From Macrostomum lignano (lineage: Eukaryota): a stretch of DNA of 57,864 nt. Each line of letters opens with the position of its first letter. The stretch's first letter is position 1. Both the position numbers and the translations under genes were made by a program. Under the pieces are notes generated by a model. It searched no databases, had not been told where the DNA came from, and saw only the letters and a list, made by a program, of their open reading frames with translations. The stretch covers positions 1 to 57,864 of the forward strand of contig NIVC01004150.1 of NCBI GenBank assembly GCA_002269645.1, given 5' to 3'. This document shows positions 1 through 57,864 of the stretch, piece by piece.

Positions 1-227
1 TAAATCACTGTGAGGGTAGGTGTTACCAGCTAATTAAATCACTGTTGGGGCAGGTGTTACCAGCTAATTAAACCTCTGTTGGGACAGGTATTATCAGTCA
101 ACTAAACACTGTAGGCGCAGGTGTTACCAGCTAATTAAATCTATGTTGGGGCAGGTGTTATCAGCCAATCAAATCACTGTTGGGGCAGGTGTTATCAGTC
201 AACTAAACCACTGTAGGCGCAGGTGTT
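1..227. repeat. Minisatellite, 34-bp unit (TAAATCACTGTTGGGGCAGGTGTTACCAGCTAAT), in PSPH intron 2; truncated by window edge
   Basis: About 6-7 degenerate copies read directly from position 1. Confidence 0.9.
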
Positions 228-278
228 AGGCCTGAAATAAAAGCATTACGTCAAATATAATCAAATATAAAGTCTTAC

Positions 279-628
279 ACAACATTCGGAGTAAGCTTTG
301 GCGGATGCTGACTAACAAACTGGTCCATTTCTGTCGAGTAAGTCCCATCATGCTTAATCGGGCTTCGAACGATTCTTCAAATGTCATGTCTCCGTTCATG
401 GCTTTGTTAGTGCTGCGATGGTGAAATAACGGACACTTATTGAGATACAGCAAACTATTAGAACCCCCACAAAACAACAACTCACAGCGCTTTGACTTTG
501 TCAGCAACGCCGCAAAATTCGGCCAAATTATCGAGCCCTTCGTCGACGCAAACTGTCGAGTCAACGTCGAAACAGACGCAATCAGCGCCTAGCCAGGCTT
601 GGAGAACGGAGGGCGACGGCTGAGACAT
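279..628 (-). CDS. PSPH: Phosphoserine phosphatase (HAD family), 5' part only: exon 628-486, 73-nt intron 485-413, exon 412-279; gene continues off the left edge
   Basis: MSQPSPSVLQAWLGADCVCFDVDSTVCVDEGLDNLAEFCGVADKVKAL|TNKAMNGDMTFEESFEARL carries the HAD motif I DVDST. Splice sites are CT|GTGAG...CGCAG|C and GT|GTAAG. A missing A in an A-run near 330 shifts the frame; restoring it gives QKMDQFVSQHPPKLTPNV, matching the PSPH HLTPG region. Confidence 0.92.
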
Positions 629-739
629 TGCGGTTGGAGGATCTTCGAGTATGCAAGACTGCTTGTGCGACACTGGATTGACCAAAACACTTTATGCCTG
701 GAACGTATGACAGCAGTGATGTTGACCGACGCAATTATC

Positions 740-1765
740 AGGTTGGTTTAAGGAGGGATTCTCAGGGTGGTTAAGAGGCCATTCTCAGCTAGTTTAAAGG
801 GCGATTCTCAGGTAGTTTAAGGTTTGATTCTCAGGTAGTTTAAAGGGCGATTCTAAGGTAGTTTAAAGGGTGATTCTCAGGTAGGTTAGATGATTCTCAG
901 GTAGTTTTAAAGGGCGATTCTCAGGTAGTTTAAGGTTTGATTCTCAGGTAGCTTAAAGGGTGATTCTCAGATAGTTTAAAGGCGATTCTAAGGTAGTTTA
1001 AAGGGCGATTCTCGGGTAGTTTAAAGGGCGATTCTCAGTTAGTTTAAAGGGCCATTCTCAGGTAGTTTAAAGGGCGATTCTCAGGTAGTTTAAAGGGCGA
1101 TTCTAAGGTAGGTTAGATGATTCTCAGGTAGTTTAAAGAGCAATTCTAAGGTAGGTTAAATGATTCTCAGGTAGTTTAAAGGGCGATTCTCAGCTAGTTT
1201 AAAGGGTGATTCTCAGCTAGTTTAAAGGGTGATTCTCAGCTAGTTTAAAGTGCGATTCTCAGCTAGTTTAAAGGGCGATTCTCAGCTAGTTTAAAGGGTG
1301 ATTCTCAGCTAGTTTAAAGGGTGATTCTCAGCTAGTTTAAAGTGCGATTCTCAGCTAGTTTAAAGGGCGATTCTCAGGTAGTTTAAAGGGCGATTCTCAG
1401 GTAGTTTAAAGGCAATTCTAAGGTAAGGTTAGATGATTTTCAGGAAGTTTAAAGGGCGATTCTCAGATAGTTTAAAGGGCGATTCTCAGATAGTTTAAAG
1501 GGCGATTCAGGTAGTTTAAAGGGCGATTCTCAGGTAGTTTAAAGGGCGATTCTCAGGTAGTTTAAAGGGCAATTCTAAGGTAGGTTAGATGATTCTCAGG
1601 TAGCTTAAAGGGCGATTCTCAGGTAGTTTAAAGGGCGATTCTCAGGTAGTTTAAAGGGCGATTCTCAGGTAGTTTAAAGGGCGATTCTCAGATAGTTTAA
1701 AGGGCGATTCTCAGGTAGTTTAAAGGGCGATTCTCAGGTAGTTTAAAGGGCGATTCTCATGGTGG
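740..1765. repeat. Minisatellite, 23-bp unit (GATTCTCAGGTAGTTTAAAGGGC), about 44 copies, filling the ARL1-PSPH spacer
   Basis: Direct periodicity, with a recurring shorter variant TTCTAAGGTAGGTTAGAT. Confidence 0.95.
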
Positions 1766-2544
1766 TTTGAGTAGGGCTGGCGATTTTGAAAGATAACTCT
1801 GATAACATAATATAAAATAACCTTTTCTAGGTATAGATATCTCAAGTCTAAGTATCAGTAGAGTATTAGGTGAGTTTATTATTTCTCAGAACAGATTTGA
1901 TCAATAAAATTCATTCAGCAAAACGAAATATAAAGTGGATAACTGACTGTACTAGATTACACTTAAGTAAACAAAATTAATTGCATCATGAAACGTCAAT
2001 TGTAGGAAGACACAAGCAGTATCTTGAGTGCAATAGACTTGAAATATATACTCTTACAGAGCTGACACATTTAAACTAATTATTATAATACTAAAAAACA
2101 AATATAAGAAAGCAAAACAAAAAGTATGAGCTTTCACCAAATAGACAAGATAGCTCAGAAATAACAGCAAATAACGCATTTATCGCCAGATGTCTAATGC
2201 AATACTAAATTTAGCTATAAAGAAATCACCCTAGCTACTATTGAGTAGCAAAATAAGCAAAAGACGCACCAGCAGAAGGAACACAAGCGACCGCTTAAAA
2301 GAAGGAATGCGTCTTTCACAATTAGGAGTATAATAACAAATATTAGTTTAAACTACGAAATACAAGACTTATAGTTGTATTGGAAGCCAAGAAAATACAA
2401 ATAAAACAATGCCATCCGAATTTAGAGCCATTTTGGTAAATTAGATTACTGCTAATAAATAAATGTAAATACAATTACGTTGCTATCGAAAATAAGCAAA
2501 AAACGGACTCAAAACGACTCTCACAGCTGTTCTACACCTGCTAT

Positions 2545-4109
<1,565 letters not shown>

Positions 4110-4199
4110 TCAACCCATCATCATTTAAGTTCAGCTGGACATGCTCCAGATCCCTTGTAGCTTTCTCAGAAGCTGCTTTTAGCCCCAGTTTTCACATCC

Positions 4200-5250
4200 A
4201 AATTTACCCCTTGCCTGATTTCACACCCTACTTTACCCCCCCCCCACTGCCTGATTTCACACCCTTCTTTACCCCCCCACTGCCTGATTTCACACCCTAC
4301 TTTACCCCCCCCACTGCCTGATTTCACACCCTACTTTACCCCCCCCACTGCCTGATTTCACACCCTACTTTACCCCCCCCCACTGCCTGATTTCACACCC
4401 TACTTTACCCCCCCACTGCCTGATTTCACACCCTACTTTACCCCCCCACTGCCTGATTTCACACCCTACTTTACCCCCCCCCACTGCCTGATTTCACACC
4501 CTACTTTACCCCCCCCCCACTGCCTGATTTCACACCCTACTTTACCCCCCCCACTGCCTGATTTCACACCCTTCTTTACCCCCACTGCCTGATTTCACAC
4601 CCTACTTTACCTCCCACTGCCTGATTTCACACCCTACTTTACCCCCCCCCACTGCCTGATTTCACACCCTACTTTACCTCCCACTGCCTGATTTTACACC
4701 CTTCTTTACCCCCCCCCACTGCCTGATTTCACACCCTTCTTTACCCCCCCACTGCCTGATTTCACACCCTTCTTTACCCCCCCGACTGCCTGATTTCACA
4801 CCCTTCTTTACCCCCCCCACTGCCTGATTTCACACCCTTCTTTACCCCCCCACTGCCTGATTTCACACCCTTCTTTACCCCCCCCACTGCCTGATTTCAC
4901 ACCCTACTTTACCCCCCCCACTGCCTGATTTCACACCCTTCTTTACCCCCCCCCACTGCCTGATTTCACACCCTACTTTACCCCCCCCACTGCCTGATTT
5001 CACACCCTACTTTACCCCCCACTGCCTGATTTCACACCCTACTTTACCCCCCCACTGCCTGATTTCACACCCTACTTTACCCCCACTGCCTGATTTCACA
5101 CCCTACTTTACCTCCCACTGCCTGATTTCACACCCTACTTTACCCCCCCCCCACTGCCTGATTTCACACCCTACTTTACCCCCCCCCCACTGCCTGATTT
5201 CACACCCTACTTTACCCCCCCCACTGCCTGATTTCACACCCTACTTTACC
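4200..5250. repeat. Minisatellite, ~33-bp unit (CCACTGCCTGATTTCACACCCTACTTTA + variable poly-C); G-rich on the transcribed (minus) strand
   Basis: About 30 copies; unit length varies mainly in the C-run. Confidence 0.95.
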
Positions 5251-5787
5251 CTACAGCTACAGCTTTGTTCTCCTCACTAGGATTAAAACTACAAATAAGA
5301 GCACTGCAGAAAAAAATAATTAGAGCCAACAACACAATATGAGTCCAAAGAAACAAAACGAAAAAGAAACAGGAAAAAAGAAAGCAGAAAGCTTTTGTAT
5401 TGTCTCAAATACGAGTATAGATAAATTGTGAATGCAGTTTAGGAAATTTCTCATAAAGATGACTATAAATTGGAAAAAAAGCTTTGGTGGGGAAAATAAA
5501 GTTGAATAAACGAGACTGAGACTGTATTATGTATTGCGGAACAAACGCTCAAACAATTAAGCTATACTGATGGCAAAACAGTAACAAAACATTGATAAAT
5601 AAATTGAACTAAAGCCAAAACAGATAAACTCAAAGCCATCCACAGCAATATTGAGCACATTGAGCATGGCTGCAAAAATTGAATTAGGAAACAAAACACA
5701 CACAAAACCCAGAAAAAACAGTTCAACAACAGTAGCCACTCCTGTCAAGTCAGTCCAAGTTGTCAAAATCAAATTTCAATCCCCAGA

Positions 5788-8700
5788 TCAATTATAGTCG
5801 CTCTCCTCCGAGTCACTATACGACGGCGGACGTCCAACAGCCGAAGCGGACGGGCCAATGCTAGAAGTGGCGTCGCTAAAACCGCCGTTGCTATGACGAC
5901 CACTAGGCCCGGCTCCGTTGTTAGCTGCGTACTCGATCGACAGTTGACTACTACCGCCGCTGTACTCGGTTGGGCTAGGCGACCCATTGTCCTGTTCGGA
6001 CGAAAAATTGGCATTTTTGTACTCTTCGAGTCGATCGTTAGCGGCAATCACTTGCGTGTTCAGCCGTTTGTTCTCGTCCTCTCGATTGTTTAACTGGCGT
6101 TTCAAGCTGTCATTGTGATTGCGCATGTCCTCAAAGTAGCGCTTCACAACTTTGATGCTTTCATTGTATCGTTTCACTTTCGTCAGCTGTGGGGTCGAAA
6201 GTGGGCGCTCATAGAGCTGTCAAACCTATCCCAGAGCTGTCAAACCCACCCTAGAGCTGTGAAACCCATCCCAGAGCTGTGAAACCCATCCCAGAGCTGT
6301 CAAACCCATCCCAGAGCTCTCAAACCCATCTCAGAGCTGTCAAACCCACCCTAGAGCTGTGAAACCCATCCCAGAGCTGTGAAACCCATCCCAGAGCTGT
6401 GAAACCCATCCCAGAGCTCTCAAACCCATCTCAGAGCTGTCAAACCCATCCCAGAGCTGTCAAACCCATCCCAGAGCTGTCAAACCCACCTCAGATGCTG
6501 TCAAACCCGTCTCAGAGCTTTAAAACCCGACCCAGAGCTGTCAAACCCATCCCAGAGCTGTCAAACCCATCTCAGAGCTGTCAAACCTATCCCAGAGCTG
6601 TCAAACCCATCCCAGAGCTGTCAAACCCATCTCAGAGCTTTAAACACGTCTCAGAGCTGTCAAACCCATCCCAGAGCTGTCAAACCCATCCCAGAGCTGT
6701 CAAACCCATTTCAGAGCTGTCAAACCCATCCCAGAGCTCTCAAACCCATCTCCGATGCTGTCAAACCCGTCTCAGAGCTGTCAAACCCATCCCAGAGCTG
6801 TCAAACCCATCCCAGAGCTGTCAAACCCATCCCAGAGCTCTCAAACCCATCTCAGAGCTGTCAAACCCATCTCAGAGCTGTCAAACCCATCTCAGAGCTG
6901 TCAAACCCACCTCAGATGCTGTCAAACCCGTCTCAGAGCTTTAAAACCCGACCCAGAGCTGTCAAACCCATCCCAGAGCTGTCAAACCCATCTCAGAGCT
7001 GTCAAACCTATCCCAGAGCTGTCAAACCCATCTCAGAGCTTTAAACACGTCTCAGAGCTGTCAAACCCATCCCAGAGCTGTCAAACCCATCCCAGAGCTG
7101 TCAAACCCATCTCAGAGCTGTCAAACCCATCCCAGAGCTCTCAAACCCATTTCAGAGCTGTCAAACCCATCCCAGAGCTCTCAAACCCATCTCAGATGCT
7201 GTCAAACCCGTCTCAGAGCTTTAAAACCCGTCTCAGAGCTGTCAAACCCATCCCAGAGCTGTCAAACCCATCTCAGATGCTGTCAAACCCGTCTCAGAGC
7301 TTTAAAACCCGTCCCAGAGCTGTCAAACCCATCCCAGAGTTGTCAAACCCATCTCAGAGCTGTCAAACCTATCCCAGAGCTGTCAAACCCATCCCAGAGC
7401 TGTCAAACCCATCTCAGAGCTTTAAAACCCGTCTCAGAGCTGTCAAACCCATCCCAGAGCTGTCAAACCCATTTCAGAGCTGTCAAACCCATCCCAGAGC
7501 TGTCAAACCCATCTCAGATGCTGTCAAACCCATCCCAGAGCTGTCAAACCCATCTCAGAGCTGTCAAACCCATCCCAGAGCTGTCAAACCCATCCCAGAT
7601 CTGTCAAACCCATCTCAGAGCTGTCAAACCCATCCCAGAGCTGTCAAACCCATCTCAGAGCTGTCAAACCTATCCCAGAGCTGTAAAACCCGTCTCAGAT
7701 GCTGTCTATGCATCCGAAAAGCTTACCATCGTTTTGAGATGATGCTGGGCGGTGTTCACCGTCTTCTTATGCTGGATGCACCTTTTCTTTCGCTGGTGGC
7801 ACTGCATACTCAGGCTGTCCAATTCAATTTCGACCTCCTCCTTTTCAGCCTCAGCCTCAGCCAGAGCTCGGTCATCAGCCTCGTCAATTTCTTTGAGTTT
7901 AGCTAGAATAGCAAGGCGCTCTTGTTCATGCTTGACAGAATGGTCCAGGCTGAAGCTTAGCATGTCGAACGTCTGGTTGACGGTGCGACCAACTTGGCTA
8001 AACAAGCCGGCGGATTGGTTGTCTTGGACACAGAACCGGTTCACCTTGATGAATGAATGATGCAGGCATAAATAATGGGTAGCTCAGTCTATGACCGTAA
8101 GACTGGCTGAGAAGCTGCACTAAAACAAAACCCACTTGCGGAAGATTGCAATCAAACTGGAGAAGACATGACGACAAAACCAAAGGAAATGGCAGTCAAA
8201 CCAGACCAACAAATGGCAGTCGAACCAGACCAACAAATGACAATCAAAACAGACCAACAAATGACAATCAAAACAGACCAACAAATGACAATCAAAACAT
8301 ACCAACAAATGACAATCAAAACAGACCAACAAATGGCACTAAAACCAGACCAACAAATGGCAATCGAACCAGACCAACAAATGGCAGTCAAACCAGACCA
8401 ACAAATGACAATCGAACCAGACCAACAAATGGCAGTCAAACCAGACCAACAAATGGCAATCGAACAAGACCAACAAATGGCAGTTAAACCAGACCAACAA
8501 ATGACAATCAAAACAGACCAACAAATGACAATCAAAACAGACCAACAAATGACAATCAAAACAGACCAACAAATGGCAGTCAAACCAGACCAACAAATGG
8601 CAATCGAACCAGACCAACAAATGGCAATCGAACCAGACCAACAGATGGCAATCGAACCAGACCAACAAATGCACTCAAACCAGACCAACAAATGGCAATC

Positions 8701-10176
8701 GAACCAGACCAACAAATGGCAATCGAACCAGACCAACAGATGGCAATCGAACCAGACCAACAAATGCACTCAAACCAGACCAACAAATGGCAGTCGAACC
8801 AGACCAACAAATGGCAATCGAACCAGACCAAAAAATGGCACTCAAACCAGACCAACAATGGCAGTCGAACCAGACCAACAAATGGCAATCGAACCAGACC
8901 AAAAAATGGCACTCAAACCAGACCAACAAATGGCAATCGAACCAGACCAACAAATGGCAATTGAACCAGACCAACAAATGCACTCAAACCAGACCAACAA
9001 ATGGCAATCGAACCAGACCAACAAATGGCAATTGAACCAGACCAACAAATGCACTCAAACCAGACCAACAAATGGCAATCGAACCAGACCAAAAATGGCA
9101 CTCGAACCAGACCAACAAATGGCACTCAAACCAGACCAACAAATGGCAATCGAACCAGACCAACAAATGGCAATCGAACCAGACCAACAAATGGCAATCG
9201 AACCAGACCAACAAATGGCAATCGAACCAGACCAATAAATGCACTCAAACCAGACCAACAAATGGCAATCGAACCAGACCAATAAATGCACTCAAACCAG
9301 ACCAACAAATGGCAATCGAACCAGACCAATAAATGCACTCAAACCAGACCAACAAATGGCAATCGAACCAGACCAACAAATGGCAATCGAACCAGACCAA
9401 TAAATGCACTCAAACCAGACCAACAAATGGCAATCGAACCAGACCAACAAATGGCAATTGAACCAGACCAATAAATGCACTCAAACCAGACCAACAAATG
9501 GCAGTCAAACCAGACCAACAAATGGCAATCGAACCAGACCAACAAATGGCAATTGAACCAGACCAATAAATGCACTCAAACCAGACCAACAAATGGCAGT
9601 CAAACCAGACCAACAAATGGCAATCGAACCAGACCAACAAATGGCAATTGAACCAGACCAATAAATGCACTCAAACCAGACCAAAAAATGGCAGTCAAAC
9701 CAGACCAACAAATGGCAATCGAACCAGACCAACAAATGGCAATTGAACCAGACCAATAAATGCACTCAAACCAGACCAACAAATGGCAGTCGAACCAGAC
9801 CAATAAATGCACTCAAACCAGACCAACAAATGGCAGTCGAACCAGACCAACAATGGCTTTGAAACCAAGGACCAGCAGAGGGAATGCCTAACGGCCTGTC
9901 AGCTCCCCAGCAACAAACCTCATTAGGCATCAGGTCAGTCTTGCACACGTGGCACCTACGCCGGTGACTTGGGCCGCCGTGAATTAACTCAGGCGCGTGA
10001 GCTTCGCAGAATGAATGACAGCAGATGCAAATCCAGCCAACCGAGTCCAGGTGAACTCCGCAGTCGGGATAGCAGCAGTAATGCTGTTGCACGGTGTTCA
10101 TTGGATCTCGAGAAGCATCTTCTACCATATTGTCGAGATTGGCCCACCAGGTGTTTTCGTTGATAGCCAAAGCCAT
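5788..10176 (-). CDS. Uncharacterised Zn-finger (AN1/B-box-like) + coiled-coil protein: exons 10176-9919, 8119-7727, 6186-5788; contains an in-frame TGA or a frameshift at 8086-8084
   Basis: Exon 1: CCYPDC-x10-CICCHSFCEAH-x5-H...CHVC. Exon 2 is a heptad-rich helix (EQERLAILAKLKEIDEADDRALAEAEAEKEEVEIEL). Exon 3 is a coiled coil followed by an S/G-rich tail. Phase-0 junctions: GAG|GTTTGT, TTTTAG|TGC, ATG|GTAAGC, CCACAG|CTG. Confidence 0.7.
6212..7705. repeat. Minisatellite, 20-bp unit (CCATCCCAGAGCTGTCAAAC), filling intron 2 of the Zn-finger gene, with higher-order blocks
   Basis: About 70 copies; an identical variant block recurs at 6481 and 6902 (421-bp offset). Confidence 0.95.
8170..9855. 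repeat. Minisatellite, 24-bp unit (AACCAGACCAACAAATGGCAATCG) with 23-bp variants, filling intron 1 of the Zn-finger gene
   Basis: About 70 copies; it explains the MAIEPDQQ and LLVWFDCH repetitive ORFs. Confidence 0.95.
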
Positions 10177-10489
10177 TGTTGAGTTTCTCAATCAAGTTTC
10201 AAATAATTTTGATATTTAGCTACGATTATTATAAACGCTTAAAGGCAGAAAGTCAAGATTAATAAAGTTTCATAACTACCAGCTATAGTAATAAACTGTC
10301 TGCTGGGCGAATTAATCTCTATGAAAGGAACTGTAGCGTGGTTGGAGCGACAAATTAAGAGCAATTTCTAAAAAAATAATTCAAGCCCATTATTGAGATA
10401 GGCATTTAAGACTATTTCTACGAGCGTAATAAAGTAATTCAGGGTCATTTCAAATATATAGGCTTTAAGGCCATTCTCAGCAATTTGTT

Positions 10490-10870
10490 AGAATTTCTAA
10501 GAAACTAATCGCGATAGATTCTAAGAAATCGAAGCAATTGACCTAGTTTCTTAAAAAATAATAGAGGTCCATGTAATTTTCAACAAAAAACAAATTAAGG
10601 CAGTGTCTAAGTAGCCCATAGAGGTTTTTTCTAGGAAACCGATTGAGGTCATTTCTAAAAAAACCAATCGAGATCATTTCTAAGAAAACAAATAAGTTAG
10701 TTTCTAAGAAACTGATAGACGTCTTTTCTAAGAAATCGATACAAGGATAATTCCTAAGAAAGCAATAAGACAATTTTTAGGAAACTAATCGACGTAGTTT
10801 CTAAGAAATGAATTGACGTTAATTTATTTCTAATCTTTTTTAAATCAAGGACGCTATTTCTAAGAAAATT
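10490..10870. repeat. Degenerate ~24-bp tandem repeat with conserved TTTCTAAGAAA core
   Basis: TTCTAAGAA at 10495, 10519, 10678, 10702, 10726, 10799 and 10858; TTCTAGGAA at 10629. Confidence 0.7.
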
Positions 10871-11559
10871 ACTAGGACGTTTTCTTTAAAAAATCCAGAT
10901 TTTTCGGGGTTAGGCTGAAGAAAAAGAGGGTGATGGGTTTTCAAATGCTAGTTGCCAGGAAAATTACTAATAAGCCCTGCTAAATAACCAAACTGACAAA
11001 CAATGAAGAGTCAAACAAATATTTATCAGACAAGCAATCAACGCAATTGCATTGCTACCCAGAATTTATATTAGCAATAATATTTTAGCACAAATGCTAA
11101 CAACAATGACAAAATATTATTCACAACTCAACTAGGGCCAAATAATGAAAAAATACGTGTATTAAAGATAAGAATTTTGTTCTCTGCACGCTTATCTGAA
11201 ACTTTAGAAACCGGGTTACAACGAATGCATACAATGTAATTACGTAAGAATTGAATTTTTTAAACAGCGTTTGGATACAGAACAAAACATAGCGGAAATT
11301 GGATAAATGAAACTTCATAAGCCTAACTGATTTCTACTAGCTATATTGTTATTAAACTACTAATAGTAAATCCCAATGAAAACGTAGATTAGATTAATAC
11401 GCTTAAGACCCAACAGAACAGGGGTGGGGCTCGCAAAATCAACAACAAAAAATATACAGTTTATAGATAGGCAAAGGGAAACAGATCAGCTATAAGGAAA
11501 ACGCCTCTCAAAGCACTTGATTAATTAAAATGACATTGTTAGATTTAAACAACAATTCT

Positions 11560-12041
11560 CTACACTCCATGAAACCGATTCGGAGGAGCCTGCTGATTGG
11601 CCCACGGCTGCGGCGGATGCTGATGATGAAGCTGCGGCCGAGGCGGCATCCCCATTGGCGGATGCATCTGCTGCTGCTGAAACGTAGACTGCGGAGGCGG
11701 CTGCAGCAGGACGGGCGGTCCTGGCGGCGCCATCATAGACGCCGGAGGAGGCGGCAGCATGCCACCACCGGGTCGCATTGGCGGCCTAAATGTCATCTGC
11801 TGCGGATGCTGTTGATGCTGCTGATTAGGCGAAGTCATCATCTGGGGCGGCGGCGGAGGCATCTGGGACATCGGCGGCAGGTGCGGCTGCTGCCCGCCAC
11901 CGTACGCGGAGACGGCCTGCTGATAAGGATGATGATGATGCAAGGGATTAGCCAAGCTACCAGGAGCTGTGCTAGCAACAACCGGCATTGGCAGGTACTG
12001 GGCCAATGATTGCTGCGGCTGAGTTGACATTGGCGGATTCA

Positions 12042-12072
<31 letters not shown>

Positions 12073-12777
12073 AAGAGGCGGCGGCGGCGGCAGAGACGCG
12101 GCGGTGGCGGATTCGGCGATCAGTTTGGTACCGCCGCCGTGCCTGTGCTCAATGTGAGCAAGCAGATCTCTCTGGGACAGGTAAGTCCGTTTGCAGCCTG
12201 ACCGACCGTGCGGCGCGGCAGAGTCGTGCATGCAGATGTGCAGCTGGGATGCCGGCACGATTTCGGTGTCTTCAATCGGGTCCTGGCACCGGGGACAGAG
12301 CTTGCTAGACTGGGCGCAGGTGCGACAGGCGGCGTGCTTGCATGGCAACAGGCGGCCAAACGATTGGATCGGTCGATCGCAGGCGTCGCAAAAGTGCAAC
12401 ACCATGGCGGTCTTCTTGCCACTTAAGAGGGCTTGGTGAGTCCAGCAGACCTCCTTTGACCGACGCCCGTCGCCCATTGGTGGCAGGCTTTGCGCTGACG
12501 GACTCTTGGAGCGGGAGCGAGACCGCGGTCGCTTGCGATCCCGATCCCGGTCCGAATCGTCAGACGAGTCTGACGAGTCGCGCTGATTCTGATGATAATA
12601 ATTTTGATGCTGGTAGGTTCTGGAGTTCGAGCCGCCGCCTCCGCCGCTGCGGCCAGACGAAGTTCGGCTATTGTGCAGGCTGGCAACCTCGCGATGCGTG
12701 CTGGCACTGAGGCGGAGCGCTATGCCGCTTCCTGAATGGTGCCGGCTCGAACCGCTGTCGTGGTTGTCGTCGTTCAT
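11560..12777 (-). CDS. CBLL1: E3 ubiquitin ligase Hakai (m6A writer-complex subunit), single coding exon, 405 aa
   Basis: HFCDACDRPIQSFGRLLPCKHAACRTCAQ..CPRC RING followed by GCKRTYLSQRDLLAHIEHRH (C2H2/HYB signature of Hakai). N-terminus is RS-rich and C-terminus P/Q/M-rich. ATG at 12777 follows the acceptor TTTTTCCAG by 5 nt. Confidence 0.95.
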
Positions 12778-12889
12778 AGCGTCTGGAAAAATAATAAGCA
12801 ACAATTATAGCTCATGGCAATCGAGAGGAAACTAAGAAACTGAAGCCTTCAATAGGGGATCTGAGCATCTGAGAATAGATGCGTCTGAG

Positions 12890-13555
12890 ATGGTGTGCAA
12901 TAGGGGATCTAAAAAGAGTGCAGCAGTGAGGAATAGGGGATTTGAGATGAGTGCAGCAGTGAGCAATAGGGGATCTGAGATGAGTGCAGCAGTGAGCAAT
13001 AGGGGATCTGAGATGAGTGCAGCAGTGAGCAATAGGGGATCTGAGATGAGTGCAGCAGTGAGCAATAGGGGATTTGAGATGAGTGCAGCAGTGAGCAATA
13101 GGGGATCTGAGATGAGTGCAGCAGTGAGCAATTGGGGATCTGAGATGAGTGCAGCAGTGAGCAATAGGGGATCTGAGATGAGTGCAGCAGTGAGCAATAG
13201 GGGATCTGAGATGAGTGCAGCAGTGAGCAATTGGGGATCTGAGATGAGTGCAGCAGTGAGCAATAGGGGATCTGAGATGAGTGCAGCAGTGAGCAATAGG
13301 GGATCTGAGATGAGTGCAGCAGTGAGCAATAGGGGATCTGAGATGAGTGCAGCAGTGAGCAATTGGGGATCTGAGATGAGTGCAGCAGTGAGCAATAGGG
13401 GATCTGAGATGAGTGCAGCAGTGAGCAATAGGGGATCTGAGATGAGTGCAGCAGTGAGCAATAGGGGATCTGAGATGAGTGCAGCAGTGAGCAATAGGGG
13501 ATCTGAGATGAGTGCAGCAGTGAGCAATAGGGGATCTGAGATGAGTGCGTACAAG
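12890..13555. repeat. Minisatellite, 33-bp unit (GAGATGAGTGCAGCAGTGAGCAATAGGGGATCT), about 20 near-identical copies
   Basis: Direct periodicity; the multiple-of-3 unit produces spurious ORFs on both strands. Confidence 0.95.
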
Positions 13556-14124
13556 TAAGACAAAAGAAATAAATGAACTCCCAAGCAGCTGAAAGCATAG
13601 TTTGATCGGCAGCATCACCGTATATATTTTAATGGCCAAGGTGTATGATTCATTTTCTTTTAAATTAAAACAAACCGAGAATTAAAACAATGGTAACCTG
13701 TTGTCCGCAAACGAAATTGGGCATTTCATTGACCAAGCAAGCACAGCGGTATGGTATAAATAGTTTTAAAGAAAAAAGTTGCTCTCTCTTAGCTCTTGAA
13801 TCTACTACAGCAATTAAGGCAATGGAAGCCTACATCTCGAATATAATATATAAAAAGAAACGATTTGTTTGTAACTTTAAAAAAACCACAAGAGCAAAGG
13901 TGGACTCAACTAAAAAGGAAATTAAAAACAAATTTTGAATATCAAATCATTAAGTTTACGAGCAGGCTAGTTCTTTATTAACTAAATAAAAAAATTACAA
14001 TCAATTTATCCAGACAATGGACATTTTTGAATAAGGCAACGAAGGAAATACAGCAAATTAGGCATTCAAATACAATAGTGCACTATGGTGAGATGCCGAA
14101 GGAGGCAGATAAAGGCAGAGAGAA

Positions 14125-14545
14125 CTTTGGGAATTCCATTGCGCACATAGACTAGAGAGGGAGAATCCCATTGAGTACACATAGACTATACTGGGGGAAT
14201 CCCATTGCGTACACATAGACTATACTGGGGAATCCCATTGCGCACACGTAGACGATACTGGGGGAATCCCATTGCTTACACATGGACTATACTGGGGGAA
14301 TCCCATTGCTTACACATGGACTATACTGGGGGAATCCCAATGCGCACACATAGACTATACTGGGGGAATCCCATTGCGTACACAGACTATACTGGGGGAA
14401 TCCCATTGCTTACACATGGACTATACTGGGGGAATCCCAATGCGCACACATAGACTATACTGGGGGGATCCCAATGCGCACACATAGACTATACTGGGGG
14501 GATCCCATTGCGTACACATAGACTATACTGGGGAACACCATTGTG
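14125..14545. repeat. Minisatellite, ~34-bp unit (ACACATAGACTATACTGGGGGAATCCCATTGCGT), about 11 copies
   Basis: Direct periodicity; each unit contains GGGGAATCCC or GGGGATCCC. Confidence 0.9.
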
Positions 14546-15171
14546 CAGACTATTCTGAGGGAAATAACAAAACAGCCTGGCAAGTATTCCAAGGGTGAAC
14601 AGAAGACTGAACTACACTTGTACTATGATTGGCCGTTTACAATTTGGTCAAATCACTCGCAGATGCGAATGTTTAAATACAAAAGGTACACAGGCTCTCT
14701 TCGTGTGGCTGCAAAATATATTCAACATTTGAAAAAGAAATTTAAATTTTGCACGCATGCACCAATACGAGCTAGTTCCTGGTCGAAACAATTGGATCTG
14801 AAGAATCCGTGTTTATTTGAATCATCAATTCACTAATACAGTAAAGCCGTTTCCAGTCAGTTAGAAAATTTTCTCTTCAATCTGTTAAATTAAACTGTGT
14901 CGGCTGGCAAACAGAATAGCACAATGCATCCAAGGCAATAAATAGTGGAAGAGGATACTGACCAGCATTACGGACCAGCGGCTATGAAATCTGGAAATTT
15001 CTAAATGAGCAAAATATAATTCAAGACACACATTTTGGCTGCAGACTCCTGTGTTGACTTTCGAAAGATAGGCAATACAGAAGTATGATATTTAAATCAT
15101 TTTAAGTCATTTTATCATGGTATCATCTCTCTGTAGATACTACTGATTTAAGTACGCAGTTCACACTTCAG

Positions 15172-18100
15172 CTACATATTAGGCGCCCATTTGATGCTCC
15201 ATTGCTGGAATTTGCCCTCAGCTATGCAGCTGTGCAATCGCGGATTCTGCAAACTGGCCCCATCAATGGGCTTAGTGTCCAAGCACAGGGCTGGGGACGC
15301 CTTTAATCTGATAAGCGTATTGGGCGGATTAAACTGGAACTGCTGCATAGCGTTGTTAATCTCGCAGCGCGAGAACAGCACCCGAGCATCCGGTGTAGCC
15401 GACATCGCTTGTAAGCACAAATCTGACGATGTGATCTGACCAGAGTCGGAGAACAGCCACTCCTGATTGCCGCCAGAGCCATGGCATGGATACATAGCTG
15501 GCGCCGAGCCAACAGAGGCTGTCAGCCTATCCAAACACTTCTCACCCTGCCGCAATTCGCCTCTTTTAGTCAAAGGCGCGCTGGGCGGCTTTAAATCCGG
15601 ATAGACATTCTCCAAATACCATTTGAATGACCGGCAGTTCAGACGGCGACGCAGCTCAAGGCGTTCTGACACGTCGCCTGGTTGAATGTAGCGAGCGCCG
15701 CCTGATGCCTGACGAGCGGGGAATAGTATGATACTAGCTGTGATACTTGCTTTGATACTAGCTGTGATACTCGCTATGATACTAGCTGTGATACTCGCTA
15801 TGATACTAGCTGTGATACTTGCTTTGATACTCGCTATGATACTAGCTGTGATACTTGCTTTGATACTCGCTATGATACTAGCTGTGATACTCGCTTTGAT
15901 ACTCGCTGTGATACTTGCTTTCATACTCGCTATGATACTCGCTGTGATACTTGCTTTGATACTCGCTATGATGCTAGCTGTGATACTTGCTTTCATACTC
16001 GCTATGATACTAGCTGTGATACTCGCTATGATACTCGCTATGATACTAGCTGTGATACTCTATGATACTAGTTATGATAGTCGCTGTGATGCTATGAGCA
16101 ATCTCCACTACCTTGCTAAGCATCCGTAAGATAAAAAGTACTTTCAAACACAGAACAAAGGCGAATGCAGAACATTAAAATAAGATGCTGCATTTTATTG
16201 TCAGTAACGATTTACTTGCTAAATATTGGTAGCCAGTGACAATTTGACTGTCAGCGGGCAAGAGGAAAGGTTTCCAAAACGTGATCAATATCTTAAAACT
16301 CACCTGGAAATAGAACTGTTTATATTCGTCCAGCCAGACCTCGGCAGCTCGGCGGGTATTGCGAGTGAACACTACCCCGGATCCGCCTGGAAACGAGTAG
16401 GGATGCTGCCTTCGGAACACGTGGCCAACCCGGCTACAGGGCAGAATCTCCAGCACGCAGTGGCACTGCCACACTCTCAGAGAGAATTCCAGATTCTCGG
16501 CGCCCCAAACGTCCATTTTAGTATCGTATTGGCCTAATTCGTTGAACAATTGTCTCTCGATGCTAAACAGGCCGCCAGCAATCATTGGCGTTCGAATCGG
16601 TGCGGTTGGATCGCGCGTTCTGGCCGCGAGTTCGCGCGAATTCAAATTGTCCCATTTGAATACGAGATTCCAGGCAAATCCGCCTTTTAAATTGGCCGAA
16701 GCGCCAATATAATCGAAATTGTCCATTCCGATGACGTCAATGATTGGCGAGACTACGGCTTTCCTATCCGATTTGATACGACTCAGCAGCGGCTGAAGCC
16801 AGTCTTTGTTGCACTCGCAGTGGCTGTCTAGAAAGGTCAACACGTGACCAGTGGCGGCGTTGGCTCCGCGAATTCTCGACCGCATTAGGCCTTCACGACG
16901 ATTGTTGCGGATTAGGCGAACCTGCCGGGTTTAGTGAAGCCGTGAAGGTGCGAGAATTTTATTGCAAAATCGGTTTATATAAAGCTGATAGTTAGCCCAA
17001 TAGTGGGTTCAGAATATAGTTGTCTCAGGTTAATTATCTCGCAAATTTATAAACTTATCAAAAGATCTCGACTCTTGCATTGAAGTTCCTGGGTTGTCAG
17101 ATGGGCTTCCGGTGTGCCTAGCAAAATTGCATAACATGTAGCTAACACATGTTACATTGGTAATACTAATTAGATGACGAAGACTTTACGTATCTTAAAA
17201 CTAGGATAGTTACTCTTGCCGTTTATCCACGCTACAATATGGTGATGGACCCAATATGGTAATGGACCCATTATAATGATGGATCCAATATGGTGATGGA
17301 CCCAATATGGTGATGGACCCATTATAATGATGGATCCAATATGGTAATGGATTCAATGTGGTGATGAATCGAATATGATGATGGATTCAATATGGGATGG
17401 ATCCAATATGGTAATGGATTCAATATGGTGATGAAGATGAATCCAAGATGATGATGGATTCAACATGGTGATGAATCAAATATAGTGATGGATCCAATAT
17501 GATGATGGATCCAATATGGTGATGAATCCAATATAGTGATGGACCCAATATGGTGATGCATCCAATATAGTGATGGGTCTAATATGGTGATGGATACAAT
17601 TGGGTGATGAATTCATTTGGTGATGGATCCAATATAGTGATGGATCCAATATGGTGATGGATTCAACATGGTGATGAATCCAATATAGTGATGGGTCTAA
17701 TATGGTGATTGATCCAATATGGTGATGGATCTAATATGGTGATGGATACAATATGGTGATGGATCCAATATGGTGATGGATTCAACATGGTGATGAATCC
17801 AATATAGTGATGGGTCTAATATGGTGATTGATCCAATATGGTGATGGATTCAACATGGTGATGAATCCAATATAGTGATGGGTCTAATATGGTGATTGAT
17901 CCAATATGGTGATGGATCCAGTATGGTGATGGATCTAATAATGGTGATGGATACAATTGGGTGATGAATTCAGTATGGTATCAAGCCATGCTTACCTTGG
18001 CTATTTGAGTCAGCAGTTTACCAGTGTCCTCGTCCGTACTAAAATCGTCAACAAGAATAATCTCGCGAACCAGATGGTAGGGCGACATCCGGAACACGCT

Positions 18101-19300
18101 GAGCACAGTGCGCACCAAGGTAGACCTGGCCTCGTTATGAAACGTTATAACAACGCTAGTATCGGGCAAATCTGTCGAATCGTATTGAATCGAACGGCAC
18201 TGCGATTCCCTAGTATCCGGCACGTCTCGAATAGCTGAAACACTGTCGCTAACCTGCTGGTTGAATTTGTTCTTGGCGTATTTGTCCTCGCCAGCGTGCC
18301 AGGCACCGCCGGCCACGTAGGCCTTCCAATCGAAGTTGGTCCACATTACCTTGGCAACGGGTTGGGATCAGTTAGCAACCGGTCTAATAAATGGTTGTAG
18401 TAGCCTGTATTTTAGGTTTTTGTTTTTTTGGCAAAACACTTGAAATTGACAAATAAAATCTGTCGCTATATGATTTTCTGAAGCCACACAACAAATAATA
18501 GTAATACTGAAATCGTCCATCTAAACCACAGATAGTAGAAAAACTAGATAGGCCACTCAGCACATTTGCATGTAAGCTACTTTCAGTTCAGTACATGTAG
18601 TAAGTTGAACAGAAACATTTTAATGCATTTTTAAAACCAAGGCTCACTACTCGTAATTGTCTCTTAACCCCCCAGCTTAAACCCTCCAACCGCGCCTTTC
18701 CACACTACCCCCTACCCCTCCCCAATTTTATTGCCTTTCTCTGAATTCCAGTCTGAAGCTGCCATGTACATTTCAGTGGACTGGCCAATGTACATTATTG
18801 CTGAACCAATTAGCAAGCTGCTTACGCCTGCAAGCTTGAACTTCTAAACTTATCAAAGTCATTTCAGCTGCCTTTATTTCTATAAAATTGCTTATGTACT
18901 CTTCTTTGCTACTGAACTGAAAGTAGAAAGCTGTTTTACTAAGTATATGTATATGTGCCCTTAGTGTCTTTAGTATCTGTGATCTGAACCGATTAAGACT
19001 CTGAAATACAAGCAACACCAATCTCACCTGTTGCTCCTGACTAGCACTACTAGCCTGGCTGTCAGCTGCCTGTTGCCTAGTGATAACAATATTTTTTGCC
19101 CGATCTTTTTTGCCAATCGATTCAGCTTTTGCTCGTCGAATGCTGGCGGGACCGAATCCGCCGCCGCCACCATTGTCACTATTGTCAGCAAAAGAGTTAC
19201 TCGAATCGGCTGAGTTTAAATAATAAAAGTACATAGCCGAGGCAAATATCCAAACCAGAAAGAAGCCCAGCATCCATCGGCGACACGAACGGCGAAACAT
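15172..19300 (-). CDS. GALNT2: Polypeptide N-acetylgalactosaminyltransferase 2: exons 19300-19028, 18349-17996, 16921-16304, 15708-15172 (593 aa, all introns phase 0)
   Basis: Type II TM anchor; [51 protein letters not shown] (DXH), [40 protein letters not shown] and a ricin lectin domain ([14 protein letters not shown]). Canonical splice sites found at all three introns. Confidence 0.96.
15726..16090. repeat. Minisatellite, 12-bp unit (TGATACTAGCTG / TGATACTCGCTA / TGATACTTGCTT), GALNT2 intron 3
   Basis: Direct periodicity; begins less than 20 nt from the exon 4 acceptor. Confidence 0.93.
17235..17975. repeat. Minisatellite, 17-bp unit (ATATGGTGATGGATCCA), GALNT2 intron 2
   Basis: About 43 degenerate copies, ending about 20 nt from the exon 2 donor. 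Confidence 0.93.
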
Positions 19301-22300
19301 TATTGCTTCTGCCTGTTCCTCACCAGCTTAGGGTGGCTTAGCTGACAGACTTCAGCTGATTGACAGTTTATGGTATTATAATTATCTGTGATAGAGTTTT
19401 ATTTGGTACATTGAGCAGAAGTAAGCGTTTTTTAATGCATGTAAAACATAAAGCTAAATACACAAAGCATGAGAAAAAATGCACATACAAATTTACACTG
19501 CTTATTTACAAGAGCAAATGAAGTTCCTGCATACAAATGACTTCTTGCAAAGTTGGCATACACATTCATACCATGTTTGGTATACAAATTGTGGTAGACA
19601 AAAAGTATTTGTAATTTTGGAGTGCATATTAATTTTATATAAATAAAATGTATTTATGGATGCTTGCTATCTAGGTTGCTTTCTATCTGGGAAAGCTTAC
19701 TATTAGGGAGATACTTGCTATCTGCAGGATGCTTATTGTCTTAAGGATGTTTTCCATTTAGAGGGAATGCCTGCTATCTTTGTAAAGGCTTTATTTTACT
19801 GTTTTTTCGCTACTTTTAGTAAAAAAGATTCATAGCAAAAAAATTTTTTGTGACAATTTATATACTATTTTACTCAAAAAGGCAATTTATAAAACTGAAA
19901 AAAAGAATTAGTTTTTAAGAAACTATGTTTTTAATGGTTTATATGAAAAGTTTTTGCTCTTTGCTTGCTGCAGGGGGCACTAAATTGCAGTTTAAATATT
20001 TCTAAAGTTATTAATTAAGTTTGTGTTTTTTAGAATTTACAATAAATAAGATTAGTAAAGATTATTGCCAAAAAATTTTAATATATATATATTATTATTT
20101 TAAGGTTATAGCATAATTTCATTTTTGTTTAAAATAACAAAAAATTGTTTGCAAAGTTGACTTTTTTTTAAAAGTTAGAATATATTTTAGAGAAATTACC
20201 TTCTGGCATACACTAGCATATATTTAGCTAGGCCTAAGTCTAAGATAGGGCCTAAGAATTGCATTTTAGCATGCAATAAGCCCTTAGGAGGCCTACTATA
20301 TGATTTGGACCTTGGCTTGAAAATACTTTAAAAACAAGTAAAGTCTGCTTTGCTATATTTCAATTTATTTAGACTTTATAATTATGAAATTACTTTTTTA
20401 CTGAAGCAAGAAATTATCTAAATGTAATTGTCAGAAACAATTTACATATTACATATCTACTTTTGGCCATTTGACAAAATGACCAGACTGTTCAAGATCA
20501 CTGCAGTGCAACAATTGGTATACTGTTAAAAATCTATATCAAGACAGCCAGGCACAGAATGGCCAATGTTAAAATTATTTGGCACACTATATATCACTGC
20601 TATTTTGTTAGTGTGCTACCATTGCTAGAATAATGCACAATGGCAAAAAGGGAATTCATTGTCGCAATGCTTTCTAGGCTCTGGCATATATTTAGTGACC
20701 CCTTGGCAGCCTATATACCTTGAAGAGTCATCCCATGGCATGTTTTTGCTAGACCCTTAATATGCATACTTGCATAATTTTTAAATTTTATTCTAATAGG
20801 ATATAATAAAGAAAACTTTTTTTGCTAAAAATTCAAAGCAAATTTAGCCTAGGACAAAGCATAACCAAGCAAGGCAGGGCAAAGGTAAGGCAAAGGTAAG
20901 GCAAATGCAGAGGCAGATAGGGGTAGGTCAAAGACAGGATAGGGTAAGGATTATCAAAGTGGTTGACTAACATGCTAGAGCTAAGCTTGTTTGTTGGCTA
21001 ATATATGTTGATCTAGATAAAAATTATTTGCCTTAAATGATTGAATTGGACCTTAAGGGAAAAGCTAACATAAAGGACAGATTTTGAGTTTGAGTTTCAA
21101 AGAATAGGAATTGGGGCATTAGATAGATTTTGAGTCATTTCAGATTAGATACTCAGATTTTGAGTTTTAGGCCATCAAGGCAGAAAGTTTTTTGGTCCTA
21201 AATATATTCTAGAGAATGCATGCCATAGGCCTCTACCTATATATTAGAAGTTGGACAAGATAAGATCTTGATCTCATGATTGATATTTAAGATTTACTTT
21301 TTTCTAATCAAATCTTGATTTTAAAAAGTGCCAACAATCTGAGATATAAAATAAAGTAGGCTAAAATAAAGAGCTATAGGTTGAATACCAAAATTATGAA
21401 TACAATATAGATTACTAAGATATTAATACAAGTATATTGAATCTAAAATTCAAATTAGTGCTAAAATTGAACTCATTTTAATTTTTAGTGTTACTTATGT
21501 TAGGGATTCAGCCAAGAGTTTAGATAAATAATGCTATAAAAATGATATTTTTTTACAAATTAGAGGCTATGTTTTTAATGGAAGTGTACAAATTATATTT
21601 TTGTTTTTTTAAACATATCAAATAATTAAAAAATAGAACTGCTTTTTTTGTTTTAGCTTTCTTCTCTTTAAATTAAGTATTTTAATTTTCAAGGTCTCAA
21701 TTAAATCTTATATTGCATTGTCAAATAATAATAAAATTAGTGATGGATACAAATATTTTGATTTGGAATCCAAATCTAAAAAAAGTCTCACTTTTCAGAA
21801 ATCCAAATGTTTTGGATTTGGAAATTTTATTTTCTAAATTTCAATATGCTTCCAAATATGAAAAAATCAAAACAACTAAACAAAATTATGTAAACATAAA
21901 AGAAATACAACTTTTAAAACAAGAAAGTAAATTTTTAAAATGAGAATGCAAAATTTAATGTCATATTGCTTGTTTCTTTACAATTTGTCTATTTTTGCAA
22001 TAATGTAGAGGCCTATATTTTAAAAAATTGTTATTAAGTAAAGTTACTTAACTTGGGACCTTTGAAGCATTTAGCCTAAAGTTGCAAAAACATTTTTAAG
22101 TAATCATTGTTGAAGTGTAACCATCACTTTGTTTTTTTTTTCAAAATGTAAATGCAACTTGGACTTTACATGCATTATACATAGTAAAGTCATCAAATTG
22201 CACGAACATAATATCAGTTAGCATAAGTGATTGGAATTAGTTAGATTAGATATATAAGAATTAAGTTCAATTCTAAGTTCAATTCAATTTAGATACTAAA

Positions 22301-25300
22301 TAAATTTAATATAAGCCCAAGATAGATTGAATCTTATCAGTAAATTAAAATGTAGCACTAATACAATTACTAATTAGGTGATGAGGCATTTTTGTCACTG
22401 AAAGATGGCATAGTTACTCTCACCATTTACCTTTCACTTTTTGTCTACATTTGGAAGCACATTCGGATATTTGGATTCTGATTCTAATTTTTTTGTACAT
22501 TTGGATTAAGTTTTAGAAACTTGCAAAAATCTATATTTAGTCCATCATTAATTAAAATCTTTTCAAAAATTCAATATTGTCTAGCTTCTATTATATACAA
22601 ATATTTAGTCTATTGGTTGATACTAATAGGCCTACTAGTTGATTTTTTTGTTTATTATGTAGGGATTACTTCTGTCCTTATAAATAATCTTACAATGCCA
22701 CCAGCTATTACAGGGGTTATTTCTTTTAGGCACTGTCTATGCTATTCTTATACTCTTCTAAAGATATTATTCTCTCAGTCCTAGGCATTCCTAAGATCAG
22801 AGGGTCATAGCTTACTTGCTATGTATTCCGCCTAAGGTGGGTTTTTCAGACTGAGTCTAGACTTCTTTACCCTATGGTAGGATTCTTGCTTTCTAAAGGC
22901 AATTTCTTGGATACTAGATCTGGATTTCTCATTTTTCTGAAAATGGTTTGAACTCTCCCAATTTTGGGGCTTTTTAGGCCCCTAGTGCTTCTACCTAAAT
23001 AACTAAGTCAGTAAGTATTGAACAAGGCTTCAATTTTGAGATATTAGAATAATTTCAAGCTTGAAGCAAGTAGCAGACAAGTTGGTTTCTTCTTTCTTTT
23101 CAAATACAATAGGCCTACTTTCTAAGAAAACGAGCAATGCTAAATAAGGCCCATTTCAATTAGGCCTATATTAGTTTTCCTAAAAAACAAGTTAGACATT
23201 TTTAAAAACTAAGCTTCAGAAAGGAGGTGCAATTCCTTACTTGGCCTAGCCCTGTAGCTGTATAGAATTGAATTTGATTGCAATTTAGTAAATAAAAAAT
23301 TATCAAAAATAAATGGGCTTATTATTTATATATAGACCCTAGTAGGTTATTAATATAAGTATATAAAAAGTTCAATTTTGTTAGATAAATAGGGGCCTAA
23401 TTAAGTATGAATTCAATGATTGAGAACCACAACATCCAGTATTGCAACTGAGATGCAACACATAACATCCATTAATAGGAACAAAACTCTAGTTCTAGAC
23501 TTTCTAAGCTTGCATCTCAGTTACATACGCCTATAAAACTTGTGCCTAAGATTTATGCCTAAGCCTATGAAGACTTAGACTAGGGCCTAGGTCTAGGTCT
23601 AGGAGCTTAATAAATAAAGTATATTATTCAAAATTTAAATTAAATTTCCTGTCAAGCAATATAGCAATTTGCTTGGGCAATTTGTTTAGGCCTACCTAAA
23701 TGCTGTAAACATAAAAATCGCAACCTTCCGAATGGCAACACTTCTAATGATAATTTTCTGCGCGATTTTATTTATTTAGTTAGACCTATTCAAAAAACAT
23801 TGGTCAACTCAACTGCTTCGCCAGTTCGCTTTAAAAGTGAGTCTATTACTACAAACGTGAGTGAAAGGGGGAGTTTATTTTTTGAAATATAACTAATACA
23901 ATACATAAGGGTTCCGGTTCATCACTGTTCTGTATCAGTATTAGCCAATTTCTAAGCCTCGTTTCGTGTAAATCTGTGGCAGGCGGATGCCACTATTGAT
24001 TTGAAGTTCGAAACGGTGACAAATTTTGCCTGTCGGAACTGCCCGTGTGGTGCTCCCTTGTTTGCCCTCCAGAGTCTGGATTTGCGTCCATTGCGTTTTC
24101 CATTGTATTTTCCACGCGGTGCGCGTTCGTTCCCAGGTGCTGGTTCATTTGTTGGAATGCGCTCCCCACGGTTTATTTTTTGCTCTATCCAGCGCTTGTA
24201 CAGTGCGCATCCATTGCTTAGTCCCGTCACTGCTCCAGCGGGAGAGCTACTTTTACCTGTTATATAAACCCTACCTTTTGGTGCGATAATGTAAGTGTGA
24301 GTTTTTCCCCTCTGCTCGACTCTGGCTCTGTTTTAAACATCTTCCTCTGCACATTTCTCTCGTTTAACCAGTTTATAATTACCCGGCGCCGCCGACGAAT
24401 TACACTCGCTCGTAGTCATTAATATTTTAATAATAATTAGTAAGCCTGCTCAATTCCATCTTAAGGAACATTTAATAAACGATAAGCCCCATTTATTCAT
24501 TAAACTATAAGCCATAGTATTTATTTGAGTCATTTGCCCGTGGGGCGTAAAACAACCAAGTTCTCATCTCAAAGATAGCTCTGAGACTTATCCGTTCCGT
24601 AATACGTAAATTACGGTGGTGGCAGCAACTACCCTACTGAAAGTAACAAACTCAGCTATTCGACGCATTATTTTACGGAGTCAGGAATCTCCGATTACAG
24701 TGTTTCATCGATTTGAACGACCTCGCCGCTACACGACTGCTCCGCTACGATTACGACTACCCTCCCCCGGAACTTGAGGACCCCGGCTGTCGGAGTAAAA
24801 AGGAGAAAAAATTTTCCTGTTGAGATTCGTCTGCGCGATTTTCCGGTTTTAATCGTGCGAACTCAACATTCGGCGGCAATTCAAACGAGGAATCCGCCCC
24901 ACCTCACTGGTGTCAGTAAATTTTCAAAACCGACCAAATTCCAAGAGAAAATCTTCTCCACCCCCACCTCATAACTCTTCGCGGAGCCGCGGGTCCAACT
25001 TGCAACTTGTGCACAGTTTAAATGAACTTAATAGTTAAAACAAATCAACAATAGTTTCTATCAAACCAACCAATCTAATTAAAGTATCACTTTTTAGACA
25101 GAATATTGCTAAAATTTCATACTAACAGCTTTCAAAAGCTTTATTTTGTATCAAAAGCACTGTTTTTTCAAGGCTTTAATTCTTGTTTTCTGGTTAAGTC
25201 TATTGTTTGTTACGTGTGTTGAATAATGGCAGAAAATTGCAACTTTCAAACTTTGGCAACGTTTTCAGTATGAGTGATCTGAGATTTTATGTTAAGTATT

Positions 25301-25466
25301 TCATGCAATATTCAATACACTGGTCCGATTTAGAAAAATCCCTACTCGCCGTTCTTTTCCAGACTTATAGTGAGATCTGAGTATACATATCTGCTTGTAA
25401 CACACGGAATTGTACCATGCCAATTGAAATTTTGTGACTTTATTGTATTCCAGGGCATATGACGAT

Positions 25467-25643
25467 GGCGACATTTGGCCGACGTTCCCGACGTCTATCG
25501 ACGTCGATGACAAATATGTGCTTAATTGTATTACATCGACGGATAACGACAACATGTGTCGGCTGAATGTCGTTGTAATGCAAAAGTACATATATTTTTT
25601 AATCAACATCGATAGACGTCGCGGAACGTCGGCCGACGTCGCC
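25467..25643. mobile_element. Imperfect ~177-bp palindrome (fold-back/MITE-like)
   Basis: Left arm GGCGACATTTGGCCGACGTTCCCGACGTCTATCGA pairs with right arm TCGATAGACGTCGCGGAACGTCGGCCGACGTCGCC; the axis is ACATGT at about 25555. Confidence 0.65.
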
Positions 25644-26601
25644 GAAAGTCGGATTGCTGCGGGAATGGGACACACTGTGTTTGTAATAGACTGAATCATA
25701 TTCAGCTCACTATATATCATAATAAAAGTTTTGGCTTATTGATACGCAAGCTTGTGTTTACATTTACTTCCACAAATGTCACTAAAATATGCATGTACAT
25801 AAAAAAACATGTACATCATGAATCTGTTATCTTACTTAACTTGGAAACATCGAAGCCGCTTGCCGCCTTCTTTCAGTAGCCTATTCTAATTATTATCGTA
25901 GTCCATGTTCGGTTTAGGTTGCACCAAATATTATTCATGGATAGCTTTGGCTTCCACAACCCAGATAAAACCCCCACCAGTCGACACTTATACAATACAT
26001 GTATGATGAGATCCACCACTTAAGACTCAACGCACCACAAACTGCGATATATAGATCTTCATTTTAAATGAAATTTTGCACTGGAAAGCCTCTAAATGCA
26101 AACGCAAAATTTAAAAGTAAGTATACTACATGTAAGTAGATGAACGAGAAACCTATATATAAAAAGGAAACGAATCCAGTGCCAGCTAGCACTAAGCTAC
26201 TACTAGTACGAACGGATCAGTAGTGTACAAGAGTCCTAGCTAGAATGAAAAAAAGTCAAAGATGCTGTAAACTAAACAATGTTACGAGTAAATGTACTGC
26301 CCCTTTTCCGAACCGTACCAATGTTAGTGGTGTTCAGCCGATCCTATTAAAACAAAAATACAGTCGAACAAGCTAATCCGATTAAAGAAATTGCAATTGC
26401 TAGCACAATACAGGTGTACGTAGGGTTCTACCTTCTAACAATTATAAACTCCCAATCCAAGCTATTTAACGTCATTCAAGATATCCACCTACAAAAAACA
26501 AAAACAAAACATTACAAGTGCAAGTATACTTTTGCGACTGAAAAACCTGATGACAAGATATATTTGAGCAGTCAGTTGTTTTTAGCTACGATCTTTATGG
26601 C

Positions 26602-29600
26602 CTAGTTCCTGTTCTCCAGCCACTCCAGAACCTTCACCAGCAGATCCCTGGCGATGCCAGAAGCCTCCTGCACCAGCCTCTTGGCCAACTCGATAGCGGC
26701 CTGCTTGCCGTGCTCAGCCAGCTCCCTCAGGATGGCCTTGATCTGCTCCATGTCGATACCGATGATGTCCAGGATGTAGGCGTCGTCGTTGCGGTTCTCC
26801 AGCCACTCCAGAACCTTCACCAGCAGATCCCTGGCGATACCAGAAGCCTCCTGCAGCAGTCTCTTGGCCAGCTCGATAGCAGCCTGCTTGCCGTGCTCAG
26901 CCAGCTCCCTCAGGATGGCCTTGATCTGCTCCATGTCGATACCGATGATGTCCAGGATGTAGGCGTCGTCGTTGCGGTTCTCCAGCCACTCCAGAACCTT
27001 CACCAGTAGATCCTTGGCGATGCCAGAAGCCTCCTGCAGCAGCCTCTTGGCCAGCTCGATAGCAGCCTGCTTGCCGTGCTCAGCCAGCTCCCTCAGGATG
27101 GCCTTGACCTCCTCGATGTTGATACCGATGATGTCCAGGATGTAGGCGTCGTCGTTGCGGTTCTCCAGCCACTCGAGGACACGGATGAGGATGTCCTTCA
27201 AAGCTCCCTGGGCCTCCTGCAGCAGTCTTTTGGCCAGCTCGATAGCAGCCTGCTTGCCGTGCTCAGCCAGCTCCCTCAGGATAGCCTTGACCTGCTCGAT
27301 GTCGATACCGATGATGTCCAGGATATAGGCGGACCTCTGACGCTCCAGGATCTCGAGCACCTTGATGAGGATGTCCTTCAGGGCTCCTTGAGCGTGCTCC
27401 AGCATCCTCTTGGCCAGCTCGATAGCGGCGTCCATACCGTTCTGAGCGAGCTCCCTCAGGATGGCCTTGACCTCTTCGATGTTGATGCCGATCAGATCAA
27501 GAATGAACGGGCTCTTGTGAACTCCGAGCTTTCCCTCGATCTCCAGAATAATGATCTTCTCCATAAGTCTCATGAGCATATCCTTCATAATTCCCTGAGC
27601 TCCATCCATGAGCTCTTGAACCAGTTTCTTCGCAGCCTCAGTACCCTCCTCTCTTAGAGTCTCCATAATGCGATCGATGATAGACTGCTCATCAAAAGCC
27701 TGAATAGATTCGTTGCGATTCTCGAGCCACTCCAGAACCTTCACCAGTAGATCTTTGACAATGCCAGAAGCCTCCTGGATCATCTTCTTGGCCAGCTCAA
27801 TAGCGGCCTGCTTGCCGTGCTCAGCCAGCTCCCTCAGGATAGCCTTGACCTCCTCGATGTTAATACCGATGATGTCCAGGATGTAGGCGTCGTGGTTGCG
27901 GTTCTGCAGCCACTCGAGTACCCGAATGAGGATGTCCTTCAGAGCACCTTCGACGACCTCCTGCAGCAGCTTCTTGGCCAGCTCGATAGCGGCCTGCTTG
28001 CCGTGCTCAGCCAGCTCCCTCAGGATGGCCTTGACCTGCTCGATGTCGATACCGATGATGTCCAGGATGTAGGCGGACCTCTGACGCTCCAGGATCTCGA
28101 GCACCTTGATGAGGATGTCCTTAAGAGCTCCTTGGGCTTCCTCCAGCATCCTCTTGGCCAGCTCGATAGCGGCCTGCTTGCCGTGCTGAGCGAGCTCCCT
28201 CAGGATGGCCTTGACCTCCTCCACGTCGATGCCGATCAGGTCCAGGATGAAAGCGTCGTCGTTGCGGTTCTCCAGCCACTCCAGAACCTTCACCAGCAGA
28301 TCCCTGGCGATGCCAGAAGCCTCCTGCAGCAGTCTCTTGGCCAGCTCGATAGCGGCCTGCTTGCCGTGCTCAGCCAGCTCCCTCAGGATGGCCTTGATCT
28401 GCTCCATGTCGATACCGATGATGTCCAGGATGTAGGCGTCGTCGTTGCGGTTCTCCAGCCACTCCAGAACCTTCACCAGCAGATCCTTGGCGATGCCAGA
28501 TGCCTCCTGCAGCAGTCTCTTGGCCAACTCGATAGCGGCCTGCTTGCCGTGCTCAGCCAGCTCCCTCAGGATGGCCTTGATCTGCTCCATGTCGATACCG
28601 ATGATGTCCAGGATATAGGCGGACCTCTGACGCTCCAGAATTTCGAGGACCTTGATGAGGATGTCCTTCAGGGCTCCTTGAGCGTGCTCCAACATCCTCT
28701 TGGCCAGCTCGATAGCGGCGTCCATACCGTTCTGAGCGAGCTCCCTCAGGATGGCCTTGACCTCCTCGACGTCAATGCCGATCAGGTCGAGAATGAATGC
28801 GTCGTCATTGCGGTTCTCCAGCCACTCGAGGACACGGATGAGGATGTCCTTCAGAGCTCCCTGGGCCTCCTGCAGCAGCCTCTTGGCCAGCTCGATAGCG
28901 GCCTGCTTGCCGTGCTCAGCCAGCTCCCTCAGGATGGCCTTGACCTGCTCGATGTCGATACCGATGATGTCCAGGATGTAGGCGGACCTCTGACGCTCCA
29001 GGATCTCGAGCACCTTGATGAGGATGTCCTTCAGAGCTCCCTGAGCGTGCTGCAACATCTTTTTGGCCAGCTCGATAGCGGCCTGCTTTCCGTTCTGAGC
29101 GAGCTCCCTCAGGATGGCCTTGACCTCCTCCACGTCGATGCCGATCAGGTCCAGGATGAAAGCGTCGTCGTTGCGGTTCTCCAGCCACTCCAGAACCTTC
29201 ACCAGTAGATCCTTGGCAATGCCAGAAGCCTCCTGCACCAGCCTCTTGGCCAGCTCGATAGCGGCCTGCTTGCCGTGCTCAGCCAGCTCCCTCAGGATGG
29301 CCTTGATCTGCTCCATGTCGATACCGATGATGTCCAGGATGTAGGCGTCGTCGTTGCGGTTCTCCAGCCACTCCAGAACCTTTACCAGCAGATCCTTGGC
29401 GATGCCAGAAGCCTCCTGCAGCAGCCTCTTGGCCAGCTCGATAGCGGCCTGCTTGCCGTGCTCAGCCAGCTCCCTCAGGATGGCCTTGATCTGCTCCATG
29501 TCGATACCGATGATGTCCAGGATGTAGGCGGACTTCTGACGCTCCAGAATTTCGAGGACCTTGATGAGGATGTCCTTCAGGGCTCCTTGAGCGTGTTCCA

Positions 29601-29808
29601 GCATCCTCTTGGCCAGCTCGATAGCGGCGTCCATACCGTTCTGAGCGAGCTCCCTCAGGATAGCCTTGACTTCCTCCACGTCGATGCCGATCAGATCCAG
29701 GATGAAGGCGTCATCCTGCAGTTCACCCTTCGCTACCTCCTGCAGAGGAGCGGCCTGGGCAAAGGCGAATGCCAAAGAGGCGAGTCCTAGTAGAATCAAG
29801 AGTTTCAT
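26602..29808 (-). CDS. Secreted tandem-repeat polyprotein 1 (1068 aa, intronless): signal peptide + short pro-segment + 17 helical ~60-aa units (16 canonical, 1 divergent)
   Basis: Uninterrupted 3207-nt ORF starting MKLLILLGLASLAFAFAQA (n-h-c signal peptide, likely cleavage AQA/AP). Units are (F/Y)ILD(L/I)IGID..VLE(W/I)LE, with extreme G/C-ending codon bias. TATA box lies 48-55 nt upstream of the ATG. No gene name recognised. Confidence 0.92.
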   Translation of the reverse strand: MKLLILLGLASLAFAFAQAAPLQEVAKGELQDDAFILDLIGIDVEEVKAILRELAQNGMDAAIELAKRMLEHAQGALKDILIKVLEILERQKSAYILDIIGIDMEQIKAILRELAEHGKQAAIELAKRLLQEASGIAKDLLVKVLEWLENRNDDAYILDIIGIDMEQIKAILRELAEHGKQAAIELAKRLVQEASGIAKDLLVKVLEWLENRNDDAFILDLIGIDVEEVKAILRELAQNGKQAAIELAKKMLQHAQGALKDILIKVLEILERQRSAYILDIIGIDIEQVKAILRELAEHGKQAAIELAKRLLQEAQGALKDILIRVLEWLENRNDDAFILDLIGIDVEEVKAILRELAQNGMDAAIELAKRMLEHAQGALKDILIKVLEILERQRSAYILDIIGIDMEQIKAILRELAEHGKQAAIELAKRLLQEASGIAKDLLVKVLEWLENRNDDAYILDIIGIDMEQIKAILRELAEHGKQAAIELAKRLLQEASGIARDLLVKVLEWLENRNDDAFILDLIGIDVEEVKAILRELAQHGKQAAIELAKRMLEEAQGALKDILIKVLEILERQRSAYILDIIGIDIEQVKAILRELAEHGKQAAIELAKKLLQEVVEGALKDILIRVLEWLQNRNHDAYILDIIGINIEEVKAILRELAEHGKQAAIELAKKMIQEASGIVKDLLVKVLEWLENRNESIQAFDEQSIIDRIMETLREEGTEAAKKLVQELMDGAQGIMKDMLMRLMEKIIILEIEGKLGVHKSPFILDLIGINIEEVKAILRELAQNGMDAAIELAKRMLEHAQGALKDILIKVLEILERQRSAYILDIIGIDIEQVKAILRELAEHGKQAAIELAKRLLQEAQGALKDILIRVLEWLENRNDDAYILDIIGINIEEVKAILRELAEHGKQAAIELAKRLLQEASGIAKDLLVKVLEWLENRNDDAYILDIIGIDMEQIKAILRELAEHGKQAAIELAKRLLQEASGIARDLLVKVLEWLENRNDDAYILDIIGIDMEQIKAILRELAEHGKQAAIELAKRLVQEASGIARDLLVKVLEWLENRN

Positions 29809-29855
29809 TGTTGTCTTGGATGTGGTTTGTGAATAAATGGAGCTGAAAAGACTTG

Positions 29856-29863
29856 TATTTATA
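29856..29863 (-). promoter_or_regulatory. TATA box (TATAAATA) of polyprotein 1
   Basis: Perfect consensus, with a pyrimidine/A initiator-like CCATTT about 25 nt downstream and a short 5' UTR ending ACAACA-ATG. Confidence 0.7.
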
Positions 29864-31302
29864 CGTTTTTGAAACCGAAACCGCATGACAGGTTCTCAAG
29901 TTTTGAGTAGGCGTTGTGGAATGAAATTGTTGCTCATTCTGTTTTTGTAAGCGTTTTAAGTCACGAGTTGTCGCGTGTTGGAAGACGCGTTGCAGTGACT
30001 TTTTAATGATAAGGAATTTTCTGCTTTCCTTTCTAGCTCGTACTTCCCCCTCCCTGCTTTGTAAAATCTGGGTGGATGGTGTGAGCTATTTTGCACTGAA
30101 GCTGAATGTGAAAATACTTTTAATAGCTAAAATTTGTATGTTATGCGACGAACAATGTCCTTCAGCTTGTACGAAAAAATCACTAGTAAGCAATACCAGT
30201 AAGCAATGTAACCGCCAATCCAAATTGTTGTCAGCTGATTTTTAGTTAAAATAATCTCGATTATTGCGCATTAATATTGGAATTTTGATTTAGAACCGTA
30301 TCTAATTTTTTGTAAACAATGTCTTTTCTATTGGCGTTAAATTTATTTGCTGCCATTAACCTGCATGTATATACGAGCGTATCTTAGCTCAGTTGAGCCA
30401 GAGTATGAGAAAAGTATAGTAGATACGACAATTGTCAGTTTATCAGTGTGGTATTTGCCACTTGGCATCTCTATCAAATTCAGTAGCAAAATTTCGCATT
30501 GTTCTTTTTAATCTTTTATAAATCATTGGATCTGTCATTGGCAATAGAGTAAATAGTTAAAGTAGTTAAGCATATTCTCGGGCAAGGAAACTTTCTAAAT
30601 GCTTCTTTTAGTTACAAAATAATCCTTTTTTTGCACATGTTAGACTGCTCAATAACCTACGTGATCCCAGAACGATTTGACCAGATGTAAAAGACGTAAA
30701 TACCGCATGTTTAGTACATTCGTACCTTGTTACGAGTATCTAGTAGATTTTGACGCGACCTGGGGACTTGGGGGGGGGGGGTAATTCTCATGGACCCTGG
30801 CTCCGGTTCAATGCATTCATTCATTTCAAATTACTTTATGGGAAATTTTAGAAGAGTAAAGCTGTGAATCAAGCCGGTAGATTTTTTTATTCGGCAGTCT
30901 ACTTATATGGAAGCTTAGGGTGCAGAATATTGTAGCAATGGCGGAAAACTTTCGATGAAAATATTTATTTTTATTTGAAAATTCCACCTAACCACAAACA
31001 CAGCCTCGGTCGGACAAAAACTAAATTGAAACGCAAATTTTGTTGCTACAAGGTCTGAGCGCAGCACAGGAATTATAAAAATTGGCCAGGTTAATACATG
31101 CTCAGAAGTCTTCAAGCAGAGCTCGCAATAGCATCAGGGGTTGGAATGAATTTGTTGATTGAAGAAATCCCAGCTAAAGCAAAGCAGGTTAACGCACGCC
31201 AAATGTTCACAACACGTCCGTACACTTCAACGGGAGTTGACGCTAATTTTACAGTTTTTTTGTCAGCAGAAACACAAAAAACAATCTTAAAAATACCAGC
31301 CA

Positions 31303-31550
31303 CTAGCTAATTCTATTCTGGCCAATGCCGACCGCCCGGTTGTCATCCGCTGCTAGCCTGTCGGACTCTTCCCAGCGCTCTCTGACCACCGCCCGGAGTC
31401 GCTGTGTGTCAACGCGTGCCTGGCCAGCTTCGGCCAGCAGACGGGCCAGTCGGACTTCGCTGTCGCGCAGTTGCAGGTGGTTCGCGACTCGATTCTCTTG
31501 CTGGGCGGACTGCACGGCAGACTGCTGAGGCGGTCGCGCGCGACCCGCTA
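31303..31550 (-). other. Orphan exon-like coiled-coil coding segment of unknown gene
   Basis: GC-rich island in an AT-rich background; preceded by AAATTTTAG. Reads (A)GRARPPQQSAVQSAQQENRVANHLQLRDSEVRLARLLAEAGQARVDTQRLRAVVRERWEE...; no partner exons identified. Confidence 0.4.
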
Positions 31551-32232
31551 AAATTTGAAGAATTATGGGAAGAATTTTTGCCTTCTAATTAAAAAAACTA
31601 TAAGCATTCTATTGGAAGCTCACACCCAGAGCCCAGTGAGAGAGCTAATTTCCTTTGAAAGCGACGCAAATTAAGCGAAAAACACAGAAATCTTAATGCT
31701 GAGAAACTCAGGAAGAGGGGGAATAAATCCGAAATGGCTGGTGCTTCAAACAGCTGTCGCAAAACCGTCAGTTTTGCGTGATCGACAAGTTATAATGCCT
31801 TAACTTTTCGTTCTCTTTGTACATCCGTCGTGCAAATTGAAGGCTAAACTGATGGTGATGAAAATGAGCCTTAAATCCTGGCTAGATAATGATAAGTTAG
31901 ATAATTCATTTCACGAAACATAAAAACGTCAATCAATATGCCGACGTCGGTTATGGCTCAAAAACCAAATACCGCAGTACTCTCTTATAGTTTTCCAGAC
32001 AAGCAGAAGAACGGCAATGTGTGCAATTCTGCCAAGCGTCTGTAATTGTTCTAAAAAATAAAATTGTGCGCTTGAGAAAGTCACAAACACGCTTGATCTG
32101 TAAAAACTTCAACTAGGCTTTTGTGTCTGGGATTCTGGGAACCCATCCAGAATGCTAGGTTTCCGGCATCACATACTCTATAGACTGAGGGTTTGCATCC
32201 TTTTTGCATTTTAACATTAAAATCGGACAAAT

Positions 32233-32495
32233 CAGTGGCGTCGCCACCGGGGGGACATGTTCCCCCAGTAAAAGCTATGGGAGGACATACCAATCCCCCA
32301 CCCCACCTTGGGACCCGTTATGGAAATCAAAAAAAATTTTCTTCAGGACGCCAAAATGAGTGCCTGTGGCGCCAAAATGAGCGCTGACAACACCAATTCT
32401 CATAATAATGGACACGTAGGAATTTAGTCATGTACGTGTACATGTTGAATTCTTGGCTTTGTCGCTCCACCATAAAATCCATGGCGATGCCCCTG
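32233..32495. mobile_element. Non-autonomous hAT-type MITE, copy 1
   Basis: TIRs CAGTGGCGTCGCCA / TGGCGATGCCCCTG; 8-bp TSD GGACAAAT / GGACAGAT. The internal sequence is shared with 36325-36655. Confidence 0.85.
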
Positions 32496-33299
32496 GGACA
32501 GATGTCTACAAAAAGCTCTCTTTGTACTTTGCGGCGATAAAAAAATTCAGATTCATTAGCTACTACTTAAAATAGTAGCTACAACAGACAGACCATCATC
32601 AAGCTCTGAGTTTTGTCAAAGACTGAGAGCCAGCATAATTCAATGAAGCGTCAATAAATGTGGATTCAATTCAATTTATAATTCATAATTCAATAAATGG
32701 ATACCGTCTGACTGGAGCATAATTCGGTTCAAGTTCGGATGTCCAATTCTAGGCTCTTTTGCCTTTAAGTCGAGTTTCCCGGTCAGATCAATACTTGAGG
32801 TTATCATACAAAGCAATGGCAAATGTGGCAAACTGCAGTAACTATACGTGTCAGAGGGCAAGCCTGACGATTTTGTGTCTCATACCACTTCGCTTATCAG
32901 TTGCGCATGTTCCTTACATGTAATAAGTGAGCCATTGACAAGTTTCCAATATACAAAAACTATGGCGTGAAGTTTTTGCATAATATTTTAAGCGGGGAAG
33001 AATTCACGTCCTCGAGCATTAGCGTTTAGCGTGCTAGCGCACCCGTTCCAGTACATGTTGTACTGTAAATCGCATTTTACTACATGTATGCATGCGGCAC
33101 CATTCAAGGACAAGAGCTACCTTTTCATGCCAAAAGTAATAGGATTTTATATACTTTTGAGATAGGCCACTCATTGAATTCTAAGAAGCCAGAGAATCTC
33201 ATGTGAATTTGGCGAAAGCACCGGTTGTTAAACTACTGAACTCAATTTAACGAGCGTATATATGCATTGTTATCGTAGTTTAATCGCATTCAGAAAATA

Positions 33300-33570
33300 T
33301 ACTCAGCAACATTGAAAAGTCGCCACTCTATGCGCCAATGAGCAATTTCTCTTGGACTATTCTGAAATAAACTCTGAAACTGAGGCGTAGCTTTAATCCA
33401 TCTAACCCTCACACACCGCGATCCCCCGACTTCATTCCTCAACTCAAGTCTGCCGTGGCGTAGCTAAGTTGCGTCACTCGCAAAGATTGAGAGACTACCT
33501 GCACTCTAGAAAGTGACGACCACAGACGAAATCTTCTGTGATGGCGACTTTTCAATGTTGCTGCAGAGTA
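33300..33570. mobile_element. MITE with TA target duplication (Tc1/mariner/pogo-type ends)
   Basis: Perfect 22-bp inverted repeat CAGCAACATTGAAAAGTCGCCA (33304) / TGGCGACTTTTCAATGTTGCTG (33542-33563); termini TA|TACTC...GAGTA|TA. Confidence 0.75.
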
Positions 33571-34511
33571 TACTTTTAAAACGTGACGAAAACTATGAAT
33601 ACAAGCCGTGTCAACCAGTCTAGCATGTCAAGCGTGACAAAACCGTTTACAAGCTTGTTCGTCATTTTCTTTCGTGCTCTCGCAGATCTGACAGCTTTTG
33701 CTTCCAAACAGACTTTTCCGACTTTAGTCGCTGCCTCAACTGCAAGCGCATTCGTACCATCGTCACACCCTCCGTTCTTGGACACACGCATCTCAAAGTT
33801 AGATAGCCATGCTCATGTATGAAAGAATCCTTCATCCGAAGGCCATGCTTATTTTCAGTTGAATAACAAAACAACGTCGATGTCCAAAAAGCTATTTAAT
33901 TTAAAGCTCAGTACTACTGGTAGGTTTTTTGCCAAATCAAACAACTCACGGAATTTGTCCTGTCGCGACTTTCTAAATCGTTTCTAAGTTCATCTGCAGT
34001 TGTCTATGTTTACTCTGTTTTCTTTCCCTCTCTAGTCTAGTTCAATCTTTTTACTTTTATCTCTCTCCCTTGCTGCCTTCTGATTGGCTCTTCGATCTCC
34101 CCTTTTTCAAGTCGCACACTCCACCCCTCCTTGTCTTATCTTGAACTCAACCCCTCCCCCCCCTTAGTTTGACATAAATACATGTATACCCGTTTAGGCC
34201 CTGTACCCCACTTGCAGCTATTTTTGGTGTTCAACTCTATGAAAATCGCCCGCCGAGGTTTGCCCGCAATGCTTTTTTATACATTTAGCCATGCGGTAGA
34301 TTTTTTCTACATTGCCCCCCAGTACTTAGAAAATCTTAAGACAAATAATGTACACTCCCCGCCAATTTTACAGCACAAGCATCGCCGAACGGGCAGAATT
34401 GCCTCACCGCAGGTTTTGGGACGCTACCGAGGATGTTGCACCATGGTGTCCACATCCCATTTGCAATTGCTATTATTATGTGTATATATCTCGCCCATTT
34501 CAATTTCAATC

Positions 34512-34815
34512 GGGGTTGTAGCTTAGTGCTTAGTGGACTCACGACTGAAAGGTCGGGGGTTCTATTCTCGGCCTCATTCGGAACAATTTGTGTCCTTGAG
34601 AAAGACGCTTAACTCTGCATTGCTTCAGTTCACCCAGCTGTAAAATGGGTGCCAGCATTAGCTGGGGCAATTGAAAGTGTGTGTGTGACGACCCCCAGTC
34701 CTTGGACTGAACAGCCGTACGCAGCCTTCAGATGTGCCCGCAATAGCTGCGGCTGAGCTGTCGGTTGCACATCTGCCCATTTAGCAAGTGTAATCGAATA
34801 TTACTAATAATTATT
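34512..34815 (+). mobile_element. tRNA-derived SINE with CORE-like central domain
   Basis: Head GGGGTTGTAGCTTAGTG..GGTTCTATTCTC (A/B boxes). Body TGTGTCCTTGAGAAAGACGCTTAAC..CTTCAGTTCACCCAGCTGTAAAATGGG resembles the MIR/CORE consensus. AT-rich tail. Confidence 0.75.
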
Positions 34816-34824
34816 ACAATTATT

Positions 34825-37406
34825 TTAATTATACTGCGAGATATCTACCCGATCGTCAATATCTAATCTTGAAACTGAAAAAGCAACTCATAAAGATATG
34901 TCGTACTTGACAGCTTGCCTGTTTGGCGTAGAATTTTGTCGACCGGCAAAGAACGCTGCTTTGACTGTTGCTGCTGCTTGCGCTGCAGATAGTGCACCGG
35001 ATCCTGCAAACGCGAGCTTCTGAATTGCTCCTTCTGCTGATCACTGCCAGTCAGATTAAAATTGGTATTCGAAGAGTTCGACTGCTGCTTCTGCGGCTGC
35101 TGCAGTTGACTGCCTGCAGAGACGCCTGTAACTGCATGAGAAGCCGTCGGCGATTCGACAGGACCGCCGCCTTGAGCTGCCAGCCCGTTTCGAAGCTCAG
35201 TCAGCATGCGTAGTGCGTCGTCAACAGATCGACCGACTGGCATGTCGTTGATGGTCACCTGGCAGATTGTCTTGTTTCGGTCAATCAGAAAGGTGCCTCT
35301 GTGCAGAAGCGAGTACGAAAGAAATATCGTGTACGAAATATAAAAGGGAAATGTAAGGAATATAGAGTGGAAAATAAGCAATGCTTTCTACTCAATGAGA
35401 TGACTTTTTTGAGTAGACAAACTTTATCTTGCATGTTGGAACTCCATCAAGTAGTGACGGTTATCTAACAGGTTGAGAACTCCAACGAGCAGGGTAAGTA
35501 TAGCTAGGGGGAGGGTAGCCCAGTTGTCCAGCGCGGTGCTCTGATGTGCCAGCGACCTAGGCTCGATTCCAAGTGCAGTCACATTAATTTTTGGGCTAAA
35601 CTGGAATCTTGGTTTGGCTCTGCTCGTGCAATTAACGCCATTAAGGACCAACCTCCCAAGGCGCAGTGAAGTGTACATGCCTAACGATAAATAAAGTTAG
35701 GGCCGCTGTGCAATCCTGTGTGAGTGTGTGCCTGTGCGTATGACTGCGTACGAATCCGCACGCTTGTGTGCCTGCTCAGGGGAGTCGGCGGAATGGGCGG
35801 AATGCCTCTCGCCGGTTGTGTGACAATGTCGCTTGAAGTGCGCCAGGGTGCACACAGCCCCTGCTCTAATAAAATTGTTAAATATTTCTAATGGTCCTTG
35901 CTCTGTGCATGCAAGAATGTTAATGAGATTCAACAGACACTTTCATTTATTTCATTTTGCTCATTTTTCAGTTGGTTTAAATTTGTCTGCACAGTCGATT
36001 GTAACAAGTGGCGCAGCCACATGCATACCTGTAGGCAGCGCCGCTAGCCGCAAGAACACCGTACGCCCTTGAGATCTCGTGCGACCTGTCGCTCAGCAGG
36101 ACGATGGACTCGGCATTGCTGCCGGCTCCCAGGCCCCGTTCAGCTTTTGGCGCCTTCAACCAGGCCAGGTGAGTGTACACCGAGTCAGTGGAGCAGCACA
36201 CAATGTTGCAGCTTTGCGCAGCGAATTCGGAGAACTTTTCCGTGAATTGCACTATTTCGGTTGGGCAGACGAATGTGCTGGAATGTTTAGACATATAGCA
36301 TATACTATTATTAATAATAATATTCAGGCACGTCGCCACCGGATAGGATGGGAGGGGGACATGTCCCCCCCCCGATAAAATCTCTGAGGGGAACATGCCA
36401 ATGCTTTGGCGCCTTCGGCGCTAAAATGAGTGCCTTCGGCGCTAAAATGAGTGCCTGCGGCGCTAAAATAAGTGCCTTCGGCGCTAAAATGAGTGCCTGC
36501 GGCGCTAGAAGGAATGCCTGCGGCGCTAAAAGAAATGCTTGCGGCGTCAAAATGAGTGCCTGCGGCGCCAAAATGAGTGCCAAAATTTAGTGGACATGTG
36601 CATGTTGAATTCTTGGCTTTGTCTCCCGAACATAAAATCCATGGCGACTCCCCTGATAATATTATTATTAAGTGTACACGTCGAGGATGATAATTTTGAT
36701 AGTGTATAATATTAGAAAAAGCAAAAAATAAATAAAATGACAGAAAACATAAATATAAGGTTAGTAAATAAAGACATTTTTTGAGATGATACTGCATGGT
36801 GAACGCACTTTAGGTTCAGTATTATAAAGTCTACACAAAAGTTCCTACGACAGGACATTTGCCACAGGATTCACTCAGAAACACTTAAACTAAAGTTGAA
36901 ATACGTCATTTAATCAGCTGTAGTCTGGCTTGTGGGTGCGCGTGCACTTAGATGTGCACGTCTGGCTGGTTTGGGGGTTGGGGTTTAGCGCTGCAGCGTC
37001 TGCGTGCTTAGGGTGGTACACCCACCCAACTTTGGCATTAAATATATTGGCGTGAGCCAGTGAGGTCTCCTCACGTTTTGTTATTCACTGCAATTCAACC
37101 CACGGTCTTACACAGCAATGATTGTGCATTTATTGGACGCGTTTTAAAGAATGGCCCTTACTCCCCACAAAGTGGTACTTGTACTCCCAATTACTCCATG
37201 TAATTTTAACTGTGTTCTCGGATTTTAATAATTCAAATTGGCACAACTAAGAAGTGAACTTACAAGTCAGCCGGGTAGAACACTAGTACAAGATAATCGG
37301 CACCTTTGAGGGCCTCGTCCAGAGTCAAATCGACAATTTCACCGCGACGAACAGCCTGGCTGAGCAACGGCGGCGCCGTGTCTCCGGGAGCAAGATGTGC
37401 TGGCAT
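34825..37406 (-). CDS. Peroxiredoxin (AhpC/Prx1-type) with peroxidatic Cys but no C-terminal resolving-Cys motif: exons 37406-37264, 36277-36029, 35298-(34920 or 34863), with a possible terminal exon 34875-34825 after a 44-nt GC-AG intron
   Basis: MPAHLAPGDTAP..YLVLVFYPADF|TFVCPTEIVQF..STDSVYTHLAW..LLSDRSHEISRAYGVL..AYR|GTFLID..QVTINDMPVGRSVDDALRML. Phase-2 junctions TT|GTAAGT..CCAG|C and AG|GTATGC..CACAG|A. The 3' end is uncertain. Confidence 0.9.
35507..35695 (+). mobile_element. Second tRNA-derived SINE-like element in peroxiredoxin intron 2
   Basis: GGGGAGGGTAGCCCAGTTG (A box) and GGCTCGATTCC (B box) with tRNA-like spacing but a poor cloverleaf, followed by unique body and an A-rich end. 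Confidence 0.55.
36325..36655. mobile_element. Non-autonomous hAT-type MITE, copy 2, in peroxiredoxin intron 1, with an internal 21-bp tandem expansion
   Basis: TIRs CAGGCACGTCGCCA / TGGCGACTCCCCTG; perfect 8-bp TSD ATAATATT; internal (GGCGCTAAAATGAGTGCCTKC)n of about 8 copies. Confidence 0.88.
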
Positions 37407-38017
37407 GCCTTCCTGATGCAATAAATATGTGTATTAATATCCAAATATTTATATAGTTTTGAATTGCCCAATCTTACTAAGCTAACAGCGCTTTGACTGG
37501 CACCCAAAATGACATCCTATTTGTCTATTTGTCTTAATTGAAAACGAGAGAGAAGATTAATTAGTACAAATAGTATGACCATGGCCACAGACAGAATGTT
37601 AGCGTTCCAAAGCGTGTGTACTCAGCCAAGCAAAATGCCAACATCTCTGCTCTACCCGATCTTACACTGCGGCGAGCCTCTCTGACCCGCAGAAGTTGCA
37701 GAAGACTGCGGACTCCATGTCTACAGATTACTCAAGTTTGAAAGTTGGTGAAGGTCTTAAGATCCCAAACCCCAATATTTTTAATAAAATTATTGATACT
37801 TCAAATGAAACGTGAATTACAGAAGTATTCGGAACCTAAATTTAATGGCATCTAGATTAGAATGATCTGCAATTTGGCATCCGGGATCCAAATTCAAAAC
37901 GCCAAAATTAAACTTGATGCGTCGTAAAACACGTTACGCTATGGCACAAAAAACCTAATTCCAACCAATTGTATTTATTTTAAGTACTACAAATTATCTA
38001 TATATCTACTCGTACAT

Positions 38018-38612
38018 GGGGTCTACGACAAGTGACCGCCACAATTTGACCGCCGACAATTTCGCCACTGGCAGTTTCACTGCCGGATTTTTGGGACCAA
38101 CAATTTGATCGCCCTACATGTATTTTCATTTATATTCATTGACATTTTGAATTGTCAAAATGTTATTAACTACCTCTTGCTGGTTCAATGCATTTTGCCC
38201 TAGCCCCTAAGCCAAATAATTAAAAAAGATCTGATGCTCAGAAAAGGCAACAAATTATACTTCATTTTCAATTGACGGCACTTCAACATTGAAACTCTAC
38301 AGTCTATTTGTAAGTTTTACAGTTTACAGTATAATTCTAAGGAATGGGATCTAAGAAATATTCTACCAGAAAATGTTCTGGTAGAACAAAATATCTTCCT
38401 CGAGAAACCCTTCCTTTGAGTATAGTATAGTCATTATGCAGTTTTTAAACTATCTAGAAATGTCACTTCCTCAAAAAGTCTCAAGTACATAATAACAGCT
38501 AGCATGTTCACAGTTTTAAAGAATGACCAACCTCGCCGCAGAAAATAGGACGATCAAACTTCTGGGGTCCCAAATATTCCGGTCAAATTGTGGAGGTCAA
38601 TTGCTGGTCTCC
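38018..38612. mobile_element. Degenerate element with long TIRs (Mutator-like MITE)
   Basis: Left GACCGCCACAATTTGACCG..TTTGGGACC..TTTGATCGCCCT matches the reverse complement of right AGGACGATCAAA..GGTCCCAAAT..CGGTCAAATTGTGGAGGTC. No clean TSD, so the superfamily is tentative. Confidence 0.55.
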
Positions 38613-38639
38613 ATCTACATTTGTCATGGATTCGTCTTT

Positions 38640-39620
38640 TATAAAGAAACTTCTGACATCACGATTCCGAATAAGTCAGTGCTCAGAATTTTCGACGGGA
38701 CATCAAGAGTTCGGGAGGGAGCTGATTCTGGATTCGACAAGATCTGGATCTTGAAATCTCGAAAACTTCTAAAGATTCAAGAAGACTTCTTATCTTCTAC
38801 TTGAAGTCTGCCCTACTTGCCTTGGGGAATCGCCGTTCCTCAGCCATGTACATATCAGTAGCGCCAGCTAAATTTGCATTGCTACTTCACTCGTTAATAT
38901 CAAGTTGTTTAAACCACTTAGATGCCTCCAACAAGGTGTCCTTAAGGTGGATCCACGAACACTTGGGCGACCCCGGCAACGAGTTGGCCCATCGCCGATA
39001 CTAGTGAAGACTGGCTCGACCAGGCCTTTTACTGGCCCCCTGCACTTGGCCCTTTTGTCACCACTCGGATCAACCAGTGGGTGGCTTCAAAGCACAGGGA
39101 GAGGTGGGCTAACGCCCCCCGACTACCGGCAATCCCGCGCGGCTGTCCCATGTACTTCCCCCTCCCTCCGCAGGGCCCTGCTTGGACGCAACCGCAGGGA
39201 CGTCAGGGAGGTGACCATGGCCTGGCCTTTTTTGCCAGGCATCGCTACCTCCAGGGATGCCCTTTTTACCTCTCCGGTGTCGAGAATGCGGAGCACTTCA
39301 TCTGTGAATGCCCTGCCTTTACTCAGGACAGGCTCACTTACCTCGGCAAAAACCCGGACCTCTCCGACGTTTTCAGGCCCGAGAATCTCTGCCAGCTCGT
39401 CCGCTACCTAAGGGCTACCGGGCAATAGATCATCAACCTCCTGGACTCTCCAGAGAGGGACCACGCTGCGTAGACCGGCACCACCGGTCTCCCTGCGTGT
39501 CGCCCTGCGTGGATCTCCCTGTGTGACACCCTGTACCAGCTGCTCGTGGCCGCCAGGGGTTGGCGGGAGCTAAGTCAATAAATTTGTTTAGGCCTTTGTG
39601 CCGCGCTATAAACCCCAACT
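38640..39620 (+). mobile_element. 5'-truncated, decayed non-LTR retrotransposon (I/Loa/Nimb-type): RNase H + C-terminal Cys/His knuckle + 3' UTR
   Basis: [29 protein letters not shown] (RNase H W-x3-H..GNE motif); [26 protein letters not shown] (CCHC-type end of ORF2); several stops and frameshifts. Confidence 0.8.
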
Positions 39621-40467
39621 GAATTTCATTTGGAAAATCACGTCGCGTAAAAATTCTGAAAGCTATTCAATTTGACTAACATGTAGTGTGAGCATCTTTT
39701 GCGTGTATTTGTTAGTTAATTGATTGTATTAGTTTCTATATTGTTAATTATTATTTTGCTTCAATTTAGTCACGCGGTCTAATGTACTTTTTTTCTTGTT
39801 AGTTAAAATCTAAATTTGTAAACAGGTTAGAAGTCAGACGCCAATTCTGTGACTCAGCGGAGGGTTGAGTTTTTCTGCGAACCCCAGCTTTGCGCGGCAA
39901 GCCAATCAGAACCGGCCTGGACCCTGGCACGCGGCAAAATCCAAGTCTACCCGGCGCCGCGGGCACAGTGCAAATCAGCTTAGCGGGCGGCCGGCCAGAC
40001 GACCACCACCCGGCTTGAGGGGGGTGGTTTGAGGGTTTGACTCTGACTATATATGAAAGTGTGTTTGGCAATCGGATCTCACTTTTCCTTTTCCCTTTCT
40101 CGCTTCTGTTTTTCCGTCCCCGGTCTTGATTTTTGTCCCGGCTTTCCGGCCGCTTGCCCTTGTTTTGGTTCGCGCTTTGAGGCGTTTGAGTTCATCACCC
40201 CCGGTCCATATTTTTGTCCCCGCCCGACCGCTTCAGTCTTGTAGCGTAACGTCTACGGCAAACTTCTGTCTGAAGTCGTCGCTATCAAGCGCGGTTAGAT
40301 AGAGACTGTCGGATTTGACCAAGTACGAGATCTCGGCGTCCTTGCTCTTGGTGGCCGCCGTCAACTTGTGAAGCAGCAGTTAGATTAATCTCCTAAGCTA
40401 TGACATTCTTGTATTTCATACTGTCTGACAAGAGAATAAGTGTAAAAAGCAGAAAATAAGAATGCAA

Positions 40468-40572
40468 TTTTCGCGCCCATGGTTCCACAAAATTTCGCGC
40501 CAGACCCCCAGGATTCGCGCATTCGCGCCATTTTCGCGCCTGGCGCGAATTCGCGCCTGAATCACACCACTG
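40468..40572. mobile_element. DNA-transposon terminus with clustered TTCGCGC subterminal motifs
   Basis: Ends in GAATCACACCACTG (reverse complement CAGTG..., a hAT-like terminus); 7 TTCGCGC copies in about 95 bp; the other end was not found. Confidence 0.5.
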
Positions 40573-40830
40573 ATTGAGTCATCAAAGGCTGCTATGACAG
40601 AAAAGTGGAATGCTGTGTCACTAGCCTATATCCGCAACACTTGCAGAACTTTCCAAAGATGCCTTCAGAGAGCCATTGAAGCTTGAGGTGGCTACTTTGA
40701 GTAATATTAACTACTGCAAGTCATGAACACATGCAAAAGGTTTTAGTAGCCAAAAATATACAAACTGAATAATAATACTTTTTATGTTGCTTCTAATTTA
40801 CTGAAAAGACTTTTGCAACACCCACTCGTA
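40573..40830 (+). mobile_element. Tc1/mariner 3' relic (transposase C-terminus + TIR)
   Basis: KAAMTEKWNAVSLAYIRNTCRTFQRCLQRAIEA*GGYFE* matches the W..i....i...c..f..Rl.avi.a.Gg.fE C-terminal motif; ends CTTTTGCAACACCCACTCG|TA. Confidence 0.75.
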
Positions 40831-42216
40831 CGTGGCCTCGATCCTGAGGGCCTCAGTGTCACACTGAAGGGCAGTGCTGATAGAATTTAGTCAGTGCTCC
40901 GTTGAACGGTCAATTCGGCAGGGCTCTCGTTGAGTGTAGGTTCTGGTTTAGGCCAGGGGTTAGGAGTCTTCTCCGTGGTCGTGTTCGGTTTTTCTTCTTC
41001 AAGCTGAGATCTGCTTGCCATTGCGTAACTAAGTTATTATTAATCGTTTGTCTCGTTATCATTTTCCGCTATTATCAGTTCGAAATTATCTGCGCCGCGA
41101 ATTGCATTGAAGCTTGTAACTTGAAGTAATCAAATTAAATCGTCTAGCCAATTATCAGTCTGTATCATATAGGATTATCACTCTCTAAATCTATTCGGTT
41201 CGTGTTCATCTGCGTTCTTCCTTTCCTTGTGCCGTACTGTGACTGTTGGAGAAAGACTGGTAGGACTCGCCGACCGGCGATAGGCAATTAGGGCCAATAG
41301 CTTTAAAATCTCCGAACGCTCCAAGTAGGTTTGTCTAGGGCCTAAATAATTGCTTATCGTGCATGCTATATACATTTATTGTATCTATCACAAACAGTAG
41401 ACTAGAGCAAAAATATCATGCGAGCGTAGTTTTTCTAACATTTAAAACCGGGAGATTGTGCACAATCATTATGCATGGAAATTTGGTTTGTAATTTTTTA
41501 TTTTTTTCTGCGGGAGATTTTGCTGTCACGTCAATGATCGCATCAGCAATCCCATTTGGCAGATTTTAAAAGTGCGGGTTCTTTTAGGTCTCAGGGCCCG
41601 AAATCTATCTGAAAATCTGCCGTAGATACCAACAGTAGAACAACAGTTTTTGTTCTCAAGAAATAAAAAAATGCATCGAATGTGCATTATTCTTAAAACG
41701 ATTTGTGTACATTATTTTAGTACATGTTTATTGTAAACATCCTTAAATTTAAAAATGAAATATTGCGTATTTGACTAAGTTAAAACGTTTGAATCATTGT
41801 TATAATAATCGTAAATACCTCTGACTTACACAGTATAACCCTAATCTGTGTAACTATTGCTACTCGCACAATTCAAACTATGCGTGCTATTTGTCCATAT
41901 ACTAAAATGGTTTGTCGGCATCTATGACTGTCGGTATGTGATCGATTTCAGAAAGAACGACTCAACCGATATTCTTCGAACTTGCACCATTCGGTCAAAC
42001 ATTTTCCCGTGCCGGTACATGTGTCTTGGCTATTTGTTTGAACAAAAGATTCTCCTCAAAGAAATTGTGCGGAGGCAGTTCAGAGGCAGTCACAACATTC
42101 CAACTGACTGCGAAATCACTAGAACGCATATACACGAGTGAATTAATTGTGAGTAGGAGTAAATAAATAAGCGTATATTTCAGTCAAAAACAGCTCAGTC
42201 ACGAAATCATGGAAAT

Positions 42217-44490
42217 CTAGCTGCTGTTCTCCAGCCACTCCAGAACCTTCACCAGCAGATCCCTGGCAATGCCAGAAGCCTCCTGCACCAGCCTCTTGGC
42301 CAGCTCGATAGCAGCCTGCTTGCCGTGCTCAGCCAGCTCCCTCAGGATAGCCTTGACCTGCTCCATGTCGATACCGATGATGTCCAGGATGTAGGCATTG
42401 CGGTTCTCCAGCCACTGAAGGACCTTGATGAGGACGTCCCTCAGTTCTCCTTCGGCATCCTGCAGGAGCTTTTTAGTCAGCCTGATGGCGGCCTCCTTTC
42501 CGGCGTTAGCCAGCTCCCTCAGGATAGCCTTGACCTCATCAATGTCAATATCGATGTTGTCCAGGATGTAGGCGTCGTCGTTGCGGTTCTCCAGCCACTC
42601 GAGGACACGGATGAGGATGTCCTTCAGAGCTCCCTGGGCCTCCTGCAGCAGTCTCTTGGCCAGCTCGATAGCGGCCTGCTTGCCGTGCTCAGCCAGCTCC
42701 CTCAGGATGGCCTTGACCTGCTCGATGTCGATACCGATGATGTCCAGGATATAGGCAGACCTCTGACGCTCCAGGATCTCGAGCACCTTGATGAGGATGT
42801 CCTTAAGAGCTCCTTGGGCTTCCTCCAGCATCCTCTTGGCCAGCTCGATAGCGGCCTGCTTGCCGTGCTGAGCGAGCTCCCTCAGGATAGCCTTGACCTC
42901 CTCCACGTCGATGCCGATCAGGTCCAGGATGAAAGCGTCGTCGTTGCGGTTCTCCAGCCACTCCAGAACCTTCACCAGTAGATCCTTGGCAATGCCAGAA
43001 GCCTCCTGCACCAGCCTCTTGGCCAGCTCGATAGCGGCCTGCTTGCCGTGCTCAGCCAGCTCCCTCAGGATAGCCTTGACCTGCTCGAGGTCGATACCGA
43101 TGATGTCCAGGATGTAGGCGTCGTCGTTGCGGTTCTCCAGCCACTCCAGAACCTTCACCAGCAGATCCTTGGCGATGCCAGAAGCTTCCTGCAGCAGTCT
43201 CTTGGCCAGCTCGATAGCGGCCTGCTTGCCGTGCTCAGCCAGCTCTCTCAGGATAGCCTTGACCTGCTCCATGTCGATGCCAATGATGTCCAGGATGTAG
43301 GCGGACCTCTGACGCTCCAGGATCTCGAGCACCTTGATGAGGATGTCCTTCAGAGCTCCTTGAGCGTGCTCCAACATCCTCTTGGCCAGCTGGATAGCGG
43401 CGTCCATACCGTTCTGAGCGAGCTCCCTCAGGATGGCCTTGACCTCCTCGACGTCAATGCCGATCAGGTCGAGAATGAACGCGTCGTCATTGCGGTTCTC
43501 CAGCCACTCGAGGACACGGATGAGGATGTCCTTCAGAGCTCCCTGGGCCTCCTGCAGCAGTCTCTTGGCCAGCTCGATAGCGGCCTGCTTGCCGTGCTCA
43601 GCCAGCTCCCTCAGGATGGCCTTGACCTGCTCGATGTCGATACCGATGATGTCCAGGATATAGGCAGACCTCTGACGCTCCAGGATCTCGAGCACCTTGA
43701 TGAGGATGTCCTTAAGAGCTCCTTGGGCTTCCTCCAGCATCCTCTTGGCCAGCTCGATAGCGGCCTGCTTGCCGTGCTGAGCGAGCTCCCTCAGGATAGC
43801 CTTGACCTCCTCCACGTCGATGCCGATCAGGTCCAGGATGAAAGCGTCGTCGTTGCGGTTCTCCAGCCACTCCAGAACCTTCACCAGTAGATCCTTGGCA
43901 ATGCCAGAAGCCTCCTGCACCAGCCTCTTGGCCAGCTCGATAGCGGCCTGCTTGCCGTGCTCAGCCAGCTCCCTCAGGATAGCCTTGACCTGCTCGAGGT
44001 CGATACCGATGATGTCCAGGATGTAGGCGTCGTCGTTGCGGTTCTCCAGCCACTCCAGAACCTTTACCAGCAGATCCTTGGCGATGCCAGAAGCCTCCTG
44101 CACCAGCCTCTTGGCCAGCTCGATAGCGGCCTGCTTGCCGTGCTCAGCCAGCTCCCTCAGGATGGCCTTGACCTGCTCCATGTCGATACCGATGATGTCC
44201 AGGATGTAGGCGGACTTCTGACGCTCCAGAATTTCGAGGACCTTGATGAGGATGTCCTTCAGGGCTCCTTGAGCGTGTTCCAACATCCTCTTGGCCAGCT
44301 CGATAGCGGCGTCCATACCGTTCTGAGCGAGCTCCCTCAGGATAGCCTTGACCTCCTCCACGTCGATGCCGATCAGATCCAGGATGAAGGCGTCATCCTG
44401 CAGTTCACCCTTCGCTACCTCCTGCAGAGGAGCGGCCTGGGCAAAGGCGAATGCCAAAGAGGCGAGTCCTAGTAGAATCCAAAGCTTCAT
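42217..44490 (-). CDS. Secreted tandem-repeat polyprotein 2 (757 aa, intronless), paralogue of 26602-29808, with 12 helical units
   Basis: Uninterrupted 2274-nt ORF starting MKLWILLGLASLAFAFAQA; same units and linkers as polyprotein 1, ordered (A-B-B-A-C)x2-D-B. Confidence 0.92.
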   Translation of the reverse strand: MKLWILLGLASLAFAFAQAAPLQEVAKGELQDDAFILDLIGIDVEEVKAILRELAQNGMDAAIELAKRMLEHAQGALKDILIKVLEILERQKSAYILDIIGIDMEQVKAILRELAEHGKQAAIELAKRLVQEASGIAKDLLVKVLEWLENRNDDAYILDIIGIDLEQVKAILRELAEHGKQAAIELAKRLVQEASGIAKDLLVKVLEWLENRNDDAFILDLIGIDVEEVKAILRELAQHGKQAAIELAKRMLEEAQGALKDILIKVLEILERQRSAYILDIIGIDIEQVKAILRELAEHGKQAAIELAKRLLQEAQGALKDILIRVLEWLENRNDDAFILDLIGIDVEEVKAILRELAQNGMDAAIQLAKRMLEHAQGALKDILIKVLEILERQRSAYILDIIGIDMEQVKAILRELAEHGKQAAIELAKRLLQEASGIAKDLLVKVLEWLENRNDDAYILDIIGIDLEQVKAILRELAEHGKQAAIELAKRLVQEASGIAKDLLVKVLEWLENRNDDAFILDLIGIDVEEVKAILRELAQHGKQAAIELAKRMLEEAQGALKDILIKVLEILERQRSAYILDIIGIDIEQVKAILRELAEHGKQAAIELAKRLLQEAQGALKDILIRVLEWLENRNDDAYILDNIDIDIDEVKAILRELANAGKEAAIRLTKKLLQDAEGELRDVLIKVLQWLENRNAYILDIIGIDMEQVKAILRELAEHGKQAAIELAKRLVQEASGIARDLLVKVLEWLENSS

Positions 44491-44539
44491 GTTTGAAGTT
44501 TTCAAGTCGAGTGATGAGTCGTTTACGAAATTTGGTCCG

Positions 44540-44546
44540 TATATAT
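44540..44546 (-). promoter_or_regulatory. Probable TATA element (CATATATA) of polyprotein 2
   Basis: Same distance from the ATG (about 50 nt) as the TATA box of polyprotein 1, with an Inr-like ACTCATC about 25 nt downstream; the flanking sequence is otherwise unalignable. Confidence 0.5.
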
Positions 44547-45806
44547 GCATTTTCAAGTTGCTTTGCTAGTGATTTCTGACTTGTTTCGGCTGACGTTTTC
44601 TCATCGTTATCAGTTCACCGCTTTGTTTGCTGTCTTTCAAACGTGCGTATCATTGAGGGAAATATTTCACCGATTTTTCCTTCTGGACCATTTTTAACCT
44701 TTCCTTTGGAATAATTCCAAAGTGGCTTAATGTTGCAGAAATTCCTGCACTCTGTTGATAGGAAATTGAAATTGGGTTTGCTTTTTCAGAAAAAAATTCT
44801 TCGGTGGCGTGATTTGATAGCGTCACGCGTTGACACATGCGATTCTGACACTTACCGCGTCAGGGCAAATCTTATATGGTTTCTATTTTTAACTTTTTAA
44901 TACGTGCTCTACAGGTTTAGAGTTAGAAGTTACGTTGAAGACTGAGATGCGCATTAGTTTCATTGATGAATGATGATGGCTCTCAAGGCTCGTTTACGCT
45001 GCCATCAAAGACAAAATTTTTTGTTATCACAAATCTTGTATATGCACAAAAATTTTCGTAGCTGTGTACTATTAATTTTTTATTTGAAGGCTGTGAACAA
45101 GCCTTGAATTCTGAACGGACTGGGCAGTATTTTTTGTGAGATAATTTCATCGCATCGCAGTCATAGTCGAAAAACTTCTTTACCCAATTCTGCCAAGGTT
45201 GTTCGGATCAGCTAGAAAGTATATGGCGCCCATATTGATGGCTTGCTATGCGGCTGGGGAAGGAAAGATTCGGTGGGTCTGGTCTATTTTCCAAATTAGG
45301 AAAGCCCCCTTTCAAATCGATCCACGGCAAACCTTCCCGTTCTTTCGCTCCACTCTTCTTTCTCCCCTCAAACCTATCGTCATCTGCGCCGCCATCCCCG
45401 GCTCCACAGACAGTTTGCCTCTGGCATTTATGCCCGCGCTCGGCGCCCCGACCCCGACAGACCGCGCTTGCACACGCTCGGCGAGGTCCAAATTTCGTCT
45501 AGAGCGCGGCGGCAGGCAGGCAAAGCTAGGGGCCATTCAGGCCGAGTTCTTCTTCTCGGCTGCGGACCTGCTGGCAGCAGACGGACGAGCAGAACCCTAG
45601 CAAAGCGCGAAGAGCAAATCTCGGATCGGCTTCCTCGAAGGAGAGGAAATCTTTTTTTCTTTATCGCTTCGAACTATTCACCTTTCTTTTCTCCTTTCCT
45701 TCATTAGTATTGTTAGTTACGCTTGCCCCTGTTTATTAGCCTAGAGCGACCACACAGCAATTCTGAGCAACCTAGAGACGCACACGATAACAAATACAAA
45801 AAGATC

Positions 45807-48800
45807 ATGTCGGACCACAGTTCAGCTTCGTCGGACTTTTCGGAGACTCATCCTTCCACCACAACCATCAGCACCGTTGCTGTGCAGGCTGGTCCTGCCA
45901 GAATTGTGCTGGCTGTATTGCGGGTAGGTCTTTCCCACTGAAACATGCTTAGTTCTTTGCCCAGGAATCAACTGTGATTGTCGTGTATTAGCCTGTAGAA
46001 CGAATTGGATACATAAGAGTTACACAGTTTCTACTAGAAAGACACCCAGGCTTATTGACAAGTTTGTCTTGCCGGCATTCTTATCAGGGTGCGCTTGTAG
46101 CTTCACACACTGGCTAGGGGGGGGGGGACGGACCTAGCGACACATGCGAGGGATTCGCGTTTGAAAAGGGGAGCTCAAAATAGAGTAGAATACCGGCTTG
46201 TACGAGTATTGGCATGGTTGTATGCGCATTTGAAAACTTCGAGAACAGATAACCAAATCGATGAAATTTGCAATGTATTTTATCTTAGTGCGGAGAATGG
46301 ATCAGAGTTCGTATTCAGCAAATGGACCCGGACCTGTACGACATCGGCGCCAGTTTAGAGGAGGCCATGGAGATGCAGAGAGTTCACGAACAGCTGCGCA
46401 ACAAACTGCAGGTAGTTAAAGTGTTCGATTATTCAAACAATTTTGCGAGTATTAGGACTCAGAACCAAGACTGCACAGACTACCTAGAAATTTTTTCACA
46501 AATTTTAGGCAAAGCAGTCGCAAATCTCAGAGCTTCTGGCCCGAGCAGACGATCTCGTGGCTCAACAGCGCACCCGCACGGAAGTTTACGAAGCCATGGC
46601 CCAGTCGCTGGGTAAAGCCTGGCAAGATCTTCAAAGCATCATGGAGCGACGCAGCGACTTGCTAGCCCATGCCGTGTTATTCTTCACGCACGTCAGCCAG
46701 TATTCGAATCAATTCGACCTAATCACCGATCTATGTCGACACTTCGACGCACCGCACGACGGACAGACAGTGGAGCGTCTGCTCCATGAGCATCACGAAA
46801 TGAAGCAGAAGCTGTTGGAGCAGTCCAAAGTTACACTGGAAGTTGGACACCAGCTGCTAGATCATTTGAGGAGGCTGAGCTGTGCCACCCAGTCTGAGCA
46901 GCGGCAATCTGTTCTGACGGCCTGTAATCGCGTGGAGCGAATTCTCGAGAGCCTGACAGAGCGACGGCGTGGCCTTGACGAGCTGTGGCGCGGTCGAAAG
47001 CACCGGCTAGAAGAGGCCACCAGGCTGACTTCTCTCGACGATGAACTTCAGCGGCTGCTGAGATCGCTTGCCAGAGGCGATTACCTGGTCTCAAATTGCG
47101 AGATCGGTCGGAGCCTTCAGGAGTCTGAGATGCTGATGAAAGAAGTTCTGGCGTTCGGCAACGAGGCGGGCGATGTTCAAGACGCTCTGCTCCGATTGTG
47201 CCGTTCCGCAACGTCTCTCATGGAGCCGGGAGGCTTTGCGGACACGGACTCAATCAGACGGAGGCTTGAGAAGGCCGACCGCGTAGCAGAAGAGTTCATC
47301 CAGCGTTTGGAGACGCGAAGGCGACTGCTAAATATGGCCGTAATTTTCTACAGCGAAGTTGAAGTGCTATTTCAGCGAGCCCGTCGACTTGACATTGCGC
47401 CAAATGAGTCACTTCACGAGGTTGAAGCCAGGCTGCCTGGGCTTCGCACTACCGGACAGGCATTGCTGGCCAAGCTTGAGCCGGACAGTCACTCTGCGCA
47501 TGCGGTCAGGTCGAAGCTGAAGGAAGCTGAAGACTTCCTAGACAAGTGCTACCAGCTCGTGCGCCGTCATGAACAAGAAGATGAGAAGCGGACTTGCACT
47601 AGTCGGCTGGAGATTCTGAACACTTGGATGGTTGAGATTGTCTTCCGTCGGCTGCGCGAGGGCAACGATCCAGGAACTACGGTGGCCTCAGTGCAGAACT
47701 TCATCGATGCGCACCAGCATCTGCTAGAGGAGCTATCAAGACGCGAGGGCGAATTTCATCAGGTTGAAATTCTAATTGAACCGCTACACGATAAGCGCGC
47801 ATTCCTTCGGCGCCTGCAGGAGCTGCGCCAGAAACTGGGCCATGCTAAGACCATCTGCCACTTCCGCCTGGACGTTGGTCATCGCTTGCTGGCCCTACTC
47901 AGACAAGCGCAGCAGGACGAGCTCAGTATCCAGGTGTTCCTGAGTGGCCTTGACGAGGCCAGAACCCGGGCTGACCTGCTGACAGACTACTGGTTTACGG
48001 ACTCTGCGAGACAGCAGAATATGCTTGTTAGCCAGCTGTACGATCAGCAAGCGAGCATCAGGGAGATTCTAAAGAAGGTATGACTGATTTGCGTAGATTT
48101 TTATCCAATAATCCAATGATCAAGACTGTTAATAACGGAATTTATATGATTTTCCCGTCAGATTTCTGCCAGTCGCACGGCTGAAGACGACGACTTCTCG
48201 GCTGGGCCGCTCAGCCGCTACCTGGAGTCGCAGCTGGCGCGCATCGATGCTCACCTATCGGCCCTGCACGAGCAGTGGAACTCGGCGCAGCGCCTACGCG
48301 AAGAGGTCGGCATCTATAAGCAGCAGCTGCGCGAGTTCAACAGCGACGCCCGACGAGCCGAGGATATGATGCGCGACGCTGAGGCTAAGTTTACGTCTAC
48401 TGTGCACTTTCGGTGAGCACATTTTTTGTTGCTGACATAAGTTTCTAACCCTACAAGGGAGAGACGTCTAGATACTTAAAGACTCGAGTTGAAATATATT
48501 GGGGATCAAAGCTCATTTGAAGCTAAAGAACCGTTGCATTCCATGCTCCATGCTCATTACATTTATTGAATAGTTCAAGCCCCAAAACGGGCCTGTCAAA
48601 AAAGGCCTTCTGCTACTGTTTATTTGTATGCTATTAACTTTATCATTAATTTATTGCACTTCATATTAGTATTATGAAAATTTTGCTAGCCGCTTATCTC
48701 TGCAACAATTCTCAAGAAATATCTTTCCACCCTCCAATGCAGTGACTTTCTCGACTTCGACCAGTTTCTAGCCGAGCACAATCGCTCTCGCGACGTAGTC

Positions 48801-51800
48801 AATCAATTCGTCAATTTGACCCTGACCAAGGGTCGCGACCTGCTGCACATGCTGTCAACACGAAGCGAAGACAGCGGCGCAGCCAAGGAGACTCGCAGCG
48901 CTCTCAGCTCGCTTCAGGCGGCCAAAGAGCAATGGGATCGCGTGTGGCAGACGTCTCTAAGTCGAGCGCAGGATCAGCTGAGGTCCACGGAAGCGTTGGG
49001 GCAAATAGAAGTGAGTGCAGAAATGTGAACAACTGATGCTTCACTAAATATGCATTGATTTTAGTGCAATAATAATTTGTTTCGAAAGTCTCTGCTGAGC
49101 ATCGACACACCAGAATGAATAAAACCGTAGGCACAGAAGGATTGCTGCGTATCAGAGGGCTTCACATTGATGGGAGTTTTGCCTTTAGAATTCTTGGCAC
49201 GGCTCCAGTTGCGTAAACAGACAGTCAGATTTTCTTCTGCGTCAAACTGTTCCTAATCTTTTTTCTAGCTATTTCTGGCGCCAGTGACTGGTTGCTGCTG
49301 GTAAAGATGGCGCAAACCACCGCACAAATTTGGACTCTCCCGTGACTGCATCGGGACATACGTATATTCAGCGGTTCAGCATTTTCCTCTCCCCGCACCT
49401 AGACAGGCAGCCCTCCATCACAATCGTTAGTCACGCCGAGGCAGGCAGCAGCAGGGCATCCTTCCCCCCCTCTGCTAGAAGCCCTGCTGTCGGACTTCGA
49501 TCGATAACCTCGAACCTTTGCTAAGCTGAACATCGCGGCATAGGCATTTTCCTAGTTCAAGGGATAGGGGCAGATAAGGCGATCGGGCTAGCAGGGGAGT
49601 GTAGTTCCGCATCTCCCAGTTTCCAGAAAATTCCATTCCACCAGCGCAAGGAATTTTCCTTGTACAAGCCAGTGCAAGCGAACCGACGCTATATTCGTCG
49701 AAGGCGGTTTTTTGCGTTTTAGTCAAAACAGAACTTAGCTGGAAGCGAATCGATGTAGACGGAGAGGAAGGAACAAATGGTGGCTCGGACCTTTCCACTG
49801 CTTCAAGCGATGGATCCATTAATAATCCTTCCGGGGGGCCGCTTGGGCCTGGTCTATGCAGCTACACGAAGCGAGATATGCGCAAAAAAGCTGGCGTAAT
49901 TTTCAATGCCATCCTATAGCAGATGTTTCGCTGAAATGCGGCATAGTCACGTTTTGTTCTATAAAGGTGCGATAGTCCAATGAAGCGGAAGCTGCAGTTC
50001 GGCTGACTAAAAGCTGCGAAAGAGTGGGGGGTACACAGGCACACAAGGGCTGGACACTGACTAAATTCTATTGGGACTACTGGTACGCGCTGGATGGGTC
50101 CGAGTTTAAATAGCATAGTAGACACCGCCGAAAAAAGAGAAATAGTATGGAATGGATGAATGACAATGGGCGGCGGAGGCGAGCACAATTAAGTGAGTTG
50201 TGCAGATAATTATTAACTCAGGACTGTGCTTGGCTGGTCAGTAGCGCACATTCTCTCTAGCTCATTCTCTTTCCATCTCTTTCCTCTGTTCTTCGAGTCT
50301 TCTTTAGTCAAAGTGTTTCAATGGACTAACATGTACAGTAAAGTGGCCATGCCTGAGCTGACCTGAGCACCTGCTCATGTGGTACTCATCGTACGAGTAC
50401 TCAGCGTAGACAAGCAGTTATTTCGGCTTTTTAGAAAGCCGTAAGAATTTTTTTATAAAAAACGTCAAGTCAACATGCAATCGTCATCGGGGCCCAATTT
50501 TCAGTACGTTGAGCGAGAAGTCGATCAGGCAGTGCTGGAGCTTCGCCGAGCCCGCGACGCCATGCAGACGGAGCCATCGGAGAAAACACGAGACAGCCTG
50601 CAACTGCTAGAGAACCGAGTACCGGTACGGTTGCTGATCTACGCCTAGAGTTATGTAGAACAGAACAGAACAGAACAGAACAGAACAGAACAGAACAGAA
50701 CAGAACAGAACAGAACAGAACAGAACAGAACAGAACAGAACAGAACAGAACAGAAAAGAACAGAACAGAACAGAACAGAACAGAACAGAACAGAACAGAA
50801 CAGAACAGAACAGAACAGAACAGAACAGAACAGAACAGAACAGAACAGAACAGAACAGAACAGAACAGAACAGAACAGAACAGAACAGAACAGAGCAGAG
50901 CAGAACAGAACAGAGCAGAACAGAACACAACCGACCAGATCATGGTTTCAATGGTCTCAATTCCATGGTGTCAGTTGAATTTCTAATAAATTTTCGGACT
51001 TTTAGCAAAACTAACGAAAATTGTGAATTGCAGTATCTAAAAGATCAAGTCCGAGCATCCACTGAGCGTTCGGAGAGCCAGGTGACCATGGAGCGGGCCA
51101 ATCAGTTAAAGAAAAAGTGGAGCCACTTTCTCATTGACTTGCAAGAGTTCCGCACCCAAGTCGATCTCAATCTCAGCTTCCGCGACTCGTCGAAAAAGGT
51201 TGAGACGCACATCAGTGAGCTTTGGTTCTTCCTGAAAAGTAAGCGTCAGCAGCTGGATCAGTCTCAAGATCCGATTGTTTTCGATCGTATTGAGAAGGAG
51301 CTGCAGGACCGGCTGAATACGGTGCCGCAGGAAATCGATCAGGAACTGAGAAACCTTAGCGAGTTGTCTTTCCAGCTGTATGGCTCCGCTGGACCGCAGC
51401 GGGTGCATCCGCTCACTGTGAAGGCCCAGGACTCTATCGGTGCGCTCAAGTCGCTGGATGACGAGTGCGTACAGAAGAACGAACACAGGCGCCAGTCGCA
51501 GGGTCCGCTTCAGGCGCCGGTCATCACTCAGCCGCTGCGCAACATCCAAGTAGAGGAGGGCTGCCCAGTTACACTCGAGGTGGCCTACAAGGAAGATTCT
51601 CGCTGCCAGACCGCCAGTCCGCAGTGGTTCAAAGATGGTATCACAGTTGACAGTCCTGACTACAAGACGCGCGCCTATCCGGGCCACGCCACCCTCACCA
51701 TTGACGAGACATTTGCTGATGACTCAGCCAAGTACACGTGCAAGGTGAGCAACCCCGCTGGCGCAGATGAAACTAGTGCCTACCTCAGCGTAGTCGAGAC

Positions 51801-54800
51801 GCACCGAACTTTGGAACCGCCGGACTTTACCAAGCAACTTCGATCTGTGGATGTTCTTGAGGGAGAACCGCTAACGCTTGAGTGTCACGTGATTGGCGAG
51901 CCGTTTCCAAAGGTTCGCTGGTTTCGGAACGACATCAACCTGGACGCGTCGCCGGAGTACGTCATTACGCTAATTAACGGAGTATGCACGTTAAAGGCGC
52001 GCAGCATGCAGACAATACACGCGGGCCGGTATCTGTGCAAAGCAACGTCATCTGCTGGATCTGCATCTACAACTTGTCTAGTTGGCATCAAACAACTTCA
52101 ACGCCCTGTCATCCTGCAGCAACTTCCGTCAACTGCCGTCGATGTTGGAGTTCCAGTGCGTTTGGAGACCAAGTTTGAGGCGATGCCGCCGCCTGAAGTA
52201 TCTTGGCTGAAAGACGGTGTCCCAGTGTTTGACTCGCCGGGTCGCAAAATCAATATCGGAGCCAACGCAACCAGCCTATCGATAGACCGTGCCGAGCCCA
52301 GAGACCAGGGTCGCTATTCAGTGTCCGTGAGGAATCCGGCCGGACAGGCCCAAACTAGCGGCACTCTAAACGTCAGCGGACCCGAAGATCTCCACCGGCC
52401 AAGCCAGATGAAGAGACAGGCCCAGCCTCAGCTGGACGATTGGCAGCAGCCAAAGCTTGCGAAAAAGCAAAACTCTAAACCAGTATTTGTATCGCCTCTA
52501 AAGGATGTTACAGTGCCAGAAGGAGCGCCCGTGCGCCTTGATTGCTCCGTCACTGGTGTTCCTGATCCTTCTGTTGAGTGGTTTAAATCAGGCCGCTCTA
52601 TAATGGAATCATCTGACTATAAATTTTCTATTGAAGGCGACAAGGTGGTCTTGACAATACCGGAGGCCTTTTCAAATGACACGGCCGAGTACATGATCCG
52701 CGCGTTCAACGATTTCGGCTCCGCTGAGAGTCGCTGCAAAGTGAGGGTTCTGCCACCGATCACAAACGAATCAGCGCCCGTCGACGAATCTGTGGCGCCG
52801 ACAAGAGCGAAAAAGCCGCAGCGAGAGCTCCGCATGCCACGAGATGAAGGCGCACCACCCGAATTTGTTCGCAAGCTGGCCGGTCAAAACTGCAGCGAGG
52901 GCGAGCCCTTAGAGATGTCAGTGCAAATCACGGGAAGTCCAGTGCCACAGGTGGTTTGGTTCAAGGATGGCAAGAAAATCGAACCATCGCCGGACTTCAT
53001 TCTCGGAAACGACGGTGAGACAAGCTTCATGAAAATACCGGAAGTCTTTCAAGAGGACTCTGGTCGCTACGAAGTCGTCGCCACTAATCCGCACGGCACA
53101 GCTAAGTCTGGCGCAAACCTGCGCGTCAGACCGTTGTCAACTGAGGGAATTAAGATCTCTCCGCAGATGTACGTGAATCAGTCGGCCCAGCAACCACCAG
53201 AATTTACTAAACTGTTCCGCGATCAGACGGCTAAAACATCAGAACCAATCACCATCTCATGCGAAGTAACCGGCATTCCGGAGCCCATTGTCCGCTGGAC
53301 ATTCAACGGTCAGCCAGTTAAGCCAAGCCAAGCACGCATAACAGTGCAGGGCAATAAGCATAGCCTGAGCATTCCCTCTATCGATAGCAGCCACGCCGGC
53401 AGGTACGCAGCCACAGCGGAAAATCCTCACGGTCGAGCCACCTGTGCCGCGCTGCTTGTAGTGGAGGATGCAAAGGAAAATCGTTACTTTCCAAGGACTA
53501 CCTACGAGACTGCCACCCACGTGATTAGCAAAAAGTATTCAGCTTCAGCGGAACACCTGCAGCAGATGCGAGTTGTGCCCGCGATTCCATGGCGACCGGC
53601 CAGTCCAAGGTAAATCAAAGGGTATTTTACAACTTTTACATTTAACTGCCCTTAAATGTTTAATTATTTTAACATTTTATTCACATACATCCGCTCGATT
53701 CCGCAGGTCGCATTCATCCTACTACAAGACAGAACTGACTGGAAGCACTTTTGCTCCCGTCGACCTGACATTCAGCATGCCGATTCCGCCTGAGTTTATC
53801 CAGCCAATCAAGTCTGTGACTGCTAAAGAAGGGGCGAGGGTTGAATTCGACGGATTCCTAGTTGGCAAGCCGGAGCCCACTGTTCGATGGTTCCGCGGTG
53901 GCCGAGAGTTGCACGACAGTCCCGACTTTGAAATCAAGTTCAAGGACGGTCGGGTTACCCTATCAATACCAGAAGCATTCCCGGAAGATCAGGGAACCTA
54001 CACCTGCGAGGCGTCGAACAAGGGAGGGCAGACGTCTTCTTCGGCTGAACTAGTCATTCGCGCCAGGACTCTCGCTCCTGTTTTCCTAAAAGGACTCGAG
54101 AGCCAGCAGGTTTTCGAGGGCCAACCTGTTCACTTCGTTGTGAAGGTCGGGGGTGACGATTCAACACGAGTGTCTTGGTACCGAGACGGCAGCAAAATTG
54201 AGAGTTCACCAGACTTCACAATCGAGCAGATAGGCGACCTTCACACGCTGAAGATTCCGGAGTGCTTCACTGAAGACAGCGGCCGTTACACAGTGACGGC
54301 AACTAATGAAAGCGGAGAGGTTGTGTCATCGGCCACTCTCACTGTTAAGGAAGTGACGGGAACTGCCGAGGGACCTCCCGTAACAAAGCGAAAGAAAACT
54401 ACCGGACTAGAATACCAGTATCAAACCGACCATCCACAGTATCCTGTCGCACCAAAGGTGGCCGAGGAGTCTGTTTCGATAGCCACTATCCAACCAGCAG
54501 CTCAGCGACCCCAACAGCTGCCACCGAGATTCACGCAACGTCTTATGCCGGCCTATTCGGCTAATGAGGGTGACAAGCTTACCCTTAATGTTCAATTCGA
54601 GGGCAAGCCTGCACCATCTGTGAGTTGGTTCAAGAATGGAGCTGCAATTTTAGAATCATCTGACTACACCGTTGTTACCAGCGAGTTCGAATCTCGACTA
54701 ACAATTCCGGAAGTCTTCCCCGAAGACTCGGGCAGCTATGCGTGCTCAGTTGAAAACCCTGCTGGCAGCGATGCTTGCGAGTCTAGCTTAGCTGTTCAGC

Positions 54801-57800
54801 CAAAGCCGCCTTCACAGGAGCCGCCGACTTTTGTGCGACCTCTTCGTCCAGCGCACCTGCATACTGGAGAGCGGGCAAATTTCCAGGTAGAATTTACTGG
54901 CAAGCCAAGACCAAGCGTCGAGTGGTACCTTAGCGGCCGTCAGTTACACAACTCCCCGGCCTGTCAAATTGGCGTTGTTGGACAGAAATCGACACTTGAG
55001 ATACCCAGAATCGACGAGTCATTTGCTGGGTTGCTGGAGTGCATTTTGCATAATCCGGCGGGTTCACGGTCTACTGAAGCCCCAATCACCGTTGAGCCCT
55101 CAGAGATTCCAGCTAAGTTTACACAGCGCCTGGCTCCTGAATACAGCAAGCTAGAAGGTGACAGCCTGCGCATGACAGTTCGCTTTACTGGCGATCCAGC
55201 ACCTTCGATTTCCTGGTTCAAGGATGGCCAGCCCCTGGAGAGCTCACCGGACATTCAGGTGCAAATTGGCCGGGAGAGTCGAGCATTTTCATTCCCGAAG
55301 CTTTCGCCGAGGATTCTGGAGAGTTCTCCTGCACAGTGGAGAACTCCACTGGACGGGAGACTTGCGTGGCCGAGCTGAACGTGCTCGATGCGGCCAGGCC
55401 AGACGAGACTGCACCCGCTGAGGAGCAGCCCAGGTTCACTAAGAAGCTTTTCCCGATCAGTGTAGACGAAGGCCAAAGAGCTGTCTTCGAGGTTACAGTC
55501 GCGGGCAATCCGGCACCAACTGTCGCCTGGTACAAGGATGGAGTCCGCGTCAGCAGTTCAAGCGACGCCGATGGTCGACGCATTCAAGTTAGTCAAACAG
55601 GCGGCACTGCTACCCTAGTCATCAGCTCGGCTGTGGAGTCAGATAGCGGCGTAGTTGCCTGCGTAGCTGAGAATCCTCTTGGCCGGGAGACTACCGATGT
55701 ATCGCTGCGTGTAAACCCTGCAATGCGCCCACCGAGATTCCTTGGCGGCCTCGAGCCTCAACTGTCCGCCAACACCGGCGAGGACGTTGTTCTTAGCGTT
55801 CGCTTCGACGGCCGGCCAGTGCCGCGCGTTACCTGGCTGCGAAATGGTGCACCGATTCCGGAAGGCCCACACGCTCGCATGGAGGAGTTCGGCAATCAAG
55901 CGACAATCATGCTGACTGCATGCCAGCCTGAGCAGAGCGGTCTCATTGCCTGCGTTCTGCACAATCCTGCCGGTACCGAACGCTGCGAGTCCCTTCTAAC
56001 TGTTAAACCTAAGCAGGTGGTTCCGACTTTCAAGCGGCGTCTGCAGCCAGTCAGCGTCAAGGAGGGCGAAAAAGCCATTTTTATCGTAGAGGTCGCGGGC
56101 GAGCCAAAACCTGAAGTGCTTTGGAAGCGCGAGAACCTGCCGATAGAAAGCTCTACAGATTTTCAAATAGCCGCTGTTGGCACTGTGCACTCGCTGACTA
56201 TACCGGAGTGCTTCCCAGAGGACGCTGGACTGTTTGCCTGCCAAATCAAGAATGCCGCGGGATCCGACTCCTGCACTGCGCATCTAACTGTCGAACCAAA
56301 ACGTATGTATCAGATGTTTATTGTTTTTCTGTCATTCACTGTAACACTCTACAGTAATGCATCTAGTTTTTGCTATCTCTCAAATTACTTCAGCCGAGAT
56401 GAAACAACAGAAGCCGCAACTGCTGAAGCCTCCGCGGAATGTCACTGTCGACGAAGGCCAACCGGCAGCTTTCGTTGCGAGTTCAGCGGCACGCCAGAGC
56501 CGCAGGCCGTCTGGCTTCGAGAGGGCGCGCCAATTGAGGCGTCGCCAGATTTTTTATTGAAGCGCCTCGACCCGGCTGCAGCGTGTTGCGCATCCCAGAG
56601 TGCTTCTCTGAAGACGCCGGAGCCTTCCAGCTGGCCCTGCAGAATAGCGAGGGCCGAACAGTGTGCGATGTGACGCTTACCGTACTAGCCAAAGGTGAGA
56701 CTTTAGCTGTCAAAGCGTGGAATTTTTCGGCTTTTGTGTGTCTTAAATAGTATCCTGAATATACCCCCGCTTCTCCTTGCCGTCCACGATTTGCAGCTCC
56801 AACACCACCGCCGGCGCCGCCTCCACCACCGCCACCGCCGCAGCAGCCGATTCTGCCAGCCGCGCGGCTAAGCCGCAGTTCGAGCGACCCGCCCGCAATG
56901 CGTGCTTGATGGAAGGCCAGCCGACGCAGCTGGACGCCCGCGTCTTCGGCGCGGCCGGCGCCGAGTGTGCGCTGGTTGAAGAACGGTCACCCGGTGCGTG
57001 ACAGCTCCCGAGTTCAGAGCAGCTACAATGCTGACACTGGGGAAGCCGTAATCTACATCTCAATGTGCCTGCCGGAGGATGCTGGAACCTACGCCTGTCA
57101 GGCAATCAATCCCGCCGGCACTGAATCTTGCACCGCCCAGCTGCTGGAGCCCGCCTCCTATCATGCCTGGCTGCAGACCGAGCAGGCGCGACAGGCCAAG
57201 GAGGCGGAAGTGGCCCAGAAGAGGTCGCTAGTGAGTGAACTTGAGTCCAGGTTTACTGCGCCACCAGCGGCCAGGCGCCGCTCCAGCCAGGCGAGCGCTG
57301 ACGAGCCCGACACAGGCGCCGTGTCTGCGCCGTTCAATCTGAGCAGCTTCGAGCGCTCCCTGCTGTCCGGGCCAGCTTGGACCGATGATCAAGATCAGCA
57401 ACTGCGACCTTCGGCTCGAATGGTGAAGCCAACATTTGTTGAACGCTTGCTAGACGCGGCGCGCTGAAGGAGAACACTGAGACTGTGTTCTACTGCCGAG
57501 TTTGGGGCGACCCGATGCCCCGGGTCAAGTGGTTCTGGAACGGCAAGGTTGTCAAACGCAACGAGCACGTCTGGTTTGGCCTAGACGAATACGGTATTGC
57601 TCAGCTGCGCATCCAGAGCACAAGACATCAAGACCGCGGCTTCTACACCGCCTGCGCCTACAATCCCGTCGGCAGAGACGTCAGCTCCGCTCAATTGTCC
57701 GTCGAGACCACTGGCGAGATCGTTTTGGATAGCTATGTCAGCGAAGATACGCTGAAGGAACTGGCCGCCTTCGCCGAGAAAAGAAGAAGGACTATGGAGA

Positions 57801-57864
57801 GTCTGGCATTGACGAAAAGCTCTACCGGCCGCACTTCAAGTCGGTCCCCTCCGACTGCGAAGCC
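45807..57864 (+). CDS. Zormin/sallimus (titin-family)-like giant muscle protein, 3'-partial: CCDC141-like N-terminus, spectrin-like repeats and 17 I-set Ig domains. Exons 45807-45923, 46289-46411, 46509-48077, 48162-48412, 48743-49010, 50505-50624, 51034-53609, 53707-56302, 56394-56694, 56797->end
   Basis: TTTISTVAVQAGPARIVLAVLR|CGEWIRVRIQQMDPDLYDIGAS..VYEAMAQSLGKAW matches the CCDC141/zormin N-terminus as recalled. Ig repeats carry W(F/Y)KDG, SPDF/SSDY, IPE.F.EDSG.Y.C.A.N..G. All junctions are GT-AG with consistent phase. Apparent 1-bp indels at about 55272 and several in 56470-57500. Confidence 0.88.
50657..50927. repeat. (AGAAC)n pentanucleotide microsatellite, about 54 copies, in an intron of the Ig-repeat gene
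   Basis: Direct reading; it explains the CSVLF ORFs. Confidence 0.98.

What the first reader, a model, noticed from the sequence alone, without database searches (positions are those of the whole stretch)
26602..44490. Two-gene family of secreted polyproteins made of Cys-free, amoebapore/saposin-like helical units
Seen: two intronless ORFs (26602-29808 and 42217-44490) with a signal peptide and 17 or 12 copies of a ~56-aa amphipathic three-helix core, e.g. YILDIIGIDMEQIKAILRELAEHGKQAAIELAKRLLQEASGIAKDLLVKVLEWLEN. Canonical units have no Cys or Pro, type B units have a net charge of about -3 with one His, and the TATA promoter plus extreme codon bias imply very high expression. Established knowledge: prosaposin and naegleriapore precursors are multi-saposin polyproteins; amoebapores are acid/His-activated membrane-permeabilising peptides; flatworms have cytolytic SAPLIPs. 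Inference: against amoebapore A as recalled from memory (GADKVKDYISSLCNKASGFIATLCTKVLDF), the unit segment GKQAAIELAKRLLQEASGIAKDLLVKVLEW aligns ungapped with 9/30 identities, and both Cys are replaced by Leu. One precursor may thus release a cocktail of disulfide-free lipid-binding or pore-forming peptides (digestive, mucus/rhabdite defence or lipid transport). I do not recognise this as a described family.
Basis: partly seen in the sequence, partly recalled or inferred. Interest (0 to 1): 0.9.

Follow-up and report, generated by a model that had tools for sequence, protein, structure and literature searches.

The report
Secreted tandem three-helix-bundle protein genes
Two neighbouring intronless genes of the flatworm Macrostomum lignano encode secreted, cysteine-free proteins made of 17 and 12 copies of a 60-residue three-helix module; the family is real and has no named relatives, but nothing links it to saposins or amoebapores.

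Summary
On the minus strand, 26602-29808 (1068 aa, 17 units) and 42217-44490 (757 aa, 12 units) are intact ORFs. Each has a signal peptide and a 183-nt coding repeat. The mature proteins have no Cys. Codon bias is far stronger than in neighbouring genes, and a TATA box lies 55 nt before each ATG. Units are under purifying selection (pN/pS about 0.16).

The organism is Macrostomum lignano, where the genes are annotated only as hypothetical proteins. AlphaFold2 gives each unit as a small three-helix bundle, with low-confidence linkers between units.

The saposin/amoebapore reading fails every test I could run. There are no cysteines, no SapB or other Pfam match, no PDB sequence or profile match, and no saposin-like Foldseek hit.

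An exhaustive search of 1.84 billion proteins, plus two profile searches, found only M. lignano copies and a few about 45%-identical fragments. Those fragments come from marine metagenomes and one unnamed assembly. They keep the signal-peptide-plus-units layout but carry introns.

Unit boundaries have no convertase motif, so polyprotein processing is unproven.

Best guess, by inference only: an abundant extracellular carrier of hydrophobic ligands, analogous to nematode polyprotein allergens and cestode HLBPs. This is an orphan family of moderate interest.

The parts
26602..29808 (-). g1: single-exon CDS, 1068 aa, made of a signal peptide, a 14-aa spacer and 17 units (mature about 118 kDa, pI 4.9, net charge -57)
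   Evidence: NCBI models it with a spurious upstream extension (P0005).
29752..29808 (-). g1 signal peptide MKLLILLGLASLAFAFAQA (AQA|A cleavage by the -3/-1 rule)
   Evidence: for the translation. The cleavage site is inferred; no predictor was available.
26605..29709 (-). g1 array of 17 units (183-nt period); pattern A B B A H A B B A o o o A H B B o
27511..27702 (-). g1 unit 12, the divergent unit (64 aa, 36% identical to a B unit, lacks the A-Y-I-L-D head)
29856..29863 (-). g1 TATA box TATAAATA, 55 nt upstream of the ATG
26559..26564 (-). g1 AATATA hexamer 38 nt after the stop codon, a candidate polyadenylation signal
   Evidence: The role is inferred; g2 has the same hexamer at the same distance.
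42217..44490 (-). g2: single-exon CDS, 757 aa, made of a signal peptide, a 14-aa spacer and 12 units (mature about 83 kDa, pI 4.9, net charge -42)
   Evidence: The identical protein is on another contig of the assembly (P0007).
44434..44490 (-). g2 signal peptide MKLWILLGLASLAFAFAQA
42220..44391 (-). g2 array of 12 units; pattern A B B A H A B B A H o o
44540..44545 (-). g2 TATA-like box TATATA, 55 nt upstream of the ATG. The transcript-based NCBI model P0007 starts about 25 nt downstream of it.
42174..42179 (-). g2 AATATA hexamer 38 nt after the stop codon, a candidate polyadenylation signal

Best explanation
Shown: g1 and g2 are paralogous single-exon genes of Macrostomum lignano. Each encodes a signal-peptide-bearing, acidic, cysteine-free protein made of 17 or 12 tandem modules of about 60 aa. 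Each module is predicted to be a small amphipathic three-helix bundle, preceded by a very hydrophobic, conserved N-terminal decapeptide (A-Y/F-I-L-D-x-I-G-I-D). Short polar linkers join the modules like beads on a string. The family is lineage-restricted and is not saposin-like.

Inferred: the TATA promoter, short UTRs, lack of introns, extreme codon bias and several genomic copies point to a very abundant secretory product.

Inferred mechanism: the protein works outside the cell as a bulk, multivalent carrier or solubiliser of hydrophobic or amphipathic ligands such as dietary lipids. It would be an apolipoprotein-like array in which a dozen or more 7-kDa helix-rich modules are covalently concatenated. 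Cestode HLBPs reach a similar assembly by non-covalent oligomerisation, and nematode polyprotein allergens (NPAs) by cleaving a repetitive precursor. It probably acts uncleaved, or is cut only by a non-convertase protease in the Asn/Asp-rich linkers.

My confidence in the identity layer is about 0.9. The figure given below is for the mechanism.
For: Anatomy: intact ORFs, signal peptides and 29 units.

Selection on the protein: pN/pS is 0.16-0.17 within unit types.

Expression signals: a TATA box at -55 and AATATA at +38 in both genes, although their flanks do not align. ENC is 30-34 against 45-55 in neighbours. The gene models come from a transcript-based annotation, and the average M. lignano gene has 4.9 introns (PMC5730564).

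Structure: the AF2 unit model has three helices (residues 11-24, 26-39, 43-57), pLDDT 81.5. The four-unit model has pTM 0.29, with linkers below pLDDT 50.

Amphipathicity: the helices have hydrophobic moments of 0.46-0.58 and are 50-60% hydrophobic. The N-terminal decapeptide is 70% hydrophobic with almost no moment. Overall, 51-53% of a typical A or B unit is hydrophobic.

Analogy: HLBPs are abundant, helix-rich 7-11 kDa subunits that form lipoprotein oligomers of 100-250 kDa in flatworms (PMC3439653). NPAs are intron-poor, tandemly repetitive helix-rich lipid binders (PMC3079579).

Conservation: relatives at about 45% identity keep the signal peptide, spacer and units, and the same core and turn residues (I7, K15, L18, L21, G25, A40, G42 are invariant).
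Against: - No homology to any lipid-binding family. Pfam ApoLp-III, apolipoprotein, NPA, Taeniidae antigen and SapB models are all absent from the hit lists, and no PDB match was found.
- A 45-residue three-helix bundle has no room for a ligand pocket unless it opens or packs with its neighbours.
- No expression site, proteomic data or ligand data could be found.
- M. lignano already has a gut-expressed ApoB homologue.
- Amphipathic helices with a hydrophobic core are equally expected for a plain stable bundle.
Confidence: 0.33

Rival explanations
1. A bulk structural or material protein of a secretion (mucus or rhabdite matrix, secretory-granule packing, egg or yolk component, or an elastic or anionic partner of the cationic adhesive proteins). 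The string of small bundles would provide solubility, extensibility or charge, and would bind no specific ligand.
For: Abundance signals. Strong acidity, net -42 and -57. Beads-on-a-string model. Unit number differs between copies, 17 in g1 against 12 in the homeologous P0001. This variation is typical of material proteins where dose matters more than exact length. Most lineage-specific secreted repeat proteins of invertebrates are structural (general knowledge).
Against: There are no Cys, no Ser/Thr-rich or Tyr/Gly-rich stretches, and only one N-glycosylation sequon per protein, so none of the usual cross-linking or gel-forming chemistry is present. Each unit is a conserved folded domain under purifying selection, with polar turn residues conserved in most units of distant relatives. 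That is more than a filler needs.
Confidence: 0.3
2. One reading: a polyprotein precursor cut into about 7-kDa disulfide-free, saposin/amoebapore-like peptides that bind or permeabilise membranes, perhaps switched by His protonation.
For: Tandem near-identical units behind one signal peptide resemble known repetitive polyproteins. The helices are amphipathic. There is one His per unit in an E-H-G-K turn that most units and relatives keep. Linkers are Asn/Asp-rich, which an asparaginyl endopeptidase could in principle cut (inference).
Against: There are zero Cys, whereas SAPLIPs are defined by three disulfides. No SapB profile hit, and no PDB sequence or fold hit to any saposin-like protein. 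The model has three helices, not the four- to five-helix saposin fold. Units are acidic, -3 to -4. There is no convertase motif at unit boundaries. The regular K-R/K-K lies mid-helix 2 at pLDDT above 90 and is absent from half of the relatives' units.
Confidence: 0.07
3. Not a gene: a 183-nt satellite whose period happens to be a multiple of three and stays open by chance. M. lignano is full of minisatellites.
For: The first 18 kb of the window hold many minisatellites that create spurious long ORFs and spurious Pfam hits. The antisense strand of the arrays also carries ORFs of 171-463 aa.
Against: Only the minus strand is open across all 17 or 12 units, and it starts with a signal peptide right after a TATA box. 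pN/pS is 0.16. Relatives at 45% identity keep the same architecture and canonical phase-1 GT..AG introns. The gene models are transcript-based.
Confidence: 0.01

Closest known systems
Nematode polyprotein allergens/antigens (NPAs, e.g. ABA-1 of Ascaris): tandemly repetitive polyproteins
   Same: One signal peptide followed by a dozen or more near-identical helix-rich units in a single ORF. Few or no introns in the array. An abundant secreted product of a worm. Unit sequences are homogenised within the array (PMC3079579).
   Different: NPA units are about 15 kDa seven-helix domains with two conserved Cys, separated by K/R-X-K/R-R cleavage sites. Here the units are 7 kDa three-helix bundles without Cys and without such sites. 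There is no sequence, profile or fold similarity. NPAs are confined to nematodes.
Cestode hydrophobic-ligand-binding proteins (HLBPs; Echinococcus antigen B, Taenia and Moniezia HLBPs)
   Same: Found in flatworms. Abundant and often secreted, with helix-rich subunits of 7-11 kDa that act as assemblies of a dozen or more subunits (100-250 kDa) (PMC3439653). One unit here is about 6.9 kDa, and the arrays are 83 and 118 kDa.
   Different: HLBP subunits are separate gene products that oligomerise non-covalently, whereas here the units are covalently concatenated. No Pfam hit to the Taeniidae antigen family or any other. HLBPs are described as cestode-specific. Lipid binding is untested here.
Bacterial surface proteins built from tandem three-helix bundles of about 58 aa (staphylococcal protein A type) and designed helical repeat proteins
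   Same: Cys-free three-helix modules of about 60 aa, repeated head to tail with short linkers. The only weak PDB matches are artificial alphaRep and designed helical repeat proteins, plus generic three-helix domains such as MIT and TPR.
   Different: All matches are insignificant (E>0.01 by sequence, E>=0.06 by fold, TM about 0.2 for the array). The likeness is one of architecture only, with no sign of common descent or shared ligands.
Saposin-like proteins (SAPLIPs: saposins, amoebapores, NK-lysin, naegleriapores)
   Same: Small helical secreted modules. Some SAPLIP precursors hold several modules in one chain.
   Different: The defining six-Cys pattern is absent. There is no SapB profile match, and no PDB sequence or fold match. 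The helix count differs, and the units are acidic.

Membership tests
SAPLIP / saposin B-type domain | Six conserved cysteines forming three disulfide bonds | tested here: not met
   No Cys anywhere in either mature protein, nor in the coding parts of the relatives P0003, P0004, P0008, P0010 and P0011. The few Cys in those called proteins lie in run-on translation past an exon end.
SAPLIP / saposin B-type domain | Match to the Pfam SapB_1/SapB_2 profiles or to a solved saposin-like protein by sequence | tested here: not met
   Single-unit hmmscan at E<=10 lists only 1-3 unrelated noise families. The nine family members share no family. PDB phmmer and profile searches at E<=10 return no saposin-like chain.
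SAPLIP / saposin B-type domain | Four- to five-helix saposin fold | tested here: not met
   The AF2 unit has three main helices plus a low-confidence 5-residue helix. Foldseek against PDB gives a best E of 2.7, with MIT- and TPR-like three-helix hits and no saposin-like entry.
SAPLIP / saposin B-type domain | Lipid or membrane interaction | not testable with these tools
   Needs material from the organism.
Tandemly repetitive polyprotein of the NPA type | Signal peptide followed by many near-identical units in one ORF | tested here: met
   17 and 12 units follow one signal peptide.
Tandemly repetitive polyprotein of the NPA type | Regularly spaced K/R-X-K/R-R cleavage motif between units | tested here: not met
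   Boundaries read ERQ[RK]S|AY and ENRNDD|AY. The only regular dibasic site (LAK[RK]) is inside helix 2 and is not conserved in relatives. The motif definition is from PMC3079579.
Tandemly repetitive polyprotein of the NPA type | Homology to the ABA-1 unit (about 15 kDa, seven helices, two conserved Cys) | tested here: not met
   No Pfam or PDB hit. The unit is 7 kDa, has three helices and no Cys.
Tandemly repetitive polyprotein of the NPA type | Post-translational release of single units | not testable with these tools
   Needs proteomic data on the native protein.
Cestode HLBP / antigen B family | Sequence homology to HLBP subunits | tested here: not met
   No Taeniidae-antigen or other Pfam hit. 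Exhaustive phmmer over 1.84 billion proteins found no cestode protein.
Cestode HLBP / antigen B family | Helix-rich 7-11 kDa subunit acting in assemblies of a dozen or more | tested here: inconclusive
   The size (about 6.9 kDa per unit) and helix content fit, but the units here are covalently linked. This is a resemblance in design, not membership.
Exchangeable apolipoproteins (ApoLp-III, ApoA/E) | Profile match to the family | tested here: not met
   Absent from all Pfam hit lists and from the PDB searches.

The most novel reading that the evidence does not exclude
A third, independently evolved class of helix-rich worm lipid carrier. The protein would be a covalently pre-assembled apolipoprotein, or a true tandemly repetitive polyprotein processed by a non-convertase route. 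It would be found in free-living macrostomid flatworms and their marine relatives, built from a three-helix module with no detectable relative in any described family.
Probability: 0.25. Interest if true: 0.6.

Novelty: new variant of a known kind. Interest (0 to 1): 0.4.

Why it matters
Tandemly repetitive secreted proteins made of folded, near-identical units are rare; the NPA literature names only filaggrins and NPAs as well-studied cases (PMC3079579). Here is a clean, previously unnamed example in a genetically tractable flatworm.

It shows strong signs of very high expression, varying unit number between genomic copies, and relatives in marine samples that differ in intron content.

If it carries lipids, it would bring the helminth theme of lineage-specific helix-rich lipid carriers into free-living flatworms. 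It would also show a covalent route to the oligomeric design of cestode HLBPs.

If it is a material protein, it is an unusual one, with no cross-linking chemistry. Either way the short, idealised, Cys-free three-helix module is an attractive target for structure determination.

The practical result of this check is negative for the headline claim. There is no evidence for a saposin- or amoebapore-like pore former.

Tried and rejected
Searches of known families and structures that found nothing:
- Pfam on whole proteins. The low E-values (GDH_HM3, WSLR, Ribosomal_L10 and others) are repeat-inflated sums of sub-threshold stretches. They vanish with single units and differ between family members.
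- PDB by sequence and by profile, which returned only artificial helical repeats at E>0.01.
- Foldseek of the unit and of four units against PDB. Nothing was significant, and the four-unit model is too uncertain (pTM 0.29) to interpret.
- A JGI metagenome scan with the family profile: 73 pattern matches, none confirmed.

Literature and expression look-ups that found nothing:
- Full-text searches for the gene ids, three unit peptides and the assembly accession GCA_041443025.
- Supplement searches for the gene ids in three M. lignano expression papers, and for unit peptide or DNA strings in the seminal-fluid in situ screen. I therefore have no tissue assignment.

Ideas considered and rejected:
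- Segmental duplication of the whole locus. The similarity between g1 and g2 starts at the ATG and ends near the stop codon, and the flanks do not align.
- Processing at the regular K-R in each unit. The site is mid-helix at high pLDDT, is not conserved in relatives, and would leave half-units at both protein ends.
- The upstream ATG or TTG starts listed by the ORF finder and used in the NCBI models. These extensions run over the TATA boxes and would bury the signal peptide.

The PDB and Pfam searches stand in for that test.

Full report
**Observation**

The two ORFs are real and lie on the minus strand. g1 is 26602-29808 (1068 aa) and g2 is 42217-44490 (757 aa). Each starts with MKL[L/W]ILLGLASLAFAFAQA, then a 14-residue spacer. 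g1 then has 17 units and g2 has 12, each 59-64 residues and mostly 60 or 61. Tandem Repeats Finder reports a 183-nt period with 17.0 and 11.7 copies.

The mature chains have no cysteine and only 2 and 1 prolines. Leu, Ile, Ala, Glu and Lys make up about 62% of residues. They are acidic: 118 and 83 kDa, pI 4.9, net charge -57 and -42. Each has only one N-glycosylation sequon.

Units fall into three main types:
- A, ending ..LEILERQ[RK]S.
- B, ending ..LEWLENRNDD.
- A hybrid, H.

These form a five-unit higher-order pattern, A-B-B-A-H. There are a few variants and one strongly divergent unit, g1 unit 12 at 36% identity.

**Is it a gene?**

The window is rich in minisatellites that create spurious ORFs, and the antisense strand of the arrays is partly open, so this needed testing. 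Four results say it is a gene:
- Only the minus strand is open across the whole array, and it opens with a signal peptide.
- Synonymous differences between units of one type far exceed non-synonymous ones (pN/pS 0.16-0.17).
- Relatives at about 45% identity keep the same protein architecture (below).
- The NCBI models come from a transcript-based annotation.

**Expression signals**

TATAAATA (g1) and TATATA (g2) both start exactly 55 nt upstream of the ATG. AATATA lies exactly 38 nt after each stop codon. The flanks do not otherwise align: g1/g2 similarity begins at the ATG and ends near the stop codon.

For g2, the transcript-derived model starts about 25 nt downstream of the TATA box. The in-frame upstream starts used by the ORF finder and by NCBI run across the TATA boxes and are spurious.

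Codon use is extreme. GC3 is 0.81-0.82 and ENC 30-34, with CTG, ATC, AAG and GAG at 74-98% of their codon families. Seven neighbouring ORFs have ENC 45-55. The repeats inflate these figures somewhat.

The genes have no introns, while the average M. lignano gene has 4.9. High expression in a secretory cell is a reasonable inference, but I found no direct data.

**Organism and copies**

The only named homologues are 'hypothetical protein' entries of Macrostomum lignano, assembly GCA_002269645.1.

The same gene order recurs on other contigs of this redundant assembly: GalNAc-transferase, g1, peroxiredoxin, g2, giant Ig/spectrin gene. One g1-type copy (P0001) has 12 units instead of 17. This may be real copy-number variation or an assembly collapse.

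**Structure**

AlphaFold2 on one unit, using the alignment of the window's 14 distinct units, gives three helices (residues 11-24, 26-39, 43-57). Mean pLDDT is 81.5. A short, low-confidence helix covers the N-terminal decapeptide.

Four units modelled together give the same bundles, linkers below pLDDT 50, and pTM 0.29. That reads as beads on a string with undefined mutual orientation.

The helices are amphipathic (hydrophobic moment 0.46-0.58). The N-terminal A-Y/F-I-L-D-x-I-G-I-D segment is 70% hydrophobic with almost no moment.

**Homology**

No known family matched:
- Pfam hits on the whole proteins are repeat-inflated noise. Single units give only 1-3 unrelated sub-threshold families each, and no family is shared by more than 3 of 9 family members.
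- PDB searches by sequence and by profile return only artificial helical repeat proteins at E>0.01.
- Foldseek finds only generic three-helix domains at E>=2.7 for the unit, and nothing meaningful for the array.
- No saposin-like protein, apolipoprotein, NPA or cestode antigen appears in any of these lists.

An exhaustive phmmer of g1 against 1.84 billion representative proteins found three proteins. One is an M. lignano fragment and two are metagenome fragments at 44-48% identity. Two profile iterations added four more short proteins and then converged.

The relatives come from ENA metagenome assemblies and from an unnamed NCBI assembly, GCA_041443025.1. One is from a marine biofilm sample, SAMN08714533 (PMC6355793).

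P0010 shows a signal peptide, a short acidic spacer and then the first unit, so the architecture is conserved. The AT-rich contigs L001 and L004 carry canonical phase-1 GT..AG introns of about 60-100 nt. These always sit at the same place, just after G-A-x-K at the start of helix 3. The M. lignano genes are intronless.

Seven positions are invariant across all of these: I7, K15, L18, L21, G25, A40 and G42. The A-Y-I head and the E-H-G-K turn are kept in most units.

**Interpretation**

What is shown is a lineage-restricted family of secreted, acidic, Cys-free proteins built from tandem three-helix modules.

Processing into single units is not supported by sequence. Boundaries lack the K/R-X-K/R-R motif that defines NPA-type polyproteins. 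The regular K-R/K-K lies mid-helix and is not conserved. The Asn/Asp-rich linkers leave a non-convertase cut possible, but type A linkers lack Asn.

I commit, at about one chance in three, to an apolipoprotein-like carrier of hydrophobic ligands. The grounds are:
- the high aliphatic content;
- the conserved exposed-looking hydrophobic head;
- a module size and number that mirror cestode HLBP assemblies;
- the NPA precedent for repetitive helix-rich lipid binders.

A ligand-free material or packing role is nearly as likely. The saposin/pore-former model is unlikely (about 0.07), because every defining feature that could be tested failed.

**Novelty**

The family is undescribed in the searchable literature and has no detectable link to a known family. 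The kind of thing it is, a secreted tandem-repeat helical protein, is known. I rate it a new variant of a known kind, of moderate interest.

**Limits and compliance**

I found no expression, proteomic or ligand data, and the source organism of the relatives is unidentified.

All letters used came from the window or from tool outputs.

Noticed in passing
window 1-18000 (e.g. 734-1768, 2904-3716, 4212-5251, 6213-7706, 8187-9857, 12893-13548, 17235-17979): A dense series of minisatellites with periods of 17-46 nt. They generate long spurious ORFs and spurious Pfam hits: 'Abdominal-A' for 6755-7906, and 'T4 gp5 C-terminal trimerisation' at E=1e-23 for 8168-9238. They also cause the extreme AT skew at 8-10 kb.
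   Followed up: partly
window about 31000-36800 (ORF 34863-35381 on the minus strand); L005:3552-8478: A multi-exon peroxiredoxin gene (AhpC-TSA/Redoxin in the homeologous contig) lies between the two repeat genes on the same strand. The same g1-peroxiredoxin-g2 order recurs on contig NIVC01003076.1.
   Followed up: partly
window 46557-57864 (+); L007:1-8228: Part of a giant gene with spectrin-like and many Ig I-set domains (6790 aa in the homeologous model), a titin/obscurin-like muscle protein. It lies next to g2.
   Followed up: no
window 11560-12804 (-) and 15172-16885 (-): A Hakai-type RING/zinc-finger E3 ligase ORF, and a polypeptide GalNAc-transferase with a ricin-B lectin domain. A 12-nt repeat (15729-16090) sits inside the transferase region.
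   Followed up: no
window 29809-29886 and 44491-44556: The public gene models (P0005, P0001, P0007) extend the proteins upstream of the signal-peptide Met, across or up to the TATA boxes. P0006 is modelled from an internal Met. The annotated N-termini of this family are unreliable.
   Followed up: yes
window 27076-29790 and 42325-44472 (+): The antisense strand of both arrays carries ORFs of 171-463 aa rich in Leu, Gln, Asp and Val. They are by-products of the GC3-rich repeat and not evidence of a second gene.
   Followed up: partly
P0009 (ENA contig of 506 nt); L002:283-723: Two metagenome contigs that carry relatives look chimeric or mixed. P0009 joins a Rho-N-like bacterial start to an 86%-identical unit. 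L002 has an opposite-strand ORF overlapping the end of the unit.
   Followed up: no
window 50657-50939 and 36411-36581: An (AGAAC)n microsatellite of 57 copies just upstream of the Ig-domain ORF, and a 21-nt repeat inside ORF 36324-36797.
   Followed up: no
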